DNA of 64,000 nucleotides, taken from the IMG/VR virus record IMGVR_UViG_3300042389_001027, positions 64,619-128,618 of that record; one strand, written 5' to 3'. Made by a program: the position numbers and the translations under genes. The notes under the pieces are model-generated. The model ran no database searches. It had not been told where the DNA came from and saw only the letters and a program-made list of their open reading frames with translations. Of the stretch, positions 1 through 64,000 are shown piece by piece. This DNA comes from a virus. How positions within the stretch are numbered: position 1 is the first letter of the stretch; the number at the start of each line of letters is the position of its first letter.

Positions 1-2
1 AT

Positions 3-605
3 GGTTCATCCATTGTTATTGGAGTGACCCCGTCGTCAAATGTCTACACCATGGCACGAGACGTGTATTTTTACAATCTCACCATAAATTCTGGAGTTCG
101 CCTAAATCCAAACGGATATCGGGTATTTGTCAAGAATCAGTTAACACTCGGGAGTAGCGCAACAATCGGTTATACGACAGGTTTTGCTTCTGCTGGCTCT
201 ATTCAGCAAGGTGCCCCAGCAAACACTTCAGTTACGCATAGTCTTGGCGGGCAATCGCAAACAGCAACACGCACAACACCAATTGCTTCGCTCGGTGGTT
301 CCGAATACTTTCAACAACCATTACAAGCAATAGATGGATTCTCCATTACTGCTTCTGGCGGACCGACATTTTTGCGCGGTGGTGCTGGAGGCGTAGGTCA
401 GGCAGGCGGAGGGGTAGTAATTCTTGCTGCACGCTATATCTCTGGACCAACATCTGGAAGCGCAACAATTTCTGCCAAAGCAACATCGCCTGCTGGTGGA
501 GGGGTAATCCTTATTGTTTCATCTGGGGCTGCACTTCCCGCAACTGTAACAACGGACGTAACTGGGTTCGCGGCTGGCACAGTTAACTACATGCAGTTGG
601 TCTGA
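3..605 (+). CDS. Gly-rich tail/fibre-associated protein, 5'-truncated by the window edge
   Basis: Frame open from the window start; shares the motif RDVYFYNLTI..LNPNGYRVFVKN and the GGGGVVIL C-terminus with the next ORF. Confidence 0.7.
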   Translation, partial: GSSIVIGVTPSSNVYTMARDVYFYNLTINSGVRLNPNGYRVFVKNQLTLGSSATIGYTTGFASAGSIQQGAPANTSVTHSLGGQSQTATRTTPIASLGGSEYFQQPLQAIDGFSITASGGPTFLRGGAGGVGQAGGGVVILAARYISGPTSGSATISAKATSPAGGGVILIVSSGAALPATVTTDVTGFAAGTVNYMQLV

Positions 606-606
606 G

Positions 607-2487
607 ATGGCTGCTGTTGAGCGATACGGAACTCCAAGTCCAGTCCAGAGGGCTGGCAATGACTCGGTATATGGTAGTGGCGCATTAGGTAATGTCACCC
701 TAAGTGCTGGGGAAACAGTCATGTCGCAAGATATGTACTACAACAATCTCACTGTCCCATTTGGCTCGTTTCTGAACACGAATGGGTTTCGTGTTTTTGT
801 TAAAAATACTTTGACATTAAATGGAATTATAGGCATTGCTACTAGTTCTGGTGTTCTTGCTCTTGAACCATCTCCTGTTGCTACTGGGACAGTTGCTGGC
901 ACTACATCAAGTAACGCTATTACATACCGCATTGGCGGAAAAAGCGGTGGTGCGACAGCGGATGGTACCAGTCTTATCCCCACAGGAATTTTATATTCGC
1001 TGGATGTGGCTACAAAAGGTTTGTTTATTGACCCAAACGACAACCAGCCCAAACGGCTAATTGGCGGTGCTGCTGGTACAACTGGCAGTCAGGGAACAAC
1101 CTTCCCTGCGCTGACCAATACCGATACATGGTCTGGTAAAACTGCTCCGACATCATGGCCGAGCCAATCAGGGAACCCTGGTTCTGCAGGGAACCCTGGT
1201 GGCGCTGGAGGAGCAGGTGGAGCAGGGAACCTAGGTGGTCTAGGAGGGCACCCCCCACATGCTCATACTGTTGGAGTGCCTGGTGGTAGAGGGAATGCAG
1301 GCAACTCTGGAAATCCTGGTGGCGCAGGAAATCCTGGTGGCGCAGGGAACCCGGGCAACCCCGGCACTGTTGGCAACCCCGGCACGGCGACTGGTGCCAA
1401 TCCGAGTGTTGGTGGCGCTGGGGGTTCGGGCGGGCAAGGTGGCGGGGTAGTCCTAGTTGTAGCAAAAACTATTACTGGAACTGGAACTATTCTTTCATTA
1501 GGTATTTCTGGAACATCGGGTAGTTCTGGGACTACTGGTACTGGAGGTACGGCAGGGAACCCTGGTTCTGCTGGCAATACTGGCACCACTGGTACTACAG
1601 GCAATTTTGGTACTCTAGGCACTACAGGTAATCCTGGCAATACGATGCCTCATCGGTCAGACAATCCCACCCACGCCCATCACCGAGTTTCATCTGGTCA
1701 TACAAATTCACAGAACGGCGGCGGAGGGGGCGGTCATGATTCGGAACCAGGCAACGGTCCGCAAGTTCACCACGCTCACCTGAGTCAAGATAGGCACGAG
1801 CAGCATCGTGGTTCGCGACTTCATTTCCATATGCCTCACGGCGGGAACACTGTAGGTCATAACCCGCCTGTCGTTACAAGCAACAAGCCATTAACGCACG
1901 GTCCTGGAACCGTTTTTCACAATCCTGCACACATTCACCATGCAGGACATACTCACAACCCTCACCATGATGCACCCCATGGGCATAACCACCATACGCA
2001 TAACGACCATGGTGGCAGTTCTCACGGTCCTCACCATTTTGGTCCTCATCACGGTGCAGCAAACGGGCAAGGCAATGGCGGGTCGCACGCCTACTACTAT
2101 TGGGCTGGACACCACGGAATTCAGCATGCGGGCGGTCCTCATTACCATGCCGCTGCAGGCAAACATATTGGCTCCCCGCACACGCATACCCACTATGCGG
2201 GGGGTGCTGGAGGTACTGGAGGTGCTGCGGGTAATGCTGGCGCTCCGGGGACTGGCGGTTTGGGGGGAAATGCTGGAGTCGCTGGACCAGGTGGACTTGC
2301 AGCACCCGCACAACCGCAGGGCGGCACAGGTAAACGCGGTGGGGCGGGTGGAGGAGGCGGTATCATTGTGGTTACCGACAACACATCGCTAGGAAGTGTT
2401 AATACTAGTGTCGCTGCTGGTTTGACTGCTGACTCAGATTTCAATACAGCCTCATCAGGGTTTGTATACTTAATTCAGAACACTTAG
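607..2487 (+). CDS. Gly-rich (Gly-X-Y/polyglycine) tail fibre or adhesin-like protein with a His-rich central segment
   Basis: 626 aa; GNP/GGA triplet runs flank a ~190-aa His-rich block; lies in a structural-type operon. Confidence 0.7.
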   Translation: MAAVERYGTPSPVQRAGNDSVYGSGALGNVTLSAGETVMSQDMYYNNLTVPFGSFLNTNGFRVFVKNTLTLNGIIGIATSSGVLALEPSPVATGTVAGTTSSNAITYRIGGKSGGATADGTSLIPTGILYSLDVATKGLFIDPNDNQPKRLIGGAAGTTGSQGTTFPALTNTDTWSGKTAPTSWPSQSGNPGSAGNPGGAGGAGGAGNLGGLGGHPPHAHTVGVPGGRGNAGNSGNPGGAGNPGGAGNPGNPGTVGNPGTATGANPSVGGAGGSGGQGGGVVLVVAKTITGTGTILSLGISGTSGSSGTTGTGGTAGNPGSAGNTGTTGTTGNFGTLGTTGNPGNTMPHRSDNPTHAHHRVSSGHTNSQNGGGGGGHDSEPGNGPQVHHAHLSQDRHEQHRGSRLHFHMPHGGNTVGHNPPVVTSNKPLTHGPGTVFHNPAHIHHAGHTHNPHHDAPHGHNHHTHNDHGGSSHGPHHFGPHHGAANGQGNGGSHAYYYWAGHHGIQHAGGPHYHAAAGKHIGSPHTHTHYAGGAGGTGGAAGNAGAPGTGGLGGNAGVAGPGGLAAPAQPQGGTGKRGGAGGGGGIIVVTDNTSLGSVNTSVAAGLTADSDFNTASSGFVYLIQNT

Positions 2488-2495
2488 GAGACAAA

Positions 2496-2738
2496 ATGCC
2501 TTTATTTGATGAAATTGACAAAAAACAGCGGTTGCAGATTCTTCGCGGAACGTATAAATCTTTGGAAATTGAACTTTTTGAAGTTTTAACGCGCCTTGGA
2601 GTTGACGCTGATGAATACGCATTTGGCGAAAATCCTGAATTTGCTGAATCTGTAGATAACTGGAACAAGCGTCGCGTTATTGAGTTAGAAACAACCTTGG
2701 CTACAATTAAGGCAAAAATTGACGCATTGGAAGCATAA
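2496..2738 (+). CDS. Small coiled-coil hypothetical protein (possible fibre chaperone)
   Basis: AGGAG RBS; 80 aa; C-terminal heptads. Confidence 0.7.
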   Translation: MPLFDEIDKKQRLQILRGTYKSLEIELFEVLTRLGVDADEYAFGENPEFAESVDNWNKRRVIELETTLATIKAKIDALEA

Positions 2739-2741
2739 ATA

Positions 2742-3161
2742 ATGCAAAGAGTGTTTTACGTTCCTGCATCAATGACTATTAGTACTGAACTGAGCGAACA
2801 AGCAGAATCGCTCGGTCTTTCTGTGATGCATGGGGAAAGTGCTCTATCACGCTACGTTGAATTTGACCGCGATGTAGCGCAGGCTATTTCTTTGCCTTCA
2901 GAAAAAATATGTCTTTTCTTTAATGAAGTTTCAATCATGCTTCACCAAAGCATTGAAGTAACTAATGATTTTGTTGATATGCGCGACGGTGTAACTCTAG
3001 TTTTGAACGGCTCAAAAATTATTGACCCGCTGATACTAGAAAAACACTATGCACGCTATGCGATTGAATGCACTGGGTACGGTGTTCAAGTGTTTGACAT
3101 ATTTGATAAATCTATGCGAGTATTGGAGCACGGTGAGTACTATGTCGTTAACCCTGAGTAA
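2742..3161 (+). CDS. Hypothetical protein
   Basis: 139-aa ORF tightly packed in the operon. Confidence 0.65.
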   Translation: MQRVFYVPASMTISTELSEQAESLGLSVMHGESALSRYVEFDRDVAQAISLPSEKICLFFNEVSIMLHQSIEVTNDFVDMRDGVTLVLNGSKIIDPLILEKHYARYAIECTGYGVQVFDIFDKSMRVLEHGEYYVVNPE

Positions 3162-3729
3162 GCCAGCCCCCTGCATTTTTGTTTATGAAAACGCTCTCAA
3201 AGATGGCGAAAAGTTTATTTCTATGCTTGAAGAGCAGACTAATGACGAGTGGTCGCCGTTGTCATGGGATTATTCAAAAACTGGAAGTGGCACTGTTAGT
3301 GAATATCGTTCATCGCGCATATGTTCACTAATAGACATTACGCAACCTTGCCCCAGTACGCCTATTTCTGATTTGTTGAACAAATCCATTCTCAAAGACA
3401 TAGAAACATGTCTTACCGACTATACGACCTACCATGGGATTGCTGCGCTTGTTGGCAATGAAGGTTGGATTGTCCTGAAATACGAAGGGCACGCTCAGTA
3501 CCGTACGCACTGGGACCACGCACCAGACAACACCAGAACTCTATCAATAGTTGCATTCCCTTATTCAACAGCAGAAGTTGGTGGAGAATTGACATTCCCT
3601 CATTTTGGGACAACGATTAAACCAAAAACAGGTTCAGTGATTATATTTCCATCAAACTTCCCTTATACGCACACGGCACACCCTGTTGAAGATGGTATTA
3701 AATATTCATTGGTTACATGGTTGAGGTAG
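3142..3729 (+). CDS. 2OG-Fe(II) oxygenase (prolyl-hydroxylase-like)
   Basis: HWD...GGELTF...IFPSNFPYTH...KYSLVTW motifs. Confidence 0.9.
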   Translation: MSLTLSKPAPCIFVYENALKDGEKFISMLEEQTNDEWSPLSWDYSKTGSGTVSEYRSSRICSLIDITQPCPSTPISDLLNKSILKDIETCLTDYTTYHGIAALVGNEGWIVLKYEGHAQYRTHWDHAPDNTRTLSIVAFPYSTAEVGGELTFPHFGTTIKPKTGSVIIFPSNFPYTHTAHPVEDGIKYSLVTWLR

Positions 3730-3731
3730 CG

Positions 3732-3992
3732 ATGACTGACCCAGATTTACCAACCGATAAATTCGCATGGCTTGGCACCCCGCTTCCGCCAGATGGTATT
3801 GCCGCCCCTGAGGACAATCCAGTACCAATAGTCAGAGAGATATTGCCACCCAACCAAGTAACAGGGGCGGACGAAGGTCTTGGCATATTCAGGTGGCTGA
3901 TGGCAGACGAGAATGAACGCCAAGAAACATTGTCAGGGTGTAGATTGCTTGACAACTTCGTTTACATGGAAATACCAAAGGAAGACGACTGA
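3732..3992 (+). CDS. Hypothetical protein
   Basis: GAGG RBS; operon packing. Confidence 0.6.
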   Translation: MTDPDLPTDKFAWLGTPLPPDGIAAPEDNPVPIVREILPPNQVTGADEGLGIFRWLMADENERQETLSGCRLLDNFVYMEIPKEDD

Positions 3993-4219
3993 TGGCTATA
4001 GCATTTGACTACTCTGATAGTAATAATCATATTTTGGCTTTGACAGCGCAGGTTAAAACATTAATTGATGTTGACTATGATTCCGTTGATGCCACTAACG
4101 TTGAAGCATTCAGAGTTGCCGCAAAGGCACTGAATGAACCAGTGCGTAGCAAACTTCTCCATATGCTGAACTTCATTGTTTTTAATAGCCAAGTAAATAG
4201 CGTGTATGGAGATGAATGA
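3992..4219 (+). CDS. Hypothetical protein
   Basis: TGATG coupling with the upstream gene. Confidence 0.6.
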   Translation: MAIAFDYSDSNNHILALTAQVKTLIDVDYDSVDATNVEAFRVAAKALNEPVRSKLLHMLNFIVFNSQVNSVYGDE

Positions 4220-4962
4220 TGAGCGAAATTAATATTGTTACAGTCGGCAACGCGACACATCGCGTGAGTTCATTTTCTTGCCCTCCACAGTTGCCTTCTA
4301 TTGTTGAGTTTAAAGATTTCAGCCGTTCTATCTATGCTCGCTTAACGGAATCAGATAAATTTGATTTACGTACTTCTTCGCGTTCTGAAGAGTTTCTTGC
4401 TTATGGCTTAGTCGGAGCCCCTGGTGGGGAAGATATTGCTCCAGTCGTTTGGAGTTCTCATGGGCAAGCAGAAATGTATGGACGTTTATGTGGCGCAAAG
4501 AACGTTTTTATACATAGTGTTCCGTACGCTATTTATTTTGCGGCTCACAACTATGAGAATGTTTATGTTTTAAATTGTGCATCAACACTCATTGCAGGTT
4601 CGCACGATACGGCAAGCGATGCCGAAATCACAAACGTGACCACGCTTTCATGGGATAATGCCTATAACAACATGCCCGAACTGGATATGGCTATCGTGAT
4701 GTATTCACACATCTGTGCTGATGATTCGTTATTTGATGCAATCATGAACGCGATGAAGCCAAATGGCGTAGTTGTTATCCATAACTCAAGCAACGGTGGC
4801 GCACTCTATGAGGTACTTGGGGACAAGAAGCCTTTAGACATGGCTGCAGAAGTTTCCCTTTCCGCCTTGCTACACAAAAAAATTCTTGAAAGGGGCGATT
4901 TTTTGACGCAACATTTTCAGGGCTGGGTCTCCCACACTGTATGCGTTAAACTGCCATCATGA
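4216..4962 (+). CDS. Hypothetical protein, possible SAM-methyltransferase-like fold
   Basis: DMAIV...AMKPNGVVVIHN resembles the C-terminal strands of class I MTases; no clear GxGxG. Confidence 0.5.
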   Translation: MMSEINIVTVGNATHRVSSFSCPPQLPSIVEFKDFSRSIYARLTESDKFDLRTSSRSEEFLAYGLVGAPGGEDIAPVVWSSHGQAEMYGRLCGAKNVFIHSVPYAIYFAAHNYENVYVLNCASTLIAGSHDTASDAEITNVTTLSWDNAYNNMPELDMAIVMYSHICADDSLFDAIMNAMKPNGVVVIHNSSNGGALYEVLGDKKPLDMAAEVSLSALLHKKILERGDFLTQHFQGWVSHTVCVKLPS

Positions 4963-6449
4963 ATAAGGAACATCAACCTATCAGTTTTGGGATTGTCGGC
5001 TCTGGAACAGCAGGGCTGATTTCCGCAATCATGCTACGACAGGCTTTTCCCCTGTCTAAAGTAACCATTGTTTCTTCAAGTACCATTGGGATAGTTGGTG
5101 TTGGGGAGGGAAGCACTGAACATTGGCGCGAATTTATGAATTTGTGCGACATCCCACTTGAGCAAATGTTGGTCAAAACTGCTGCTACACACAAATATGG
5201 AATTCGTTTTGAGGGTTGGTCTGGCGCTTTCCCTAATTATTTTCATAGCGTTTCTGGCGATGAAGCAATTTATGGGTGGGGGCACTACCCAACATATGCT
5301 GGCATTTTTGAAAATGGGGACTCATTAACAAGCCAAACCAGCAGTATTGGTTTAGTGCAGAACAAAATTAAGCGCGAAAACCTACATTCAAACACTAACC
5401 AATACCATTTTGACACTTTCAAACTCAATAACTATTTTACTGAATTATGTTTCAGGCGCTCTGTAAAAATGATTGATGGGCAAGTCGCAGACATCACGCG
5501 AAATACTGAAACAGGAAATATCTCCAGCGTAATTCTTGATACTGGAAGTTCAGTAGAAGCAGATTTTTGGATTGACGCTAGTGGCTTCGCTCGTGTATTG
5601 ATGAAAAAACTGGATGCTTCCAACTGGAACTCATTCTCCGACTATCTTCTTGTTGACTCAGCGATAGCCGCACCATCAGAATCATGGGCAGAAGGAATAC
5701 GTCCATACACAAGGGCTATTGCCAAAGATTCTGGCTGGATTTGGGAAATCCCAACACAAGAGCGGCGCGGTAACGGGTATGTGTACTCATCACAGTTTGT
5801 TTCCGATGATGAGGCTATTGCAACATTAGAGAAGCAAATCGGACCACTGTCTGTTTCGCCAAGAAGTTTCAAATTTGATGCAGGTCATGTCAAAGAGGTT
5901 TGGGTTAAAAATTGCATGGCTATCGGTTTGGCTGCTGCTTTTGTTGAGCCATTGGAAGCGACTTCAATCGGCAGCACTATTCAGCAGATGAAATATGCTA
6001 TTCCGTATTTTGCATCTTTTGAACAAACCCACACAGCATCACAGAAGCATTACAACAAGTTATTCACAAGAATGATGGACAATATCTTAACAATGATTCG
6101 TCTCCACTACATCTCGGATAGACGGGATACGCCATTCTGGGTTGCTTGTTCGGAAATGAAAATTAACGATTCACTTCAGGAACTTCTTGACCTTTGGCAG
6201 GAAAGAGTTCCATGCCGAAATGACGTCGGGGGCATCAATGGGGAAATGTTCCATGCGCCTCATCTGTTTCACGTGGCTCAAGGGCAAGGCGTACTGAATG
6301 CAAAGTCCGCAACGTTGATGATTGACAATTTTAATCTTCGCAAGCAGGTTGAGTTAGATATCTCCAACCGTCGTCATGCTCGTTTCAATCATGAGTTGGT
6401 TGACCATCGTGAGTCACTAAATATGCAATTTGAGGATGAAATACTTTGA
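4959..6449 (+). CDS. Flavin-dependent halogenase (tryptophan halogenase family)
   Basis: GSGTAG FAD motif, VGEGS, ATHKYGIRF (catalytic Lys), GWIWEIP (WxWxIP), FVEPLEATSI. Confidence 0.92.
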   Translation: MNKEHQPISFGIVGSGTAGLISAIMLRQAFPLSKVTIVSSSTIGIVGVGEGSTEHWREFMNLCDIPLEQMLVKTAATHKYGIRFEGWSGAFPNYFHSVSGDEAIYGWGHYPTYAGIFENGDSLTSQTSSIGLVQNKIKRENLHSNTNQYHFDTFKLNNYFTELCFRRSVKMIDGQVADITRNTETGNISSVILDTGSSVEADFWIDASGFARVLMKKLDASNWNSFSDYLLVDSAIAAPSESWAEGIRPYTRAIAKDSGWIWEIPTQERRGNGYVYSSQFVSDDEAIATLEKQIGPLSVSPRSFKFDAGHVKEVWVKNCMAIGLAAAFVEPLEATSIGSTIQQMKYAIPYFASFEQTHTASQKHYNKLFTRMMDNILTMIRLHYISDRRDTPFWVACSEMKINDSLQELLDLWQERVPCRNDVGGINGEMFHAPHLFHVAQGQGVLNAKSATLMIDNFNLRKQVELDISNRRHARFNHELVDHRESLNMQFEDEIL

Positions 6450-7258
6450 GTTTACGGAAAATTGAAAAGTACAGCGATATCAAGGTTCCTGAAGGCAAAA
6501 TTGTTATCGTTCCTTGGGATAATCGTCTTTTAGAACTTCCCCCATACACAAACGATAGGGCTCCTCTTCCTCAGTGGATTAAGGACGCCCCCACCACACA
6601 AGGTTCAATTAGGCGATGTGCGGCGACAATGGATTATGTCTCTTCTGGCATCACAATCCCTGCGTGGACTAATTTTCGCTTCAATAAAATTGAAGGTGAA
6701 GATTCATGGGGTTTTTCTTGTGACCAGTTTGATGGGCATGGAACAAATGGGTTTGAGCATTTCACGAATCAGCCGTTTGCTTTTGAGCAAACAGGCTCGT
6801 GCCCTATGACTAAGGTACGAGCAATGGAGAATGTTGGTTACCCAAAGTTAGTTAACCCATTCAGAATCATTACTGCACCAGGATGGTCAACGATGATTTT
6901 GCCAGTTCTTTACGAACCATCGCCACATTATTCCGTTTTACCAGGAATCGTGAATACTGACTATTATCATGAATCAAACTGTGTACTTAATTTGATTGGC
7001 AAAGAGTCGTTCACTATTCCATGGGGTGCACCTTTGATGCATCTAATCCCAGTAAAAAGAAGCACGCTTGCGCACAGTGTTGAATTTCTTGACGAAAGTG
7101 CATTCAAGTATGTGATTGGTCGCGGATTTGGTTCTGGTGCCCTGAAACCCACTGGTAATGGCTGGTCTTCTAGCCGTCTTTATCGTGCGTACAGATTTAG
7201 GCGTGATGCAGAACTTGCTGAAGATAGCAAGAAAACAACGTGGTGGAAAACTAAATGA
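6446..7258 (+). CDS. Hypothetical phage protein (dUTPase-like beta fold, DUF6065-like)
   Basis: IRRC...TAPGWS...LPGIVNTDYY...GAPLMHLIP pattern typical of phage oxygenase clusters. Confidence 0.6.
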   Translation: MSLRKIEKYSDIKVPEGKIVIVPWDNRLLELPPYTNDRAPLPQWIKDAPTTQGSIRRCAATMDYVSSGITIPAWTNFRFNKIEGEDSWGFSCDQFDGHGTNGFEHFTNQPFAFEQTGSCPMTKVRAMENVGYPKLVNPFRIITAPGWSTMILPVLYEPSPHYSVLPGIVNTDYYHESNCVLNLIGKESFTIPWGAPLMHLIPVKRSTLAHSVEFLDESAFKYVIGRGFGSGALKPTGNGWSSSRLYRAYRFRRDAELAEDSKKTTWWKTK

Positions 7259-7950
7259 TTTTCCCTGCTGGCATCGGTGGCGGTATCGGTTACAAAGACA
7301 ATGTTTTAAGTGATGCGCTATGTGCTGACATTGTTGAGTACGCAGAAACGCACAGCAACATGATGTACGAGGGTCCGACTCTTGGGGGACTCAACAAGCA
7401 GATAAAGAATTGCTACGATTTTTCTTTGTCCTATTATAGCGACTATGCAGAAAACGATGAACAACGCAACGAATTAGCAAATTTCAACAATCTAGTATTT
7501 GACTCTTTTTCGCCTGCGTTAGAAGAATACTGTTCCTATTACGAGGGCTTGGAGCATTGGACAACAAGGTACGACACGGGGTATCAGTTTCAAAAATACC
7601 CAGCCAACGAAGGGTTTTACAAACCTCATTGTGATGGTGGCGTGTATCTGACAGGCTCCACTGCCACAAGAGTTCTCGGTGTCGTTATGTACCTAAATAC
7701 TGTGCCTAAGGGCGGCGGAACTAATTTCCCACTACATGATGTCACTATTGATGCGGTATGCGGACGTATTTCTTTCTTTCCAGCGAACTTCACTCATCCC
7801 CATGCTGGATTGATGCCTCTTTCTTCCCCCAAGTACATCATCAGTACCTTCTGTTACACTTTGCCAACCGCCCCCAGTGTTGATGAGGCAGTAAATAAAC
7901 TTTCCTTGAATTATGTTGAGGAAGTCAGCAAAACAGATGATGAAATCTAA
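7255..7950 (+). CDS. 2OG-Fe(II) oxygenase (prolyl-hydroxylase-like)
   Basis: PHCD...MYLNTV..GGGT.F...FFPANFTHPH...KYI. Confidence 0.9.
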   Translation: MIFPAGIGGGIGYKDNVLSDALCADIVEYAETHSNMMYEGPTLGGLNKQIKNCYDFSLSYYSDYAENDEQRNELANFNNLVFDSFSPALEEYCSYYEGLEHWTTRYDTGYQFQKYPANEGFYKPHCDGGVYLTGSTATRVLGVVMYLNTVPKGGGTNFPLHDVTIDAVCGRISFFPANFTHPHAGLMPLSSPKYIISTFCYTLPTAPSVDEAVNKLSLNYVEEVSKTDDEI

Positions 7951-7992
7951 TTTCAACTCTTTACAACATACACACAACTACGGAGTGATAAA

Positions 7993-8175
7993 ATGACTGA
8001 GCAAGTAAACCCACAACTCATTATTGATGAACTGGTCAAGCGAGTACAATCGCTAACAATTGAGAACGTTGTCCTGTCAGCAAAGGTGCAAACATTGACA
8101 GACATTGTCAATGCTCTCAACCATTCACATGATGACGAGATGGTTTCAGTAATCGGAGAACCAACGGAGGAATAA
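7993..8175 (+). CDS. Small coiled-coil hypothetical protein
   Basis: GGAG RBS; 60 aa. Confidence 0.65.
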   Translation: MTEQVNPQLIIDELVKRVQSLTIENVVLSAKVQTLTDIVNALNHSHDDEMVSVIGEPTEE

Positions 8176-8178
8176 CAG

Positions 8179-9960
8179 ATGCCCGGTGCAAACGTATTTG
8201 CCTACGATGGCACTGGGTATAAGCCGACCGACCGCTCTCAGAGTGCTGGTATCTTCGCAAGAGGAGCATCTCTGTCGGGTGTTATCTATGTCTACCAGTT
8301 GTCTAAGCCTGCATCAGTTACTGTCGCGACACAGATTTGGCAGGGATTCCCTCCCACGCCAAGCCAAGTTACATTCTCACATGGAACTACAGGCACAGCA
8401 CCGAACTCCACCAACAGAACCACTATCTCATGGACATGTGACAGCAGTGCGCTTTTGTCCAAATTTGAGATATACCAAAAAGTTGGAACTGGTTCTTTCG
8501 TGGCGCTTTCCACAACAATCGGTTCAGGAGTTCGTAGTTATGCAGTTGATTCCCATGCCGCAGGTACGTTGTATACCTACTATGTTCGCGCCGTAGGAAT
8601 ATCTGGGTTAACCAGAAACGGTGCAGAAAACTCTTTCACTCTATCTGCACCAACCTTGACTGGCGTGTCGCTCGCTGAACTATCTAAAACATCTTCGTCT
8701 GCTACATGGAGACTTACTGTTCCTGCTGGAACATTTCAGAAAGTTGACTGGTATCGGTCAACGGATGGCAGCACATTTGCATACAGCACTTCAACAACAA
8801 TTGGTTCATCAGCAACATTCGTTGACCATACTTGGTCAAGTATTTCGGAGCGGACAACACGTTGGGTGAGGGCTGTTTTAACCAACTACAGCAACCACGC
8901 CACTGGCAATACTTCATCGGCAGCAATCACAACAATAAACCAACCACCTGGCGCCCCATCAATCAGTAGTGCTTCCGCAGTTTCCGAATCAGACCCTGGT
9001 GTTGGCGGTGGGTACGGTACAACGGGGGAAGTACGTAAGCGAGTGAATGTTGCTTATTCGCTTGCAGGAGATAGCGATTACAAAAACCATACTCTTTATG
9101 TTTACGGCGACAATGGTGCTGGAACTGGACCGAGCGGATATGTAACCGAAATTACCCGCACGGATGGAGCCAACCGTACGGAAACTGTTACTGGTCTCAT
9201 GCCGAGCACTCGCTATTGGTTCCTTTTGCGCCAACGCGACAACAACAGTGGTGAAACAGATAACTCTCAAGGTTGGCAAACGGCGGTCACTCAAGCAGTA
9301 ATTTCACGTAGCCAACAAAATGCGTATACGTATTACAGCGCAAGTGGCGTGGTGGATGGAACGGCAGACGGTAACTATCTCGTTGACTCTGTATCAACAG
9401 TCCCTAGTGAAAGTACGTACTCTTCTCATTCACGTATGTACGACAATGACACTGGTAACTTTTGGGTATCTGGCACTACTAACACTGTCGGTTCCCCAGA
9501 CCCTGGTGGTATTGTCCGTATTCGTTTTGAAATGAGCGACGCGCGAGACAATTTTTGGGATTACTACATTCGCGGATTCAACTTCTATTTACCGCAGTCA
9601 CACAACACAGCGATTCAAGTTCGCGCAGGAACTGGTGGGGCATGGCTTGGCTCCGCAGTGAACTCTTCACTCACGGGAAACAGCGACCCATATCTGTATG
9701 ATGCAGTTAACCCTTCTTCTGGTCAAGAAATTGTTGACTGGAGTGTTTACGTCGGCGTAGACGACCCTACTTTCCGTGTTCATAATGGTGGAACTAACGG
9801 CGGAACCGCATATTTTGCGGCTCGTTTCTGTTTACGAAACATGAGAGCATATTCAGGTTCTTCTGTTTTGAGGGCTGGGTTCTCGGAATTGCAAGGCGTC
9901 TATGTTAAGTACCGCACAAGAGTTTCCAACTATGTTGCGGAGACTTACAGGTACTATTAA
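8179..9960 (+). CDS. Fibronectin type III repeat protein (tail/receptor-binding-like)
   Basis: FN3 signatures YTYYVRAV and TGLMPSTRYWFLLR; S/T/G-rich beta composition. Confidence 0.75.
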   Translation: MPGANVFAYDGTGYKPTDRSQSAGIFARGASLSGVIYVYQLSKPASVTVATQIWQGFPPTPSQVTFSHGTTGTAPNSTNRTTISWTCDSSALLSKFEIYQKVGTGSFVALSTTIGSGVRSYAVDSHAAGTLYTYYVRAVGISGLTRNGAENSFTLSAPTLTGVSLAELSKTSSSATWRLTVPAGTFQKVDWYRSTDGSTFAYSTSTTIGSSATFVDHTWSSISERTTRWVRAVLTNYSNHATGNTSSAAITTINQPPGAPSISSASAVSESDPGVGGGYGTTGEVRKRVNVAYSLAGDSDYKNHTLYVYGDNGAGTGPSGYVTEITRTDGANRTETVTGLMPSTRYWFLLRQRDNNSGETDNSQGWQTAVTQAVISRSQQNAYTYYSASGVVDGTADGNYLVDSVSTVPSESTYSSHSRMYDNDTGNFWVSGTTNTVGSPDPGGIVRIRFEMSDARDNFWDYYIRGFNFYLPQSHNTAIQVRAGTGGAWLGSAVNSSLTGNSDPYLYDAVNPSSGQEIVDWSVYVGVDDPTFRVHNGGTNGGTAYFAARFCLRNMRAYSGSSVLRAGFSELQGVYVKYRTRVSNYVAETYRYY

Positions 9961-10013
9961 ATCACTCCCAAATAAATAGTTTTATTCCTGCTACACTATA
10001 GTGGAGGTGTAGC

Positions 10014-11987
10014 ATGGGGAAATTTCTGCGCATAACACGCGCACTTATTTTTATACCTGTCGCCATAATGGCATGGTTCACCCCAACTGGTGCACGAGCC
10101 GCAACCCCCGGTCTCCAAATGACCGTTTACAACAACTTCGGCCACAACGGCTCGCCACCACTTCCCGAAGTCAGTGGACGACCAATCGTTGGGACAACGA
10201 CAGTTGGGAACGTAAACCAAGACTTTGATGCAAGCCCATACTTCAACATGTACGAGGACTTCATCGTCCAGTACGAAGGACACGTCACATCGCCTATTGA
10301 TGCCGATATCAGTTTCCTCCCACCAGCAGATGACGGCACAAAGTTATTCATAGACGGCGTGTTGGTTGACGATAACTGGGTTGACAAGGGCGGTGGTGCA
10401 AACCCAACTGAGCCAATCCATTTCAATGCTGGAGAATCCAAAACGTTCACACTTTGGTTCTATGAGAACGGCGGAGGAGCATGGGTTGAACTTTATTGGA
10501 ATTTAAACGGTGGGTGGGAAATAGTCCCAGAATCGGCATTCACCCAAGATTTAGTAACACCAGCGCCCCCATATCTAAATACACCGAGCAATGTGCAGGT
10601 GGTATCCGTAACAGATTCAAGTGTTTCTATTTCGTGGGATACTCCAGAACAGTCAAATGCTGATGTTGAGCGTTACGCAATCATGTGGTCATGTGAAACC
10701 AACTGGGATGCCGCATATGTAATCTCCTCCTACACAACCGAGGTGACAATTAACGGAATTGACTCTGGCACATCGTGCATTTTTCAGGTCAGGGCAGATA
10801 ATGACACGATTCCCGTGTATTCACAATATTCGCAGTCTGTAAGCGGAGTTACACAGACAACTACAACAACTACAACAACTACAACAACTACAACGATTCC
10901 TGAAACTACTACCACAGAACCAGAAACAACTACAACGACAGAACCCGAAACTACAACTACTGAGCCTGAAACAACAGTTCCAGAAACAACTACAACTACT
11001 GAGCCAGAACCCGAAACTACGACTACAACGGAAGTAGAGGTTCCAGTTGGAACAACAACCCCAGAAGAAACAGTTGAAGAAACGCTACCTGAACCAACAG
11101 AACCACCCGAAACAACGCCGCCGACGAGCGAACCAGAGGTAGACGTCCCACAAGATGTTCAAGATACCGCTGATGCAGCCGTTGATGAGATTTTCACGGC
11201 ATCCACGAATATTGAAGAGTTGGCTGATGCTGTTGATGAACTTGTTGGAGAGGCTGAAACACCAGAGGAATTGGTCGCAGTCATTGGGGCTCTTCTTGGG
11301 AAAGATTTAACCGAAGAGCAGTTTGATGCCGTTATTGATTCTGTGTTCTCTGAGCCTTTATCGGACGAGAACTTCACTGCTGCTCTTGAAGCAGTTTTTG
11401 AAGAACCACTCACAGATGAGCAGTTTGATGCTGTCATCACAGCAGTCCTTGATGAACCTATCTCCAATGAACAATTTGAGGAACTTGTGAATGTTCTTGA
11501 GTCCGACTCGGTATCCGAGGAACAGGTTGTTGCTGCTGTTGATGAGATTATTCAGAATCAAATTTCTGAAGAACAGGCTGTTGACCTCGCAACGAGCGAA
11601 AAAGTCTTGCAAAGTATTGACGGCGAGCAGGCTACAGAAATCTTTGATGCTGTTGACATCTCGGAAATAAACCCTGAAGAGGCTGAACAACTTGTTGCGG
11701 CTGTTCAAGATGCCCCAACGGAAGTTAAAGAAGCATTTGAGGGCGAAATCAACATCTTTGAAGGCGCCGTTGACACCTATGTGCCGCTTGGCTCAACGGT
11801 GAGTGTCGGTACACGTCGTGTCGTAGTTGCTGCCGCTGGTGTATTATTTGTAGCACCGACTATTGCGGCTATACCTCCTACAGCCCCAATAAATGGTAGC
11901 GGTAATAATAATCCGACTCCAAATAATAGTGGTGCTGGGAGTGCTTCAATGTCCGTAGAACCACGCAGGAGGGTCAGAGGAAAATGA
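10014..11987 (+). CDS. Secreted/membrane protein: signal peptide, PA14, FN3, Thr-rich linker, acidic repeats
   Basis: ADDGTKLFIDG...WFYENGGGAWVELYW (PA14); FN3 with IFQVRA; PETTTT repeats; C-terminal hydrophobic stretch. Confidence 0.8.
   Translation: MGKFLRITRALIFIPVAIMAWFTPTGARAATPGLQMTVYNNFGHNGSPPLPEVSGRPIVGTTTVGNVNQDFDASPYFNMYEDFIVQYEGHVTSPIDADISFLPPADDGTKLFIDGVLVDDNWVDKGGGANPTEPIHFNAGESKTFTLWFYENGGGAWVELYWNLNGGWEIVPESAFTQDLVTPAPPYLNTPSNVQVVSVTDSSVSISWDTPEQSNADVERYAIMWSCETNWDAAYVISSYTTEVTINGIDSGTSCIFQVRADNDTIPVYSQYSQSVSGVTQTTTTTTTTTTTTTIPETTTTEPETTTTTEPETTTTEPETTVPETTTTTEPEPETTTTTEVEVPVGTTTPEETVEETLPEPTEPPETTPPTSEPEVDVPQDVQDTADAAVDEIFTASTNIEELADAVDELVGEAETPEELVAVIGALLGKDLTEEQFDAVIDSVFSEPLSDENFTAALEAVFEEPLTDEQFDAVITAVLDEPISNEQFEELVNVLESDSVSEEQVVAAVDEIIQNQISEEQAVDLATSEKVLQSIDGEQATEIFDAVDISEINPEEAEQLVAAVQDAPTEVKEAFEGEINIFEGAVDTYVPLGSTVSVGTRRVVVAAAGVLFVAPTIAAIPPTAPINGSGNNNPTPNNSGAGSASMSVEPRRRVRGK
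10855..11030 (+). repeat. Coding low-complexity ACA/ACT repeat (Thr and PETTTTE linker)
   Basis: (ACAACTACA)n and CCAGAAACAACTAC units within the CDS. Confidence 0.85.
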
Positions 11988-12166
11988 AATACGTCAAAAA
12001 ACTCGTGAATGAAGGTCACTCGCTTGCTTGGACGTTGGCTGGAACGGCACTCGTTCTCATCACTCTTTCTGGCGACACCAAATCAAAAGGTCTTTGGATT
12101 AGCGGTATAGCCCTTGGCGCACACCTGATTGGCGTCCTTGTCAAGAAAGACGAAAACAATGAATAA
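11984..12166 (+). CDS. Small 2-TM membrane protein (holin-like)
   Basis: Two hydrophobic helices and a charged tail. Confidence 0.55.
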   Translation: MKYVKKLVNEGHSLAWTLAGTALVLITLSGDTKSKGLWISGIALGAHLIGVLVKKDENNE

Positions 12167-13562
12167 ATCTATTCGCAAAGCAATTCCGCTAATCACTGGA
12201 GTGACGCTCCTCCTTCTTGGCTTGTCAATGATTGCTGAAACAGCATCACCTCAGAAAAATGTTGCCTACGCAACAACTGGCGGCGGACCAATCGTCCTTG
12301 ACGGCATGGACCCTGTTTGCCACTCAGGCTGGGAATCAACTGGACAATACATTGCGAAAGTCCTAAAGAAAGTTCATGACGGCGCGGTAAACCCAAACAA
12401 CGGTCGTATCGCTATCGTTGGGTCAAACGAAACAACCACATCATGCGGGTCAACATGGGCAACGCAACTCAGCACACAATTCTTGGCTGAATTCACGACC
12501 GCACCAAGTGTTGATTTCTACACAACCGATGCCCAAATTAACAGTTTCTTCGCCACAACAATTACTTCAGCATCCCCAGCAGTTCTCTGGATTCCAGACA
12601 ACTGGAACAGGGGCGCAGCGACAGAAGCAATCTTCACAACCAATGCTGAAAAAATTGCTGACTTCGTGAACAGCGGTGGCGGGCTATTCGCCAACATGGG
12701 CTCGTACGGCTGGTTGACAGCACTTCTTCCGAGCGCAACCTACAACAATGGTGGATGCAACGGCGGTCCAGAAGCGACCGCTGATGGAATCGCAGATTTC
12801 GGTCTAACCAACACTCTTGTCGCTGCCTGCTGGCATGGATATTTCACAGGGAATGTCGGCACCCTGAAGACACTTGTTGACTACCCGTACCCGAGCGCCT
12901 CGGATACCCGCAAATCTGTCTCAATCGGCGGTGGCGCAGTATCCCTTCCAAGTTCCTTCACATTGGGTATTTCCCCCGAGAATCCTGCCGCTGGCGAAGA
13001 CCTCGTTATTACCGCCCTTGCGCAGACCTTGGCTGGCGTCCCTCAGGCTGGCGTTGTCGTATCAGTAACTGTCAGTAGCGGACCAGACGCTGGACAAACC
13101 TTCACAGCGACCACTAACGCCTCTGGTGTTGCCACAATTACTGTTCGGACAAATTCAGTCGGAACTGCGGTTTATACAGCGACCGCCACGGTGAATGGTG
13201 TCGCTAAAACAGTATCCAAGACTGTTACATGGAATCCTCCAACAACAACCCTTCCACCCCCAACGACGGTTCCACCTACTACAGAGGCTCCGACTACGAC
13301 CGTAGCCCCTACTACAACTGAGTCACCAACTACGACCGTAGCCCCCACTACGACTGTTGCTCCAACAACTACAGAGTCCCCAACAACAACTCAAGTGGTT
13401 ATTGAGACGACAACAACCGTTCATGACCATTCAACACATAGTCACGGACCGCTCCCAGATACTGGAAGCAAATCTGGCAGAAACACCCTGTTCGGTTTCT
13501 ACCTCATCCTCTTTGGGGTCTTCGTACTTTCCCTCTCGTACATCAGGAGAAAAGCATCATGA
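12159..13562 (+). CDS. Surface protein: signal peptide, Ig-like (Big-1) domain, PTTT linker, LPXTG sortase anchor
   Basis: ATTNASGVATIT Ig motif; LPDTG followed by a hydrophobic helix and RRKAS tail. Confidence 0.8.
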   Translation: MNKSIRKAIPLITGVTLLLLGLSMIAETASPQKNVAYATTGGGPIVLDGMDPVCHSGWESTGQYIAKVLKKVHDGAVNPNNGRIAIVGSNETTTSCGSTWATQLSTQFLAEFTTAPSVDFYTTDAQINSFFATTITSASPAVLWIPDNWNRGAATEAIFTTNAEKIADFVNSGGGLFANMGSYGWLTALLPSATYNNGGCNGGPEATADGIADFGLTNTLVAACWHGYFTGNVGTLKTLVDYPYPSASDTRKSVSIGGGAVSLPSSFTLGISPENPAAGEDLVITALAQTLAGVPQAGVVVSVTVSSGPDAGQTFTATTNASGVATITVRTNSVGTAVYTATATVNGVAKTVSKTVTWNPPTTTLPPPTTVPPTTEAPTTTVAPTTTESPTTTVAPTTTVAPTTTESPTTTQVVIETTTTVHDHSTHSHGPLPDTGSKSGRNTLFGFYLILFGVFVLSLSYIRRKAS

Positions 13563-13813
13563 CAATCATTTCTAATGTTCTTCTGCGAATCGTCGCAGTG
13601 TTCGCAGCATCAGGGCTTGGCGTTATCGGCGCTGGCGCAATCGCTGGAGTAAGCCTCTGGAAAGCATGCTTTATGGCTGGCATGGCTGGCGTAGCAACTG
13701 TCGTAGAAGGTCTTGCTCGCGAATTCCTTGATGACGGAAAACTTGACGCTGACGAAATTAACGGTGTTTTCAATAAGGTTGACAAAAAAGCGCAACCGCA
13801 AGTTGCTGAATAA
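13559..13813 (+). CDS. Putative holin
   Basis: 84 aa with 2 TM helices, directly upstream of the endolysin. Confidence 0.6.
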   Translation: MTIISNVLLRIVAVFAASGLGVIGAGAIAGVSLWKACFMAGMAGVATVVEGLAREFLDDGKLDADEINGVFNKVDKKAQPQVAE

Positions 13814-13885
13814 TAGGATTGACTAGTTTGGTATAATGGCTATGGAGCAAAAAACTCCGCACCCAGTATCAAACAAAGGAAAATC

Positions 13886-14689
13886 ATGACACTCCCGTAC
13901 ATCAAACTCGTAGTTCCTACAGCACTTACGAAGTTCAAGAACGGACAATTGCCTGCAAACGTTCTGGGGAAAGTTAAGACTGGCGGGCTCATGTATGCCC
14001 CCGTCGCCGAACAATTCAACAAAATGTATGACGCCGCTCTTGCCGCTGGACACAAACTCAAGAATGTGGGCGACTACCGCTCATTTGAAGGTCAACTTGC
14101 CATGTTCCGTGACCGCTACGTCCTTGAGAACACAGGGACAGGCGTAACACGTACCTATGAAGGCAAGACATGGTACCTCAAGAAGGGCAAGGCTCCTTCG
14201 GCAGCACCAGACCCAACTGGGTTGAAGGGCTCCAACCACGGTTGGGGACTCGCCATTGACCTCGGGTACGAGTCTGGCGGAAAGTTAGTTGGCATGGGCG
14301 GTGCGTGCTTTGACTGGATGTGCGCCAATGCTCCGAAGTACGGTTTCTACCTTCAGGGCAATGACCGCAACTCTAAAGAGTTTGAGGCGTGGCACTGGCA
14401 GTACTGCCTCGGTGACAAGACCCCAGACGGCTCTGCAGCAGCCGCTCCTGCCGCTCCCGCTCCCGCAGCCGCTCCTACTGGTGGATTGAAGTTTGATTAC
14501 CCAGGTACTCCAGTAAAGCAAGGCTCCAAGGGAGACGCAGCGAAACTCGTCCAATCAATCATCGGCGCTAAGCCAGATGGTGATTTCGGTCCGAAGTCAA
14601 CCGCTGCCCTCAAGGCTTGGCAAACCGCAAATGGTTTAACGGCAGATGGCGTTGTTGGTCCTGTGACATGGAAGAAGATGTTCGGCTGA
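13886..14689 (+). CDS. Endolysin: M15 (VanY-like) peptidase plus PG_binding_1 domain
   Basis: YRS..Q, SNHGWGLAID and EAWHW motifs; C-terminal DGDFGPKS...WQ.ANGLTADGVVGPVTW. Confidence 0.9.
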   Translation: MTLPYIKLVVPTALTKFKNGQLPANVLGKVKTGGLMYAPVAEQFNKMYDAALAAGHKLKNVGDYRSFEGQLAMFRDRYVLENTGTGVTRTYEGKTWYLKKGKAPSAAPDPTGLKGSNHGWGLAIDLGYESGGKLVGMGGACFDWMCANAPKYGFYLQGNDRNSKEFEAWHWQYCLGDKTPDGSAAAAPAAPAPAAAPTGGLKFDYPGTPVKQGSKGDAAKLVQSIIGAKPDGDFGPKSTAALKAWQTANGLTADGVVGPVTWKKMFG

Positions 14690-14769
14690 ACTAAACCGAA
14701 CGACACGCTTCTTTTGGATGCAGTCATTTTTTCAAACTTAGCCATAACAACCTGATGTAGTCTTACCTT

Positions 14770-15108
14770 ATGGAAAAGACTCAGGCTGACGAAGTTTCAT
14801 GGCACAACGACGGGCATATTCTTGTCTTGCAACTCAGCGCAAGCACTCTACGAATCCTTGAGACAGTTTGTCCTCATGAAGATAGCGAGACTGCCGCTTG
14901 CCGTCACGCAGATGCGAAGTGTGCGGTTGAATGGTTTATCACCCGATTTGGATTTGAGTGCAATGTTGGTGTCTGCGCCCCCGAGGAAAGACTTCAGGTT
15001 GCATGGGCGTTCGCTGGCGACTGGCATCGCGAACTAGAACAGGGTCAAGTCTGGATAATGCCAGTAAATGATGAGGCTTTTGCCGCTTGGATTGTCACTC
15101 AGCAGTAG
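14770..15108 (+). CDS. Hypothetical protein (probably leaderless)
   Basis: TAGTCT -10 element 6 nt before the ATG. Confidence 0.65.
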   Translation: MEKTQADEVSWHNDGHILVLQLSASTLRILETVCPHEDSETAACRHADAKCAVEWFITRFGFECNVGVCAPEERLQVAWAFAGDWHRELEQGQVWIMPVNDEAFAAWIVTQQ

Positions 15109-15583
15109 TGCTATCACTGGCACCTTGCTGGCGTTCTTTTAGTAGGTGCCCGATAACGAGAAATAGCCCTCGTATATCACTGTGATTTTCAAGAGATAAG
15201 CCGACAATTCTGTACTCATTTCTTCCATTGACTTTTGTTCTTGCTATGAGCCCATCATCCAGCAGTTTTGCTATTGCTTTAATGATGCTTGATTCTGTTG
15301 TGCCAAGAAGAACAGACATTTCTCGCACTGTCAGATTCGGCTTCTGAATTAGTAGCGACAAAACTCTTCCCGCAGGAGTCAATAGACTCGTGACGTTTCT
15401 ATCTCCGTAGTCAATGACATTCTGTTCCCCAAGAGTAAGAAGAATCTCTTCAACAATTGACGCAATGTCTGCACCCGAATTAATGCCTACTTCAAGAGTT
15501 CGCTCAAGAGGAGTACGCAAAACATGGTCTCGTTTATTTGAATAACGTGAAGACATTGAACTCCTAGACACGGACGTAAACAT
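15095..15583 (-). CDS. Winged-helix (MarR-like) DNA-binding protein
   Basis: LTVREMSVLLGTTESSIIKAIAKLLDDGLIARTKVNGRNEY; start uncertain. Confidence 0.75.
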   Translation of the reverse strand: MFTSVSRSSMSSRYSNKRDHVLRTPLERTLEVGINSGADIASIVEEILLTLGEQNVIDYGDRNVTSLLTPAGRVLSLLIQKPNLTVREMSVLLGTTESSIIKAIAKLLDDGLIARTKVNGRNEYRIVGLSLENHSDIRGLFLVIGHLLKERQQGASDSTTAE

Positions 15584-15642
15584 AGTCTATAGTTATTCAC
15601 GTCCACGTGCGTTTCCATTCGCGCAATTGATGGGGGTAACAA

Positions 15643-15885
15643 ATGTCGGAACTTGCAGAACGGCTGAATCGCTTACAAGCGCAACAAAATCAACCATGCC
15701 CAGTTACGAAACTTTTTAACTCCCTAGATAAAGAAACAGCGGATGTTCTTAAGCGCGTAATGGATGGTAAGGCGTCAACACGAGAAATACATAGCGAGTT
15801 AGCGTCTGCTGGATACCGAATCGGCAGGGACACAATAGCCGCACACCGCAACGGCTGGTGTCGTTGTCAAGGAGTAGAGCAATGA
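15643..15885 (+). CDS. Small hypothetical protein with HTH-like core and Cys motifs
   Basis: CPV...HRNGWCRC; coupled to the next gene. Confidence 0.7.
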   Translation: MSELAERLNRLQAQQNQPCPVTKLFNSLDKETADVLKRVMDGKASTREIHSELASAGYRIGRDTIAAHRNGWCRCQGVEQ

Positions 15886-17129
15886 GCAAGAAACCAACGA
15901 ATCTGGCAGACCGTCTAGCCGCAGTGGAAAACAAAGCGGAACATCAGGACGATACTAAAACGCGCAAGGCACCACCCGGCTGGGAACCCGGAGTTATCTG
16001 GGATGGCAAAACTGGCACTATCACTACTGACACTATTTACGAAACCCCCGAAGATTGGTCAGACCTTCTGCGGGCGCGAGGGCTGGACCCCGAAAAGTAC
16101 GAAGTTGTAGGCGACACAATCAAATGGTGCTCCTATGACGGCTGGAAAAGAGAGAATCCAGAAGATACTGCAACCAGTGCTATCTGTTACTCCTTTAAAG
16201 CAGAGATTCGCCTCAAGTCAAAGAACCGTTATAGCGGTGATTTAGAGGCGTTATATCACGATGTTCGGAAGAAGAAAAAGGGCACTAAAGTCACCCCAAC
16301 TGGTGACAGCACTTTTGTAGTTGCTCTAAGCGATTGGCAAGTCGGAAACAGAGACGGTGGCGGAGTAGAACGCCAAGCCGAAAAAATCGCCACACTCGTA
16401 GACGCAATACCCCAGCGCATAGCCGATTTACGCCGTGCAGGAAACAAAATCGGGCATATTGTCATTGCAGGATTAGGCGACCTAGCCGAAGGAACCTGCG
16501 GACACTACCCAGCACAGCAGTTCAGAATTGAACTAGACCGCCGTGAACAACACAAACTTGTTCGTCGCGGAATCCGAGACATCATCATGGCATGTGCGCC
16601 ATTGGCAGAGAAGGTAACAGTTACTGCAGTAGGCGGAAACCACGGTGAAAACCGAGGGCTCAACGGCAAAGCGTTTACCACCACTGGTGATAACGACGAT
16701 GTCGCTATCTTTGAGCAGATTGCCGAAATACTGTCAGTCAACCCTGAAGTTTACGGGCATGTCGGATTCAGACTCCCGCTAGAACGGCTCAGCGTTTCGT
16801 TAAATCTTTCTGGACATAATGTTGCGTTCACACACGGACACTTATCAAAAGCGAGCGGCAATGCTGCGCAGTCAGTGTGGAACTGGTGGAAAGACCAAAC
16901 TTTAGGTCGTGCCCACTCTGGCGTCGCCGATGCTGACATCCTCATTACAGGGCATTATCACCACTTGAACGTCAAGGAGCAAGAAGGACGCGCAGTATTC
17001 GTTTGTCCAAGTCTCACTTCCGTTGGTGAATACTTCCAAGATGCCTATGGGGTAAGAACCCGTGAAGGAACTTTGTCAATCCTTATTTCTGAAGACAACG
17101 GGTGGGGCGACCTCCACCTCATCAACTGA
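15882..17129 (+). CDS. Calcineurin-like metallophosphoesterase
   Basis: LSDWQ, GLGD, GGNHG, THGH and GHYH motifs. Confidence 0.9.
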   Translation: MSKKPTNLADRLAAVENKAEHQDDTKTRKAPPGWEPGVIWDGKTGTITTDTIYETPEDWSDLLRARGLDPEKYEVVGDTIKWCSYDGWKRENPEDTATSAICYSFKAEIRLKSKNRYSGDLEALYHDVRKKKKGTKVTPTGDSTFVVALSDWQVGNRDGGGVERQAEKIATLVDAIPQRIADLRRAGNKIGHIVIAGLGDLAEGTCGHYPAQQFRIELDRREQHKLVRRGIRDIIMACAPLAEKVTVTAVGGNHGENRGLNGKAFTTTGDNDDVAIFEQIAEILSVNPEVYGHVGFRLPLERLSVSLNLSGHNVAFTHGHLSKASGNAAQSVWNWWKDQTLGRAHSGVADADILITGHYHHLNVKEQEGRAVFVCPSLTSVGEYFQDAYGVRTREGTLSILISEDNGWGDLHLIN

Positions 17130-17137
17130 GGTGACTC

Positions 17138-17671
17138 ATGTGGAATAAACACAATCCAGGCAGTAAGGGAGCACAAGAACTCGGTTGTGTCTGCCCTGTT
17201 GAAGATAACAACAGTGGACTTTGGTCTCCTTTTGGTAAGCGCGACACATGGATACTTAGCGCACTGTGTGAATACCATCAAAGAGGCAACGAGACCGAAA
17301 TTGAGCGCAAGATTGCCCACATTGAATCCCTGATGGACAAAGAGATGAGAGGCTACATTGAGTGCGACCATGGCTGGGATGAACTCATTATTAGATGCCA
17401 TGAGGAACTGATAGCACTAGACCCCAACTATGTTCCTGTACAAATTAAACAGAAGTTTGGTGGTCTTCGCTACTACTTTGACACACAAACAGACGAACGG
17501 ACACGCCTCAAAATGTACGAAACCACAGGAAGATACGAAGCGCTATCACTCAAAACCTGCGAAGTCACAGGAGAAGCAGGTGTCCTCATGAAACAAGGCG
17601 GAACCTACTTCACCGTCAACCCTGCATACGCCCCCGAAGGCTCAGTGGAAGTAGATAGCAATGGACTCTGA
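17138..17671 (+). CDS. Conserved phage hypothetical protein
   Basis: QIKQKFGGLRYY...CEVTG motif; GAGG RBS. Confidence 0.75.
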   Translation: MWNKHNPGSKGAQELGCVCPVEDNNSGLWSPFGKRDTWILSALCEYHQRGNETEIERKIAHIESLMDKEMRGYIECDHGWDELIIRCHEELIALDPNYVPVQIKQKFGGLRYYFDTQTDERTRLKMYETTGRYEALSLKTCEVTGEAGVLMKQGGTYFTVNPAYAPEGSVEVDSNGL

Positions 17672-17825
17672 ACGCGAAGAAAGCGTAGAAAACACGCTCC
17701 GAATCATGGCAGTCATCCTACGACAAGAAGAAAAAACCATACAGGTTGACTTCACCCCAGAGTTCCTAGAAGAAGTAGCCGACGAAATCTCCGCCCTCAA
17801 ACAACGATTAGCGGAACAATCATGA
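17661..17825 (+). CDS. Small acidic hypothetical protein (54 aa, not in the ORF track)
   Basis: Translated by hand as MDSEREES...EQS; ATGA coupling with the next gene. Confidence 0.6.
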   Translation: MDSEREESVENTLRIMAVILRQEEKTIQVDFTPEFLEEVADEISALKQRLAEQS

Positions 17826-18031
17826 ATGACTTGACGGAAATCCTCCATCGCGACCCCAGCCACAGATGGGCAGTCGTCATACAAGAAGCAACTGAAGACT
17901 GGGGCGCCCCCGAATACTTCCTAGTCAAAGGCGACGGATTTAAATACACGATAGTAGCCAGAACCGACTTCCTAGAAGAAGCCGAAGAAATGGCAACCGC
18001 CCTCAACTACTGGGAAACACGCCCACTCTGA
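17822..18031 (+). CDS. Hypothetical protein
   Basis: 69 aa; coupled. Confidence 0.65.
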   Translation: MNDLTEILHRDPSHRWAVVIQEATEDWGAPEYFLVKGDGFKYTIVARTDFLEEAEEMATALNYWETRPL

Positions 18032-18103
18032 GACCATGAACAAAGCGCCGCATTCTCCCTCCACGTACCCAAATATGGGAATGTCCTATATATGGAGAGA
18101 CCT

Positions 18104-18721
18104 GTGACAACGATAGTGGGGATACAAGGAGACGGTTTCGCTTTACTGGCTACAGACAGCCGAATTTCCAGTTTTGATGAGAAAGGTAACGCCTACCAGT
18201 ACACAACCCTAGGTGCTGGCTCCAGCAAACTTGCCACCAACGGCAAATACCTTGTAGGCGCAGCAGGAGACGTCCGAGCCATCAACCTCCTCCATCACGC
18301 CTTCCACCCACCAGTATGCGCACCATCCCTCAGAGGGAAACGGTTAGACACCTTCATCACCACCAAATTCATCCCCGCATTAAACAAACTGTTTGACGAA
18401 CACGGCTACACAACCTCAGAAGACAAACGCACCCACAAATCAGAACACGACTCCACAATCGTCGTCGCCATAAACGCCACCATCTACATCATAGAAGGCG
18501 ACTACTCATGGACATCCGACACCACAGGACTCTACTCCGCAGGCACAGGGTCAAGTTACGCCCTAGGAGCACTACAAGCCCTCACCCACAAAAACACCAC
18601 CCCACAACAAGCCAAAACCATCGCCCTCAAAGCCCTCAACATCGCAGCCAAATACGACCCCTACACAGGGACACCATTCCACACATACCTACAAGAACAC
18701 CAAAAACCCACCAGAAAATAA
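18104..18721 (+). CDS. Ntn-hydrolase, proteasome beta/HslV-like protease
   Basis: (M)TTIVG...ATDSR...K...SAGTGSSYALGAL...D.YTG. Confidence 0.88.
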   Translation: MTTIVGIQGDGFALLATDSRISSFDEKGNAYQYTTLGAGSSKLATNGKYLVGAAGDVRAINLLHHAFHPPVCAPSLRGKRLDTFITTKFIPALNKLFDEHGYTTSEDKRTHKSEHDSTIVVAINATIYIIEGDYSWTSDTTGLYSAGTGSSYALGALQALTHKNTTPQQAKTIALKALNIAAKYDPYTGTPFHTYLQEHQKPTRK

Positions 18722-18730
18722 CACCCCTGT

Positions 18731-19054
18731 ATGACAAACCAAAACCAAACAAACTTAACCGATATACAGGGAATAGACATATCAGAAAACTGGATGGACA
18801 ACGCCAACTGCAAAGGCAAAACCCACCTCATGTTCCCCAAAGAACACAAAGACATCACATACATCACACAAGCCCGCAACATCTGCAAAGCCTGCACCGT
18901 CCGAGAACAATGCCTCAACTACGCCCTAGAATACCCACCCATAGACATGCACGGAGTCTGGGCAGGCATGACCAGCAGACAACTAGCCGCAGAACAAAAA
19001 AACAGAGGCATCAAAGCAACCCGCCCCTCACTAGCCCAAATGTTCCCCCGCTAA
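18731..19054 (+). CDS. whiB: WhiB-family Fe-S transcription factor
   Basis: W...ANC...A..IC..C.VR..CL.YAL...GVWAG. Confidence 0.93.
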   Translation: MTNQNQTNLTDIQGIDISENWMDNANCKGKTHLMFPKEHKDITYITQARNICKACTVREQCLNYALEYPPIDMHGVWAGMTSRQLAAEQKNRGIKATRPSLAQMFPR

Positions 19055-19392
19055 CCGCAACGCACCCCACACTCATCACAAAACATCAAACCCCCCACAT
19101 CCACAAGAGACGGCGAACAATCAGTCCGACCACACGGCTGCAACACCCTCTCGCCCGCAAGATACGCCCGCAACACAGAACCAGCATCAGGCAACGGCTG
19201 ACCATCCGCAAGACGAGGCACACCCTGAGCCTCCCGCAAAGCCGACATCACACACACAGCCATCCATTGCTGTAAAGAAACCCCCTGTGTGTCGCAGAAG
19301 TCTATGACTGCGTTTTTGTCTTTGCCTGATAGTAGGAATTCCATTCTGTAGAGGGTTGTGGGGTTTTTGGCGCGTTCAGGTTTTCTCGGCAT
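19051..19392 (-). CDS. RHH-like DNA-binding protein with C-terminal Cys cluster
   Basis: beta-alpha-alpha pattern (MEFLL..KDK...GVSLQQWM); PCGRTDC...FCDECG. Confidence 0.6.
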   Translation of the reverse strand: MPRKPERAKNPTTLYRMEFLLSGKDKNAVIDFCDTQGVSLQQWMAVCVMSALREAQGVPRLADGQPLPDAGSVLRAYLAGERVLQPCGRTDCSPSLVDVGGLMFCDECGVRCG

Positions 19393-19543
19393 CGCGTTGT
19401 ATGAGTGTGGTGATGTATTCGGTGATTGTCATGTCGTATCCGTCGGCGAGTTGGATGATGAGGTTTTTGAGGTCGGGTTCTAGTTTGATTGTGAGGGTGG
19501 TTGGTTTGTCGGCGGGTTTGGGTGGGCGTCCGTTGCGTTTCAT
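19376..19543 (-). CDS. Ribbon-helix-helix protein (55 aa, not in the ORF track)
   Basis: Hand translation MKRNGRPPKPADKPTTLTIKLEPDLKNLIIQLADGYDMTITEYITTLIQRD. Confidence 0.7.
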   Translation of the reverse strand: MKRNGRPPKPADKPTTLTIKLEPDLKNLIIQLADGYDMTITEYITTLIQRDAEKT

Positions 19544-19971
19544 TGGTATGTCTCATTCCATTGTTTCGTATAGATTTGTATGAAGTGTTCTCGGTCGGAG
19601 TTTGTGTGTAGTTGGTAGCCGCCTACTATTTTGATGGTGTTGGCGAGTACGGGGTGTAGGTCTTTGGGGGTGTAGTTGCCTGAGTCTAGTTGGGAGGCTA
19701 GGTCTCGGTATTGTGCCCATGCTTCGTGTGGTCCGGGGGCGAGGTCGGTGGTGTGCATGTCTTTGACGCGCCTGTAGACGGTTCCTGCTCTGGGCATGTA
19801 GGTGTCTTCTTTGGCGATGGCGTCTATGGCGGTGTGGCAATCTTCGGCGTCTAGGTCTGCGATGATTCTCCACCATGCGTTGTACGTCGCTTTAGGGGCG
19901 CCAGTGTTCGCTAACTGGTTCCAGTGTGCGAGGACACGGTCAACGATTTCTACACATTCTTCCTTAGTCAT
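19540..19971 (-). CDS. Replicative helicase loader/inhibitor-like (G39P-like) protein
   Basis: MTKEE...AW..II.DL...AID......MP pattern; adjacent to a replication-like gene. Confidence 0.6.
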   Translation of the reverse strand: MTKEECVEIVDRVLAHWNQLANTGAPKATYNAWWRIIADLDAEDCHTAIDAIAKEDTYMPRAGTVYRRVKDMHTTDLAPGPHEAWAQYRDLASQLDSGNYTPKDLHPVLANTIKIVGGYQLHTNSDREHFIQIYTKQWNETYQ

Positions 19972-20362
19972 CTAAGAACCCTTTCGCTCCGAGATTGCCG
20001 TCCGCTTCGGCGATGTCACAAAACTTCTCTATATGGTCTGCGTCTCTGAAGATGAGTTCCAGACTGTCATACCGTTTCTTGTTACGGTTCGCCCCCATAT
20101 GGAACGGTGACATTGAGCAGCCTGTGATTGCTTTCAAGCAGTCATCTACACCGTAGTCGTGTATGGCGGCACCGATAAACAGTTTGCGTTTCTCATCCAA
20201 CTTTGTTCGGCTGGATTTATTAGAACGCATTGTGGTGACCCAATGGTCAAACACCCCCTGAATGTCGGCATCATCAACAGACCGACACTTAGCGGCTTGA
20301 CCGACAGCACGCGGAGTACGCCCACGTTTCTTAACAGGTTCAGTAGAAGAAAGAGAGTCCAT
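19964..20362 (-). CDS. Phage replication-organiser-like protein
   Basis: VFDHW...KLDEKRK..I...YGVDDCLKAI...Y.SLELIFR; leaderless TATACT-N7-ATG. Confidence 0.6.
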   Translation of the reverse strand: MDSLSSTEPVKKRGRTPRAVGQAAKCRSVDDADIQGVFDHWVTTMRSNKSSRTKLDEKRKLFIGAAIHDYGVDDCLKAITGCSMSPFHMGANRNKKRYDSLELIFRDADHIEKFCDIAEADGNLGAKGFLDD

Positions 20363-20846
20363 AAGTTTCAGTATACCCAGTTGGTCCACATCAAGCAATA
20401 GGAACATGAGACCTAATACGAGTAGTTCAATCCACGTCTTAAAGAACTTGGAAAGATGTTCTGCATCACTAACCCATTTGAAGGGGGTTCGGGGGAAACT
20501 TTACGAATTCCCAAACCGCAACAGGTCCATGCAGTGGCTGACCCTCGCAAAACCATATGGCTGAGAGTTCAGTCGGATTTCGGCGCCGAATGAATTTGTT
20601 TCCGCCACCGTCGCTCTTTGTGGAACGACAGCAACGTATGCGATAGAGACGATAGCAGCGTGAGCCCCGCCTTGCAAGCACCTTTGTGAGTCCCGCACAA
20701 CAAAAATAGACAGGTTTGTAATATAGCCGCCGACTACTCGTGGTACTCTTGACAACAGGTCGCATGCCCCCCGTGCGGCTCAAGGCGTTGCAGGCGGGAC
20801 GGGTATGTGAGAGTTCCCCGTCCCGTCTCCGCTTTTAGCGGGGCTG

Positions 20847-21326
20847 TTACCCTGCAAGTGGTAGAAGGAACAAGCGGGACTCCCACATCATTCCGATGGC
20901 TGCGTATCCAACAACATCCATAAGATTGTCTTCAATGGATTCGTTGTGCGGCTTTCCGCCACCGTCATCACTTGAGAGAAGGTTTTCAAGGCGCGCCACC
21001 TTGTCATGCATGCGAACCATCAAGCCTTGCCGCCCGAAGCGACGGATGTTCTCATGCCCGTAGTCGCGCTGCTTCCTAACGAGGGTTGCGTGCACCTGCT
21101 CAATCGTCATTGGGGTGCCGCGCTTTGCCGCCAGTTCAATAGCATCGCCGCCAATGACTGCCCACATTGCTGCCGCTTTATGGAATCCTGCTGCCGCGTG
21201 GAACAAGTCATCAATAAACCCGTCTAAATCGCTGCGTATCTGAGTGAGGTCTGCTCTTGGCTGCCTACGGACTTGAACCCAAATCCCGTCTAGTGCCCAA
21301 CGCGCTGCTTCATCCCATGTGTCCAT
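20847..21326 (-). CDS. Nucleotide-modification-associated (DUF1599-like) protein
   Basis: KQRDYG...RMHDKVARL...ESIEDNLMDVVGYA. Confidence 0.75.
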   Translation of the reverse strand: MDTWDEAARWALDGIWVQVRRQPRADLTQIRSDLDGFIDDLFHAAAGFHKAAAMWAVIGGDAIELAAKRGTPMTIEQVHATLVRKQRDYGHENIRRFGRQGLMVRMHDKVARLENLLSSDDGGGKPHNESIEDNLMDVVGYAAIGMMWESRLFLLPLAG

Positions 21327-21372
21327 AGCGCATTTTTAGCACACCGCTATACGCCACCGTCAGTACTTGAGA

Positions 21373-21681
21373 CTACTCTTCCTCAAACTTTTTTGATGCT
21401 GCGAGCAGTGCCATCTGCATAAGGTTTGACATCGCCATCGCTGCCGCTGTCGCTTCGCCGAACTCTTCCGCGTTGACTTCAATAGCCCGCGAAAACTTTT
21501 CTTCCACAAACCGTTCGTTGTATAACACAACAATATTATCTTCGGTTAACTGGATGACGACTGGTCCGTCTTCATCCATGGTTTCGGGTGGTGCCGCGAT
21601 GACTGCAACCTGCTGTCCAGTTTCGGGGTTTTCAAACCGAAACATTACCTCAGGGTCGTCGCTTCCAAAATTAATGTCCAT
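21373..21681 (-). CDS. Acidic hypothetical protein
   Basis: AGGAG RBS; 102 aa. Confidence 0.7.
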   Translation of the reverse strand: MDINFGSDDPEVMFRFENPETGQQVAVIAAPPETMDEDGPVVIQLTEDNIVVLYNERFVEEKFSRAIEVNAEEFGEATAAAMAMSNLMQMALLAASKKFEEE

Positions 21682-21728
21682 TACATATCTCCTAATAGTT
21701 AGTTTACAGCAGTGGCTTTACGCCACCG

Positions 21729-21977
21729 TCAATCATTGCGAGCGACATTATGGGTGATGTTGTATGCGCGTGCCACTGGCCACGCATCAGTCTTCTCGCA
21801 ACCTCCGTCAAAGAAATCCTTCAATGCTTCGTCTTCTCCGCACGCGGAGCAGATTTCTGTTTTGTTGTCCGCCCGCGAGAGCGCGCCGGGATATTCGCCG
21901 GGTCGTTCATTACAGGGAATCCAGTTGTCTTTACAACGTGGACAGATGTTGGGGATGTTCATGAGTTTGCCTTCCAT
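21729..21977 (-). CDS. Zn-finger hypothetical protein
   Basis: CPRC...ALSRADNKTEICSACG. Confidence 0.7.
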   Translation of the reverse strand: MEGKLMNIPNICPRCKDNWIPCNERPGEYPGALSRADNKTEICSACGEDEALKDFFDGGCEKTDAWPVARAYNITHNVARND

Positions 21978-22090
21978 TCGCAGTAGGAGTTGTAGTTTTC
22001 GTCGTTCTCTGGGTCAAGACCGTTCGCCTCGCACCAGTCTTCGTAGGTTGGTGTTGATTTAAAGATGTTCATTGTCGCTTTCCGCCACCG

Positions 22091-22381
22091 TCACTTCTTG
22101 CGAGTGTTTGTTTGGAACGCTTTCCAAACATCTACATCACTGTTTGCTGGATGATTCGCGCGCGATGCGATGATGGCTTGTGCTTCTTCGTGCCATTCTT
22201 CGTATGTCCGCGCCATGGTTGATGTCAGTTCGCCATCAGTGTAGAAGTCAAATACAACACCCTCATTAGTTACAACAAGAATCAGGATGTCCTGACCCAT
22301 GTCGTCTACGCCGTGGGGTAGTTGGATGACGATTTCTTTGCGTGCATCAAACTGACAGTTGAAATCCATACTGTCTGTCAT
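22091..22381 (-). CDS. Hypothetical protein
   Basis: GGAGG RBS; coupled. Confidence 0.7.
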   Translation of the reverse strand: MTDSMDFNCQFDARKEIVIQLPHGVDDMGQDILILVVTNEGVVFDFYTDGELTSTMARTYEEWHEEAQAIIASRANHPANSDVDVWKAFQTNTRKK

Positions 22382-22611
22382 GAGCGTTCCTCCGACTTTT
22401 CAATGACCGCATCCGCAATCCATTCACTGAGTTCGGTGCCTGCGTCTTCCCAGTCATCAAACTCTGCACAGATTTCTGCCCATGCTTCCGCTGTGAGAAC
22501 ATTCTCGTCGTCATCGTCGTAGTCGTACGACGGTTTCTCCCAGTACAACACACAGATGTCGTCGTTTGGATTTAGTTCGCCGAGTTGCTTGAGTAGTTCT
22601 GAAACTTTCAC
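22378..22611 (-). CDS. Acidic hypothetical protein
   Basis: GTGA overlap start, MKVSELLKQL. Confidence 0.7.
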   Translation of the reverse strand: MKVSELLKQLGELNPNDDICVLYWEKPSYDYDDDDENVLTAEAWAEICAEFDDWEDAGTELSEWIADAVIEKSEERS

Positions 22612-22874
22612 TTGTCTTCTGCTCCAATCAGGAAAAGGAATCCTGCTCCATTTCCTTCGGGGTCTTGTGAGGGGATAACGACGGTGCCGTCGGTAAAGAA
22701 AATCGCCATGGCGTCTGCGTCGTAGTTGTAGTCCCATGCGAACTGTTCGCATTCCGCCTTGGTGAGCGGTCGCACGAGTGCGATGGTTTTTCCTTTGAGG
22801 GAACCAAACTCACGCTCAATGTATTTGATGCGCTCGCCGTAGATTTCCTGCTCTGTCTTTAGTGCAGTGGGCAT
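22608..22874 (-). CDS. Hypothetical protein
   Basis: Strong RBS; PSQDPEGNGAG motif. Confidence 0.75.
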   Translation of the reverse strand: MPTALKTEQEIYGERIKYIEREFGSLKGKTIALVRPLTKAECEQFAWDYNYDADAMAIFFTDGTVVIPSQDPEGNGAGFLFLIGAEDK

Positions 22875-22907
22875 TACTCCTTCTTTCGTTTAGTAGATTT
22901 ACAGCAA

Positions 22908-22987
22908 GGATGGAACGGTTCCCCGACGGAACCTTTTCAGACTCTCGTATACCCACTTAGTAGCGAGCGTGTAAGTGTCTGCCATCC
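22908..22987 (-). ncRNA. Candidate structured 5' leader (three-way junction)
   Basis: GGAUGG/CCAUCC closing stem enclosing a long CAGAC/GUCUG hairpin and a GGUUCC/GGAACC hairpin, downstream of a TTGATA-17-TATACT promoter. Confidence 0.45.
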
Positions 22988-23022
22988 AGCAACAGAGAGT
23001 ATAACAACCCTCTGTGTATTTA

Positions 23023-23223
23023 TCAACTCATCTCAAAACAAAGATGTTCGTTGTTTACATCACGAGCGATGCCAGTGACCCACGCAGGATTTTCTGTTGG
23101 GTTTACGCCACCGTCACCTCTTGCAATGAGTTCAACAACTTTGTCAACTGCTTCGCCGAGCGCGCCGTTGAAATCGGTTGCATCAACATCGGTCGTGACC
23201 ATCACTGTTACGCGATACTTCAT
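23023..23223 (-). CDS. Hypothetical protein
   Basis: GGAGGTGG RBS; ATGA coupling. Confidence 0.65.
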   Translation of the reverse strand: MKYRVTVMVTTDVDATDFNGALGEAVDKVVELIARGDGGVNPTENPAWVTGIARDVNNEHLCFEMS

Positions 23224-23543
23224 ACCGCCACCTCCGCAAACTTGCTGTACTCGTTTACGAACTCTTGTGGAGTGTGAGCGAACCCTTTCTCCCATGCGGA
23301 TTCGTAGCACGCTTGAAGGAGTGCGAGTCTTGCGATTGCGAGAGAAACTGTCGGATAGTGCTCCAACCACTCGTTGGCAACGAAGTCTGTCCACCACAGG
23401 TAACCGCTGTCATCTGCGCCTTGAGAGACAACTGCTTTCATATCGTCGTTGATGATGACGCATACTTCCTTTGATATTTCAAAGTCTGTCATGTTTGGTT
23501 GATAATCGGTGTGTGCTGAGTCAATGATGTTTGTCATGTTCAT
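23220..23543 (-). CDS. Hypothetical protein
   Basis: 107 aa; coupled. Confidence 0.7.
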   Translation of the reverse strand: MNMTNIIDSAHTDYQPNMTDFEISKEVCVIINDDMKAVVSQGADDSGYLWWTDFVANEWLEHYPTVSLAIARLALLQACYESAWEKGFAHTPQEFVNEYSKFAEVAV

Positions 23544-23776
23544 CCCATTTCTTCTAGTAGTTCGTCTAATGCTTCGTAGTCAAGTGAGTCATCCAACCAT
23601 GCAACGCCGTCAGGAGTTCCTGCCGATGTGTAGACAAGATAGTTGGTTGCGAAATCTCGGTAGTTCATTTCTTTGCCGTACGCCATAACCATTTGGTAGA
23701 GCCGTTCGTCATTGGCGAGCCACAGGTTTACATTCCATGTCTCTCGGTTTTTCCAACCGTTGTAAGTCGTTTCCAT
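23540..23776 (-). CDS. Conserved phage hypothetical protein (YNGW.N.ETW family)
   Basis: YNGWKNRETWNVNLW...TPDGVAW; CTACTAGAAAGG leader. Confidence 0.8.
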   Translation of the reverse strand: METTYNGWKNRETWNVNLWLANDERLYQMVMAYGKEMNYRDFATNYLVYTSAGTPDGVAWLDDSLDYEALDELLEEMG

Positions 23777-23848
23777 TTTTACCTTTCTAGTAGATTTATC
23801 TATCAGCACCCACTTTACAGTGGGGGTGTAACACGGTTTATGCCACCG

Positions 23849-24292
23849 TCAGATGTTGCGATTGTTGTAGAGGTGGAGGAGCCACTCCATCATGTTGGAC
23901 TTGTATCCCTCCCACACGCTGTCGCCACTCATAATCCAGTCCGACAAGTCTTCCAAGTCTTGCTGAGTTGCGTCGTTCTGAATCCATTGGAGTGCTTTCC
24001 ACTCTCGGTCTTCTTCTGTGTAGATTCCGCCGTCAATGAGTGAGCCGACTTCATCTTTGATGGAGAGGGGGGAGTACGAGACTGCGTAGCGATACTTGTT
24101 GTCGCCCCACCCCGTGTCTTTGCCCATCTGCTCAATGGAGATTCCGTAACGCTTGCCGATGTCAGAGATTTCGCTGTCGCTGGCTTCGTCAAGGAGATGA
24201 TTGTCGTGGTCATCTAGGTTGTCGGTTTCTACGATGACGCATCCCTCAAGGTTGAGTACTGTGCCAGTAGTTGTGTCAATGATGAGTTTCAT
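23849..24292 (-). CDS. Hypothetical protein
   Basis: TACTAGAAAGG leader; 147 aa. Confidence 0.75.
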   Translation of the reverse strand: MKLIIDTTTGTVLNLEGCVIVETDNLDDHDNHLLDEASDSEISDIGKRYGISIEQMGKDTGWGDNKYRYAVSYSPLSIKDEVGSLIDGGIYTEEDREWKALQWIQNDATQQDLEDLSDWIMSGDSVWEGYKSNMMEWLLHLYNNRNI

Positions 24293-24351
24293 CTGTTTAC
24301 CTTTCTAGTAAGTAGGTGTTATGTAGAGTGTAATACACTCACAGCGTCCTG

Positions 24352-24654
24352 TCAACTCGCAACAGGATTTTTCGTATAAATAAACTCATACGGTTCGCAG
24401 AGGTCAATCGCCCACTCCTCGTGAGCAATGCCCCACACATCTCGGGATTCACTGATTGCCTTCATGAGACTCTCAAGTTCCTCACGGTTCATGTGGTAGT
24501 AGTACTCCTCAAAGAACTCGTTCTGGTCATCGGGGTTCCAAGTGTCGCCGTCAAACACGAGGGTGACTTCCTGAAGGGAGTCGCGCCCATCGTCGTGGTA
24601 GTAGATGGCGCACTCAAGTGTGAGTCCGTTTACTTCGGGGATTGTGATGGTCAT
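24352..24654 (-). CDS. Acidic hypothetical protein
   Basis: CTACTAGAAAGG leader. Confidence 0.75.
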   Translation of the reverse strand: MTITIPEVNGLTLECAIYYHDDGRDSLQEVTLVFDGDTWNPDDQNEFFEEYYYHMNREELESLMKAISESRDVWGIAHEEWAIDLCEPYEFIYTKNPVAS

Positions 24655-24715
24655 GTCGGTTACCTTTCTAGTAGTTGATGGAAGTATAACAGGTGGGTGT
24701 AACACACACAACTAT

Positions 24716-24871
24716 TTACTTCTCATTCTCTATAACGACGGGAGTCTCCTGAAGTGTGCGCATTTCTGCGAGCATTTCTAAAATCTCTGCGCTCTGTCGT
24801 TGTATGTCTGCGATGAGGGCGAGAGCCTTTGCTCTCTCCTCGGATGTCATGAGGTCGGGGTTGAAGGTCAT
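24716..24871 (-). CDS. Small coiled-coil hypothetical protein
   Basis: ATGA coupling; AAGGAG RBS. Confidence 0.6.
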   Translation of the reverse strand: MTFNPDLMTSEERAKALALIADIQRQSAEILEMLAEMRTLQETPVVIENEK

Positions 24872-25140
24872 ACAGACTCCTTCTGTTCCACGACTGACCA
24901 ACCGATGGGTTCGCACCGCCATGTCACTCCATCTACTTCTACTTCGTCACGCACGGACAGTGCGGTATGTGTGCGGTTCTCGGGGAGGTGCGGTTCTAGC
25001 GCATCCCACAGTGACCCGTTATATAGGTTGGTGTCACGGAACGCACGCTCAACGATGTCGTGACCTTCAGTGTTCTCCCACTCAAAAGTGGCTGAAGTCG
25101 GGTCGCCGAACGCTTTCCATGTGATGGTGATTGTTGCCAT
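24868..25140 (-). CDS. Hypothetical protein (YodL-like C-terminus)
   Basis: HTALSVRDEVEVDG..W.CEPIGW. Confidence 0.7.
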   Translation of the reverse strand: MATITITWKAFGDPTSATFEWENTEGHDIVERAFRDTNLYNGSLWDALEPHLPENRTHTALSVRDEVEVDGVTWRCEPIGWSVVEQKESV

Positions 25141-25173
25141 GTTTTTTCCTTTCGTTTAGTACTTACGAATACA

Positions 25174-25202
25174 ACTATACACGAGGGGTGTAACATTGTC
25201 AA
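25174..25202 (-). promoter_or_regulatory. Sigma70-type promoter with TGTTACACCCC spacer motif
   Basis: TTGACA-17-TATAGT. Confidence 0.85.
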
Positions 25203-25421
25203 CCTTTATTCAGAAAAGTTTAAAAGAATCTTTGGCGGAGAAAACTCATACAGATTTATGTAAAGAGTTCTTCCCAGTTACGCAAAACCCCCAAACCATT
25301 TACGCCCCCGCAAGCCCCGCAGCAAAAGCGTGCGCATCAGCCCCGCAGCGCACATTCATGTGCGGGACTCCCAGAAAAAGTCAAGAAATGTTCCCAGAGT
25401 TACGACATGGCGGGGCTGTGG

Positions 25422-25435
25422 CGAACTAATGTTCG
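25422..25435. promoter_or_regulatory. LexA (SOS) box overlapping the -10 of the HA-HTH gene
   Basis: CGAAC-TAAT-GTTCG. Confidence 0.75.
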
Positions 25436-25440
25436 GTTTC

Positions 25441-25836
25441 ATGAAACCCAATCGCATTGACAATGCCACTCGCTGGCAACTCCACCTAACAGCACTACAA
25501 CAGTTCGTTACCCGAACTGGCTCTGCCCGTGTTCCGTCCACACACACTGAGGTCGTGGAAGGTCGCAATGTTGCCCTTGGCGCATGGGTCGGGTACATGA
25601 GACAGCGCAATCGTGCTGGGTTGTTGTCCTCGGAGCGTAAGCAAACCCTTGAGGCAATCTCGGGCTGGGCTTGGGGACCGCTTCGCCCTGGCCCTGCGAC
25701 CAATACGGAACGAGATGAAAACATTGTCGTCCTTCGCTCACAAGGTCTGAGCCTTGAGACAATCGCAAGCAAGTTCGGTATCTCTCGTCAGCGAGTTCAT
25801 CAAATCGCTCGTTCACACACCAACGCCAATGCCTGA
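25441..25836 (+). CDS. Helicase-associated (HA) domain plus sigma-region-4-like HTH regulator
   Basis: W...L..L..F....G..RVP...LG.WV..MR...L..ER...L...GW.W; GLSLETIASKFGISRQRVHQI. Confidence 0.85.
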   Translation: MKPNRIDNATRWQLHLTALQQFVTRTGSARVPSTHTEVVEGRNVALGAWVGYMRQRNRAGLLSSERKQTLEAISGWAWGPLRPGPATNTERDENIVVLRSQGLSLETIASKFGISRQRVHQIARSHTNANA

Positions 25837-26122
25837 ACACGACCCAAGTAAGTGGAGAATGGTTGACCCCAACTGGCGTATCCCAGTTGATGAGTCTGAA
25901 GTCTTTACTCCCTTGGAGCAGAACCGAGTTCCGATTAGCGGTCTTGTGCTCAAGATGTTGTGGGGGTTTATCACATTCGTTGGTCTTGTTGGTGCTGGGG
26001 TGTTTGGTATCGCTAATCTTGCTGGCGCAGAACAAATCGGTCTACTGGATTCTTATGGAATCTCACTGATTCTGATTCTGCTCCGCGCTTTGGATAAAAC
26101 GACATTCGGGAAACAATCCTAA
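25829..26122 (+). CDS. Small 2-TM membrane protein
   Basis: Two hydrophobic segments. Confidence 0.65.
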   Translation: MPEHDPSKWRMVDPNWRIPVDESEVFTPLEQNRVPISGLVLKMLWGFITFVGLVGAGVFGIANLAGAEQIGLLDSYGISLILILLRALDKTTFGKQS

Positions 26123-26160
26123 AAACAAAACAACCCCTCAGGCTTTCGCCATTGGGGTTG
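26121..26160 (-). terminator. Intrinsic terminator
   Basis: CAACCCC...GGGGTTG stem with a U-tract on the minus strand. Confidence 0.8.
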
Positions 26161-26165
26161 CTTCG

Positions 26166-26205
26166 GAGCAGTTGAGGGTGAAAGGAGTAAAGTTCCTCAC
26201 TTCTC
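26166..26205 (-). ncRNA. 3'-UTR hairpin with anti-Shine-Dalgarno loop (candidate sRNA)
   Basis: UGAGG/CCUCA stem with loop AACUUUACUCCUUUCAC, directly followed by the terminator. Confidence 0.5.
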
Positions 26206-26244
26206 TATTTGGTCGTACGCCGACTATTCGTCGTACCAGCAGGG

Positions 26245-27735
26245 TCAGAGGTTGCCCCCCTGAACCCGTCGCCATGTTTGCTTCCAACAGTTTGGATACC
26301 ACATGGCTGGTTTGATTCCTGACTTCAGTTGCTCAAGAGCCTTGATTCCTTCTTGTACATTCACACGAACGATTACCTTTTCTTTGCGAACCTGCTTGAT
26401 ACAGTCCATTGCGAGAAAGTCCTCGTAACCGTGGTTGATTCCATGAACAAGTCCGTCCGTGATGAACACGACTGGTGCGTTCTTGTGTTGCTTCTGCTTG
26501 ATTGCCCAACGCAGAGCCTCACCGTCAACACCGTTGCCACCGCTACGCTCGGGAACTGCGTCAACCATACGACCCTTTTCCGCAAGAATGAACAAGTTGT
26601 CCTTCTTGTTTTGTGAGTCTGTGGAATAAACCGCAACCGTTGCGCCGGGAGCCTGCTCCATGATTTTCACAAGGTCTGCCGTGGAGAGTCGCATAGAGCC
26701 TGAACCGTCAATGATGACGACTCCACCGTTGCCCTTCTTGCTTGCGTCAAAGATACGACGCTCAGGGTCAATCAACATTCGCCCGATACGACGAGGGTTG
26801 CGTCCCATGTCGGTTGCCCGACGCTTGCGACCCAATCCACCTTGTGCGTGACGAGTGAGTGGGAGTTTGCGAACCTTGAGTTCTGCCCAAGAGACCGCAC
26901 GACCACCTTCGCTCGCAGGATTGATTTCCTTGAGTTTGGTTTTGTCAACCTTTGGCTTCGCAGGTTGCTTGTCTGCTTTGCCAATCTTGTTTGGTTGAGT
27001 TTCGCCGTTTGCTTCTGGCTTTCCGCCACCGTCATCACTTGACTGACCTTCTTGACCTTCCTCACCTTCGTCGTTCTCGTCCTCGGGTGGGTTGGCGATT
27101 CGGTCAATCATCTCTGCGATTACTTCGGTGTGGGTGAATCCCAACGGTGCGAGACCGCTTTTTGCGTCAACCGCCGTGCTTGCGAGAGTCCGACGCTTGT
27201 CTGCCTTCGCAATCAGTTTCTCAACCTTCTTGGCAATGTCTCGGAGTGCGTTCGCCCATTCGGGATTTTCCCTGCGGATTCCCGTGATGAATGGCTTGAG
27301 TCCTGCGGAGTTGGAGAATCCAACGACCGTGTAGACCGCACTTGTCCAATCGCCTTGCTTGGCGATTCGTACGCCTGCCTCAAGTTCAGACCCGTCGCTG
27401 AGGTGAGTGAGAACATCAAACCCTGCCTTCTGAGCAAGGAAGTTCACTCGGGATTCCTCAACTGCTCGCAGAGCGATTTCACTCGCAATGTTTCGCTGAA
27501 TCCATGCTGAGAAGTCGTGCGCTGGTGAGACCTTTGCGTGAACCATCTCGTGAGCCCGAATACAACGCTCAGTCTCTCCGTCATTTACGGGGACGACCAT
27601 CACCTTGTCAACAATGTTGGTGTGAGGGAGTCCTCGGACTGGAGCACATGGGTCAACGACCCACGCCCCAATCTCTGTGTCCCTGCGCCCCAACATCTCG
27701 GGCATGGGTTGGTTGTTCATTGTCGCAGTCATCAC
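26245..27735 (-). CDS. HEXXH metallopeptidase-like plus VWA (CobT-like) protein
   Basis: AHEMVH, acidic linker, IDGSGSM MIDAS motif, FITDG. Confidence 0.85.
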   Translation of the reverse strand: MMTATMNNQPMPEMLGRRDTEIGAWVVDPCAPVRGLPHTNIVDKVMVVPVNDGETERCIRAHEMVHAKVSPAHDFSAWIQRNIASEIALRAVEESRVNFLAQKAGFDVLTHLSDGSELEAGVRIAKQGDWTSAVYTVVGFSNSAGLKPFITGIRRENPEWANALRDIAKKVEKLIAKADKRRTLASTAVDAKSGLAPLGFTHTEVIAEMIDRIANPPEDENDEGEEGQEGQSSDDGGGKPEANGETQPNKIGKADKQPAKPKVDKTKLKEINPASEGGRAVSWAELKVRKLPLTRHAQGGLGRKRRATDMGRNPRRIGRMLIDPERRIFDASKKGNGGVVIIDGSGSMRLSTADLVKIMEQAPGATVAVYSTDSQNKKDNLFILAEKGRMVDAVPERSGGNGVDGEALRWAIKQKQHKNAPVVFITDGLVHGINHGYEDFLAMDCIKQVRKEKVIVRVNVQEGIKALEQLKSGIKPAMWYPNCWKQTWRRVQGGNL

Positions 27736-28451
27736 GCACCAACCTTGTCAAGTGCGATTGCGTCCATGAACGATTGTGCTCGGTCTCGGAACACCATCTT
27801 GCTTGCCTTCTCGTCGCCCAACTGCTTGCGGAGCGAGTCAAATGCGTAGAAGGTGCGGAGACTGATACGACGCTCGCCTGCGTCTGCCATACGGACTGCG
27901 TATCCACGCAAATCCTCTGACAGTTTGAGTAGAGCGTTCGGGTGAGGTTGGTTGATTCGGATTGCCACGGGGAATCTGTCTTTCAGAGCCTCGGGGAGTT
28001 CCCTCATGTCCTCAATGTTGGTGGTCATGACGACGCTGAATCCGTCAAGGGGACGAACCTTGCGACCGTTGTCGGGGTTTTCCCATGACGCTGATTCGGG
28101 AGAGTCGGTCATTGCGAGGAGAGTTGCGAACACATCTCCCCCTGCCTTGTCAATCTCGTCAATCACGAGACGACCGCCACGGAGACCGTCGCCCTGCCAT
28201 GCCTTGATTGCCTGACCGTCATTCCAACGCCACTCGCCATTGGCAGAGGGCTTGTAGTGACCCTCAACTTGAGCGTTAGTCATGTCGTCGGTACAGATGA
28301 GTCGCCACGCACCGCCTGCCACATCACCCATGTTCATGCCTGCGTAGGTCTTGCCAGTTCCTGGGGGACCGAACAGAATCACACGGTCAATGCCTGCGAT
28401 AAGTGCGTCGTTGACTTCCTGCCAACAACTCGGGAGTTCTACTTGATTCAT
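27732..28451 (-). CDS. MoxR/CobS-like AAA+ ATPase
   Basis: GPPGTGKT, LVIDEIDK, TTN, ALKDRF. Confidence 0.9.
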   Translation of the reverse strand: MNQVELPSCWQEVNDALIAGIDRVILFGPPGTGKTYAGMNMGDVAGGAWRLICTDDMTNAQVEGHYKPSANGEWRWNDGQAIKAWQGDGLRGGRLVIDEIDKAGGDVFATLLAMTDSPESASWENPDNGRKVRPLDGFSVVMTTNIEDMRELPEALKDRFPVAIRINQPHPNALLKLSEDLRGYAVRMADAGERRISLRTFYAFDSLRKQLGDEKASKMVFRDRAQSFMDAIALDKVGA

Positions 28452-28645
28452 TGTTCCTTCTTTCTAGGTTTAGTCGGTTTATCTAACAAGGAGAAGTGTA
28501 TCTACTTATTAGTGATTTGTCAACTCTTTTCTGAGGTTTTTTTTCGGGAGTTTTCTCTCTCCCTCAGCAACCCCCATCTTACAGAGGGGGTGTAACACAG
28601 TAACGAACAGAGTGACCGAAAGTGTGCGCTCTGTCCGAAACTTTG

Positions 28646-29416
28646 TTAGTTGCTCACGGTTGTTCGCACTCCCTGACGGATTGCCTCAAACATGGCAAGA
28701 ATGTTCTTGTCGGGGTGAGCCAACGGTTCACCAACCTCACCCATGACTTCGGATTCACACTTGGACTTCAGGTCGTCAATCTTGTCTTGGTATGCCTGCC
28801 AGTCAAAGTCCTCGTCGTTCCAATCCAAGTCTGCGTATCCCTCAATGTCCTCAACATTCCCATCACAGGTTGCGACGAGACCGTTCTGAATACGCCCTGC
28901 CCCAACGAGACCGTTTCCAAGTTCCTCGTACTGAATGTGGAACTCCAATGTTGGGAACATTGTGGAAATGTGGTTGAGTGCGTCAATCGGGGGTGACCAC
29001 GCCGTATCAAAGGAGAAGTCAAGGTGAGTGTCTGAGTGACCGTTGAGACGAGTCTCGCAGTCGCCCCACTTTGTTCCCCAATGCGAGCAACACCAGTCGT
29101 ACCAGTCTTTCGCACCATACTTGGCGAGATTTGCCTGATTTCGTGCGTAGCCTTCCGCATTGCGAGTGACCAGTTCGTTGTACCATTCCTCGGTGATTTC
29201 GCCCTTCTCCATTGACACCTTCCAGTTGGGGTGTTCCTCGGGAGTGAAGAATCCTGCGGTGGATTCCTTGAGTTCGGTCGGAATCGGATAGAGACGACTA
29301 ATAATGTCGTATGTGTCGTGTCCTTCGTCGTTCACGGTGTGGACTCGCTGAAGGAAGTCCGTGATGGACTCAGGGTCTCCCTGAATCGTCATAGTGTTGT
29401 TACACCAGTTGGGCAT
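28646..29416 (-). CDS. DUF1281/YubB ferredoxin-like protein
   Basis: MPNWCNN...WYDW...WGTKW...FDTAWSPP. Confidence 0.85.
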   Translation of the reverse strand: MPNWCNNTMTIQGDPESITDFLQRVHTVNDEGHDTYDIISRLYPIPTELKESTAGFFTPEEHPNWKVSMEKGEITEEWYNELVTRNAEGYARNQANLAKYGAKDWYDWCCSHWGTKWGDCETRLNGHSDTHLDFSFDTAWSPPIDALNHISTMFPTLEFHIQYEELGNGLVGAGRIQNGLVATCDGNVEDIEGYADLDWNDEDFDWQAYQDKIDDLKSKCESEVMGEVGEPLAHPDKNILAMFEAIRQGVRTTVSN

Positions 29417-29614
29417 TTGCTTACTCCTTATTTCTAGTAGGTATCGGAGAGTGTATCTCCTTTTTATTTCGCTGTCAACTTTATCCGAAGATTTTTTTGA
29501 CTGCTTGCCCCACACCTTACAGAAGGGGTGTGACACAGATAGAACGAACACAACCATCAGAAGTGTGCGCTCTTTCTAAACAAACTTTACCAAAGGGGTG
29601 TAACACAGTTCCCC

Positions 29615-29635
29615 TGTGGATAAGCCTGTGGATAA
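29615..29635. promoter_or_regulatory. Pair of perfect DnaA boxes
   Basis: TGTGGATAA at 29615 and 29627. Confidence 0.75.
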
Positions 29636-29809
29636 CTTGGACACCATAAATACATACGCATACACATGAACGCACGGCTATACGCCACCGTCGCTACTTG
29701 TAAGCACACACACAAGCACACGCTCGCGCGCGCGTAAGCCCCGTGGGCGCATCACCAGATGCGGGACTCCCCATGCCCGCTTCCGCAGCGGGGCTCGTGG
29801 GGAAGATGG

Positions 29810-30007
29810 TTAGTCAATGACCACCCATCTGTCGCCCGCTTCTGCGATAAGTCCGAGTTGTGAGCCATTGTCCCACTTCACGAAAACAGTTCCGAAGTCG
29901 TCAATGAAATCAACATTCCCTTCGTCGCCTTGTCGTAGAAGTGTGTATGCGTCATTCGTGTACTGGAGTCGCACACGCTTTCCGAGAAGATACGAAAGAT
30001 GTTTCAT
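29810..30007 (-). CDS. DUF4314-like protein
   Basis: G.RVRL....D.Y..L..G.EG.V.FIDD.GTV.V.WDNGS.LGL. Confidence 0.85.
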   Translation of the reverse strand: MKHLSYLLGKRVRLQYTNDAYTLLRQGDEGNVDFIDDFGTVFVKWDNGSQLGLIAEAGDRWVVID

Positions 30008-30258
30008 TTGTTTGCCCAATACTCCTCGTGAGATAACCACAGTTTGCCGTTGTCTTGCCAACGCTTCGTGAGCATGAAAACAATCTCACGGAACTCTGAA
30101 CGGGTAACTTCCCAATCCAATAGGTTCTCATCAAACTGATTGTTCTCAAACTCAAGAATGATTGTGGCAATCGCTTCATGCCCACTCAATGTTCCGAGTG
30201 AGTAGTAATGCTCGTCAATCACATTCATTATTTCTTCGTATTTGTTTGTTAGTGTCAT
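30004..30258 (-). CDS. Hypothetical protein
   Basis: GAGG RBS; coupled. Confidence 0.65.
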   Translation of the reverse strand: MTLTNKYEEIMNVIDEHYYSLGTLSGHEAIATIILEFENNQFDENLLDWEVTRSEFREIVFMLTKRWQDNGKLWLSHEEYWANK

Positions 30259-30372
30259 GCCACTTCCTCGTCGTCGGGGGGCGCACAGTCGTAACAGACT
30301 CGCCCGAATGATGACCACACTTCTGAAGTGTCGTCGTGTGTGTTTTGACCGCATTGGTTACAGGTGAGAGTC

Positions 30373-30612
30373 TCAGTAGTCATCTAGGGTGTCTCCGTTT
30401 TGGTCTTGGAAGATGAGGTCTCTTGCTCGTGCGTTACGCATCATGTCAAGTGTTTCGTTCTCTATGTAGAGAATGACATCATCAAGTGTGAAGTTCATTT
30501 CTTCGCCGTTGAGAATACGGTTATCTTCTTTGAGTGTTTGGATAACTTCATCAACGCCGTATGTGGAAACCCACATCACATTTATGCGTTCGGGCATTAC
30601 TTCTAGTTCCAT
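30373..30612 (-). CDS. Hypothetical protein
   Basis: CTACTAGAAAGGA leader. Confidence 0.75.
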   Translation of the reverse strand: MELEVMPERINVMWVSTYGVDEVIQTLKEDNRILNGEEMNFTLDDVILYIENETLDMMRNARARDLIFQDQNGDTLDDY

Positions 30613-30640
30613 CTATGTGTTCCTTTCTAGTAGTTACAGC

Positions 30641-30669
30641 AACACCCCTCAGTATAAGTGAGGGGTGTT
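30641..30669. promoter_or_regulatory. Palindromic ACACCCC element flanking a -10 box
   Basis: AACACCCCTCA-GTATAAG-TGAGGGGTGTT with TATACT (minus strand) in the middle. Confidence 0.6.
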
Positions 30670-30676
30670 ATAGGGA

Positions 30677-30919
30677 TTAGCCCTCGTCTGCGTAGAGAGT
30701 TGCTTCGTCGTAATACGAGTAGTCGTAGTCCTGAAGATGACCAATCGCTTCCTCAAGAGAGTTTGCCTCAATGAGGTTTGAGTAATCCAAGTGTGGAGAT
30801 GCTGGAGTTCTTGTGGCAGAGACACGGAATAGAGTTCCGCCTAACTCTCGCACCTCTAGGTTGGGGAAGAAACTTCCCGTTCCTGTCCAGATTGCGTATT
30901 CTTGTAGTTCGTTTGTCAT
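30677..30919 (-). CDS. Hypothetical protein
   Basis: 80 aa; AAGGA RBS. Confidence 0.6.
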   Translation of the reverse strand: MTNELQEYAIWTGTGSFFPNLEVRELGGTLFRVSATRTPASPHLDYSNLIEANSLEEAIGHLQDYDYSYYDEATLYADEG

Positions 30920-31049
30920 TAGTTTCTTTTTCCTTGCCCCTTTCCAGAGCGTAGTAGTTGTTCTTATCTTCAGTATAACAGGTTATGTTAGATAAAACAA
31001 CCTGTCAGCGGAGAAACCACTCCCCGTGAGGAGTGGTCACCCTGAGTGG

Positions 31050-31565
31050 TCAGTACCAACAAATGAGCCCGTCTGCGTGTTCCGCCGCCCACTTGAGATA
31101 CCACGACGCATACTTGAGGTCTGCCGTGATGTCCTCTCCGCCCATGCGGTAAACACCATCTTCCTCGTCGCACTCGTCAAACGCCTCGTCAATGACTTGG
31201 GCAAGAGTGAGACAAGAGCCCTTTGACTTCTCTGTCCCATCTTCGCTATCGCCATAGAACGAGAAGTCATCACTATCGCCGTATCCGATTGCTTCCAAGA
31301 GGTAGTTGCCGTACTTGCCTCTGTACCAACAGTCAGTACCGAACATTCCATAGACAGGACTGCCGAGTGCTTCCTTGTCTTGCTTATTCAGTTCATTGAC
31401 ATACGGGCAACCGCCACACGCTTGCGTAGCCTGACAGTCAATGACCATCATGGTTGAGCCGTCATCTTCCGTGAGTGCCACGCCGTCTTTGTTGAGTCGT
31501 GGAGTCATCACTACAGTTCCCTGAGCCTTACAGGGGTACTGCTTCGGAATGTTGTCTAGTCCCAT
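31050..31565 (-). CDS. Hypothetical protein (MGLD-start family)
   Basis: GAAAGGA RBS and upstream promoter. Confidence 0.75.
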   Translation of the reverse strand: MGLDNIPKQYPCKAQGTVVMTPRLNKDGVALTEDDGSTMMVIDCQATQACGGCPYVNELNKQDKEALGSPVYGMFGTDCWYRGKYGNYLLEAIGYGDSDDFSFYGDSEDGTEKSKGSCLTLAQVIDEAFDECDEEDGVYRMGGEDITADLKYASWYLKWAAEHADGLICWY

Positions 31566-31596
31566 CACTTTCCTTTCGTTTAGGTTTATACAGCAC

Positions 31597-31625
31597 AGTA
31601 TAACAAGGGGGTGTCATACTGTCAA
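31597..31625 (-). promoter_or_regulatory. Sigma70-type promoter with ACACCCC spacer motif
   Basis: TTGACA-17-TATACT. Confidence 0.85.
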
Positions 31626-31632
31626 ACTCTGC

Positions 31633-31944
31633 TCAGATTGCGAACAGAGCCCTCAGGTAGTCAGGTGCGTCGTGGTTCTCGCCGTCATACACGCCCTCAG
31701 GGGAGAACGCACCAACGACGACGACATTCCCGACAAGGTGACGCTGAAACAAGATGCTCGCCGTGAGGTTCGCCTCAAGTCCCCAAATCAAACCCTCGTC
31801 ATTGACATAGCCAACGAAGTCGTCTGCCCGAACGCAGTCAATGTAGCCACCGACTGACTCTTGGAGAAACCTGAGCGAGTCTTGCTCAGGAATGTCCACA
31901 ACCTTCGGGCGGTCATCTGTCGGGATAAGGATTGCCTTTGTCAT
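31633..31944 (-). CDS. DUF3846-like protein
   Basis: LQESVGGYID.V.....YVNDEG....L..N..A...LVG.VV. Confidence 0.85.
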   Translation of the reverse strand: MTKAILIPTDDRPKVVDIPEQDSLRFLQESVGGYIDCVRADDFVGYVNDEGLIWGLEANLTASILFQRHLVGNVVVVGAFSPEGVYDGENHDAPDYLRALFAI

Positions 31945-31979
31945 GTTTGTACCTTTCTAGTAGTTACAGCGTGAGTAGG

Positions 31980-32378
31980 TCACGCCACCTTTGCGGTAGC
32001 GTCACCTTCCTCAACATTGTCATTCAGGTCATACACACGGAACTGCGTGTATGGGGTGGACTTGGTGACCGCTTCTGCGACATCTGCCTTGATGAGTCCA
32101 AGTTCTACTGCCGACTGAAACTTCTTACCGTCAATCTCGGTCTTAGTGACCTTCTTGAGCGTCGCACCGTTCACCAACTCGGTGAGGGTCTTGAGGTTGT
32201 ATGAGCGACGGTTAGCCGTGATGAGCATGACCTTTTCGTTGCCCACAATGACGGACTCCGTGCCGTTCTTGGCAAGGGCTTCCTTCAGGATTTCCTCTGC
32301 CTGCGCCTTTGCCTGCTTTGCGACTTCCAATGCTCGCTCTGCCTCAAGGAACATCTGACCTGCTTGTAATGTATTCAT
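31980..32378 (-). CDS. Hypothetical protein
   Basis: 132 aa; AAGGAG RBS. Confidence 0.8.
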   Translation of the reverse strand: MNTLQAGQMFLEAERALEVAKQAKAQAEEILKEALAKNGTESVIVGNEKVMLITANRRSYNLKTLTELVNGATLKKVTKTEIDGKKFQSAVELGLIKADVAEAVTKSTPYTQFRVYDLNDNVEEGDATAKVA

Positions 32379-32828
32379 TTCGCTACTCCTTTTAGTAGTT
32401 AGGTTTATGTGATTGAGTTTATCAGAGGGGTGTTACTTTCGCAACCTTTATTTCTGACTCACTCGGTATTTCTTATTTCCCACTTTATCAGAGGGGTGTA
32501 ACACAGTTCCCTGTAGCCCTCACCATCTATAACGAATGGCGAACCTCAAAGTGTGCGCTCATCTTATCTAGGGGGTGTGACACGGTTATCCGTACACACA
32601 TAGAACGAACAGAGCCAGCCAAAGTGTGCGCTCAATCCTAAATAAATCTTTCCAGCATCTCAACCCCCGCTTTCGGCTACCGTCGCTACTTGTAGCGCAT
32701 CTGGCATAACGCTGTGCGTTATACACGCACCAGCCCCGCATAACGCGTCGCGTTATACGCACGAGCCCCGCATCAGAAGATGCGCAGCGGGGCTTCTGGC
32801 AACTTTGTGGGAAAGTGGGAAAGTGGGC

Positions 32829-32864
32829 AAAAGAAAAACCCCCGCCCGTTTCTGAGCGAGGGTT
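32829..32864 (-). terminator. Intrinsic terminator
   Basis: GC stem with an A-tract on the plus strand. Confidence 0.75.
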
Positions 32865-32888
32865 CTTCGGTTGGATTTGTCGGGAATG

Positions 32889-33257
32889 TCACGACGGGGT
32901 GACGGTCATGCTTCCGCCAGTTGGTGCGTCGTGGTGATAAAGAACGCACTTGAGTGAGTCGCCCTCAACTGTGTATCGGAGTCGCCACTCGGTTCTGTCG
33001 GGAGTGATTGCCCGCAAAAGTTCTTCGGGAGTCCGTGCGGAGAATGTTCCGTCAATCGTTCCGTACCACACGGGGAAACCCGTAATGCGGAAACCCTGAT
33101 TGTGTTCCACGAACAATGCTTCGGTATCAAAACCGAACTGCTCTACTTGGTCACTCCAACAATCTCCCCAACATTCGGGGGCTTCATTCCACTCGCCCGC
33201 ATCTTCGTCAAAAGTTACACACGCACAAGTGTTTTGTATCTCGGTCATTGTTTCCAT
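32889..33257 (-). CDS. Hypothetical protein
   Basis: TACTAGAAAGGA leader; HHDAPTG motif. Confidence 0.75.
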   Translation of the reverse strand: METMTEIQNTCACVTFDEDAGEWNEAPECWGDCWSDQVEQFGFDTEALFVEHNQGFRITGFPVWYGTIDGTFSARTPEELLRAITPDRTEWRLRYTVEGDSLKCVLYHHDAPTGGSMTVTPS

Positions 33258-33292
33258 GATTGTCCTTTCTAGTAATGACAGCGGGGGAGTCG

Positions 33293-33745
33293 TCAGACTC
33301 CGATACCCGCATGACGCTTCGCTTCTTCCCATGTGTGACACGCAAGGTGCTTCAGGGTCTCTGTGTTGTTCTCGCCACTCTCAACCGTGTACACGCTCAC
33401 GCCGTTCCTGCGCATGACATAGACGAACTGCGCCCATGAGTATGCGCCAGTTTCTTCCGTGTACCACGCTTCGTCGGAGTCCTTGTCAATGTCGTCGTGA
33501 ACAATGCCGTAGCCGACACGAATGTTCTTCTCATCTCTGAACTCGTCGGTGTCGCCTTGCTCGTGGTCAATAACTGACCATGACGCATTGTCGTTGATGA
33601 GTGTCGTGACTACTTGTGTAATCCCGTCACGCTCTACAAGTGCGCCGAGTACGCCAACCATTCGTTCAGGGTAGTTATCCCAATGAGCGTAACGCCCACG
33701 CCAACCCTGCGCCCGTTCTACTGCGATGATTGCTCTAGTTGCCAT
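33293..33745 (-). CDS. Conserved phage hypothetical protein (MATR...Y.HWD.YP family)
   Basis: MATRAII...YAHWDNYPE..G..L. Confidence 0.8.
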   Translation of the reverse strand: MATRAIIAVERAQGWRGRYAHWDNYPERMVGVLGALVERDGITQVVTTLINDNASWSVIDHEQGDTDEFRDEKNIRVGYGIVHDDIDKDSDEAWYTEETGAYSWAQFVYVMRRNGVSVYTVESGENNTETLKHLACHTWEEAKRHAGIGV

Positions 33746-33819
33746 TGTGTTTATTCCTTTTCTCTAGTAGGTATTGCCCATGATACACACGGGGTGTGAC
33801 ACGGTACAGCGACGCAAGG

Positions 33820-33972
33820 TCATGGGTTCCAACGAAACCCACGACACTCACGCTTGTTGCTGACACGCTTCTTGTTCGGTATGCGTTGCGCTTTCAGAAT
33901 GTTCCTGTCTGCGAACGCCTGTCGGTCTTGGTCACTCCAACCACGACTAGGGCTAGGTCTATTAGTTGCCAT
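33820..33972 (-). CDS. Small basic hypothetical protein
   Basis: 50 aa, R/K-rich; AAGGA RBS. Confidence 0.55.
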   Translation of the reverse strand: MATNRPSPSRGWSDQDRQAFADRNILKAQRIPNKKRVSNKRECRGFRWNP

Positions 33973-33974
33973 GT

Positions 33975-34421
33975 TCAGTTTCCTTCCGTATCCATGATGT
34001 GGCGAGTCTCGCCGTGACATTTGTGGGTTGTCTTGCGAACACACTCCGCCATGCTCTGCGAGTCAATGACGAACTTCTTGTTACACTCGTGGCACTTCGC
34101 CGTGTATGAACGCTGACCCTTTGCCCATTGGTATGGGTGGATTGGCGTGTAGCCCTTGAGTCGCTCGTCAGGGAAACAAGTGATTGCTTCGTCACACTTC
34201 ACACACACGACAACCTTGACCATGTAGGTGACTCCGCCGAACACGATGGGCTCAATGTTGGAGTAACCCTTTTTGTTGTATCCGCACTTGGTACAGATAC
34301 GGTCATGGTTGGTCATGTCTGCCGAAAGTGTGGACACTTCCTTGTTGGCGATTTTCTGAACTACAGCAACTGGAATGTTTTTGTTGTTCGCTTGCTTTAC
34401 GATGTGGGCGGTGAGTTTCAT
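33975..34421 (-). CDS. DUF4258-like protein with Zn ribbons (paralogue 1)
   Basis: MKLTAHI..QA....IP; three CxxC pairs. Confidence 0.7.
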   Translation of the reverse strand: MKLTAHIVKQANNKNIPVAVVQKIANKEVSTLSADMTNHDRICTKCGYNKKGYSNIEPIVFGGVTYMVKVVVCVKCDEAITCFPDERLKGYTPIHPYQWAKGQRSYTAKCHECNKKFVIDSQSMAECVRKTTHKCHGETRHIMDTEGN

Positions 34422-34585
34422 TTCTTTTTACCTTTCTAGTAAGTTGTAATCACTCTATCACTACGGTGTAACACTAGCAACCTTATCGGATAGATTTATT
34501 TATTTATTTTGTCTTGTACTTTCTATAACGAACGGTGACATGAAAAGTGTGCGCCACTACTGAAAGTTTTTCAGAAAGATTTTTC

Positions 34586-34613
34586 CGAACAAATGTTCCC
34601 GAACAAGTGTTCG
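34586..34613. promoter_or_regulatory. Two tandem LexA boxes
   Basis: CGAACAAATGTTCC and CGAACAAGTGTTCG. Confidence 0.75.
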
Positions 34614-34667
34614 CACGGGCTTTCGGCTACCGTCGCTACTTGTAGAGACTTCCGATAAACTCGTCGC

Positions 34668-34874
34668 ATGATTGTTACTTGTGAGTTCTGCGGATTTCAG
34701 ATTGACACGGGCAGACACGCCCACTCGGTGAAAGTAACGGGCTGGGTAAAGACGAAACAAGGCAAACCTGGCACCACCATTACACGGGCATCAGCCCCGA
34801 TGGGTTATGCGTGCCAGACCTGTCTGGAGTCCCGCGACGGGCGCGGCGATGCGGGGCTCGCGACGCTCTTCTGA
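34668..34874 (+). CDS. Small Zn-finger protein (leaderless)
   Basis: CEFCG...ACQTC; TAAACT-N6-ATG. Confidence 0.6.
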   Translation: MIVTCEFCGFQIDTGRHAHSVKVTGWVKTKQGKPGTTITRASAPMGYACQTCLESRDGRGDAGLATLF

Positions 34875-34896
34875 TGCGGGCATAAACGCGGGCATC

Positions 34897-34926
34897 AAAA
34901 AACCCGCCCCCAACGCGGAGGGCGGG
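34897..34926 (-). terminator. Intrinsic terminator
   Basis: CCCGCCC/GGGCGGG stem plus A6. Confidence 0.8.
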
Positions 34927-34947
34927 CTGATTGAGTTCTTCGCGGAA

Positions 34948-35148
34948 TCAGAGTTGTTCGGAAACTGTACGAATCTGAATGAATCTGAAGTGCTTACGGA
35001 ACTTATTGGCTTTGGCTTCTGCTTGAGCCTTGCCGTGAACTCCGTCAAAGATGACCCACTCGCATGGGAGGAGTCCGAACTCTCCCGAGAACTCGGGGTC
35101 ATCTCTCGTGATGGCTGTATGAGCCAAGACTATGTATGTCGGGTACAT
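34948..35148 (-). CDS. Hypothetical protein
   Basis: CTACTAGAAAGGA leader. Confidence 0.7.
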   Translation of the reverse strand: MYPTYIVLAHTAITRDDPEFSGEFGLLPCEWVIFDGVHGKAQAEAKANKFRKHFRFIQIRTVSEQL

Positions 35149-35333
35149 ATCTATCCTTTCTAGTAGTTGCTTATCACTATAACGAAAGGGTGTTACATAG
35201 TTGTGCGCTAACCGCCAAACTTTTTCTTTTCTTTTGAGCGCACACTTTTGACCACTCTTATCGTTACTGTATTACACCCCTTAGTTATAGTGGTGAGTAT
35301 TCCAGTAACTACTAGAAAGAAAGGAAAAACCAA

Positions 35334-35504
35334 ATGAGTCAGAAAGTCACCTCAATCCGAGTCTCGGAACAAAAGAGTGAAACCAACGGCGGAGTTGTTT
35401 ACTTCGTCACTTGGAACAACGGAACGACAATCCGTATGGAACTCGCACCTGACATGGCAGAACATCTGTCATGGCACTACGGCGTAGCAATCACCGCCCG
35501 CTAA
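35334..35504 (+). CDS. Small hypothetical protein (56 aa, not in the ORF track)
   Basis: CTACTAGAAAGAAAGGA leader; MSQKVTSIRV...ITAR; followed by a terminator. Confidence 0.75.
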   Translation: MSQKVTSIRVSEQKSETNGGVVYFVTWNNGTTIRMELAPDMAEHLSWHYGVAITAR

Positions 35505-35533
35505 TCCAGCCAAATCTCAACCGACTAGCAGAG

Positions 35534-35572
35534 AGCCCTCTCCCCAGAAATGGGGCGGGGGCTTTTTGTTTT
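35534..35572 (+). terminator. Intrinsic terminator
   Basis: AGCCCTCTCCCC...GGGGCGGGGGCT plus T-tract. Confidence 0.8.
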
Positions 35573-35753
35573 CCCCGCTATACGCCACCGTCGCTACTTG
35601 CTGTTAGCGAAAACGCTAACACTTTCCCAGAAGATGAGCGCACGAGTCCCGTGGGTCGGCGGCGCGGCGGGGCTACTGGGTTGATGTCGCTGGTTCTGGG
35701 CGGATTCATTTCTGGTTTCGGGCAAAAAAAAATCCACAACCCGCATCTTGGGC

Positions 35754-35875
35754 TGTGGATAATGTTGTGGATAAAGTTATTCACAGGCTGTGGATTTCGT
35801 TGTGGAAATCGCTTGCTTGCCTGTGGATACCCGTACAGCACTTATCCACAGGAGACACCTGCCCCCTGTGGATAA
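35754..35875. promoter_or_regulatory. DnaA-box cluster (4 perfect, about 4 degenerate)
   Basis: TGTGGATAA at 35754, 35766, 35867; TTATCCACA at 35842; TTATTCACA at 35777. Confidence 0.8.
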
Positions 35876-35893
35876 AACCAAACTCCCGAGAGT

Positions 35894-36172
35894 TCAGTCC
35901 TCGCACTCGCAATCTTCGTGAGCCTCGTAGCACCAACCGCACTCGTCGCTGTAGTCGCTGTCCTCGTCGCTTCCGAAGTCAATCCTGACCCACTTGGCGA
36001 TGGTGGCGAGAACATTGTCGTAGTCGCCTGAGGTGGCTTCCTGACGGAACTCGCTGATGATGTCACGGGCAACGCCCGACCGCCTGAGAGCGTCGCTCAC
36101 AGAGCCGATGAGAGAAAACGCATTCCCATCTACCCCAATGAGGTTCACTCCGATGTTCGGATACTTGACCAT
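35894..36172 (-). CDS. Conserved phage hypothetical protein
   Basis: V.L.G.DGNAFS.IG.V..ALRR.G...EA.SGDYD..L. Confidence 0.8.
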   Translation of the reverse strand: MVKYPNIGVNLIGVDGNAFSLIGSVSDALRRSGVARDIISEFRQEATSGDYDNVLATIAKWVRIDFGSDEDSDYSDECGWCYEAHEDCECED

Positions 36173-36382
36173 TACCTATCTCCTTTTCTATTTCTAGTAG
36201 TTGCCTTCATTGTACTGAAGGGGTGTGGCAGAGTTATTTCACCCTCCCGAGAGTTCGCTTCTCCATTGCCGATTCTCACGCCGACGCAAGAGACCGTTGT
36301 GGGTCTTTCGCCCGTGACGCTTCAGGGTGCGACAACACCCGTACGGGCATTGCCTCTCTGCTCGCTTGTTGTGGAGCATTGC

Positions 36383-36829
36383 TCACTTCTCCTTCATGAT
36401 GTGTCGGGTCTTGCCCTTACAGGTGTGCGTAGTGTCTCGCTTACATTGTGCCAAGTCCATTGACTGAATCATGAACCTACGACCGCAATCGTGACACTTA
36501 GCCGAGTACGACCGCATGCCCTTATCCCATTGGTCTCTACGAATGGGTGTATTGCCCTCTAGGGCTTCGTCTGCGTAGACCGTGATGGCTTCGTCGCACT
36601 TGACGCATACAACGACCTTCACGCCGTATTCCTTGCCCTGAAACACAATGGGCGAGTAGGTGCGCCACTCTTGCTTGATAGCACCGCACCAACGGCAACG
36701 GCAGTCTCGCTTCGTGATGTCCTGCTGTGCCTTGTGAATGCCGACCTGCTGGAGAACGACCTTCTCCACTACGGGAATCGGGATTCGCTTCTGTTCGGCT
36801 TGGTTCTTGATGTGCTGTGTCATTCGCAT
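36383..36829 (-). CDS. DUF4258-like protein with Zn ribbons (paralogue 2)
   Basis: Aligns over its length with 33975-34421 (VKVVVCVKCDEAIT identical). Confidence 0.75.
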   Translation of the reverse strand: MRMTQHIKNQAEQKRIPIPVVEKVVLQQVGIHKAQQDITKRDCRCRWCGAIKQEWRTYSPIVFQGKEYGVKVVVCVKCDEAITVYADEALEGNTPIRRDQWDKGMRSYSAKCHDCGRRFMIQSMDLAQCKRDTTHTCKGKTRHIMKEK

Positions 36830-36935
36830 TTGCTTACTCCTTCTAGTAGGTATGCCCTCACTATAACGGAGGGGTGTAATACATAAACGTATCGGAGGCA
36901 CAAAAGTGTGCGTGTCATTCGTCACATCTCTTGAC

Positions 36936-37020
36936 AGAACAAGTGTTCGCCTCCCCGACCGAACGAGTGTTCGCCGAACGAGTGTTCCCCGAACAGGTGT
37001 TCGTACCGAACAAGTGTTCG
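36936..37020. promoter_or_regulatory. Array of five LexA boxes
   Basis: GAAC-N4-GTTC at 36936, 36960, 36975, 36990, 37007. Confidence 0.85.
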
Positions 37021-37061
37021 CCCGTGAGACAAAGAGACCCAAAGTGTCTCACCGTCTCGCC

Positions 37062-37184
37062 TGTGGATAAACCTGTGGAAAACTATGTTGCTGACTACAA
37101 GTAAGTTATCCACACCCTGTGGAAAACCTTATCCCCACCCTGTGGACAAACTTATCCACACGCTGTGAATAAACCTGTGGAAAA
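37062..37184. promoter_or_regulatory. Array of about nine DnaA boxes
   Basis: Perfect boxes at 37062, 37106, 37152; TTWTNCACA or 1-mismatch boxes at 37074, 37118, 37129, 37141, 37164, 37176. Confidence 0.85.
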
Positions 37185-37358
37185 CTTTTCCGCCAAAAAA
37201 CTTGACAAACCAAAAACTTTATGCGAATCCGAAACTAGAAACCAGATGCCCGCCCCGTAGCCCCGTGTGCTACGCGCTGGCATAGCAGTCCCGTGGGTGT
37301 AAACCCCGTGCGGGGCTCGTGAGGTGAGTGGTCGCCCAACTCGTGGATTCGGGGAATA

Positions 37359-37398
37359 AAAAATGGGTCGCCACCCCGTATGTAGGGAAACGACCCAT
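37359..37398 (-). terminator. Intrinsic terminator
   Basis: ATGGGTCG...CGACCCAT stem plus A-tract. Confidence 0.7.
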
Positions 37399-37417
37399 GA
37401 AGGTAACCCGAAGAATC

Positions 37418-37639
37418 TCAGTCAATCAGGAACTCAGGGCGAGCGAGGGCAAGGGCTTCGCCAATCTCAATCGCCGTAAATGCCTGAGGGTTATCCAAGT
37501 CTCTGACCGTCACGAAGTTAGCCCCAACTGTCGGGTCATTGGCTATCTCCGCAAGGTTGCCGTACGCCTGACAGACCGCATCTAAGTGGGATTCGCAATC
37601 CTCGTAGACCATCTCCCAAGTCACTATGTACCTAGCCAT
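37418..37639 (-). CDS. Hypothetical protein
   Basis: AGGAG RBS. Confidence 0.7.
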   Translation of the reverse strand: MARYIVTWEMVYEDCESHLDAVCQAYGNLAEIANDPTVGANFVTVRDLDNPQAFTAIEIGEALALARPEFLID

Positions 37640-37750
37640 TTGTGTTGTCTCCTATCTGCCCCTGAGGGCGGTTGTAAGGGGCTGGAAAGCCCAAAGCCCC
37701 CGTGTCACCCAATGAGGCAACACGGAGGCGTATGTGAGGCGTGGAAGGGC

Positions 37751-38266
37751 TTACGCCAACTTCCTCGCACACACTGGTCCGATACCCCGTGCGACTGATT
37801 CGGGGTCGTTCAGGAATCGCCCGCAGATGACGCAGTGACCGCACTCGTGTCCGAGCGCACCTGCCTGCTCAACGGTGAGCGCAACAATCGCACCCGTGCT
37901 GATTCGGTTGGCGAGGGTGACCATACCGCCACGCTCAAATGTCCACGAAGTGGCGAGAGCCTGCTTGGTCATTGCGTAGGTGTGTCCACCGCCGTTACGG
38001 GCAGGGCGCACGAACCATACGGTTGAGTGAGCCGATTCCCAGTAGAACCCAACGGGGGGAACTGGCAACGCCTGAGCACCATTGCGTTGGACTTGGCGAG
38101 CCTGAGCCTTGTTGCGCATGGAAACCGCAGAGCGAATCTGAGCCTCCGTGAGCGTACGGTGACGACGGTAATACTTGGCGAGATTCTGAGCGAAGTCAGA
38201 CCAAGTCTGATTGCCGAGCCAAACTGCGAGGTCTGCTACCTCGGAAGCGTCTAGTTGAGTGGACAT
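37751..38266 (-). CDS. DUF6011-like Zn-finger protein
   Basis: C-terminal CVICGRFLNDPESVARGIGPVCARK. Confidence 0.85.
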   Translation of the reverse strand: MSTQLDASEVADLAVWLGNQTWSDFAQNLAKYYRRHRTLTEAQIRSAVSMRNKAQARQVQRNGAQALPVPPVGFYWESAHSTVWFVRPARNGGGHTYAMTKQALATSWTFERGGMVTLANRISTGAIVALTVEQAGALGHECGHCVICGRFLNDPESVARGIGPVCARKLA

Positions 38267-38305
38267 TGCAACCCCTTTCATGGGTCTAGTAGGTTTACGA
38301 AATCA

Positions 38306-38334
38306 ACTATACAACGGGGGTGTTACATAGTCAA
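38306..38334 (-). promoter_or_regulatory. Sigma70-type promoter with ACACCCC spacer motif
   Basis: TTGACT-17-TATAGT. Confidence 0.8.
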
Positions 38335-38617
38335 GGATTATCTGAAAAAAGTGTAAATAAACTTCGCCAGACATTTGCCAGCCCAACCCAACCGCTGTCC
38401 CAAACCGAACTCACCAAACCCCCACAGCCCCCGCTTTCCGCCACCGTCGCCCTTGTAGCGCAATCCCACACGCACCACCCGCAGGGGCGCACGCACCCCC
38501 ATAGCCCCGCAGCGGCGCATAACGCGACACGTTACGTCACAGCCCCGCTTGACAGAGTCGGCGGCGGGACTCGCGGGGTCGGGCGAGCAGAATCTTGGTC
38601 AAAATCTTGGGTAAAGA

Positions 38618-38642
38618 AAAACCCCGCCATTTCTGACGGGGT
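38618..38642 (-). terminator. Intrinsic terminator
   Basis: ACCCCGCCA/TGACGGGGT stem plus A-tract. Confidence 0.7.
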
Positions 38643-38661
38643 GATTCTGTGGTTGTGAGGT

Positions 38662-38829
38662 TCAGGAGTTGGCGTTTGTTTTTTCGTTGCTGTGTGATTG
38701 CTCAACGATTCTGTTTAGCCAGAACCGACTAGCACCGAATGCGTACGGGTAACCGTGCTGTTCCACCATCTCGGGGAGTTGGTCTAGTAAATCCTTGATT
38801 GCCTTTATGTCTGCCTTGGTGAGTTCCAT
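38662..38829 (-). CDS. Small hypothetical protein (55 aa, not in the ORF track)
   Basis: CTACTAGAAAGG leader; MELTKADIKAIKDLL... Confidence 0.7.
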   Translation of the reverse strand: MELTKADIKAIKDLLDQLPEMVEQHGYPYAFGASRFWLNRIVEQSHSNEKTNANS

Positions 38830-39013
38830 GTTTACCTTTCTAGTAGTTGCCCCTACCTTAGCGGAGGGGTGTTGTATAGATAACGGATAGACCGAGGGGA
38901 TTAGTGCGCTATCTCAATGTGACGCACGCCACACCCAACAATGCGAGACTATGTTACACCCATCTGTTAGATTTATCTCATAGAAGTACTAGACCCATGA
39001 AAGGGGGGAAATA

Positions 39014-39340
39014 ATGAATACACGAATCCGTGAAGGTCGCCAATGTGACCCGAAGGTACTCCGTGACCAAATCGGAATGATGACGGTCTTGGCAGTATCG
39101 GGTGGGCGATGGGGTGCTATCCGTGACAACGAAGGCGAACCCATCGGTGTCATCTTTCCGTGCGGAACAAATCGCACGGTAGAGGTCACCCTGTCCTTTT
39201 GGGACACCTACACCGTACGGCGCTACCGCCAAGTGGTGAGAGGCGAGCGCAGAGGCGAGGACATTCTTGAGCACGAAGCAACGAATGTCTACTGCGACGA
39301 AATCAGCGAAGCGGTCTACACCGCTAGTTGTTGGAAATAA
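39014..39340 (+). CDS. Conserved phage hypothetical protein
   Basis: DTYTVRR...NVYCDE motif; followed by a terminator. Confidence 0.8.
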   Translation: MNTRIREGRQCDPKVLRDQIGMMTVLAVSGGRWGAIRDNEGEPIGVIFPCGTNRTVEVTLSFWDTYTVRRYRQVVRGERRGEDILEHEATNVYCDEISEAVYTASCWK

Positions 39341-39365
39341 TCCCACCAGCGCACAGAACCAAGAG

Positions 39366-39393
39366 ACCCGCCCCCACAAAGGGCGGGTTTTTT
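39366..39393 (+). terminator. Intrinsic terminator
   Basis: ACCCGCCC/GGGCGGGT plus T-tract. Confidence 0.85.
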
Positions 39394-39619
39394 GATGCCC
39401 CAACACAAACGAACCCGAACAACCCCCAGAAGAACACCCCCGCAGCCCCGCCGCACCTTGCTGGCAACGGGACTTCTGGACGAATAAATCAACCCCAGAA
39501 CCAGGTCATCCGCCAGGTCAACCAGAACAATCAAAAAAAGTCAAGTTTTTTCTGACAAAAAGACACCCAAGGGTACTTGCCCCCAAAATCAACAAAAAAA
39601 ACAAGAAATCTAGTAACAT

Positions 39620-41548
39620 TTGCCTGTGCCTGAGACGCAACTATTACTTGCCGACGACCATCTTGTCCTCATCTTCCCGTACGACAAAGACCAGGTTGAT
39701 GAAATCAAACGCATCAAGAACTCCAAATGGGACAAGATAGCGAAAGTCTGGAGAGTCCCGATGACAAGTCTTAATGAGGCGCGGGACTTCGCAGCCAAGC
39801 ACGGCTTCTGGGTGGAACCAGATGTACTTCGCTTTGACCTCCCAGAACCAGACAACCAGGTGTTCGGGGTCCTCCTAGAAAAAGATTGGATTTACCTCTC
39901 TTTTGCCTTTGACCCAGTAAAAGTCAAGGCGGTCAAACAAATACCGAGCATAACTTGGCACGCAAAGACCAAATCATGGCGTGCGCCCCTCGCTTCCATC
40001 CACGAATGTATTGATTGGGCGAAGAAGTTTCGTGAAGTTTTACCGCAGGACCTAGAAGACCTGGCTGCGGGAATCCTCCAGAAGCATCAAGAATCCGTGA
40101 AAGAGTCCCGTGCTACCGATGCAGACATCTCTGTTGCGGGGCTGCCGCTGCTCCCGTACCAGAGAGCGGGCGTAAAGTACGCCGCAGCCGCACGCAGGAC
40201 CTTTATCGCCGACGATATGGGGTTAGGGAAAACCATTCAGGCGATTGCGACCGTGGAATATGTGTACGACTCGTACCCAGCGGTTGTGGTCTGCCCACCG
40301 AACTTGGTGCTGAACTGGGTAAATGAGTACCAAAAGTGGTTACCTAGCAGGAAAGTTGTTGCCGTAACCGACCGAAAGTCCTTCCCCGAGGAAGAGTTTG
40401 ATGTTCTTGTTGTCGGATACTCCAACATCACCCATTGGGAAAAGCGTCTGACGGGGATGCGTTCGTACGTGTTTGACGAATCCCATTACATCAAGACCCC
40501 AACCTCCCAAAGAACTAAATCTGCCATCAAGATGTCCAAATCAGCCCCGCCAGAAGGAATCGTTCTGGCTTTGACGGGAACCCCAGTCACGAATCGTCCA
40601 GCCGAGTACGCATCCCAACTGGACGCAATCGGTCGTTTGGATAAGTTTGGAGGACTTTGGGGGTTTTACCGACGGTATTGCGGTGCTTTCCGAGACAGAT
40701 TTGGTCAATGGAACATCTCTGGACACAGCAACCTGGACGAACTCAACGAAAAACTCCGAGGAAACTGCTACATACGCAGAACCAAAGACCAGGTTCTGGA
40801 GGACCTGCCGCCAGTCCGCCATGCTCCGCTCGTGGTCAGCGGGACTTCAGCGGCGATGAAGGAATACCGAAAGGCGGAGGAGGACATCGTTGAGTACCTG
40901 GTTGCCCGAGCGAAGGAACTCGCCGAGGAACTGGGTGTTTCACCAAAGTCAGCCGCTGTTCTCGCAAAAATCAAAGCCGAATCCAACGAACACATGGTGA
41001 AGTTGAGTGTTTTGCGCCGTCTAGCCGCCAAAGCCAAGATGGAAGCAGCGAAAGAAATCATAGAAGCACACATTGAGGCTGGTCAGAAAGTTGTTGTTGC
41101 TGCCCACCACAGGGACATCGTTGATGAACTCGCAGCCAGGTTCGGGGACATGAAAATCCAGGGCGGGATGAAGGTGGAAGATGTTGAGGCTGGGAAGTCC
41201 CGTTTTCAGAATGAACCCGTCGGGACTGCTCCCGTGATGGTGCTCAGTATCCAAGCCGCGAAGACTGGGCATACTTTGACCGCAGCGCAAGATGTTTTGT
41301 TTATGGAGTTGCCATGGACGCCAGCCGACGTTGACCAAACTTATTCAAGATGCCACCGACTTGGGCAGAAAGGTTCAGTCACGGCGACTTATCTTTTGTG
41401 TGAGGGAACGGTGGACCAGCAAATCTATGACCTCATTGAGGCGAAGCGAAGCATTGTGAATGTCGCTACCGATGGGGGCGAAGTTGATAAAGCGGAGTCC
41501 GTTGGCTCTGCGCTCGTCGGGTTGTTCACCGAACGAGGCTTGACTTGA
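39620..41548 (+). CDS. SNF2-family helicase with two N-terminal HARP-like domains (SMARCAL1-like)
   Basis: ADDMGLGKT, DESH, LTGTP, RCHRLGQ; two F.YD/FD...W....W.VP repeats. Confidence 0.9.
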   Translation: MPVPETQLLLADDHLVLIFPYDKDQVDEIKRIKNSKWDKIAKVWRVPMTSLNEARDFAAKHGFWVEPDVLRFDLPEPDNQVFGVLLEKDWIYLSFAFDPVKVKAVKQIPSITWHAKTKSWRAPLASIHECIDWAKKFREVLPQDLEDLAAGILQKHQESVKESRATDADISVAGLPLLPYQRAGVKYAAAARRTFIADDMGLGKTIQAIATVEYVYDSYPAVVVCPPNLVLNWVNEYQKWLPSRKVVAVTDRKSFPEEEFDVLVVGYSNITHWEKRLTGMRSYVFDESHYIKTPTSQRTKSAIKMSKSAPPEGIVLALTGTPVTNRPAEYASQLDAIGRLDKFGGLWGFYRRYCGAFRDRFGQWNISGHSNLDELNEKLRGNCYIRRTKDQVLEDLPPVRHAPLVVSGTSAAMKEYRKAEEDIVEYLVARAKELAEELGVSPKSAAVLAKIKAESNEHMVKLSVLRRLAAKAKMEAAKEIIEAHIEAGQKVVVAAHHRDIVDELAARFGDMKIQGGMKVEDVEAGKSRFQNEPVGTAPVMVLSIQAAKTGHTLTAAQDVLFMELPWTPADVDQTYSRCHRLGQKGSVTATYLLCEGTVDQQIYDLIEAKRSIVNVATDGGEVDKAESVGSALVGLFTERGLT

Positions 41549-41573
41549 CAATATAACACCCCCATGATATACT
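41545..41573 (+). promoter_or_regulatory. Sigma70-type promoter with ACACCCC spacer motif
   Basis: TTGACA-17-TATACT. Confidence 0.85.
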
Positions 41574-41604
41574 TACTTTATACCTACTAGAAAGGACTAG
41601 AAGT

Positions 41605-41832
41605 ATGGAATCAGGATATCTAAACGGGAGTCGTTGGTGGGTCACCCTCAACTACAACTCCACACGCAAGTTCAGTATCAGTTACTTGGCTAAAGGGGCA
41701 AGCAGAATGTCTAAACACGACATTGTGACTTACCGTGAAGGTGCGCCACACTACGAGGCGTATACGACAGAAACGGGCAAAACCATACCGCAGTTTGTGG
41801 CGAAAGCACTTTGGGAGTTCATAAACCAATAA
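41605..41832 (+). CDS. Hypothetical protein
   Basis: CTACTAGAAAGGA leader; own promoter and terminator. Confidence 0.75.
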   Translation: MESGYLNGSRWWVTLNYNSTRKFSISYLAKGASRMSKHDIVTYREGAPHYEAYTTETGKTIPQFVAKALWEFINQ

Positions 41833-41850
41833 CTAAAAACCAAACCAAGG

Positions 41851-41882
41851 AGCCCACCCGTCAAAAGGTGGGCTTTTTCTTT
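41851..41882 (+). terminator. Intrinsic terminator
   Basis: AGCCCACC/GGTGGGCT plus T-tract. Confidence 0.85.
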
Positions 41883-41952
41883 GCCCCTTCCCGTTAGCCC
41901 CGCACGACCAGTTGCGCGGCGGGGCTGCGGGGTCTATTCTGCCGACGGTTAG

Positions 41953-42026
41953 CCTCCGTGATGCGTCTGGTTGACGCAGGGTGTCTTATACACACCTGTA
42001 GCAGGGTTCAATCCCCTGACGGAGGA
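41953..42026 (+). tRNA. tRNA-Ile(TAT), atypical
   Basis: Acceptor CCTCCGT/ACGGAGG; D arm TGCG/CGCA; anticodon arm GGTGT-CTTATAC-ACACC; T arm CAGGG-TTCAATC-CCCTG; G at position 8; no encoded CCA. Confidence 0.7.
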
Positions 42027-42087
42027 CTCCTGAATAAATCTCAACAAAAGCCTTGACATTCATACACCCACTGAGTAACATGAAGGC

Positions 42088-42252
42088 ATGAACTTTGATG
42101 AACTACTAGACGAGTTGTTCCGACCCCTCACTGAGTGTTGCGGAAAGATACCAAGCGACCGAGGTGATGTCGGCTACTGCCACTACTGCGAGATGAGCAT
42201 GGAGTGGTGTCAATGCGACGCAGATGATTTCTGTAAGTGTGTACCCAAGTAA
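42088..42252 (+). CDS. Small Cys-rich protein (54 aa, leaderless, not in the ORF track)
   Basis: TTGACA-17-TAACAT-N6-ATG; ECC...CHYC...CQC...CKC. Confidence 0.6.
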   Translation: MNFDELLDELFRPLTECCGKIPSDRGDVGYCHYCEMSMEWCQCDADDFCKCVPK

Positions 42253-42306
42253 CTCTGTCACACCCCCGCTGTATAGTGATGTTGTAACTACTAGAAAGGT
42301 AAAGCA

Positions 42307-42564
42307 ATGGGCATTGATTACGACGCATGGCTAGAACAGCCATACCAAGATGCTTGCGATGCGCAAGACGCATACGACGAAGCAGAAGAGTCCTACCGAG
42401 AGTCTGACTATTACTGGGAAGACTACGAAGAGTGGCTAAAGACCAACGAAGGTAAGTCTGAAGCAGATTGGGGAGAGACCAGCGACTACGTAAAGTCCGT
42501 TGAGTCCTACCAAGCAATGAAGAACGAACCACCAACCGAGGAGGATTACTATGGTCGGTACTGA
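42307..42564 (+). CDS. Very acidic, aromatic-rich small protein
   Basis: CTACTAGAAAGG leader; D/E/Y/W-rich. Confidence 0.75.
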   Translation: MGIDYDAWLEQPYQDACDAQDAYDEAEESYRESDYYWEDYEEWLKTNEGKSEADWGETSDYVKSVESYQAMKNEPPTEEDYYGRY

Positions 42565-42841
42565 AACTAAATACGACGGCGCAATCAACGAGCCCGTACC
42601 ATTCGTAGGCACACCCGAAGAAGCGGAAGCCAACTTCGCCACACACCACTTCGGTTACGACGGCGAAGATTATGACGCTCGTTGTATCTCATGTGACTCA
42701 AAAGTGTGGCACAAATCAGCCAACTACCCATGCGGAACAGAAGTACCGAGGCAAGTTCGTGTGTTCTTTACCGACGGCACGGAAGTCGTCATGACCGAGC
42801 AAGAACACGACATTTTGCTCAAATCAGCAGAAAAAATCTAA
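42551..42841 (+). CDS. Hypothetical protein
   Basis: GAGGAGG RBS; RCISCD...YPCG. Confidence 0.75.
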   Translation: MVGTETKYDGAINEPVPFVGTPEEAEANFATHHFGYDGEDYDARCISCDSKVWHKSANYPCGTEVPRQVRVFFTDGTEVVMTEQEHDILLKSAEKI

Positions 42842-43044
42842 CAAATAACACAACTCGCAAATCTGTGTATTTACTGGGGAAACTTGGTTTATACACGGAT
42901 TTATTGCGGGGCTGATGCGTCTTCGGGGCGAACTTCTGGAGGCATCAAGGTAAACTATAAGTCGTGACATATTGACATAGAAACATCGGCGAACCTTCCT
43001 CGTTCCACGCCGATGCCTTATCCACCTAGTGAAAGAGAAAACCA

Positions 43045-43611
43045 TTGCGACAACACATCTTCGCACCTCTTATTGTCCTATTCATCGGATTGTTCGGAAT
43101 AGAAGTTCTCGCTTCCGACTCCACGAGCATTACTACTAGCACTAGTCCCGCGACCATCGCACCTATCCCGACCAACCCGCCTCCGCCGAGAACCGTGGTC
43201 ATCACTCCGCCCCCGACTACAACAACTGTGGTTCTGACTGAAGAGCAAATCGCTGGTCTTCGTCAACTCCAAGTAGAAAAAGACAGAGAAACTTGGGGTA
43301 AATGTGGGGAATGGCACGACCTTGCTATTCAGGTTGGCTGGCCCGAAGCGCAGTGGAAGTACCTCCAACAAGTCATTTACCGTGAAAGCCGCTGCCAAGT
43401 AGATGCTTGGAACGGTGCCGATGCGGGGCTCCTACAAATCAACCAAATCCATCGGTCGTACATCGGTGAACTTGGCATGGGCGAGCATCCTGACGCAATG
43501 TTTGATGCAGAAAACAATCTGTGGTTCGGATTGTTGTTGTGGGAAGGAAGCGGAAAGAACTGTTGGAAGCATTGGCGTTTCAGCGGACAAACATTCGGGT
43601 GTGAGAAATGA
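43045..43611 (+). CDS. Secreted lytic transglycosylase (SLT-like)
   Basis: Signal/TM, P/T linker, RESRC...DAGLLQIN...DAENN. Confidence 0.85.
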   Translation: MRQHIFAPLIVLFIGLFGIEVLASDSTSITTSTSPATIAPIPTNPPPPRTVVITPPPTTTTVVLTEEQIAGLRQLQVEKDRETWGKCGEWHDLAIQVGWPEAQWKYLQQVIYRESRCQVDAWNGADAGLLQINQIHRSYIGELGMGEHPDAMFDAENNLWFGLLLWEGSGKNCWKHWRFSGQTFGCEK

Positions 43612-44744
43612 ACCCAATGTTTCTGTTCCGAGGAGTTATTGCAGTTTGGTTTACCACTTGGGGGCTCTTTGCGTTTGCGCCAAGCAAGAAAGAACCCGAA
43701 GCCGTCGTACGTGATTCTGTACGTGCGCCGATAACTGCGCCCGCACCAACAGTCCCGCCGACTACTCAGCCCGCTCCTGTGCAGCCAGATGCGCCATCAA
43801 CGCCATCTGCAACACCAATCCCTCTCGTTTCGTACTGGGAAAAGATTGCCAAATGTGAAACCAACAGCAACTGGCAACACAAAGGTGGTAACGGCGCAGG
43901 TCATTACTATGAGGGCGGTCTTGGTATTTATGATGGGACTTGGCTCGCATGGGGTGGCGATGAGTTTGCTCAACACGCATATGAAGCAACTAAGGAAGAG
44001 CAAATCATTGTTGCTAACCGAATCGCTTTGTTTGGTTACGAACAAGTTCGGACACGAGATGCCGAGTGGGCAAAAGTCAAGGGCGTACCAGCCACTTATC
44101 TGTACAAGAAGAGCCCCGTGGGTTTTAATGGGTGGGGATGCAACCGTCGCAACGGGGCTCCCGCGTTGTTTTACTATCCAGACCCAGAACGGTTCTTGAC
44201 GACGGCGTTCGCGTTCAGCCAACGCGGAGTTGAGGTTCATGATTTACAGCAACTTCTTGGTGTGAAAGCCGACGGCTGGTACGGAAAAGCAACCCGAAAC
44301 GCTCACTACAAGTATTTGGTTGAGGAAAATCTTCCAACTGATGTTGTCCCATCTATTCCAGCAAGCAGTCGTGCACCGAGAAGCGGTTACAAGTTTGTTG
44401 AGTGGAACGGAGATGTCGCAGAGATTCCTGTTGATGCGACTAAGCGATGCCCGCAGTACGAAGCAAAGTTTGCTCAGCACGGTCTTCCTGTGGAGATTTT
44501 CTCGTTCATTGCTTGGCGGGAGTCCCGTTGTAATCCGAAGTCGGAGAACTGGACTCTGAATGCGAATGGAACGAGCGACCACGGATTGGTGCAAATAAAC
44601 TCGTCGTGGAAAACGGTGACATCGCAAACTTGCGGTAGCAAGATGGGTGACCTAAGTGTGTTGCTTGATGTGAACTGCAACCTCAAGGTAGCCAAGAGGT
44701 TGTTAGAGATTTCTAGTAATCCGTTAGGTAACTGGAACCTTTAG
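43608..44744 (+). CDS. Rpf-like transglycosylase plus PG-binding plus SLT domain protein
   Basis: WEKIAKCETNSNW...GGL....TW...A..ATKEEQI..A (Rpf); LQQLLGVKADG.YG..T; RESRCNP...DHGLVQIN. Confidence 0.85.
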   Translation: MNPMFLFRGVIAVWFTTWGLFAFAPSKKEPEAVVRDSVRAPITAPAPTVPPTTQPAPVQPDAPSTPSATPIPLVSYWEKIAKCETNSNWQHKGGNGAGHYYEGGLGIYDGTWLAWGGDEFAQHAYEATKEEQIIVANRIALFGYEQVRTRDAEWAKVKGVPATYLYKKSPVGFNGWGCNRRNGAPALFYYPDPERFLTTAFAFSQRGVEVHDLQQLLGVKADGWYGKATRNAHYKYLVEENLPTDVVPSIPASSRAPRSGYKFVEWNGDVAEIPVDATKRCPQYEAKFAQHGLPVEIFSFIAWRESRCNPKSENWTLNANGTSDHGLVQINSSWKTVTSQTCGSKMGDLSVLLDVNCNLKVAKRLLEISSNPLGNWNL

Positions 44745-44746
44745 GT

Positions 44747-44953
44747 TTACCAATGTCGCCAAGTGCGACCCCATCTCGGGGAAGTTGTTCTGAGGTATGT
44801 TGCCAAGATTGGCATACGGTTCTCAATAAGTTTCGGGAACAGAACATGGACTGCGAGGTCTATGGTGCGAACATACTTACAGGGGCTTCCAAAGAAGTAT
44901 CTGCTTCGTGGTTCTGACTCATGGAGTCTTGCTAGTTCTAGTACTTGATTCAT
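44747..44953 (-). CDS. Hypothetical protein (leaderless)
   Basis: TTGACA-17-TATACT-N6-ATG at 44960-44988. Confidence 0.55.
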   Translation of the reverse strand: MNQVLELARLHESEPRSRYFFGSPCKYVRTIDLAVHVLFPKLIENRMPILATYLRTTSPRWGRTWRHW

Positions 44954-44992
44954 AATGTGAGTATAACAGCGGGGTGTCGTATTGTCAAGTAT

Positions 44993-45397
44993 TTAGATTT
45001 TACTGGCTACCCACTTCACGCCATTCCACCACACAACCCGACGAACGCCTGCGTACTCTAACTCGGGTACACACCTGCGACACGGGTGCGAAGGCAATAG
45101 CCGACCCGATGCCCCAAGCCGAGCCACATAGATGGTTCCGCCACGAGCCTTTCTCCCCATCAGCCGAAGGGCATTCATTTCTGCGTGCGTGCTCTGGTGA
45201 AGGAAGGACACAGACTTCTGGTTCCTGAGTCGGTTCAGTCCAGATGCCACACGTCCCGCTTTGACGATGACGGCACCAACGCGAGTGCGGTGACGGGACT
45301 TCTCTGCGGCTTTGATGGCTTTGGCGACATGGCGAAAGTCGGCTCCAGACAGGTCGGATGTGAACTTTTCTGGTTGATTTACATTTCGGGTTGTCAT
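44993..45397 (-). CDS. Cytidine/deoxycytidylate deaminase-like protein
   Basis: VGAVIV...N...HAE..A...PCRRC Zn motif. Confidence 0.85.
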   Translation of the reverse strand: MTTRNVNQPEKFTSDLSGADFRHVAKAIKAAEKSRHRTRVGAVIVKAGRVASGLNRLRNQKSVSFLHQSTHAEMNALRLMGRKARGGTIYVARLGASGRLLPSHPCRRCVPELEYAGVRRVVWWNGVKWVASKI

Positions 45398-45509
45398 CCC
45401 CGTATCTTTCTGCTAAAGTTATCTAAACAGGTTCTCATCAGAGCACTTGACAAACCAATACGGTTCCACTAAACTTCAGGGAATCTACTAGAAGAAAGAA
45501 AGGACAGCA

Positions 45510-46535
45510 ATGTCTCACGACTTAGAAATCAAAGCAAATGGGGAGGCGAAGTTTGCGTACGCAGACCGAGAAGCCCCTTGGCACAGACTCGGCAAGCCCA
45601 TGAAGGGTCTCCAAACAATGGATGCCATGTTGGAGGCAGCGGAAGCGGACTACCAAGTGATTCTCACAAAGGTCGCAGCGGTAAACGAAGATGGCGAGTT
45701 CATCTTGGATGTGAACGGTAAGCCCGTCATCATTGACGACAGTCGGGCAACAGTCCGTGCGAATACCGATGGCACCTACGATTCGTTGGCAACCGTAGGC
45801 AACCGTTACGAAGTGCGTCAGAACCGTGAGGTTCTAGAGCGTGCGTTGGCAGTTGTCGGAGCGAGCAAGGGCGACGCAGTGATTGACACTTGCGGAGTTC
45901 TCCGTGGCGGTGCGAGATTCTTCTCCACTATTGACCTCGGCTCTCTCGTCATTGACCCAATGGGCGTGAATGACCGTATCGCACGGTTCCTTGTCGTATC
46001 CACGGGTCACGACGGCGTGTGGCCAATCCGTTATGCGAATACCGACATTCGTGCGGTGTGTCAGAACACTGTGATTATGGGTCTCCGTTCAGCGGAGCGC
46101 ACATTCACGGCACGACACACTCGTAATGTGGATACCGCACTTGACGACGCTCAGACCGTTCTCCGAATGAACACCGAATGGGCGAGAGAGTTCAAGGCAA
46201 CCGCAGAGCGAATGCTCACAATCCCAGTCCCCCAAGCATCATTTGCGATTGACAAGGTTCTCAATACCGTATTCCCTAAGAAGTCGGATGAGACAGACCG
46301 TCAGCGCAAGAACCGTGACGAGAATCTTTCACTCGTGCGTTCGCTCTATGCGAATGAGCGCAATGCGGGAGGATTCGGTTACAACGGTTGGTCTATCTAC
46401 AACACTGTTGTGGAATACCTTGACCACTGGCGTGACGACGACAAGATTGCGATGGCAACAGCATCCATGGATGACAACTCGTGGGTCACACGCAAGAAGT
46501 TGGAAACACAGAACGCAGTGCTCGCACTCGTCTAA
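45510..46535 (+). CDS. DUF932 family phage/plasmid protein
   Basis: MSH...PWHRLG...Y.V.QN...GHDG...IRAVCQNT...RHT. Confidence 0.9.
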   Translation: MSHDLEIKANGEAKFAYADREAPWHRLGKPMKGLQTMDAMLEAAEADYQVILTKVAAVNEDGEFILDVNGKPVIIDDSRATVRANTDGTYDSLATVGNRYEVRQNREVLERALAVVGASKGDAVIDTCGVLRGGARFFSTIDLGSLVIDPMGVNDRIARFLVVSTGHDGVWPIRYANTDIRAVCQNTVIMGLRSAERTFTARHTRNVDTALDDAQTVLRMNTEWAREFKATAERMLTIPVPQASFAIDKVLNTVFPKKSDETDRQRKNRDENLSLVRSLYANERNAGGFGYNGWSIYNTVVEYLDHWRDDDKIAMATASMDDNSWVTRKKLETQNAVLALV

Positions 46536-46545
46536 CCAGCACCAA

Positions 46546-46608
46546 TCGCCCAGCCCCCCAAAAGGCGAAGCAAGAGCGTCATTCCCTAGCGGAGTGGCGC
46601 TCTTTGCT
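46546..46608 (+). ncRNA. 3'-UTR hairpin with a six-C loop followed by a terminator hairpin
   Basis: TCGCC-CAGCCCCCCAAAA-GGCGA, then AGCAAGAGCG...CGCTCTTTGCT. Confidence 0.4.
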
Positions 46609-46636
46609 ATGTCGGCGACTGTAACATTACTCAATC

Positions 46637-47101
46637 ATGTCGGATGAAAAACCTTACGACCAAGACGACGAACACAAAGAACTCATACCAATCGTCTTGC
46701 CATACCCGCCGACCGAAAACAACATTTATGAACTAGTGCGTTACATGACCGATGCCGACAGGAGAGACGAAGTGATAAACCAGACGGTGCGGGACTACCT
46801 TGATGAACTGTTTGATGAGTTCGGGGAAGACTGCGTCGTGCCAATCTTGTCGTACGTTCAGTTGGAAATGGGGTGGGACTTGGAAATCCTGATGGACAAA
46901 CGGGATACCGAGGATGCGCTGATGAAAAACCACAGCATCTTTGATGATGAAATCTGGCGAAAAGTTCTAAATACCCGTGCGGTGAACGAGTTTCATCACG
47001 CCGTCTATCGGCTTAGTCAAACCTATCTGAATGATGCGATTGCGGAGGTGTTGATGAAGGAAGAACTTCGCACCCCTCCAGAGGGTGACCTTCCAAACTG
47101 A
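46637..47101 (+). CDS. Acidic hypothetical protein
   Basis: 154 aa. Confidence 0.7.
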   Translation: MSDEKPYDQDDEHKELIPIVLPYPPTENNIYELVRYMTDADRRDEVINQTVRDYLDELFDEFGEDCVVPILSYVQLEMGWDLEILMDKRDTEDALMKNHSIFDDEIWRKVLNTRAVNEFHHAVYRLSQTYLNDAIAEVLMKEELRTPPEGDLPN

Positions 47102-47160
47102 TGTGCTCAACGACATCTGGGTCGTAGAGAGTCCCGCACGCATCACACTTTACGAGATGC

Positions 47161-47403
47161 TCACGACGCCGATTCGCCATCTTCACCCTCGTACAGACGC
47201 AGCGTCACTTTGATTGAGCCGTCGGCTTCTACGGAGTTGACCTCCAAGCCGAGGGTTTCCAACAGAATGTCGGTTAGTTCTGACATTTCTTCTGCTAGTT
47301 CCTCAACATCATCATCGCTCATCTCGTCATCTGCTCCGATGCTGACAAGCACATCAACGATTGTCTCGTAAATCTTTATTTTGGCTTCAGGTCCTGTAGT
47401 CAC
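47161..47403 (-). CDS. Acidic hypothetical protein
   Basis: 80 aa, D/E-rich. Confidence 0.65.
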   Translation of the reverse strand: MTTGPEAKIKIYETIVDVLVSIGADDEMSDDDVEELAEEMSELTDILLETLGLEVNSVEADGSIKVTLRLYEGEDGESAS

Positions 47404-47487
47404 TTGTTTTTTCTATCACACAATGCTAGGCTGGCGTCGCACCTTCGGGACTTCCGAGGGTCAACTCACACAAGGAGAATCCGTACT

Positions 47488-47952
47488 ATGGCGACAGCCC
47501 CAGTAACATTGGTCGGGCGTTTGACCCAAGACCCCGAACTCAAGTTCCTCGGTAATGGAACACCCAAACTGAGTTTTTCACTCGCAGTCAACCATTTTTG
47601 GAAAGACGCAAGTGGCGAAACACAGGAAAAGACCCACTTCTTCAATGTCATCGCATGGCGAAACATGGCGGAAGACGCAGCGGCAATCTTGGAAAAAGGA
47701 CTTCAGGTCATTGTCCAAGGTCGTCTTGAGCAGGAATCATGGGATGACAAGGACACAGGCAAGAAGCAGTCCCGTGTCGTGATTCTCGCAGACGAGATTG
47801 GCGCAACTGTGCGTGGCATCTCGGCGGTTTCCCGCAAGGCGAGCGGCGAAGGCGGCGCATCTTCAGGCGGGGCTCGTGCGGGCTCAGCAGTTGCGAAGGC
47901 GCAAGCAAAGGTCGCACCAAAGGTCGTTGAGGAAGAAGACGAACCATTCTGA
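47488..47952 (+). CDS. ssb: Single-stranded DNA-binding protein
   Basis: VGRLTQDPELKF...FSLAVN...W..AE...KG..V.V.GRL...W; acidic DEPF tail. Confidence 0.95.
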   Translation: MATAPVTLVGRLTQDPELKFLGNGTPKLSFSLAVNHFWKDASGETQEKTHFFNVIAWRNMAEDAAAILEKGLQVIVQGRLEQESWDDKDTGKKQSRVVILADEIGATVRGISAVSRKASGEGGASSGGARAGSAVAKAQAKVAPKVVEEEDEPF

Positions 47953-47995
47953 TAACCGTCAAACCGCATCTGTGAGTGCGGTACGGTAACAATAA

Positions 47996-48032
47996 GAAAA
48001 CCCCACCCGTCTGATGGCGAGTGGGGTTTCTT
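47996..48032. terminator. Bidirectional terminator
   Basis: GAAAACCCCAC...GTGGGGTTTC between convergent genes. Confidence 0.8.
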
Positions 48033-48053
48033 GCTGTTTAGGGTTGGCGTTGA

Positions 48054-48755
48054 TTAGCGTGCTGGGAAGTCTCGGATTAGTACCGACTCCTTGTCCATCG
48101 TGTCCCTGCCAAGAACATGGATTTCTGTGTTGTTGTAGTTCCAAGTCTCACGAACATGATGGTGACCGCAGACATGAAGGTCAGGGTTGACCTTTTGCTG
48201 TAGTTCCAACACGAGTTCACGCTGAGCAACCGATACGGGAATGTCATCTTTGTATGTGAGTTGCTTTCCGTATGGTGCTTCGTGGGTGATGAGGACATCT
48301 ACTTTGTCGTTGCTCACTTCGTCTAAGTGATACGGGTTGATGAGTTCTTGCTTCCAGAATGAATGACCCAACTCTCGCTGTTTCCAGTCCACGCTGTACG
48401 CACCGCCGTAGCCCATGAATGTGTACCCGTTGATGTCAAAACGACACCCTCGTGGTATCCACTTGACCCACTTGTCAGGGGTAGGGATAGGGGTATGGTC
48501 GCCGTGTTCCTCTCGGAGTTTGTCCAAAAGGTCGTGGTTCTCATGGTTGCCGTCTATCCACAAGATAGGAATGTTGTTGTGTTCTGCGAGCAGACTCGCC
48601 CGTGCGATGAACTTACGCCCAAACGCTAGGTGAACCCAGTAGCCGAAGTCGCCACACGCAATGATGGTGTCAACATCGTTCTTCTTTGCATGGCGGAATA
48701 GCCAGTTCAGATGGCTCATGTTTCCATGAATGTCACCTGCGAACATGATTCTCAT
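48054..48755 (-). CDS. Metallophosphoesterase
   Basis: GDIHG, CGDFG, DGNHE, THEAP, GHHH. Confidence 0.92.
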   Translation of the reverse strand: MRIMFAGDIHGNMSHLNWLFRHAKKNDVDTIIACGDFGYWVHLAFGRKFIARASLLAEHNNIPILWIDGNHENHDLLDKLREEHGDHTPIPTPDKWVKWIPRGCRFDINGYTFMGYGGAYSVDWKQRELGHSFWKQELINPYHLDEVSNDKVDVLITHEAPYGKQLTYKDDIPVSVAQRELVLELQQKVNPDLHVCGHHHVRETWNYNNTEIHVLGRDTMDKESVLIRDFPAR

Positions 48756-48838
48756 TTATTGTCACCTCCTCGGTGCTCTAGTAGTTCTATAACCATAAGT
48801 ATAGCAAGGGGGTGTAACATTTGCAACTCCTAGATTTC

Positions 48839-48852
48839 AGAACATTTGTTCG
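48839..48852. promoter_or_regulatory. LexA box in a divergent promoter region
   Basis: AGAAC-ATTT-GTTCG immediately before the -10 of the gene at 48867. Confidence 0.65.
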
Positions 48853-48866
48853 TATAACATCATCAT

Positions 48867-49271
48867 GTGACACGGATTTCAGACCAACTACCTGACGACA
48901 TTATTTACCTGATTCGGAACATCAGTGAGGGAAACATCACAGATGCCGAAATGGAAGGTATTCTCCCAGATTTCTATGTGCGGGTAGCCGTCGTAGATGA
49001 GGGCAAAAACCTCCCCGTAAGCCCAGAAACGCACGACAAGGCTGCGGCTTGGATTGAGAAGCAGCGGGGCTTCCAGAAGCGTGCATCGGAGGCTTGGGCT
49101 GTCCTGCAGCGGGCGGAACCCATAGATGCGGTCGCCGTCGGCAAGGGAGGGAATCTTCCCGAATGGTTTGGCTACACATGGACATCAAACTTGATGTTTG
49201 ATTGGGCAACAAACCTGCATCTTGCTGTTTTTGATGCGGAAAAATACATTTCCGAACGAGGATTGCGTTAA
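48867..49271 (+). CDS. Hypothetical protein (leaderless)
   Basis: TAACAT-N6-GTG. Confidence 0.7.
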   Translation: MTRISDQLPDDIIYLIRNISEGNITDAEMEGILPDFYVRVAVVDEGKNLPVSPETHDKAAAWIEKQRGFQKRASEAWAVLQRAEPIDAVAVGKGGNLPEWFGYTWTSNLMFDWATNLHLAVFDAEKYISERGLR

Positions 49272-49272
49272 G

Positions 49273-50430
49273 TCAGAACAGTTGAGGCTGATGGTCGGGT
49301 ATTTCTGCGATTCGCTTCTCCGCCAACTTCGCATACTCGGGATTTAACTCAAACCCGATGCCATCCCTGCCCAACCGCTTTGCGACCGCCAGCGTTGTCC
49401 CAGAGCCCGCAAACGGGTCAAGTACGACACACGGGGCTACTGGGGCATCGCATGAGCACGTTGCCTCCCAGCCGACGGTGAACGTTGGGACTGTGTGTTT
49501 GAGGGTTGAGCCATCTTCCAGACCAGTTCGTCGCATCCCTTGTTCGTTGATGTCGTACTGCCCAGCCCCCTGTGCTGACCATGCCTGAAGGATTGGTTCG
49601 CCCTTCTCTGTCAGTCGGACATACGGATTCCCGCACTTGGAACAGCAACCTTTCTCAGATGTGCCTGCAAGAATGCACGGCTCAACGAGGTCGTGAGGGA
49701 AAGTTGCGAAATGCGCCCCTTTGTACGGCTTCGTGTTGATTGTCCAGACGGACCTGCGGTTCTTCATCGCTCCAACGGTGTAGTTCGCTGAAGACGAGTT
49801 CGCCTCTGTCCCTCGCCGCGAGTCCCGTCGTGCGCCACGGTTGTCGCCCGCCCAGATGGCTGGCTCCTTGATGGCTTCCGCATCGTAGAAGTACCTGGGT
49901 TTCTTTGCGAGGAGGAAGATGTATTCGTGTGATGTGGTGCAACGGTCAGTCACGCTTGACGGCATCGCATTCGGTTTGTTCCAAATGATGTCTTGTCGCA
50001 AATACCAGCCAGCATCTTGGAGCGCAAATGCTACTCGCCATGGGATGCCCATGAGGTCTTTTGGTTTTAAACCGTCGGGTGTGGACTTATGGAGTGTCCC
50101 AATGATTGTTCCAAGTGAAGTTGCCTGTTTGGAGTTCGGGTCAACGTTCGCTGAGCCGTCTGCGTTCCGCCCTTTGCCTGAGCCCGCATAACTGTCTCCG
50201 AGATTCAGCCAGAGAGTCCCGTCGTCACGAAGTACACGATGTATCTCTTTGAATACCTCAAGCATCGCAGCGACGAACTCTTGAGGTGATGGCTCCTGTC
50301 CGATTTGTCCTTCGTGTCCGTAATCACGCAACCCGAAGTACGGGGGTGATGTGACGACGCAGTGTACGGATTTGTCAGGTAGATGCGAAAGTCCTGTTCG
50401 GCAATCGCTAACAATCAGTTGTGTGGTCAA
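49273..50430 (-). CDS. DNA N4-cytosine/N6-adenine methyltransferase (beta class)
   Basis: VTSPPY near the N-terminus; HFATFP; [10 protein letters not shown] near the C-terminus. Confidence 0.93.
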
Positions 50431-50436
50431 GTTTCT

Positions 50437-50775
50437 CTATTTTCTAGTGAACCACTTCAGTACTCGTGCCCGAAGCGAAGGATTAACAATGTCGTTTGCC
50501 TTCACCACATTAGCGGTTTTTTCAATGATTTCCTTGATTCCTTCAGGCACGCTTGCGGTGACTTCAACTTTGATGTCGGCTTTCGCAGTGGATGTCTTCG
50601 GCGACTGTGTTTTCACGACTGTCTTCGCTGCGGGACGCTTACGCGGCTCAGCACTCTTCTGCGGCACAACTTTCTTCGCGGATGCCTTCTTCGCACCCGC
50701 TTTCTTCGCAGCGGTTTTCTTCGCAACTGCTTTCTTCGCGGCTGGTTTCTTTTTGGGTTGCTTGCTTTCGTTCAT
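50437..50775 (-). CDS. Histone H1-like Lys/Ala-rich protein
   Basis: PAAKKAVAKKTAAKKAGAKKASAKK repeats. Confidence 0.7.
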   Translation of the reverse strand: MNESKQPKKKPAAKKAVAKKTAAKKAGAKKASAKKVVPQKSAEPRKRPAAKTVVKTQSPKTSTAKADIKVEVTASVPEGIKEIIEKTANVVKANDIVNPSLRARVLKWFTRK

Positions 50776-50850
50776 AACACGCAACAGTAGTACGAACTTC
50801 GTTTTCGTAAGAGCACTTTCGGTCACATTTTATGAGATAGGGTTACATTC

Positions 50851-51468
50851 ATGGATGCGTATCCAACAACTCTTGACAAAGTCGCCCTGGTAGTAGAAGC
50901 AGCGAAAGTCGCAAAATCAGATGCGGTAAAACTGAACGGAATCGGGGAGGACATCAACCTTAACTTGTTCGGGTGGCGGGACTCCTCGCTGGTCGTCATC
51001 GCTCAGATGCTTGACAGCAGTCAGATTCCAAAAGACGAACGGTTCGCCAAAGTCGTGAATGCGCTTTGTATTATCAGACAAGGTTGGCAAGTTGATGGAT
51101 TTACGATGGTTGCGGAAGCGTTTTGCTCACTTTTGCCGTCGGACACGAGGGGCAAAGACCTTGCGGCGCAGTTCGCCGAGAAGGATTCGCCTGTGATGGA
51201 GTGCCTCTCGTTCACGCACGTATCGCACAAAGATGCGCTCTTCGTAACAGTCCCGTACACGTGCGTTCCGCCTCGCACGGTCATATACAAGACCCCGCTG
51301 AAGTACTCTGGTTACGAGGGTGTGCTCCGTGATAGAAAGTATCCCGCTGCGATGGGGAAGGCTCTTGACCTCCCGATTAGCGAGTCGGTGGTTGAGGATG
51401 GCGATGTGTTTCATGCCGTTCTCGCTGAGGGGTTGGCTGACGAAGGGTTTGATGTTCATTATCTTTAG
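50851..51468 (+). CDS. Hypothetical protein (leaderless)
   Basis: TAGGGT-N7-ATG; 205 aa. Confidence 0.75.
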   Translation: MDAYPTTLDKVALVVEAAKVAKSDAVKLNGIGEDINLNLFGWRDSSLVVIAQMLDSSQIPKDERFAKVVNALCIIRQGWQVDGFTMVAEAFCSLLPSDTRGKDLAAQFAEKDSPVMECLSFTHVSHKDALFVTVPYTCVPPRTVIYKTPLKYSGYEGVLRDRKYPAAMGKALDLPISESVVEDGDVFHAVLAEGLADEGFDVHYL

Positions 51469-51472
51469 TTTC

Positions 51473-51502
51473 TTGACATAACACATCTGTTATGTGTATA
51501 AT
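51473..51502 (+). promoter_or_regulatory. Consensus promoter overlapped by a palindromic operator
   Basis: TTGACA-18-TATAAT; ACATAACA-CATC-TGTTATGT inverted repeat. Confidence 0.85.
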
Positions 51503-51507
51503 GTAAA

Positions 51508-51578
51508 AAGCAGGCGTCTCCTTTCCGCCTGTGCCAAGACCCCCTCCGACTTCATGTGGTGGGGGTTTTTGGTTTTTT
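51508..51578 (+). ncRNA. ~70-nt small RNA with an anti-Shine-Dalgarno loop
   Basis: Own promoter; CAGGCG-UCUCCUUUC-CGCCUG hairpin; ACCCCC/GGGGGU terminator plus U-tract; no ORF. Confidence 0.7.
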
Positions 51579-51622
51579 GACAATGCTTGACTTCATGAAC
51601 TAGATTGGGTAAGTTTAGATAC

Positions 51623-51919
51623 ATGAACTACTACACCAATAAACAGCACCCAAACTACTACTACAGCATTCGCACTTTCGTAAGGGTCACCTTTTGGGGA
51701 GGTGTGGCAGTCGGTCTCTTCGTGGGGGCAGGCGTACTCGGAGAAAAACTGGCAGACGACCCACGACCCAAATGTGATGTGACAGTCAATGTGGATTTCA
51801 CATGGGTCAATAACGGCACAACATGGGTTGACCTCACAATGTGCCAAAACCCGAACAACGGGATTTTCCTTGAGCCCGACGGAACATGGCGTTGGTACGA
51901 CCCAGAGTTGGATAACTGA
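51623..51919 (+). CDS. Single-TM hypothetical protein (leaderless)
   Basis: TTGACT...TAAGTT-N7-ATG; one hydrophobic helix. Confidence 0.7.
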   Translation: MNYYTNKQHPNYYYSIRTFVRVTFWGGVAVGLFVGAGVLGEKLADDPRPKCDVTVNVDFTWVNNGTTWVDLTMCQNPNNGIFLEPDGTWRWYDPELDN

Positions 51920-51933
51920 GTAGACTGCGAGAC

Positions 51934-52266
51934 ATGACAATGGACATGGACACATACCAGCAACAAGCATCCACCACAGCGAAGTACCCCGAAAGCACAG
52001 GCTTGATTTACTGCGTGCTCGGGCTCGCATCCGAAGCAGGTGAAGTCGCTGGCAAACTGAAGAAAGCCATCCGTGACGAGAACGGCGTCCTGTCGGAGTC
52101 CCGCAAGGAAGACTTGCTCGCGGAACTCGGCGATGTGCTCTGGTACTGCGCGATGACCGCGATGGAACTTGATGCGACGCTCTCCTCGGTCGCTGAGGCA
52201 AATCTCAACAAACTGTTTGACCGCAAAGACCGTGGTGTCATCGGGGGCGATGGGGACAAGCGGTGA
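51934..52266 (+). CDS. mazG: MazG-like nucleotide pyrophosphohydrolase
   Basis: LGLASEAGEVA.K.KK...ELGDVLWY...N..KL..R. Confidence 0.9.
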   Translation: MTMDMDTYQQQASTTAKYPESTGLIYCVLGLASEAGEVAGKLKKAIRDENGVLSESRKEDLLAELGDVLWYCAMTAMELDATLSSVAEANLNKLFDRKDRGVIGGDGDKR

Positions 52267-52323
52267 AAGCCTTCATTTCCGTCATTGCCGTGCTTGGCAT
52301 GGTTTTGCTGATTGGAATGCGAA

Positions 52324-52584
52324 ATGACTGACACAACTTGGACTTGGTTGCTGTTCGGAATGGAAATCATTGGTGTCACAGGAATGTGGTACGCAGGGAA
52401 AAAGATGTGGTGGGGCTGGCTCATCGTCATCCTCCACACCATCCCGTGGTTCATTTACGCCGTCACCCACAACAAGCCCGGATTCGTCGCAATGTCATTG
52501 ATGTGGTGGGCTGTTCACTGGCGGAACATGATTCGCTGGCGCAGGGAAGAGCGTTGGAGCAAGGCGGGGCTTGTGAGGGGATGA
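52324..52584 (+). CDS. Small PnuC-like membrane protein
   Basis: G.W..G.K.WWGW......W..YA...GF...RN...W pattern. Confidence 0.65.
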   Translation: MTDTTWTWLLFGMEIIGVTGMWYAGKKMWWGWLIVILHTIPWFIYAVTHNKPGFVAMSLMWWAVHWRNMIRWRREERWSKAGLVRG

Positions 52585-52588
52585 ACCC

Positions 52589-53098
52589 TCAGTCGCCCTC
52601 CTTCCACAACTTCTCCAACTCGTCGCGCTCCTCCGACTCCCGCTGGACGCGCTCCATGATTGCGTCAAACACACCACCCAACCCGTCGGGGTTATCCAAC
52701 TCCTCGCCCATGAGCCGCTGGATTTCCATGTGTGCGTCAAGTTCCTCGTCGGTCATAGCGTTCAGTTCACGCTCGTATGCGACTTGCTGACCTGCGAACA
52801 GGAACATCTCCAACTGTAGGTCGTCAATCAACTTGAACTCCGAAATCATGTTGTTCAGATAAACCGCTGACGGAATGCGTTCTCCCGTACGAATGCTCTG
52901 TGCGATGTTGTGCCAAAACAGTTCCGTCTTGTACTCGTACAGTCTCACTAGGTCATCGGGGATGAAGTCATCCTGCCAATCCCATCCGTCAAGGTCAAAG
53001 TCCTTAGCCGATGGCACTCGGTCAGGGAAACGCTTCATGGATTCTGCCCGTAGAGCCCCATGACCGTCGTCGCCTTCATTACTATCTATGTCAAACAT
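52589..53098 (-). CDS. Acidic hypothetical protein
   Basis: 169 aa; GGAAGG RBS. Confidence 0.7.
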   Translation of the reverse strand: MFDIDSNEGDDGHGALRAESMKRFPDRVPSAKDFDLDGWDWQDDFIPDDLVRLYEYKTELFWHNIAQSIRTGERIPSAVYLNNMISEFKLIDDLQLEMFLFAGQQVAYERELNAMTDEELDAHMEIQRLMGEELDNPDGLGGVFDAIMERVQRESEERDELEKLWKEGD

Positions 53099-53206
53099 TG
53101 TCTATACCTTCCTTGTTTATGCCCCCTCCGTGGGGGTCTATGTCTATAACGAACAAAGGTGGGGAAAGTGTGCGCTCCCCATCGGCTTGTAATACTAAAA
53201 TGTTGT

Positions 53207-53389
53207 ATGGGAAAGAAAAAGAAATCATCAGGTTCGCAATCCACAGGTCGCACCCGTGTGAACCCCTTGACTGGTCAAGTGGAAACTGTGAGTGGGACAA
53301 AGGCTGGCAAACGACGGTCGTACCTCCCTGCTGGACACCCCCTCAGGACACACGACATTCAGGGCGCATCAAAGAAGAAAGACAAGTAG
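53207..53389 (+). CDS. Small basic protein (leaderless)
   Basis: TAAAAT-N5-ATG; MGKKKKSSG...KKKDK. Confidence 0.6.
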   Translation: MGKKKKSSGSQSTGRTRVNPLTGQVETVSGTKAGKRRSYLPAGHPLRTHDIQGASKKKDK

Positions 53390-53549
53390 TCCCGCTCTCA
53401 TGATGCCCTCCTCATGGCGACCATCACCAGATAGCCGTATCGCTGTGCGCTTCGCACTCACGGGGCTTCTGGCGTTCTTCTCGTGGTTGTGCGGGGTTGT
53501 CTCGTTCGCACTTCTCTGTTGGGGTTCGTGGGTGTATTCACGCCGTCGG

Positions 53550-53714
53550 TCAGGTACATAGTTCACAGTATTCATGGGGGTCGTGGTCGCATACTTCGTA
53601 CCACACTTCCCATTCGTAATAGTCGTGGCTGTCAAGGTACTCTCGTACTTCCCTCTTAGCCTGTCGCCTGTGTTGCTTGACCTTGTGACGGTAATACAAC
53701 AGTCCTAGTATCAC
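53550..53714 (-). CDS. Small hypothetical protein (54 aa, not in the ORF track)
   Basis: Hand translation MILGLLYYRHKVKQHRRQAKREVREYLDSHDYYEWEVWYEVCDHDPHEYCELCT. Confidence 0.45.
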   Translation of the reverse strand: MILGLLYYRHKVKQHRRQAKREVREYLDSHDYYEWEVWYEVCDHDPHEYCELCT

Positions 53715-53793
53715 TTTGATACCCGTGAACTACCCGTGAGCATCTTGACGATGCGCCTGAGCGTCACTCTCCTTATCCAAGTCAAGTAGAGAT

Positions 53794-53841
53794 GTATCAC
53801 TTCGTATCTCTTTGTATCACTTTGTATCCCTTTGTATTGCT
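53794..53841. repeat. 10-bp tandem repeat x5 (GTATCNCTTY), iteron-like
   Basis: GTATCACTTC GTATCTCTTT GTATCACTTT GTATCCCTTT GTATTGCT. Confidence 0.75.
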
Positions 53842-53975
53842 GATTCCATTTATACAAACTCTTTCCTGTATTAGCAGAGGGGTCTCCTCCACTATAGACA
53901 ACATAACAGATGTGTTAGATGTTGTCAAGTGTTACGAATAAATATTTACCCGTGAGCACCCGTAAGCACTAAAGC

Positions 53976-54007
53976 AAAAAGAGGGGAGAGGTGTTACCTC
54001 CTCCCCT
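53976..54007 (-). terminator. Intrinsic terminator
   Basis: AGGGGAG...CTCCCCT stem plus A-tract. Confidence 0.7.
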
Positions 54008-54012
54008 TGCTT

Positions 54013-54291
54013 TCAGAACTTGTAGTCGGTGTAGAAGATTGGGGTCTCTGTCTCCCTCAAGGGGCGCATACCTTGACCTGTGCGGTATGTGCCGTCTTTG
54101 CGGAGTCGCACTGTCATTGTGTATCCCTCAGGGCAAGTGATTGCGATGTGTCCAACTACTGGCAACTCTGCGCCATCGTTGTAAACCTGCTCGCCTTGAC
54201 TCATCTGACGAATCGTAATCGTCTTAGCCGTCTGACGAATCACTTCCCAACATCTTGTGTCTGTCACAAGCGTTTCTGTCATGAACTTCAT
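54013..54291 (-). CDS. Hypothetical protein
   Basis: CTACTAGAAAGG leader; promoter at 54335-54363. Confidence 0.8.
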   Translation of the reverse strand: MKFMTETLVTDTRCWEVIRQTAKTITIRQMSQGEQVYNDGAELPVVGHIAITCPEGYTMTVRLRKDGTYRTGQGMRPLRETETPIFYTDYKF

Positions 54292-54334
54292 TGCTCTACC
54301 TTTCTAGTAGTTCAGGTACTTCCTGATAAATCTA

Positions 54335-54363
54335 ACTATAACAGGGGGGTGTAACATTGTCAA
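54335..54363 (-). promoter_or_regulatory. Sigma70-type promoter with TGTTACACCCC spacer motif
   Basis: TTGACA-17-TATAGT. Confidence 0.85.
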
Positions 54364-54415
54364 CCCCAAAACAAAAGAAATCCAAAAAACTTCCGAAACC
54401 CTCAAGCCCCTCCAA

Positions 54416-54448
54416 CAATCCACAACCTGTGGAAAAACCTGTGGACAA
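54416..54448. promoter_or_regulatory. Small cluster of degenerate DnaA boxes
   Basis: CAATCCACA, TGTGGAAAA, TGTGGACAA at 12-bp period. Confidence 0.55.
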
Positions 54449-54561
54449 CACACAACAACAACAAACAGCAATACACACGGGACTACTGACCTTTTAGACG
54501 CGAGCAAAAGGCGCGGGCGTACCTACACCAAATTTTTAGAGTCCCACAACTTGATTTAGAT

Positions 54562-54741
54562 TTATCTGACTAGCGACTGTTGTGGTGGTTTGCCGTTGCG
54601 TGACGTTTTGAGTCCGTTGACGCATTTGTGGTTGTTGTACCACTGTTGTACGTGTTTCCATTCTTGCCATCGGAATGATTTGCGGTTGCAGAGGGTGCAT
54701 TGTCCTCTGTGGTTTTTTCCGATTGTGATGTTTTCTAGCAT
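54562..54741 (-). CDS. Small hypothetical protein (59 aa, not in the ORF track)
   Basis: Hand translation MLENITIGKNHRGQCTLCNRK...NHKC. Confidence 0.5.
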   Translation of the reverse strand: MLENITIGKNHRGQCTLCNRKSFRWQEWKHVQQWYNNHKCVNGLKTSRNGKPPQQSLVR

Positions 54742-54748
54742 GTTGTTT

Positions 54749-55102
54749 TTACTTGGTTGTGTAGGGGCAGAGGTTGGTTGTTGCTGCTTTGACGACTGCT
54801 TCGTTGAGTTCTGCGTCTTGTTGGTCTTCTGCGCCTTCGTTGATGCGTTCTTGTACGTCGTTTGGTTGCATTCCCATTTGGATTGCTTGACACCAGAGTC
54901 CTGCGATTTCTAGGAGTGTGTCGGGGTCTTGTGGGGTGTTGTCACCGTAGTGGTAGTAGAAGTCGTCTAGGTATGCCATTTGTGCAGGGTCGTATTCTGC
55001 TTGTTGTGTGGGGGGCGTGTCTAGGGGTTGGAGTGTGGTGGGGTCGCTTGTTGCGACTGTGCATCCTGTGAGGAGTGCTGCGAGTGTCAGGGTACGTAGC
55101 AT
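54749..55102 (-). CDS. Lipoprotein (DUF732-like)
   Basis: MLRTLTLAALLTGC lipobox; YL.....L...G...C...G pattern. Confidence 0.7.
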   Translation of the reverse strand: MLRTLTLAALLTGCTVATSDPTTLQPLDTPPTQQAEYDPAQMAYLDDFYYHYGDNTPQDPDTLLEIAGLWCQAIQMGMQPNDVQERINEGAEDQQDAELNEAVVKAATTNLCPYTTK

Positions 55103-55275
55103 TCTTCTACCATATCTGTCCACTGGGTGGGGTCTGCGTCGTAGTAGGTGCAGATTTCGTTGGGGTTGTAGGGGCGCGGTTCGGGCGGGTTGGTGACGCT
55201 GTCGTAGATTGACCATGCGATGAGTGCGATGAATCCCCAGAAGAAGATTCGTCCCCAGTTGATGTCTGTGTCCAT
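55087..55275 (-). CDS. Small membrane protein
   Basis: N-terminal TM helix; AAGGA RBS. Confidence 0.65.
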   Translation of the reverse strand: MDTDINWGRIFFWGFIALIAWSIYDSVTNPPEPRPYNPNEICTYYDADPTQWTDMVEECYVP

Positions 55276-55284
55276 TGGGTGTCC

Positions 55285-56424
55285 TTAGTTTGTGATGTTG
55301 ATGACGCGGGTTGATTCGCGAAATTCTTTGTTTGCTGTTTTGCCTTTTATGTAGTCGCTGACATACACATATCTGTATGCGTTGGGGTCTCCGACTGGGA
55401 GTCCTGTTGAACGCAAATATGCACGTTTCCAGTGACCTCTTACCCTGAATGCATACTTGGGTGAGGAGTGTGTGCCGCCGCCGTTTTCGTATTCTGCTCG
55501 TCGGAGTCTGAGTACGGTGAGGTAGCCGTTTTCTAAAATTTTTCTGTTGGCTCGCTTCGCTCGCTTGATGACGTGGCGGGGTGCTTCTTCGTGTGTTTGT
55601 GCTAGGTAGGAGTATGTGAGTCGGAAGAGTGCGATGAGGAACTTTTTCATTCCTCCGATTGTTTTGTCGTATTCTTCTGTTGAGTGGTTGAATCTGAAGA
55701 ATGTGGCGTCAAACATTGATGTTGGTGCGCCTTTTGCTTTTTTTAGTAGCATTTCCAGTGTTGCAATACTTGTGTTTGCGTTGAGGGTTTGGAGCAGTTC
55801 TTTTGTTGCGTTTTTGTATGTGATGCCTAGTTGAGTGATTTCTGCACAATCCGTTTCTGGGTTGTATTCCATCATCTCGTTGGTTTCAAGATTGCTCACG
55901 GATTTCCAATGTCCGAAGAATCTTACTTCTATGCCGTCGTAGTGGTTGAGGTCATCAGTTGTGTAGTCAACGCTGTTGATAACGTTGAACTGCACTGCTT
56001 TGAGGTTCCATTCCTCTCGTGCGTTGAATGTTTTCATATCGCCTGCGCCAGTGTCGTCTTTGTAGCCGTCGGTCACCGTAAGAAAATAGGAAAATGGTTT
56101 TTCAAAGACGAGCATGCCGTTTGGGACGAACACGTCTTGTGGGAGTAGCACGTTGTCTGGCATAGTGTCTCGCGCTTCGCACACTTCTTTCATTATTTCT
56201 TCGGACACGTAGATTGTTTGAGCGGTGCTGTGTCGTAGGTGTTCGTTTTTGAGTGTTTCTTCTGCGATGAGTTTTTTTACTGACGGGGTGGCTTTCATGA
56301 ACAAATCCATTGTTCCCGCCAACCATGTCATACGGTCTAGCAATACATCATTGGAACACGGGTATTGCGTAGACGCACATATTTGACTATGTATGTCCAT
56401 TGCAAGGTGCGCTTCGCTGTTCAC
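55285..56424 (-). CDS. Conserved phage hypothetical protein
   Basis: 379 aa; C-terminal VRGHWKR...YIKG motif. Confidence 0.75.
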   Translation of the reverse strand: MNSEAHLAMDIHSQICASTQYPCSNDVLLDRMTWLAGTMDLFMKATPSVKKLIAEETLKNEHLRHSTAQTIYVSEEIMKEVCEARDTMPDNVLLPQDVFVPNGMLVFEKPFSYFLTVTDGYKDDTGAGDMKTFNAREEWNLKAVQFNVINSVDYTTDDLNHYDGIEVRFFGHWKSVSNLETNEMMEYNPETDCAEITQLGITYKNATKELLQTLNANTSIATLEMLLKKAKGAPTSMFDATFFRFNHSTEEYDKTIGGMKKFLIALFRLTYSYLAQTHEEAPRHVIKRAKRANRKILENGYLTVLRLRRAEYENGGGTHSSPKYAFRVRGHWKRAYLRSTGLPVGDPNAYRYVYVSDYIKGKTANKEFRESTRVINITN

Positions 56425-56603
56425 GTGTTTTCTAGCCCTTTGACGATGATTTGCATGAGTTCTTCTTCGCTGAGTTTTGTGCTGGCTTCGGTCGCCTTGT
56501 AGCGAGTTTCTCCGTCTTTTCCGATGCTTACTTCCACGAGTCCGTTGACGATGAGGAAGTTGAGGTCGTCTTCTAGGTTTTCTTTGTTGTACTGGTTTGA
56601 CAT
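56421..56603 (-). CDS. Small winged-helix-like protein (leaderless)
   Basis: L..LI..GLVEV..G.DG...Y.AT; TTGACA promoter with TAATCT-N7-ATG. Confidence 0.65.
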   Translation of the reverse strand: MSNQYNKENLEDDLNFLIVNGLVEVSIGKDGETRYKATEASTKLSEEELMQIIVKGLENT

Positions 56604-56736
56604 GGCACTGAGATTACAGAGCCCCAATGGCTTTGTCAAGGGTTTTCATGAGGCTACCTAAAAATAATATACAGGACACTATTCCCAGTTAAATTTATTG
56701 GAATAGGGACTTCTATAGGCTATACTGGGGCAAAAT

Positions 56737-56810
56737 CCGAGTGTGGCGCAGTTTGGTAGCGCAGGGCGTTTGGGACGCCAAGGTCGGGAGTTCAAATCTC
56801 TCCACTCGGA
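56737..56810 (+). tRNA. tRNA-Pro(TGG)
   Basis: Acceptor CCGAGTG/CACTCGG; D arm GCGC-AGTTTGGTA-GCGC; anticodon loop TTTGGGA; T loop TTCAAAT. Confidence 0.92.
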
Positions 56811-56818
56811 CGGGATTC

Positions 56819-57316
56819 TTAGAGAATCCGAGACTGCCGCTGGAGAAGGTATTCCACAAGGTCGTCCATATGGCGTAGGTCGGCTTTATTGACGAGATAG
56901 AAGTCGTCGGTCAACTGTTGTTGCCTATCAAAGAATGTGCGTTTTGACCAGCGTTCGTACGACGAGACGCCGATAGCGAGCATCGCGCCAGTTACTTTGC
57001 TGACAAGGATGTAGGCGCAGGGTTTAAGAATCTTGTCTTCATAACTGCTTACTGTGTCAACAATCGTGTCTGCGAATGGGAAATCGGCTGGGTTGTCGGT
57101 GAATTCACGACTGCTGGACTTGACTTCCAGAATGTGGGGCAACCCTTCAAGAACAATGTCTTTTTCTGTCAGCGTTAAATGGCGACGCTCAGCGGAGTTT
57201 TGTGCAATCTGTAATTCTGGTGCGTGACATTTGATTTCACGGCTTTGCAAATATTCTGCTACTCGTTTGTTGTACGAATGTCCGTCTGTGAATGCTTTTA
57301 TGTAGTCGTACGGCAT
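56819..57316 (-). CDS. PD-(D/E)XK-like nuclease
   Basis: KDIVL...ILEVKS motif. Confidence 0.6.
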   Translation of the reverse strand: MPYDYIKAFTDGHSYNKRVAEYLQSREIKCHAPELQIAQNSAERRHLTLTEKDIVLEGLPHILEVKSSSREFTDNPADFPFADTIVDTVSSYEDKILKPCAYILVSKVTGAMLAIGVSSYERWSKRTFFDRQQQLTDDFYLVNKADLRHMDDLVEYLLQRQSRIL

Positions 57317-57317
57317 T

Positions 57318-57686
57318 TCACCAACCAGCGAAGTGTTTAATTATTGCTGTTGTAGCGAGCAAGACCCATACAACGTTGAAGATGATGATGGTTGGCAATG
57401 TTTTGCGTGTTGATGTCCATATGAGGGCGATGCTTGAAGCAATCGCAAAAATGTACAGCCACCACCACTGCTTTTCAAAAATAAGACCAGGGATAATGAT
57501 TGCTAGTTTTGTTCCGAAGCCCCATGCTTCTACTGCGTTTACGCGAGTCCAGTATTCTTTCGTGGAGAGTTTTTGTACGGCATCAACAATTTTCCCGAAG
57601 AAGATTACGAATTTATTTCGGTTGTCGTGCGTTTCTGGCGCAACTGTTGCTGATGTCGTTCCGTAACGTTTGATTGATTGGCTCAT
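57318..57686 (-). CDS. Membrane protein
   Basis: 3-4 hydrophobic helices; ATGA coupling. Confidence 0.7.
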   Translation of the reverse strand: MSQSIKRYGTTSATVAPETHDNRNKFVIFFGKIVDAVQKLSTKEYWTRVNAVEAWGFGTKLAIIIPGLIFEKQWWWLYIFAIASSIALIWTSTRKTLPTIIIFNVVWVLLATTAIIKHFAGW

Positions 57687-58870
57687 GATACAACCTTGGG
57701 GAATAGGGATTTCAGGTAGCCGATTTCTTTGAGGATTTCGTCGCTGTGTTGTCCGTGTGTTGGTGCTTCTCGCGAGATTATCAGAGGGGTGTGCGATAGT
57801 CGTGGAGCCTGTCGTGCCTCTTTGATTGTCAGTCCATTGGTGTATGTGCGTGTGGAGAAAACACCGCATGCTTCTACTTGCATGTTTTGTGGAAGTTCTT
57901 CTACTGATTCAAAAATTGCGGCGGGTAAGCCACGGTTATTAATTGCATCCGTGATTTCCGCAACTGTCACATTTTCTGCCGCTTTGTCGGTGAGTGCTAT
58001 AAGTGTTTCGGCGTTGTTGAATCGTGCGCCGATTGAAGAAAAGCGTTCGTCGCTAAGAAGAGACGTTAAACCTATGACATCTAGCCACACAGCGAATTCT
58101 TCGTCGGATGCGGGAGTTACGGCACAGTACCCGTCTTTAAGTTTTATTGTTCTGTAGTACTTGTCAATTGTGGCTGCACGTGTTGCGTCTTCGTTTTGTA
58201 CTGCTGCGTTCATGCCAAGGTCTTGCCACATGAATTGTGTTGCTACATCAAGCATTGAGACGGATACTTTTTGTCCGACTCCCGTGTTGGTGCGAGCAAA
58301 CAACGCAGCCATTACTGCTTGAGCGACGACGTGTGCGGTTACTTTGTCGCATACTAGTTGGTGTACCACTTCTGGCGGGTCGCTTTGTGCAACACCCATG
58401 CCAGTTATTGCTTGGAGCATGTTGTCATAACCTTTGTGGTCACGCTTCAGTCCTACGTCACCGAATCCTGTGATGTGCGCATAAATCAAGTTGGGCATTT
58501 CGTCTTTTACGTTGTCATAGGAAAGACCGAAGTTTTCCATTACCCCATGCCGAAAGTTGTGTATTACAACGTCTGCCGTTGACATTAGGCGACGAATAAT
58601 TTCGGCACCTTTGGCTTGTTTCATGTCAATGGCTAGCGCCCGCTTACCGCGATTGTTTAAGGCAAAGATTCCTGTCATTCCTTTTGCAGATGTTCCAACA
58701 AACCGCATGAGGTCGCAAGAGTTGTTGGGTTCTACTTTGATGACGTCTGCACCGTAGTCAGCGAGGATGCTCGCAGCAAAAGGACCAGCAATCATGGTTG
58801 AGAAATCAACAATTCGTATCCCCATAAGCGGTGGTGCGATTACATTTGGGATGGTTGGCAAATTTGTCAC
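57683..58870 (-). CDS. CoA-transferase family III (CaiB/BaiF)
   Basis: PL.GIRIVDFS..IAGP....LADYGADVIKVE...NRGKR...ADVVIHNFR.G...ITGFG..G...YD...QA..G...D. Confidence 0.93.
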   Translation of the reverse strand: MTNLPTIPNVIAPPLMGIRIVDFSTMIAGPFAASILADYGADVIKVEPNNSCDLMRFVGTSAKGMTGIFALNNRGKRALAIDMKQAKGAEIIRRLMSTADVVIHNFRHGVMENFGLSYDNVKDEMPNLIYAHITGFGDVGLKRDHKGYDNMLQAITGMGVAQSDPPEVVHQLVCDKVTAHVVAQAVMAALFARTNTGVGQKVSVSMLDVATQFMWQDLGMNAAVQNEDATRAATIDKYYRTIKLKDGYCAVTPASDEEFAVWLDVIGLTSLLSDERFSSIGARFNNAETLIALTDKAAENVTVAEITDAINNRGLPAAIFESVEELPQNMQVEACGVFSTRTYTNGLTIKEARQAPRLSHTPLIISREAPTHGQHSDEILKEIGYLKSLFPKVVS

Positions 58871-59148
58871 GAAAAGTGGTCTCCGTTGAAGTCACGGACG
58901 ATAATTGGCGTTTGTTCACCAACCCATGCGCCGATGCAGTTGAACTCAATGTATTCCTCTGCTTCGTCGTAGGTCATTCCATCTCTGAATACCAGTACTT
59001 TGACCATCTTGTCTTTGGAATAGACAGCAAGCATTGGTTCGTTGATGCGTTGACTAAACCCAATAAATGCGTCTTCAAAACCGTCCATCAACAGGACGGA
59101 TTCATCCATTTCTTCAAATAGGTTGCTGATTGTGTCTCGTAAGGTCAT
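58867..59148 (-). CDS. Conserved phage hypothetical protein
   Basis: DGFEDAFIG...AVYS..KM...EA.EYIEFN..GAWVGE.TP. Confidence 0.8.
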   Translation of the reverse strand: MTLRDTISNLFEEMDESVLLMDGFEDAFIGFSQRINEPMLAVYSKDKMVKVLVFRDGMTYDEAEEYIEFNCIGAWVGEQTPIIVRDFNGDHFS

Positions 59149-59155
59149 GGCGTTC

Positions 59156-59974
59156 CTATGGGGTGTGTTGTTCAATAAAGTCAATAAGTTTTGCGGCTGT
59201 TGTTTCGCCAGCGGCGGCTGGGTCGCTGCGGAGCCAGCGAAGGAAGTCGTACCATTTGCGCTGTTGTGCCGCATCGTCAAATACGAGTGTGTATTGAACG
59301 ACGGATTTAGTTCCGCCGCCAGCGCCTACTGCCCCTGAGCCTTGTGTGACCGCAGTGTGAATGTCGGTTCCTTTGGGGGCAGAGAGTGTGATGTCACCAT
59401 TGTCTTCTCGTGTTGTGACAATGTTTTGCCGTTGTGGTTCTTGTTCCTGTGTGGTATTTGGTAGCGATGTGGTTGACGAAATAATGTCATCAAGGTCACG
59501 CAAAATTGGTTGCTCGTATACGCCGGGTGTTGCTAGTTCCCCGCGCTCTGTTCCGAGGTCTAGCATTGCGAGTTCAAACTCATCCCAGCCGAGGTCTTCA
59601 AGTAGGTCGCCGAAATCATCAATGATGTATTCCATTGCGGCATGCAGCAGTGAATCGTCGGTATGTCCAAGTTCATTAGTTCGGTTGTCGGCAATTGCGA
59701 AAGCCATGGCTCGCGAATCGTCGGCGTCCATTTCAACTACGGCGATGTGCGTCCATCCCAGTCGGCGTGCTGCTTCCAGTTGATGATTTCCCGCAATCAC
59801 GGTTGATGTTCCGTCATTGTTTGGGCGAACGACGATTGGACGAACTTGTCCGAACTCTTCGTAGGACGCGGCGATGGCATCAATGTTTCCGACTCGGGGG
59901 TTTCCTTGTAGGTGCACCAGATTTTCTACTGGACAAGCAAGTGAGGCGATTGATTCGTGGATGTTGTGGTTCAT
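59156..59974 (-). CDS. ParB/Srx N-terminal domain protein
   Basis: NPR...I..S..EFGQ..PIVV...VIAGNH.LEAA..LGW...ADNRT.EL. Confidence 0.88.
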   Translation of the reverse strand: MNHNIHESIASLACPVENLVHLQGNPRVGNIDAIAASYEEFGQVRPIVVRPNNDGTSTVIAGNHQLEAARRLGWTHIAVVEMDADDSRAMAFAIADNRTNELGHTDDSLLHAAMEYIIDDFGDLLEDLGWDEFELAMLDLGTERGELATPGVYEQPILRDLDDIISSTTSLPNTTQEQEPQRQNIVTTREDNGDITLSAPKGTDIHTAVTQGSGAVGAGGGTKSVVQYTLVFDDAAQQRKWYDFLRWLRSDPAAAGETTAAKLIDFIEQHTP

Positions 59975-60122
59975 TTGCTCTTCCGTTTTTTCACTTTGTA
60001 ACCTTGCTGCTTGAGTTCGCTAAGTATGTGTTCGGGTAGTCCGTACCAAATGACGACACCTTTTGAGACGAGAGCAAGGGCGATGGCACGTTCTTTGGGG
60101 TTGTCTGGGAGTGGGTGTAGGT

Positions 60123-60464
60123 TTACATTTGTACTTGTGTTCGGACGTTGGCGTTCAATGTCCGCAGAGCGTCTATTGATGTCCGTAACGAAATCAACTT
60201 CTCGCGTTTGGCTTTCACTAACGCTTCTGCGATTTTGTAGTCGTAGGAGTCGTCTGAGAGTTTGTAGTCCGACCATGCTTCCCTTTCTCTGATGGAACCT
60301 TTTGCTGAAAGGTATTCCTTTGCCCAATTAGATTTATACAGTGCTTCTTTTTTTGCACAGTCTTCGGCTAGCGTTTCAAAAGTTTCTGTTTCTTCTTCAA
60401 GAATATCCATTAGGCGAATGAGTTCATTTTCAATATCAACTTGGCTAATAGGTTTAGAGCGCAC
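60123..60464 (-). CDS. Coiled-coil hypothetical protein
   Basis: 113 aa; AAGGAG RBS. Confidence 0.75.
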   Translation of the reverse strand: MRSKPISQVDIENELIRLMDILEEETETFETLAEDCAKKEALYKSNWAKEYLSAKGSIREREAWSDYKLSDDSYDYKIAEALVKAKREKLISLRTSIDALRTLNANVRTQVQM

Positions 60465-60996
60465 GGTTCTCCTTCGTGGTTTGAATGGATGTTAACGCGC
60501 CCCAATCTACCTTGTCAAGGGCTGATAATTGTGCGGCAGACCATGTGTAATCCGAAATACCGATACGAGTTCTGCACATTTCTTCAAGAATCCATGCGTC
60601 GCACATGTCGTCGGCTCCCTTGCCAGAAAAGACGAGCCCTGTTTTAGCAGATATTGATGACATCACCTCGGTTTTTGCAGCGTTACCCCGTCCTGTTGCG
60701 AACTTGGCGCGACATGTTGGTGGTATGTCAACGTACGGGATGTTTCTTTCCCAGAGGCGAGTTCTGACAACACCACCTAGTTCACCAATGCTGTGGGCTT
60801 GGCTATTACGTGAGGCAAACGAATAGCCCTCAATTGCTACAAGTTGGATGCTGTTATCAATAACTGCGTCTAGTACGGCTAGCGAAATAATGGACAGTCG
60901 TTCTGGTCCTTTAGCGGATGTTGTGATAGTTCCAGTTTTCCCGTTGGCGGATATGCCAGTAGATGTTAAAGACAGGTCAACTCCAAGAATGTTCAT
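60454..60996 (-). CDS. ruvC: RuvC-like Holliday junction resolvase
   Basis: ILGVDLSLTSTG, IEG, ELGG, KFATG.GNA.K, DD..DA. Confidence 0.88.
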   Translation of the reverse strand: MNILGVDLSLTSTGISANGKTGTITTSAKGPERLSIISLAVLDAVIDNSIQLVAIEGYSFASRNSQAHSIGELGGVVRTRLWERNIPYVDIPPTCRAKFATGRGNAAKTEVMSSISAKTGLVFSGKGADDMCDAWILEEMCRTRIGISDYTWSAAQLSALDKVDWGALTSIQTTKENRAL

Positions 60997-61051
60997 CGTA
61001 GCAACCTATCATTAGTGGTGTAGAATATGTAGGAACCACCTTGGGAGAGAT

Positions 61052-61756
61052 ATGTCTGGAATTACGCCCCCATCAATCGTCAATTATGAATGGGTAGTTA
61101 GGGATTCTGACCCTTCTTTCTTGAATGTGTCTTTCCCGTTCCGCGTAAAGATTGAGTCAATCTGGTTTACTACACAACAGAATTACGGCGCGACTAACGG
61201 GCTTTGGGGTACTAGTGAAGGTGGCATTGTGGATATTGAGACAACCGAAAGACAACTGTCTTTGTCGGTAACGAAGTCCAAGAACACTAAGACACAGTAT
61301 TCCTCCTCTGACAACCCAACAGAATTTGTGTATGCATTCCAAAATGTTGGATACGACGACATCGTTGACGAAACACTGAAGCCAACAATGTGGCTCGGGA
61401 ACCCAGACCTCGCCGCAGGGCGAATTGGCGCATTTTCTTCAGCAAGCGGTATAGTTGGAAGCCAATTGAGCCTTCGTAGCACTGCTGTGGCACCTATTGA
61501 GAAGGGATATGTTTTCAACTCAAGTTGGTCATATGACGAAACTTTATGGAATGAACGGGCATACCTCACCGATGTTGCTGTTATGAATACTGACGAATTC
61601 CTTCAGATTTTCCCTTATGCTTCTGGCACTGAGGGTGACTGGACAGGTTACGCAGACGATGCAGTAGTCACAATCTCAATTGCTTATAGCGGTCTTTCTA
61701 ACGAGACTGCAGTTTCTGCTACAGCGAAGCCTTGGACAGCATGGTGGAACGACTAG
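61052..61756 (+). CDS. Hypothetical protein
   Basis: 234 aa; GGGAG RBS. Confidence 0.7.
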   Translation: MSGITPPSIVNYEWVVRDSDPSFLNVSFPFRVKIESIWFTTQQNYGATNGLWGTSEGGIVDIETTERQLSLSVTKSKNTKTQYSSSDNPTEFVYAFQNVGYDDIVDETLKPTMWLGNPDLAAGRIGAFSSASGIVGSQLSLRSTAVAPIEKGYVFNSSWSYDETLWNERAYLTDVAVMNTDEFLQIFPYASGTEGDWTGYADDAVVTISIAYSGLSNETAVSATAKPWTAWWND

Positions 61757-61765
61757 TCTTGCCGA

Positions 61766-62362
61766 ATGGCAATGAAAATGGTCTGGTTCTGGAAGGGACC
61801 GCAACTAAACGATAAATGGTCAGTAGTAGCAAACTACGCTACTAATGAGCATCCGATTCCATCTACTGTTGAAGCAGATGACTGTCCAACAGAAGCAGAA
61901 CCTTTATCTTTCTGCATGTTGGACGATAATGGGAACTTGGTAGTGAGGCTCGTGGGCGAGCAATTTTCTGCCGCACCAGACCTGTGGTTTGTTGTAGAGG
62001 AAAAAACCACCCCTACTGACATGGTGACAGTCCACGCCATGGCTGGTGGGGCATTTCCTAATGGGACAGTGGTGGCTGTTAGGGATATCAGAAACTTCAG
62101 TTTAAAGGCGTCTGACCGCGTTGGGTTTCTGACGTGGTTTAGAGAAGACTCACGGATTCAGCAAATTTCCGTATCAGAAAATTGGCGTCGCATGCGAATA
62201 AGTACAACATTGTTTGGGGTGGCGGACATAATAATAGTGTCTGGCAATTACGGACAGTACTTGAATGGTGGAGACATCACAACAGATGATGGAGAAAAAC
62301 TACGAAAAGCGTGGGGCGCTTCATCAAGGGTGAACCGTCGTATCGGGAGCGTTGAAATCTAG
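61766..62362 (+). CDS. Hypothetical protein with a GNAT-like C-terminal motif
   Basis: IQQISVSENWRRMRISTTL...T.DG.K. Confidence 0.6.
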   Translation: MAMKMVWFWKGPQLNDKWSVVANYATNEHPIPSTVEADDCPTEAEPLSFCMLDDNGNLVVRLVGEQFSAAPDLWFVVEEKTTPTDMVTVHAMAGGAFPNGTVVAVRDIRNFSLKASDRVGFLTWFREDSRIQQISVSENWRRMRISTTLFGVADIIIVSGNYGQYLNGGDITTDDGEKLRKAWGASSRVNRRIGSVEI

Positions 62363-62661
62363 GATTCGTAACCGTGTTTAGCCAGACCTAAGTCAAATGC
62401 GAGTTGTGGGTGATTTCCGATACGTGTATGGCATGGTCTGCACACGCACATCAGGTTAGATTCATCCAGAATTGAGCCCCCTTGCGAGCGGCGCACTAGT
62501 TCATGGACATCCATGGAGGCGTTGCGACGGTACACAGGTTTCTCGTCATATTCTGCGAATACTGGACATGCTTCGCATAGGGGACGTTCTTCCAAGAGGC
62601 GAGCCACTAGTGGGCGACGAAGCCTATATTCCGCTTCCTTTTTGGGGGAACGGTGGCGCAT
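62359..62661 (-). CDS. HNH endonuclease-like protein
   Basis: CEAC...DVHE...RSQGG...NLMCVCRPCH. Confidence 0.85.
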   Translation of the reverse strand: MRHRSPKKEAEYRLRRPLVARLLEERPLCEACPVFAEYDEKPVYRRNASMDVHELVRRSQGGSILDESNLMCVCRPCHTRIGNHPQLAFDLGLAKHGYES

Positions 62662-63017
62662 CAGTGTGTATTGCTGCGACGATATGATTTCGGATTCTCG
62701 GTGAAGTCTTTCTTGCCGCACTGAAGGCAGGTTTTGCCCCATGGGTAGAAGCGTGTCATGTTGGTCGGGTGCTGACAATCCAAAAGTTGAGTGGCTGCAG
62801 CATTGCAGCATTCACGAACAAATTCCGACATAGAAATGCCCTGCTTTTCTGCGGCATCCTTCCAACGCTGGTGGTCTGCTTCGCTAGCACGTACGAGTAC
62901 TTGTTTTGCCGCTGGCTCACCAGGCTTTGAGCCTGTGTTGGTTGAGCGCGTCATGTCCAATGTTTCGGCAACTTTATCCATTGCTGCCTCAACATTGTCT
63001 GGCGTTTCGTTACTCAT
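62661..63017 (-). CDS. RHH DNA-binding protein with a C-terminal Zn finger
   Basis: VLVRA....H.RWK.AAE..GISMSEFVR; CQH...CLQCG. Confidence 0.7.
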   Translation of the reverse strand: MSNETPDNVEAAMDKVAETLDMTRSTNTGSKPGEPAAKQVLVRASEADHQRWKDAAEKQGISMSEFVRECCNAAATQLLDCQHPTNMTRFYPWGKTCLQCGKKDFTENPKSYRRSNTH

Positions 63018-63651
63018 TTTCAATTACCTCTGCATCAATTGGTTGATTAAATTCGGCACTATTCAACATTCGTTTATTGGATGTGTCTGAGCCTAGTATT
63101 TCGTTGATGGTATCTTCTGGCAATACGCCAGATTCCCCCATTAGTTGAAGAAGTTTTCTTACTTCTTCTTCTGGATTAAAGGCGTTCAGGGCTGCTGGTC
63201 GTTCAGCGCCTGCGAGTGTGGCGCGGATTGGGCTGTTCCCAACACTGTTGATATCCATTTGGATATTTACGTTGTTTTGTTCCATGCCAAGTAACTTGGA
63301 ACGCCTATCCATGATTGAAAGGGCGGTCTGTACTGCCTTCATATCTGGCTCTACTGCCACTTCTGTTCCATCGTCCATTTTGACTCTACGGTGTTGGGTG
63401 AGTGGCCAGATTGCTGCTTGGAGAGCGTCCAAGCGTTCTAGTTCCATTCGGAGAACTTCAGGGTAAGCCATTAGGGCTTCTGAGTTCATCTTCTGTAGTT
63501 GACGGCGAATTGCGCTTCCAACAGCACTAGTCGTCATGTTGAAGCGACGGGCAATTTCTGCTTGCGTCACCCCGCTTTGACGCATTTTGAAAATGCGCAA
63601 ATCCCGTTCTGCAAGGAACTCTTTATTTAGACCTTGTTGGGAGTTTGTCAT
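63010..63651 (-). CDS. HTH protein (terminase-small-subunit-like)
   Basis: RD..I..MR..G.T..EIA...; ELERLD.L...W...AV...L.IMDRR.KLLG. Confidence 0.65.
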   Translation of the reverse strand: MTNSQQGLNKEFLAERDLRIFKMRQSGVTQAEIARRFNMTTSAVGSAIRRQLQKMNSEALMAYPEVLRMELERLDALQAAIWPLTQHRRVKMDDGTEVAVEPDMKAVQTALSIMDRRSKLLGMEQNNVNIQMDINSVGNSPIRATLAGAERPAALNAFNPEEEVRKLLQLMGESGVLPEDTINEILGSDTSNKRMLNSAEFNQPIDAEVIENE

Positions 63652-64000
63652 CAGTCAACCTTCATAAATTCCAACACTTCAAATGGGAATATTTTGCCTC
63701 TTCTCATCTTAGTTGGAAATTGACGCAAATCTCGCGCCCCACGGAAATGCTTGACGTCGTAAACGTAGCCTTCTGTTGATGTCGGGTCTGGGGTTAAAGA
63801 GAGACCGAATTCTGGCCAGCGTGACCATACTGCTGAACCGAATGGGCGAAGGTCGCGTCCACCGATTGATGAACCAAGTGGCGCGTGGTGTTCTAGCCAC
63901 ATGGCGCAACCGTATACATCGCGTAAAGTGTCAAGATATTTAGCGACTTCAATTGCAACGCTTTCGCTGGTTCTTCCGCCGGGGTCAATGAAAGACTTAT
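63651..64000 (-). CDS. C-terminal part of a RepA/DnaB-like (AAA_25) helicase, truncated by the window
   Basis: Frame open to the window end; LEHHA...RPFGSAVWSRWPEFG. Confidence 0.7.
   Translation of the reverse strand, partial: KSFIDPGGRTSESVAIEVAKYLDTLRDVYGCAMWLEHHAPLGSSIGGRDLRPFGSAVWSRWPEFGLSLTPDPTSTEGYVYDVKHFRGARDLRQFPTKMRRGKIFPFEVLEFMKVD

Follow-up and report, generated by a model that had tools for sequence, protein, structure and literature searches.

Why would a large phage keep, in DNA that encodes no protein, an array of LexA-type palindromes beside an array of DnaA boxes? An earlier note on this locus answered that the arrays are a decoy for two host proteins. The tract in question, which we refer to as the island, lies in a window of 64,000 nucleotides. 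The window is part of a complete 128.6-kb genome, that of an uncultured myovirus of freshwater Actinobacteria, which confirms that the DNA is of phage origin. An actinobacterial host was assigned because the genome carries two WhiB genes above the cut-off and encodes an Rpf-type transglycosylase. Six-frame searches of the complete genome for the LexA DNA-binding domain, the S24 peptidase, DnaA domain IV and the DnaA AAA+ domain (PF01726, PF00717, PF08299, PF00308) returned none of them. This absence supports the proposal that the boxes are of host type. No integrase gene was found in the phage genome. The genome ends share an exact overlap of 127 bp that resembles a circular-assembly overlap, and long terminal repeats are not apparent. 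A near-identity search of the island region against 50,697 phage records gave zero matches, Rfam at gathering thresholds found one tRNA and nothing else, and the phage ribonucleotide reductase, used as a query against genome contigs in the search for the host, found no relative there.

Architecture of the island

The box of the form CGAAC-N4-GTTCG is the LexA box of the Gram-positive, actinobacterial type. Three of the five palindromes in the island are perfect 14-mers of this form and the other two miss one flanking base; from start to start they are spaced by 24, 15, 15 and 17. GAAC-N4-GTTC occurs 12 times in the window, versus 1.40 ± 1.26 in 100 dinucleotide shuffles, none of which reached 12, and five palindromes within 85 bp compare with a maximum of one in 300 whole-genome shuffles. 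The array of five that the earlier note had described is thus real and beyond chance. Its boxes are alike even outside the LexA arms, with a shared core of CCGAAC-RR-GTGTTCG. The form of the palindromes suggests that they are putative sites for the host LexA.

The same holds for the second array, described earlier as about nine DnaA boxes with an 11-12-bp period. Matches to TTATCCACA with no more than one mismatch start at 37062, 37074, 37106, 37118, 37129, 37141, 37152, 37164 and 37176, which gives spacings of 12, 32, 12, 11, 12, 11, 12 and 12, and their orientation mostly alternates. The array contains three tandem 23-bp units, each with two converging boxes; pairs that are 11-12 bp apart from start to start are separated by 3 bp. 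At this threshold the window holds 35 matches, versus 14.06 ± 3.67 in shuffles (0 of 100 reach 35), and nine boxes in about 123-125 bp compare with a maximum of three in 300 whole-genome shuffles, which were never as dense. This density and order suggest that the array is a set of predicted sites for the host DnaA.

Table 1. Features of the island and of related sites elsewhere in the window.
Feature	Position	Strand	Details
Five LexA-type palindromes, GAAC-N4-GTTC	36937..37019		Starts 36937, 36961, 36976, 36991, 37008
Nine DnaA boxes	37062..37184		11-12-bp spacing, one 32-bp gap; three perfect
Early-promoter module of minus-strand gene	36859..36912	-	GGGGTGTAA..TATAG-type core and upstream AAAGTGTGCG element
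AT-richer tract with TTGACA 37213-37218	37185..37246	+	TTGACA 18-23 nt past the last DnaA box
AGTCCCG-N17-CGGGGCT inverted repeat	37287..37317		Motif recurs in many islands of this arm; related copies D19
Hairpin followed by T run	37358..37398	-	Own reading; the island's right edge
148-aa Cys-rich (zinc-ribbon-like) early gene	36383..36829	-	Next downstream of the island
Second large DnaA cluster	35754..35875		Six boxes with ≤1 mismatch, five perfect; 1.2 kb left of the island
LexA-type doublet 34587/34601	34587..34612		Homologous to array boxes 4-5
DnaA pair, both perfect, 3 bp apart	29615..29635		Another island, same arm
Perfect LexA 14-mer	25422..25435		Spacer contains the -10 (TAATGT) of a leaderless gene, ATG 25441
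LexA-type box	48839..48852		Abuts TATAAC -10; GTG start 48867
DnaA pair, one mismatch each, 3 bp apart	54428..54448		Box scan

Between the two arrays lies an inverted repeat, which had also been noticed before: GTGAGACA (37024-37031) and TGTCTCAC (37045-37052) form 8-bp arms around a 13-nt spacer, and in a terminator scan the inner part of the GTGAGACA-N13-TGTCTCAC repeat scored weakly as a terminator-like site of the minus strand. The promoter module on the left of the LexA array is one of at least 10 copies in the region 24000-42000 (repeat families D1-D3, D8 and D14). A CRP-like half site had been claimed at 36911-36926. It has two mismatches to TGTGA-N6-TCACA and overlaps the promoter-associated repeat AAAGTGTGCG; we rejected it, as the window contains 31 equally good matches versus 43.3 expected, which is chance level. 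On the right, the TTGACA element occupies the -35 position of the DnaA-pair promoters of relatives, and it is followed by a poor -10 and by an ORF of only four codons. The hairpin at the right edge is probably the terminator of the gene at 37418-37639; the terminator scan did not list it because its loop is longer than 8.

No gene appears to lie under the arrays, as the earlier note had stated. Six ORFs that overlap them, along with the upstream extension of ORF 36383-37042, matched only themselves in the genome and in 159 fetched loci. The gene next to the island is taken as 36383-36829 and not as the longer ORF, with the alignment to its paralogue (33975-34421; 52% identity, E 2e-45) beginning at residue 1. 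Its 148-aa product has no Pfam family; a first search for relatives found no viral one, and tblastn later found one, in contig L011. There the homologous gene adjoins an island with a DnaA box and without a palindrome, which makes the 148-aa protein an unlikely palindrome binder. No Rep-like families were found among the genes flanking the island, and the protein atlas held no match for the 92-aa neighbour. Contigs of four river metatranscriptomes cover neighbouring genes, including that of the 148-aa protein. A 213-nt contig from one river metatranscriptome covers 36839-37050, that is, the promoter and the LexA array, and no RNA-library contig includes the DnaA array. We draw nothing from these contigs because strand, ends and absence are not shown and DNA carry-over is possible.

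Boxes at promoters of the phage and its relatives

The island is not the only place where such sites occur in this phage. Three further DnaA clusters and four further intergenic LexA boxes bring the totals per genome to about nine intergenic LexA boxes and 19 DnaA boxes in four clusters, with nine perfect DnaA 9-mers within a single 8-kb stretch. Each of the four additional LexA boxes is located at the promoter of a leaderless gene. One of them precedes a gene for a protein with an HA domain and a sigma-70 region 4 HTH (ATG 25441), another lies upstream of the metallophosphoesterase gene 48054-48755, and the doublet at 34587 and 34601 precedes the plus-strand gene 34668-34874, whose leaderless start is about 55-82 nt away, and is also upstream of the paralogue 33975-34421. 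When the islands are aligned, boxes 4-5 of the array match this doublet. The single boxes at 25422 and 48839 overlap or abut a core promoter, but the array does not: by reading, there is no -10 or -35 inside it, and the closest promoter elements are 60-280 bp away. The array precedes the TTGACA element by about 190-280 bp and the core of the minus-strand promoter by 60-150 bp, and neither distance is a classical repressor position.

Relatives of the phage use the DnaA boxes in a similar setting. With L136 left aside, 13 of 19 direct DnaA pairs in relatives are followed after 51-56 nt by a leaderless start, the ATG of an ORF that is 40 aa or longer; among this phage's own direct pairs, the count is 0/5. 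In L006 and L011, the gene homologous to 34668 is preceded by a perfect DnaA box in the slot of the LexA doublet. Numbers of perfect DnaA boxes and perfect LexA 14-mers vary widely across related genomes (10 and 0 in G001, 9 and 2 in G003), as do those of DnaA boxes and LexA 14-mers in G002 (1 and 6), G004 (0 and 7) and G005 (0 and 3). Because the counts differ so much, we regard the two box types as accessory, interchangeable inputs. The motif TTGTCCACA is not enriched in relatives that are poor in DnaA boxes.

Closely related strains vary in the arrays themselves. Four strain variants have a tenth DnaA box, present as an extra 12-bp unit, and one variant (L297) contains an additional cassette of about 950 bp with three LexA-type boxes and five DnaA boxes. 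The cassette has the same inverted-repeat arms with a changed spacer and a nearly identical TTGACA tract, and its sites are kept even though it is only 73-78% identical to its paralogous counterpart. Across five strain variants, variable positions number 0 of 60 in LexA boxes, 2 of 81 in DnaA boxes (L297 has the consensus base at both) and 16 of 450 outside boxes; this is weak evidence of constraint, because divergence is low, about two LexA-box changes would be expected and the difference is not significant. Farther away, recurrence of box clusters in related phages, which the earlier note had named as a check, was found in part. The pairing of LexA-type and DnaA boxes recurs in the relatives L136 (between homologues of the genes at 25.8 and 26.2 kb of the window) and L022/L029, and in the unrelated contigs L166 and L198; the island DNA itself is not conserved in more distant relatives, and some relatives are without DnaA boxes. 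Arrays of three to seven palindromes with a 15-bp period are present in 14 further metagenome contigs, and the relative L061 has seven boxes directly after the helicase gene.

Tentatively, and with confidence that stays somewhat below even, we read the tract as a docking array for host LexA and DnaA that was amplified from promoter operators and that would act on phage transcription and its timing, partly by titration. The array would have grown by amplification of operator sites of the family's early promoters, and host LexA and DnaA would occupy it. Locally, these two proteins would feed into, or gate, the promoter-like element that points rightward, and would also protect the zinc-ribbon gene's promoter. 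As genome copies accumulate, titration would relieve LexA repression at the phage's LexA-wired genes and leave less DnaA for each of its DnaA-wired promoters; any change in the host SOS regulon or in host initiation would be a by-product. On the one hand, paralogous genes, aligned islands, the 12-bp unit change and the L297 cassette suggest amplification of the array. A role in the phage's own transcription would be at least as likely as a host target, because the boxes are promoter parts across the family, the array looks like expanded operators and the TTGACA element follows the last DnaA pair. The earlier point that there are more sites than one promoter requires is supported, and we propose a titration component because this excess is large and the number of sites varies between strains. 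On the other hand, the LexA array has no clear promoter, the number of sites is modest and the phage's own DnaA pairs do not occupy the slot seen in relatives. The promoter model also leaves the second large DnaA cluster unexplained: it is 3' untranslated DNA, past the stop codon of gene 35894-36172 and ahead of that gene's terminator (35760-35732).

The boxes may also be read by a phage protein with the same specificity as LexA or DnaA. More generally, they could be iterons or operators of an unrecognised phage-encoded DNA-binding protein, or neutral tandem expansions that have no function; we consider this very improbable. The shared core of the palindromes would fit recent duplicates or iterons, the phage encodes uncharacterised binders (a MarR-like winged helix at 15095-15583 and the HA and sigma-4 HTH protein at 25441-25836), and in the unrelated contig L159 arrays with the same core adjoin a winged-helix gene. 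However, the universal DnaA box is present as nine perfect 9-mers in 8 kb, and perfect boxes also occur in relatives; this argues against a private motif, as does the fact that arrays in other contigs keep the LexA arms while their 4-nt spacers vary. The palindrome takes the E. coli LexA form in T5, sites persist in the diverged L297 cassette, and the relative of the 148-aa family in L011 is found beside an island with no LexA box.

A DnaA-dependent origin as an alternative

Dense DnaA boxes invite another explanation, namely a DnaA-dependent phage origin, in which the arrays at 37062-37184 and 35754-35875 would recruit host DnaA, which would melt the DNA and load the host helicase, and the LexA array would gate firing. 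We regard this as unlikely; it is nevertheless still a contender, since searches of the phage found no replisome genes. The complete genome has no match to DNA_pol_A, DNA_pol_B, DNA_pol3_alpha, DnaB_C, Prim-Pol, the DnaG zinc ribbon or Bac_DnaA; therefore, the phage probably relies on the host replisome. A small gene cassette lies between the two DnaA arrays, an arrangement reminiscent of those bacterial origins in which dnaA has a box cluster on either side, and the order of LexA-type boxes, DnaA boxes and AT-richer or repeat-rich DNA is common to L136, L166 and this window. Dense clusters are also common in unrelated viral contigs: among 118 loci with a perfect DnaA pair, 25 have at least five boxes in 200 bp, and just five of these 118 loci are relatives of this phage. 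The available text of two published phage annotations takes such clusters as origins (PMC11512268; PMC12484599). With its dense DnaA array, second repeat family, AT-richer tract and lack of replisome genes of its own, the island resembles bacterial oriC and plasmid and P1-type origins.

The relatives, however, speak against this explanation. DNA_pol_A, DnaB_C and DNA_pol3_alpha are missing from G002, G004 and G005 as well, and these genomes have one perfect DnaA box (G002, which is complete) or none. Since they are nearly or wholly free of boxes and equally poor in replisome genes, the family replicates without DnaA boxes, and conservation of the array in relatives with the same replication strategy, which marks DnaA-dependent origins, was not seen here. 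G001 holds its boxes as pairs and singles only. Known DnaA-dependent origins also differ from the island in having a stronger unwinding element, boxes that do not alternate and an adjacent initiator gene. The least stable 50-mer adjoining the arrays (37195-37245) is only among the top 4.6% of the least stable 50-mers genome-wide; inspection by eye showed three AAAAACTT-like repeats in it and no run of DnaA-trio-like triplets. Alternating boxes disfavour a single head-to-tail DnaA filament. The genome-wide minimum of the cumulative GC skew, at about 39.4 kb of the window, would suit an origin in this part of the genome, but it is 2.4 kb away and does not discriminate between the readings because it coincides with a switch in the direction of genes and transcription. 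The second cassette of this kind in a single strain, L297, is a further point against an origin, and comparable modules of phage T5 are not origins according to the searched text of Davison 2020 (10.1101/866236). An iteron-type origin was rejected: the units are LexA-type palindromes at irregular spacing (24, 15, 15 and 17) and not phased iterons, and the flanking genes include no Rep-like family. For phage annotation, the step from DnaA boxes to an origin is thus unsafe, because in this family the majority of boxes belong to promoters and close relatives manage without any.

Decoys, known operators and the comparison with T5

The earlier note had favoured a host takeover that needs no protein, with arrays that chiefly soak up LexA, thereby switching on the host SOS response, and DnaA, thereby blocking host initiation, in proportion to the number of phage copies. 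We consider this improbable as the main function. Extra DnaA clusters do titrate DnaA in bacteria, as known for datA of E. coli, clusters of B. subtilis and a cluster of Streptomyces. Like them, the island has predicted high-affinity DnaA boxes outside the chromosomal origin and could lower free DnaA as its copies rise; unlike datA-type clusters, it is carried by a phage and combined with a LexA array, and no IHF site or function in DnaA-ATP hydrolysis is known for it. The excess of sites over promoter needs, the lack of a gene under or directly after the arrays, the fluid copy number of boxes among strains, the location of arrays in different islands in different relatives (L136, L061) and the palindrome arrays in 14 more metagenome contigs would all fit a decoy. 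However, the same types of sites are wired into the phage's own promoters, so no host target is needed to explain selection on the boxes; moreover, some relatives are without one site type altogether, and each genome has only a modest number of sites. Decoy sites function in engineered systems, according to the available text of the reports on synthetic E. coli (PMC7826281) and on tandem repeats in yeast (PMC3322331), and there are also response-regulator decoys (PMC8599769, available text). As far as these texts go, the principle is the one we consider here, in that repeats of a high-affinity site tie up a factor and the response of its target promoters is thereby sharpened or shifted, but those arrays are engineered or chromosomal. 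Our literature search found no natural phage decoy for LexA or DnaA.

Host LexA is a familiar regulator of mobile elements, whose host-type boxes can be tandem and about 15 bp apart, as in the island; colicin genes, for example, have double SOS boxes. In the partial texts available, phage GIL01 uses host LexA, with gp7, at the SOS boxes of its P1 promoter (PMC4551915), and the E. coli uvrB promoter combines LexA and DnaA sites in one control region, as the island does (PMC6015884). These operators differ from the island in that they overlap a defined promoter and have one to four boxes, whereas the island has five, off a clear core promoter, in a phage without an integrase.

The closest parallel to the paired arrays that we found is the untranslated early region of T5. 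According to the searched text of Davison 2020 (10.1101/866236), 25 T5-like phages have eight DnaA boxes there, as pairs 3 bp apart in inverted repeats, and a tethering or pausing of the DNA via these pairs was proposed to act as the injection stop signal. That text does not mention LexA; our scan of T5 revealed two exact CTGT-N8-ACAG LexA boxes, versus 0.055 expected, at T5 positions 6137 and 9332, beside the DnaA pairs. Thus, the ligand appears to track the host, because T5 pairs its DnaA boxes with LexA boxes of the E. coli type. The T5 injection-stop region (IRC-spacer-IRD and IRD'-spacer-IRC') and the island are both non-coding, have small early genes around them and belong to large virulent phages, and both have DnaA pairs 3 bp apart, an adjoining inverted repeat and modules that flank early-gene cassettes. 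They differ in that there is no sequence homology, the hosts belong to different phyla and the LexA motif is CTGT-N8-ACAG in one and GAAC-N4-GTTC in the other; the island has five tandem LexA boxes and nine to ten DnaA boxes in one tract, whereas a T5 repeat has one LexA box and two to four DnaA boxes.

These likenesses raise the possibility of a DNA-handling element like that of T5, in which the arrays would tether or pause entering or replicating phage DNA on membrane-associated DnaA and LexA. We judge this quite improbable, since even for T5 the mechanism is no more than proposed, the two regions are not homologous, and this phage is a myovirus in which long terminal repeats and two-step injection, features of T5, are not known (the 127-bp overlap of its ends looks like an assembly product). 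Returning to the docking array, a broader form of that reading would make it a two-factor, amplifiable, protein-free DNA timer in a large virulent phage. As the genome replicates, the arrays would titrate both LexA and DnaA; LexA-repressed phage genes would be turned on, DnaA-dependent early promoters would run down, host SOS would be de-repressed and the host origin starved, and the fact that T5 and unrelated environmental phages share the pairing would reflect a general, convergent device. We regard this broader form as possible but on the whole rather unlikely. If the sites do bind their predicted proteins, an abundant family of freshwater actinophages would read or manipulate the state of its host via bare DNA, with LexA as the indicator of DNA damage and DnaA as that of replication readiness.

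Pairings of the same kind in bacterial chromosomes are uninformative for this phage. When bacterial genomes were scanned for a DnaA box preceded by two LexA-type boxes, 10 matches emerged; eight belong to one conserved Chloroflexia locus adjoining genes without a family, one precedes an ImuB-like SOS gene in an actinomycete, and one lies beside a TetR gene. The pairing in T5, with its swapped LexA motif, makes the 40-year-old puzzle of the T5 untranslated early region comparable across phyla.

Clustered LexA-type and DnaA boxes in a non-coding island

The five palindromes and roughly nine DnaA boxes described in the earlier note do form dense arrays, and the inverted repeat reported beside them is present as well. 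Shuffled sequences never match them in number or clustering: the window holds 12 palindromes versus 1.40 ± 1.26 after shuffling and 35 DnaA boxes versus 14.06 ± 3.67 (as many in 0 of 100 shuffles in each case), and 5 palindromes fall within 85 bp and 9 DnaA boxes within 125 bp, versus maxima of 1 and 3 in 300 shuffles. A CRP-like half site, also claimed for this locus, is at chance level (31 matches at no more than two mismatches versus 43.3 expected), and the match belongs to a promoter-linked repeat. That no gene lies under the arrays proved correct: the six array-crossing ORFs match only themselves in the genome and 159 loci, as does the stretch by which ORF 36383-37042 extends upstream, and the true left-hand gene is 36383-36829. 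The hairpin at the right edge is read as the terminator of gene 37418-37639.

Positions (window coordinates) of the island's parts and of other LexA-type and DnaA sites in the phage
Feature	Position	Description
LexA-type array	36937-37019	five GAAC-N4-GTTC palindromes, three of them perfect CGAAC-N4-GTTCG 14-mers
Inverted repeat	37024-37052	8-bp arms; between the LexA-type and DnaA arrays
DnaA-box array	37062-37184	nine boxes: three perfect, six with one mismatch
Island left edge	36859-36912	promoter module of gene 36383-36829
Island right edge	37358-37398	hairpin and T run
LexA-type 14-mer	25422-25435	the -10 within its spacer belongs to a leaderless gene that encodes an HA plus sigma-4 HTH protein
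LexA-type doublet	34587/34601	about 55-82 nt upstream of a small zinc-ribbon gene's leaderless start
LexA-type box	48839-48852	immediately 5' of a -10 and GTG start
DnaA pair	29615/29627	
DnaA cluster	35754-35875	six boxes, five perfect; between a stop codon and its terminator
DnaA pair	54428/54440	one-mismatch boxes

The 128.6-kb genome has nine perfect DnaA boxes, every one of them within 29615-37160. Palindromes at 1173, 1557, and 47536 were discarded as intragenic (in a collagen-like fibre gene or in SSB, with a conserved peptide in SSB).

Several other repeats accompany these sites. An early-promoter module has at least 10 copies in 24000-42000 (e.g., 36859-36912, 35236-35292, and 29514-29613) and precedes nearly all small genes of the leftward arm; in it, GCGCACACTTT and TGTTACACCCC stand about 20 nt apart and are followed by a TATAGT-like -10 and the ribosome-binding site CTAGAAAGG. 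A polar motif of about 27 nt (GCTTTCGGCTACCGTCGCTACTTGTAG type) occurs at 27018, 29677, 32669, 34619, 35577, and 38433, in every case on the + strand of the leftward arm; the copy at 34619 occupies the -35/spacer of a leaderless + strand promoter. In the relatives L006, L011, L294, and L301, similar CCGCCACCGT motifs come after a LexA or DnaA site. Inverted repeats of the form AGYCCCG-N17/18-CGGGRCT recur in intergenic islands (37287-37317, 35637-35675, and 29735-29800) and may form RNA hairpins or serve as protein sites.

Array expansion and promoter use of the sites in relatives

The genes 36383-36829 and 33975-34421 are paralogous (52% identity), and in an alignment of their upstream islands boxes 4 and 5 of the array coincide with the doublet 34587/34601; the quintet is therefore an expanded doublet. 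Strain variants, represented by four metagenome contigs (98% and 93-95% identity), without exception retain the five LexA boxes and carry a tenth DnaA box, an extra 12-bp unit. Across the five sequences, variable positions number 0 of 60 in the LexA boxes, 2 of 81 in the DnaA boxes (the variant L297 has the consensus base at both), and 16 of 450 in the rest of the island; given the low divergence, the lower variation in the boxes is only a hint of possible constraint. L297 also carries a second cassette, within an insertion of about 950 bp between 38462 and 38595. The cassette has four DnaA boxes with a terminator, a paralogous copy of the 92-aa gene, a promoter module, three LexA-type boxes, the shared inverted-repeat arms with an altered spacer, five DnaA boxes, and the shared TTGACA tract. 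Since the full succession is repeated, from DnaA cluster and 92-aa gene through promoter, LexA boxes, and inverted repeat to the DnaA boxes, the whole unit behaves as a duplicating module.

An SNF2 helicase is common to 41 viral loci (27-94% identity), and in these the conservation at issue in the earlier note is partial: the site types are kept, and the island's own DNA is not. In relatives except L136, an ORF of at least 40 aa begins with an ATG 51-56 nt downstream of 13 of 19 direct DnaA pairs, and three further pairs have a like arrangement as judged by eye. A -35-like hexamer sits at +18 to +23 (17 nt past the pair), followed by a CATAAT-like -10 and a leaderless ATG, a geometry noted in L007-L012, L019, L022, and L024. 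Together, DnaA pair, -35, -10, and ATG at 51-56 nt are a fixed promoter architecture giving leaderless mRNAs, which suggests that early transcription in the relatives is wired to host DnaA. Past the last DnaA pair of the array, a TTGACA (37213-37218) occupies the family's -35 place at +18 to +23; its -10 is poor, and a 4-codon ORF is all that comes after.

The slot upstream of the zinc-ribbon gene holds a LexA doublet in this phage and a perfect DnaA box in L006 and L011; as inputs, the two types of site are therefore interchangeable. Site content across the records of five relatives is a mosaic: perfect DnaA boxes and perfect LexA 14-mers number 10 and 0 in G001, 1 and 6 in G002 (complete), 9 and 2 in G003, 0 and 7 (one array) in G004, and 0 and 3 in G005, with reversed-pattern controls giving 0-1. 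A high-GC DnaA-box variant shows no enrichment in the relatives' records.

Candidate roles of the array

The phage record (128,618 bp, 49% GC), whose second half (64619-128618) is the window, has an exact 127-bp end overlap, which looks like a circular-assembly overlap. It encodes myovirus proteins (sheath, portal, prohead protease, capsid, and terminase), a class II ribonucleotide reductase, SSB, SNF2 helicase, SbcD-like nuclease, RuvC, and methylase. Two WhiB genes above the Pfam cut-off, an Rpf-type transglycosylase, DUF732, and DUF6011 point to an actinobacterial host; the public runs containing the phage are lake and river metagenomes. Unusual cargo includes proteasome-subunit-like (18092-18721), family III CoA-transferase (57683-58870), and flavin halogenase-like (4959-6449) genes. 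When the whole genome was searched in all six frames, neither a LexA DNA-binding domain nor an S24 peptidase, DnaA domain IV, DnaA AAA+ domain, or tyrosine/serine recombinase turned up. The searches likewise gave no family A/B polymerase, no Pol III alpha, no DnaB, no Prim-Pol, and no DnaG zinc ribbon. Among the families tested, G001-G005 have no recognizable DNA polymerase (families A, B, and Pol III alpha) or DnaB either. In this phage's own genome, ORFs of 909 and 918 aa (positions 58089-63900 of the genome) match no Pfam family. The missing replisome genes, together with the many DnaA arrays in other phages, would fit a DnaA-dependent origin. We consider this unlikely, given relatives that have no DnaA boxes, an unwinding element that looks weak, and the precedent of T5, where such boxes are argued not to be origins (Davison 2020, 10.1101/866236).

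According to the available text of that paper, inverted repeats in the untranslated injection-stop region of 25 T5-like phages contain eight DnaA boxes, paired with 3 bp between partners; this text does not mention LexA. Scanning positions 5500-10500 of T5 (AY587007), we found two exact CTGT-N8-ACAG boxes (6137-6152 and 9332-9347) versus 0.055 expected from shuffles. They adjoin DnaA boxes at 6118 and 9358/9370, respectively, and lie within inverted repeats D and D' of the left terminal repeat. The palindrome is GAAC-N4-GTTC in our phage and of the E. coli type in T5: its form changes with the host LexA motif. This is the best argument for host LexA as ligand and for the pairing as a recurring device. 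Host LexA and DnaA are very probably the ligands; sites for a phage protein, or neutral repeats, are the least probable reading. A T5-like anchoring of DNA is very doubtful. The DnaA part of such an element is already in print for T5-like phages.

The feature is real and selected. We tentatively favor an array on which host LexA and DnaA dock, derived from promoter operators by amplification and acting on phage transcription and timing both locally and by titration. This builds on the demonstrated sites, their use as operators at other places in the phage and its family, homology to a promoter doublet, and fluid copy number. Host LexA and DnaA would bind the island and, once docked, would regulate the phage's own transcription and its timing, in a direction that we can only infer; titration would contribute alongside, and effects on the host would be by-products. 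The proposal of the earlier note, a host-takeover decoy that soaks up both factors, seems quite improbable. Against the docking array count the lack of classical operator geometry, the poor -10 past TTGACA, the absence of the relatives' start codon at all five of this phage's direct DnaA pairs, the position of the second DnaA cluster within a 3' untranslated stretch, and the modest site numbers.

Similar arrays in other phages and in bacteria

At least 118 viral loci have LexA-type boxes in tandem, and at least 35 (35 among the 118 listed) have 3-7 boxes per 120 bp. DnaA arrays adjoin them in 2 of the 118 listed: the relative L136 (4 LexA-type boxes, then about 17 DnaA-like boxes) and the unrelated L166 (3, then 4 DnaA boxes). 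Perfect DnaA pairs are likewise found in at least 118 viral loci; among the 118 listed, 25 have at least five boxes per 200 bp and 5 are related to this phage. In another unrelated locus, L198, two TCGAAC-N4-GTTCGA boxes flank three DnaA boxes. Fourteen more metagenome contigs (L290-L296, L298-L302, L304, and L305; GC 39-67%) have arrays in which 3-7 GAAC-N4-GTTC palindromes follow one another with a period of exactly 15 bp; most have no protein in common with this phage, and some of the arrays may be intragenic. A conserved chromosomal site in Chloroflexia genome contigs (L308-L312 and L314-L316), 3' of an enolase-superfamily gene and 5' of an ORF without family, has two LexA-type palindromes with a perfect DnaA box directly after them, along with two DnaA-like words.

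What the first reader, a model, noticed from the sequence alone, without database searches (positions are those of the whole stretch)
51473..51578. Stand-alone ~70-nt sRNA displaying a 16S-like anti-Shine-Dalgarno loop
Seen: a consensus promoter (TTGACA-18-TATAAT) followed by hairpin CAGGCG-[UCUCCUUUC]-CGCCUG and an intrinsic terminator, with no ORF. Established: the actinobacterial 16S 3' tail reads CACCUCCUUUCU. The loop therefore copies it and is complementary to GAAAGGAG, the core of this phage's early RBS and of strong host RBSs. Inference: a trans-acting RNA that occludes SD sequences to shut off host or early phage translation.
Basis: partly seen in the sequence, partly recalled or inferred. 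Interest (0 to 1): 0.88.

Follow-up and report, generated by a model that had tools for sequence, protein, structure and literature searches.

The report
Phage small RNA mimicking ribosomal tail
An uncultured freshwater phage carries a tiny, protein-less RNA gene whose exposed loop copies the piece of the ribosome that grips messenger RNAs, so it probably masks the ribosome-binding sites of other messages, although no transcript or target has yet been shown.

Summary
At 51473-51578 lies the only perfect TTGACA-18-TATAAT promoter of this 128.6-kb phage genome. It is followed by a 7-bp hairpin with the loop UCUCCUUUC and an intrinsic terminator, with no credible ORF. Nine contigs carry the unit in three sequence variants. 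The 9-nt loop is identical in all three, while 3 of the 7 stem pairs changed on both sides and the terminators were rewritten. This makes it a selected RNA gene of about 70 nt, absent from Rfam.

The exact word GAAAGGAG is never an RBS here. The phage's early leader is CUACUAGAAAGG(A/U), giving 6-7 bp with the loop. The loop pairs with about a fifth of all start regions and picks out no single target.

New context:
- Both flanking genes are leaderless, with conserved TAnnnT 6-7 nt before the ATG.
- The promoter spacer holds a palindrome whose 17-mer recurs 2.4 kb away.
- The only other CUCCUUUC in the genome is also in a hairpin loop before a terminator.
- More distant relatives carry a larger RNA with a CCUUUC loop at the same spot.

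The best reading is an abundant SD-masking sRNA of the 6C/RsaE kind. No transcript evidence could be obtained. This scan has noted similar CU-loop phage RNAs on other DNA.

The parts
51473..51502 (+). Promoter P1 of the sRNA: TTGACA, 18-nt spacer, TATAAT
   Evidence: 12 of 12. It is the only 12/12 site in the whole genome. It is kept as TTGACA-18-TATACT in L006/L008. In L007/L243 it is replaced by TGTACA-17-TATACT with TG one base before the -10.
51476..51495 (.). Perfect inverted repeat ACATAACA-CATC-TGTTATGT inside the promoter spacer. It is operator-like.
   Evidence: Read. The 17-mer 51479-51495 recurs once in the genome, at 53901-53917 on the minus strand. The outer arms are kept in L006. 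Protein binding is inferred, not shown.
51509..51578 (+). Predicted sRNA of about 70 nt. The start is inferred at 7 nt after the -10 and the end at the U tract.
   Evidence: Fold. Covariance model R1 scores 95.2 bits here and 82-83 bits in the two other variants. No Rfam family matches. The 5' and 3' ends are not mapped.
51510..51532 (+). 5' hairpin with a 7-bp stem (6 Watson-Crick pairs plus an outer G-U)
   Evidence: Three of 7 pairs changed on both sides among 3 variants, and 95% of cells are paired.
51517..51525 (+). Apical loop UCUCCUUUC, the anti-Shine-Dalgarno mimic. It contains UCCUU.
   Evidence: Identical in all 9 contigs that hold the unit (window, L002-L008, L243). It is unpaired in the MFE and centroid structures.
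51533..51578 (+). Intrinsic terminator: a C-rich/G-rich hairpin plus UUUUUGGUUUUUU
   Evidence: A different GC-rich hairpin plus a T-rich tail stands at the same place in L006 and L007.
51577..51615 (+). Two overlapping promoters for the next gene: TTGACA-18-TAGATT and TTGACT-17-TAAGTT. The second places the start of transcription on the ATG.
   Evidence: (10 of 12) and direct reading. Both the -35 boxes and the TAnnnT boxes are kept in L006 and L007 while the spacers differ.
51623..51919 (+). Downstream 98-aa gene with one predicted membrane helix. It has no SD and is a leaderless candidate (TAAGTT, 7 nt, ATG).
   Evidence: No Pfam, PHROG or PADLOC family matches.
50851..51468 (+). Upstream 205-aa gene of unknown function. 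It is a leaderless candidate (TAGGGT 50838-50843, 7 nt, ATG). Its transcript would end at the sRNA's terminator.
   Evidence: TAnnnT lies 6-7 nt before the ATG in the window, L004, L006, L007, L009, L017, L018 and L020. Fold is confident (pLDDT 92.4) but has no clear relative.
26121..26205 (-). Second module of the same layout: a hairpin with a 17-nt loop containing CUCCUUUC, directly followed by a terminator, in the 3' UTR of the VWA gene (26245-27735, minus)
   Evidence: z = -3.4. A relative (G003, VWA protein 56% identical) has a hairpin loop containing UCUCCUUUC about 85 nt after its VWA gene.
53901..53917 (-). Second copy of the 17-mer from the P1 spacer, inside a longer imperfect inverted repeat and next to TATAGT
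   Evidence: Its function was not examined.

Best explanation
This is a real, independently transcribed phage gene for a small non-coding RNA of about 70 nt. Host sigma-70-type RNA polymerase would fire from the strongest-looking promoter in the genome. The transcript folds at once into a 5' hairpin and stops at an intrinsic terminator, giving a short, nuclease-resistant and probably very abundant RNA.

Its only conserved single-stranded element is the 9-nt loop UCUCCUUUC, which copies the mRNA-binding 3' tail of 16S rRNA. I propose that the loop base-pairs with purine-rich Shine-Dalgarno regions of the GAAAGGAG/GGAG(G/A) kind and keeps 30S subunits off them. The candidate targets are host messages and the phage's own early CUAGAAAGG(A/U)-led messages. 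Messages without an SD are exempt, including the two leaderless genes that flank the RNA.

The palindrome in the promoter spacer suggests that a DNA-binding protein switches the RNA off or on during infection.

Shown: gene anatomy, fold, loop invariance with stem covariation, complementarity, and the leaderless context. Inferred: transcription, abundance, pairing in vivo, repression and timing.
For: 1. Anatomy. This is the only 12/12 promoter in 128.6 kb. The fold is stable with an open loop. A terminator follows, and there is no credible ORF (conservation of the in-transcript frames read by eye).

2. Selection on the RNA. There are three sequence variants in 9 contigs, with neighbour-protein identities of 99-100, 93-94 and 77%. 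The loop is 9/9 identical. Three of 7 stem pairs changed on both sides, and 10 of 500 shuffles reach the observed covariation. The terminators differ in sequence but are kept as hairpin plus T tract.

3. A promoter-like -10 is kept at a fixed distance in all variants, so that the hairpin begins at or within a few nt of the 5' end.

4. Complementarity. Of the 31 other sites in the genome with 7 or more perfect complementary bases, 17 lie 2-9 nt before a start codon of an ORF of 30 aa or more. The loop pairs at <= -8 kcal/mol with 33 of 157 start regions against 5 of 157 mid-gene windows. Twenty-six of 157 predicted genes use an RBS from the (A)GAAAGGA(G) end of the tail complement. CTAGAAAGG occurs 12 times, against 0 for the reversed control.

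5. Recurrence. The only other CUCCUUUC in the genome is again in a hairpin loop before a terminator, and a relative keeps it in the same place. A larger RNA at the syntenic spot in relatives whose neighbour protein is 42-46% identical has a hairpin whose loop always ends in CCUUUC while its stem covaries.

6. Leaderless neighbours. TAnnnT lies 6-7 nt before the ATG of the 205-aa gene in all 8 contigs where its true ATG was inspected, and before the 98-aa gene in all 3 variants. Genome-wide, 11 of 157 predicted starts show this against 13 of 929 internal ATG/GTG.

7. Precedent. Actinobacterial 6C sRNA represses genes by pairing C-rich loops with G-rich RBSs without a chaperone (PMC6486639, abstract and passages).
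Against: - No transcript evidence exists. The contigs of the three RNA-labelled runs (one labelled so only by a guess) covered 50400-51238 and 52165-52520 but not the locus, which is uninformative either way.
- Only three distinct variants exist, so covariation statistics are weak (n = 3).
- Pairing with the phage's commonest early leader, GAAAGGU, is only 6 bp.
- Four of 30 shuffled loops of the same composition pair with as many start regions as the real loop. The exact sequence is therefore not explained by RBS pairing alone, and no specific target stands out.
- The loop would also pair with the GGAGG-type RBSs of the phage's own structural genes. A global blocker would hurt the phage unless it is timed.
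- A stoichiometric blocker must outnumber its targets, and abundance is only inferred from promoter quality.
- The sRNA promoter resembles the phage's ACACCCC-type promoters, so the RNA may be made together with its proposed early targets.
- The host, and hence its 16S tail, is unknown.
Confidence: 0.5

Rival explanations
1. Decoy of the 16S 3' tail for a protein. The loop is kept identical to the ribosomal tail because a protein that recognises that tail binds or cuts the RNA instead. The protein could be an anti-SD-directed ribonuclease toxin of the host (MazF-mt3, MazF-mt11 or RelE1 type) or another tail-binding factor. The abundant RNA would soak up the toxin and protect ribosomes, or tune a switch to leaderless translation.
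For: - The loop contains UCCUU, the cleavage word reported for MazF-mt3, which cuts the anti-SD of mycobacterial 16S rRNA (review PMC5408214, passages).
- Other actinobacterial toxins also remove the anti-SD (PMC12274833 abstract and passages; PMC12620021 abstract).
- The exact loop sequence is conserved beyond what RBS pairing needs (shuffles).
- The flanking genes are leaderless and so would keep being translated if anti-SD function were lost.
- The motif is displayed single-stranded, as MazF enzymes require (PMC12274833 abstract).
Against: - The loop lacks the CACCU word of MazF-mt11, and RelE1 cuts upstream of the anti-SD, so only one of the three known specificities fits.
- The host is unknown, and no such toxin is known for it.
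- The phage itself encodes no PemK/MazF-family protein and no S21.
- A single 9-nt loop is a poor sponge unless it is extremely abundant.
- There is no direct evidence of any protein partner.
Confidence: 0.15
2. 3'-UTR element. The hairpin and terminator mainly serve as the 3' end of the upstream 205-aa gene's mRNA, for stability, processing, or pairing back to a 5' region. The promoter in front adds little. The pyrimidine loop would then be a cis element like the anti-SD motif in the icaR 3' UTR of Staphylococcus aureus.
For: - The upstream gene has no terminator of its own before 51533, so its mRNA must carry the hairpin.
- The second CUCCUUUC module at 26121-26205 (minus) sits in a 3' UTR, and I saw no promoter in front of it.
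- The layout is hairpin then terminator in both.
Against: - The upstream gene is leaderless and has no SD for the loop to mask.
- A promoter is kept in all three variants, with the -10 at a fixed distance from the hairpin, even where the -35 was replaced by an extended -10.
- This is the best promoter in the genome.
- The two roles are not exclusive.
Confidence: 0.15
3. Ligand for a phage protein. The loop is the binding site of a phage-encoded RNA-binding protein, for instance the conserved 205-aa neighbour. The RNA would act as a scaffold, antitoxin-like partner or regulator of that protein rather than by base pairing.
For: - In two subclades the 205-aa gene is directly followed by an RNA gene with a CCUUUC-ending loop, although the two RNAs are otherwise different.
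- The protein is widespread in uncultured phages and has no known function.
- Weak structural rows to RelE/YoeB/ParE-type folds appear at Z 4.0-4.8.
Against: - The fold matches are below the level that means anything. The best Z is 6.1, to pilins, and the tool's own note says Z under 8 is common.
- Relatives whose protein is 46-50% identical (L009-L016) keep the protein but have no such RNA next to it.
- Model R1 finds none elsewhere in G001 or G003.
- The second module is next to an unrelated gene.
Confidence: 0.08
4. Promoter-proximal terminated transcript of an antitermination switch (lambda PR'-tR' / 6S-StxS or HK022 put type). The short RNA would be a by-product, and a phage factor or the hairpin itself would let polymerase read through into the downstream genes.
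For: A strong promoter followed within 70 nt by a terminator is the classic layout (recalled knowledge). The operator-like palindrome implies regulation.
Against: - The downstream genes have their own conserved promoters immediately after the terminator.
- Only about 1 kb of plus-strand genes (three ORFs to 52584) follows before the minus-strand ORF at 52589-53098.
- This model does not explain an invariant loop with free stems.
Confidence: 0.04

Closest known systems
6C sRNA of Actinobacteria (Rfam 6C family; M. tuberculosis B11/6C, PMC6486639)
   Same: Both are short, highly structured sRNAs. The pyrimidine-rich hairpin loops are the functional seed. They pair with purine/G-rich RBS regions and repress without Hfq or ProQ (abstract and passages). 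The likely host phylum is the same.
   Different: 6C is chromosomal and has several loops with C runs. Here there is one loop, U/C-mixed, that reproduces the 16S tail itself. The RNA is phage-borne. No Rfam family matches at E <= 10 in 50500-52500.
C-rich-loop SD-blocking sRNAs of Firmicutes (S. aureus RNAIII hairpins, RsaE/RoxS); recalled, not read here
   Same: Both have UCCC/CU-rich apical loops that kiss SD sequences of several mRNAs, with a terminator hairpin at the 3' end.
   Different: The sequence and size differ, and those are host regulators with defined regulons. This RNA is a minimal one-seed molecule from a phage, and no target set has been identified.
icaR 3'UTR anti-SD motif of S. 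aureus
   Same: An anti-SD-like pyrimidine motif is displayed in a 3' UTR. This is relevant to the second module at 26121-26205 and to the read-through form of the 205-aa mRNA.
   Different: icaR pairs with its own SD. Here the upstream gene is leaderless, so no cis SD exists.
T4 RegB endoribonuclease / RegA repressor (recalled)
   Same: The proposed outcome is the same: a phage product that silences a class of early messages through their ribosome-binding sites.
   Different: Those are proteins acting by cleavage or binding. Here the proposed effector is an RNA acting by pairing.
Lambda-type short terminated transcripts (oop, 6S RNA from PR'; StxS of Stx phages); recalled
   Same: Both have a strong phage promoter, a transcript of tens of nucleotides ending at an intrinsic terminator, and possible trans activity of the short RNA.
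   Different: No late operon depends on read-through here, and downstream genes have their own promoters. The sequences are unrelated.

Membership tests
Independently transcribed, intrinsically terminated bacterial/phage sRNA gene (generic class) | Own promoter directly upstream | tested here: met
   12/12 sigma-70-type site, unique in the genome. A -10 is kept at the same distance in all 3 variants. Activity was not measured.
Independently transcribed, intrinsically terminated bacterial/phage sRNA gene (generic class) | Intrinsic terminator at the 3' end and no conserved ORF | tested here: met
Independently transcribed, intrinsically terminated bacterial/phage sRNA gene (generic class) | Structure conserved with compensatory changes | tested here: met
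   In helix 1, 3 of 7 pairs changed on both sides and 95% of cells are paired. Slid controls fall to 47-67%. There are only 3 distinct sequences.
Independently transcribed, intrinsically terminated bacterial/phage sRNA gene (generic class) | A discrete transcript is detected | tested here: inconclusive
   The contigs of three RNA-labelled runs did not cover 51239-52164. Contigs cannot show ends or absence.
SD-occluding trans-acting sRNA (6C / RsaE / RNAIII kind) | Accessible pyrimidine seed complementary to SD regions of mRNAs | tested here: met
   The loop is unpaired. It pairs at <= -8 kcal/mol with 33 of 157 start regions against 5 of 157 controls. Seventeen of 31 perfect 7-9-mers lie just before starts.
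SD-occluding trans-acting sRNA (6C / RsaE / RNAIII kind) | Seed-dependent repression of translation of defined targets | not testable with these tools
   This needs reporters or toeprinting. In silico, no single target stands out, and shuffled loops reach the same count in 4 of 30 trials.
6C RNA family (Rfam) | Match to the family covariance model | tested here: not met
   cmscan of 50500-52500 against all 4227 Rfam families at E <= 10 returned only a chance 5.8S row.
6C RNA family (Rfam) | Two or more hairpin loops with runs of C | tested here: not met
   There is one seed loop, UCUCCUUUC. The second hairpin is the terminator. The family definition is recalled and supported by PMC6486639 passages.
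Type III toxin-antitoxin RNA (ToxI-like) | Tandem repeats of the antitoxin RNA followed by an endoribonuclease toxin gene | tested here: not met
   No tandem repeat lies at the locus. The downstream 98-aa protein has no PADLOC or Pfam match. The family definition is recalled.
Q / put-type antitermination leader | Downstream operon that depends on read-through of the promoter-proximal terminator | tested here: not met
   Conserved promoters stand directly after the terminator. Only about 1 kb of same-strand genes (three ORFs) follows.
tRNA / tmRNA | Recognised by ARAGORN or the Rfam tRNA/tmRNA models | tested here: not met
   The window's tRNAs are only at 41953 and 56737. Rfam gives nothing at the locus.

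The most novel reading that the evidence does not exclude
The RNA is a molecular decoy of the ribosome's anti-Shine-Dalgarno tail. It is produced in bulk by the phage to absorb host anti-SD-cutting toxins (MazF-mt3 or RelE1 kind) triggered by infection, or to tip the cell towards SD-independent translation. The leaderless gene cluster around it, and the CCUUUC-loop RNAs at the same slot in relatives, would then form a phage module that manages the SD-led versus leaderless split of actinobacterial translation.
Probability: 0.12. Interest if true: 0.85.

Novelty: new member of a known kind. Interest (0 to 1): 0.55.

Why it matters
Regulatory RNAs of phages that infect Actinobacteria, and of uncultured freshwater phages in general, are almost unknown. 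My three full-text searches listed no paper whose title or abstract describes a phage RNA that mimics the anti-SD tail.

This unit is about as small as a regulatory RNA gene can be: one seed loop plus a terminator. It is conserved under clear selection, and it sits between leaderless genes. That makes it a clean system for asking whether a phage can bias translation between SD-led and leaderless messages, which is an open question in actinobacterial biology.

If it only damps a few early genes, it is one more pyrimidine-loop sRNA. If it acts globally or as a toxin decoy, it would be a new route of host take-over or counter-defence.

Tried and rejected
Transcript evidence. The look-up of sequencing runs gave three runs with small shares (0.18, 0.07, 0.05), two on record as RNA and one an RNA guess. 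When laid, their contigs covered only 50400-51238 and 52165-52520, at depth 2-4 apart from one short higher-depth piece with unlike flanks. Nothing covered the sRNA. Contigs cannot show absence, so this says nothing.

Close relatives in public phage records. blastn 'distant' of 51300-51800 against 50,697 phage records gave no match. The exact 21-nt hairpin gave 0 hits in IMG/VR. The 205-aa protein alone found no relative in IMG/VR.

None of those fetched had the RNA upstream.

Distant relatives. CTCCTTTC in five large related records gave 7 sites. Only the one after the G003 VWA gene is a loop module. Those at G001:1223 and G003:24840 follow a GC hairpin and may be just a pyrimidine terminator tail, so I do not count them. 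Model R1 found no further member in 99 sources or in G001-G003, only weak rows at E 0.07-1.3.

A general 'pyrimidine-loop hairpin before every terminator' rule is rejected. Among 48 crude terminator calls, 7 rows were flagged for some pyrimidine word in an upstream loop, but only the sRNA row carries CUCCUUUC. The crude scan missed the site-2 terminator.

Function of the 205-aa neighbour:
- The first fold, with 11 sequences, was useless (pLDDT 41.7).
- The second fold was good (pLDDT 92.4).
- Foldseek against PDB found nothing at E <= 1e-3.
- BFVD returned only uncharacterised phage proteins.
- VIA wide gave a best Z of 6.1 to pilins, with RelE-like rows at Z 4.0-4.8, all inconclusive.
- A PDB profile search gave 0 hits.
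- Pfam, PHROGs and PADLOC gave none.

Host identification. A genome-contig scan with the CoA-transferase found no relative. An actinobacterial host rests only on the Rpf-type domain PF06737, on the best helicase hits being Arthrobacter and Gordonia phages at 32-37% identity, and on the leaderless promoters.

Phage-encoded S21 or MazF/PemK: none found. There is no homologue of the relatives' larger RNA in this window, and no tandem repeats at the locus.

The supplements of the papers were not opened. Supplementary tables of PMC6107228 may list actinobacterial tails and SD motifs that bear on the 16S claim.
Full report
**Where the window lies.** The window is the second half (bases 64619-128618) of a 128,618-bp virus record with direct terminal repeats. 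It has about 50% G+C and two tRNA genes. No public phage record is similar at the DNA level. Its helicase is at best 32-37% identical to helicases of Arthrobacter and Gordonia phages. An Rpf-type transglycosylase domain (PF06737) and leaderless-type promoters (below) point to an actinobacterial host, but the host is not known.

**The observation.**
- TTGACA (51473-51478), an 18-nt spacer and TATAAT (51497-51502) score 12 of 12.
- My scan of the whole genome, both strands, allowing one mismatch, found six sites, and this is the only perfect one.
- Seven to eight bases after the -10 begins a hairpin: G-CAGGCG / loop UCUCCUUUC (51517-51525) / CGCCUG-U.
- It is followed directly by a GC-rich hairpin and UUUUUGGUUUUUU (51533-51578).
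- The 76-nt stretch folds at -33 kcal/mol, z = -4.1, and none of 200 shuffles folds as well. The loop is open in both the MFE and the centroid structure.
- There is no credible ORF, and no Rfam family matches even at E <= 10.
- The loop shares CUCCUUUC with the 16S tail printed for B. subtilis, GAUCACCUCCUUUCU (PMC6107228, passages). The 'terminal 11 nts' removed by a C^ACCU cut in mycobacteria (PMC12274833) fit the same tail by my arithmetic.

**Is it a selected RNA?** The upstream 205-aa protein has homologues. This gave 63 and 42 loci.
- Seven metagenome contigs, and one IMG/VR contig found later by a gapped pattern, carry the unit. Together with the window they give three sequence variants.
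- In L006/L008 (protein 93-94% identical) the stem is AGUAAGCG/CGCUUACU. In L007/L243 (77%) it is UAGCGAGGG/CCCCUGCUA. In both, the loop is UCUCCUUUC, unchanged.
- On the alignment, 3 of the 7 pairs of the first helix changed on both sides and 95% of cells pair. Sliding the partner by 1-3 columns drops pairing to 47-67%. Ten of 500 shuffles reach the observed covariation. With three sequences this is suggestive rather than strong.
- The terminators differ in sequence, but each is a C-rich/G-rich hairpin with a T-rich tail. The linker and the 5' tail are not conserved.
- A -10 box is kept at the same distance from the hairpin in all variants. L007 has lost the -35 consensus and has TG one base before TATACT.
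- A covariance model of the three variants finds the RNA only in these contigs among 99 sources. It finds the RNA once in the own genome and not in four large, more distant relatives.

I conclude that this is a real RNA gene restricted to a narrow clade, and that its loop sequence is what selection holds on to.

**What the loop can pair with.** A crude gene call (157 genes) shows two RBS styles.
- About 26 genes, mostly small early-region genes at window 22.6-45.5 kb, use the distal end of the tail complement, typically inside the leader CUACUAGAAAGG(A/U). CTAGAAAGG occurs 12 times against 0 for the reversed control, and 0 times in four relatives.
- Structural and replication genes use GGAGG-type sites.

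The loop offers 6 bp to GAAAGGU, 7 to GAAAGGA and 7-8 to AAAGGAG(A). Besides the RNA's own complement, the genome has 31 perfect sites of 7-9 nt, and 17 of these lie 2-9 nt before an ORF start. By duplex energy the loop binds 33 of 157 start regions at <= -8 kcal/mol, against 5 of 157 mid-gene windows. However, loops of the same composition in shuffled order reach the real loop's count in 4 of 30 trials. The loop is therefore a generic anti-SD with no single outstanding target. RBS pairing alone does not explain why exactly the 16S word is kept.

**Context that bears on function.**

1. *Leaderless neighbours.* The next gene (51623-51919, 98 aa, one membrane helix) has no SD. TTGACT, 17 nt, TAAGTT and 7 nt precede its ATG. 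The boxes and distances are kept in L006 and L007 while the spacers vary. The upstream 205-aa gene has TAGGGT 7 nt before its ATG, and a TAnnnT box 6-7 nt before the ATG is present in all 8 contigs where I inspected its true start, down to 43% protein identity. The divergent histone-like gene has TACTGT 8 nt before its ATG. Genome-wide, 11 of 157 predicted starts have such a box against 13 of 929 internal ATG/GTG. The RNA thus sits inside a small cluster of SD-independent genes.

2. *Operator-like palindrome.* The promoter spacer is a perfect palindrome, ACATAACA-CATC-TGTTATGT (51476-51495). This suggests an operator and hence timed expression.

3. *A second module.* The only other CUCCUUUC in the genome lies in the 17-nt loop of a hairpin that is directly followed by a terminator, 40 nt after the stop of the VWA gene on the minus strand (26121-26205). 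A relative whose VWA protein is 56% identical has UCUCCUUUC in a hairpin loop about 85 nt after its VWA gene, again before a GC-rich hairpin.

4. *A larger RNA at the same slot.* In relatives whose 205-aa protein is 42-46% identical, the same slot holds a different RNA of about 120 nt.
   - It has a 7-bp terminal stem and a 3' ACC, and is followed by tRNA genes.
   - Its first hairpin has a covarying stem and a loop that always ends in CCUUUC.
   - It is not in Rfam and is not a tRNA or tmRNA by ARAGORN.
   - Closer relatives at 46-50% (L009-L016) have no RNA there.

**Mechanism.** The most economical reading is a small trans-acting RNA of the pyrimidine-loop kind.
- It is made from a very strong, probably regulated promoter.
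- It is stabilised by a 5' hairpin and a terminator.
- Its loop masks SD regions.

Actinobacterial 6C sRNA works this way without a chaperone (PMC6486639). The leaderless neighbours would be exempt.

There are weaknesses: no transcript data, only short pairing with the phage's commonest early leader, possible self-harm to GGAGG-led late genes, and the need for high abundance. I put this reading at 0.5.

**Rival readings.** A decoy reading explains the exact identity to the 16S tail better, and I put it at 0.15. The loop contains UCCUU, the MazF-mt3 word that is cut in the mycobacterial anti-SD (PMC5408214). Two further toxin families remove the anti-SD in mycobacteria. But nothing links this phage or its unknown host to such toxins, and the phage has no PemK/MazF or S21 gene.

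A pure 3'-UTR role (0.15), a ligand for the 205-aa neighbour (0.08) and an antitermination leader (0.04) are less well supported. The neighbour's fold is confident (pLDDT 92.4) but matches nothing clearly.

**Comparison and novelty.** The RNA works like 6C, RsaE/RoxS or the RNAIII hairpins but is not a member of any catalogued family. It is phage-borne, minimal, and reproduces the ribosomal tail itself. Three full-text searches listed no paper whose title or abstract describes a phage RNA as an anti-SD mimic. These searches cover open-access papers and bioRxiv only. Earlier reports of this scan describe similar CU-loop RNAs in other phages. I did not test those.

I file it as a new member of a known kind, of moderate interest. 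The interest would be much higher if the leaderless-switch or decoy reading proved true.

Noticed in passing
L017:3634-3757, L018:3301-3422, L020:3643-3762, L028:3643-3768, L075-L078 (same slot after the 205-aa gene): An uncatalogued structured RNA of about 120 nt. It has a 7-bp terminal stem GACUGAC/GUCAGUC followed by ACC, a hairpin whose loop ends in CCUUUC, and a long GGGUGGCC/GGCCACCC helix enclosing two hairpins. Six pairs show compensatory changes. It has its own -10 box overlapping the stop codon of the upstream gene, and tRNA genes follow (3 nt later in L018). It is not in Rfam and is not a tRNA or tmRNA by ARAGORN.
   Followed up: partly
window 26121-26205 (minus strand): A second anti-SD-loop hairpin plus terminator in the 3' UTR of the VWA gene. 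It is conserved in position in relative G003 (L228/L233).
   Followed up: partly
window 53880-53930 (minus strand): The 17-mer of the sRNA promoter spacer recurs inside a longer imperfect inverted repeat between TTGACA and TATAGT, which are 26 nt apart. It is followed by a purine-rich start (GGAGGAGA...) and a tract of GAUAC repeats. This may be a co-regulated second unit.
   Followed up: partly
whole genome; window 25202, 31625, 41545, 44988, 54363: A promoter family TTGACA-N17-TATA(C/G)T whose spacers share ACACCCC. It is typically followed by short leaders with CUACUAGAAAGG. CTAGAAAGG occurs 12 times in this genome and not at all in four related large records.
   Followed up: partly
window 50437-51919: Three adjacent genes (histone H1-like, the 205-aa protein and the 98-aa membrane protein) all have a TAnnnT box 6-8 nt before the ATG and no SD. 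This is a cluster of leaderless candidates. Eleven of 157 predicted starts genome-wide show the pattern.
   Followed up: partly
window 50851-51468: The 205-aa protein is widespread in uncultured freshwater and marine phages (63 metagenome and 42 IMG/VR loci). It folds confidently (pLDDT 92.4) into a helix-backed beta sheet with no clear solved relative. BFVD relatives include an uncharacterised protein of Mycobacterium phage Catdawg.
   Followed up: yes
I only read the sequence.
   Followed up: no
window 43608-44744: A protein with an Rpf-type transglycosylase domain (PF06737) plus SLT domains, next to a second SLT protein. This is a hint of an actinobacterial host.
   Followed up: partly
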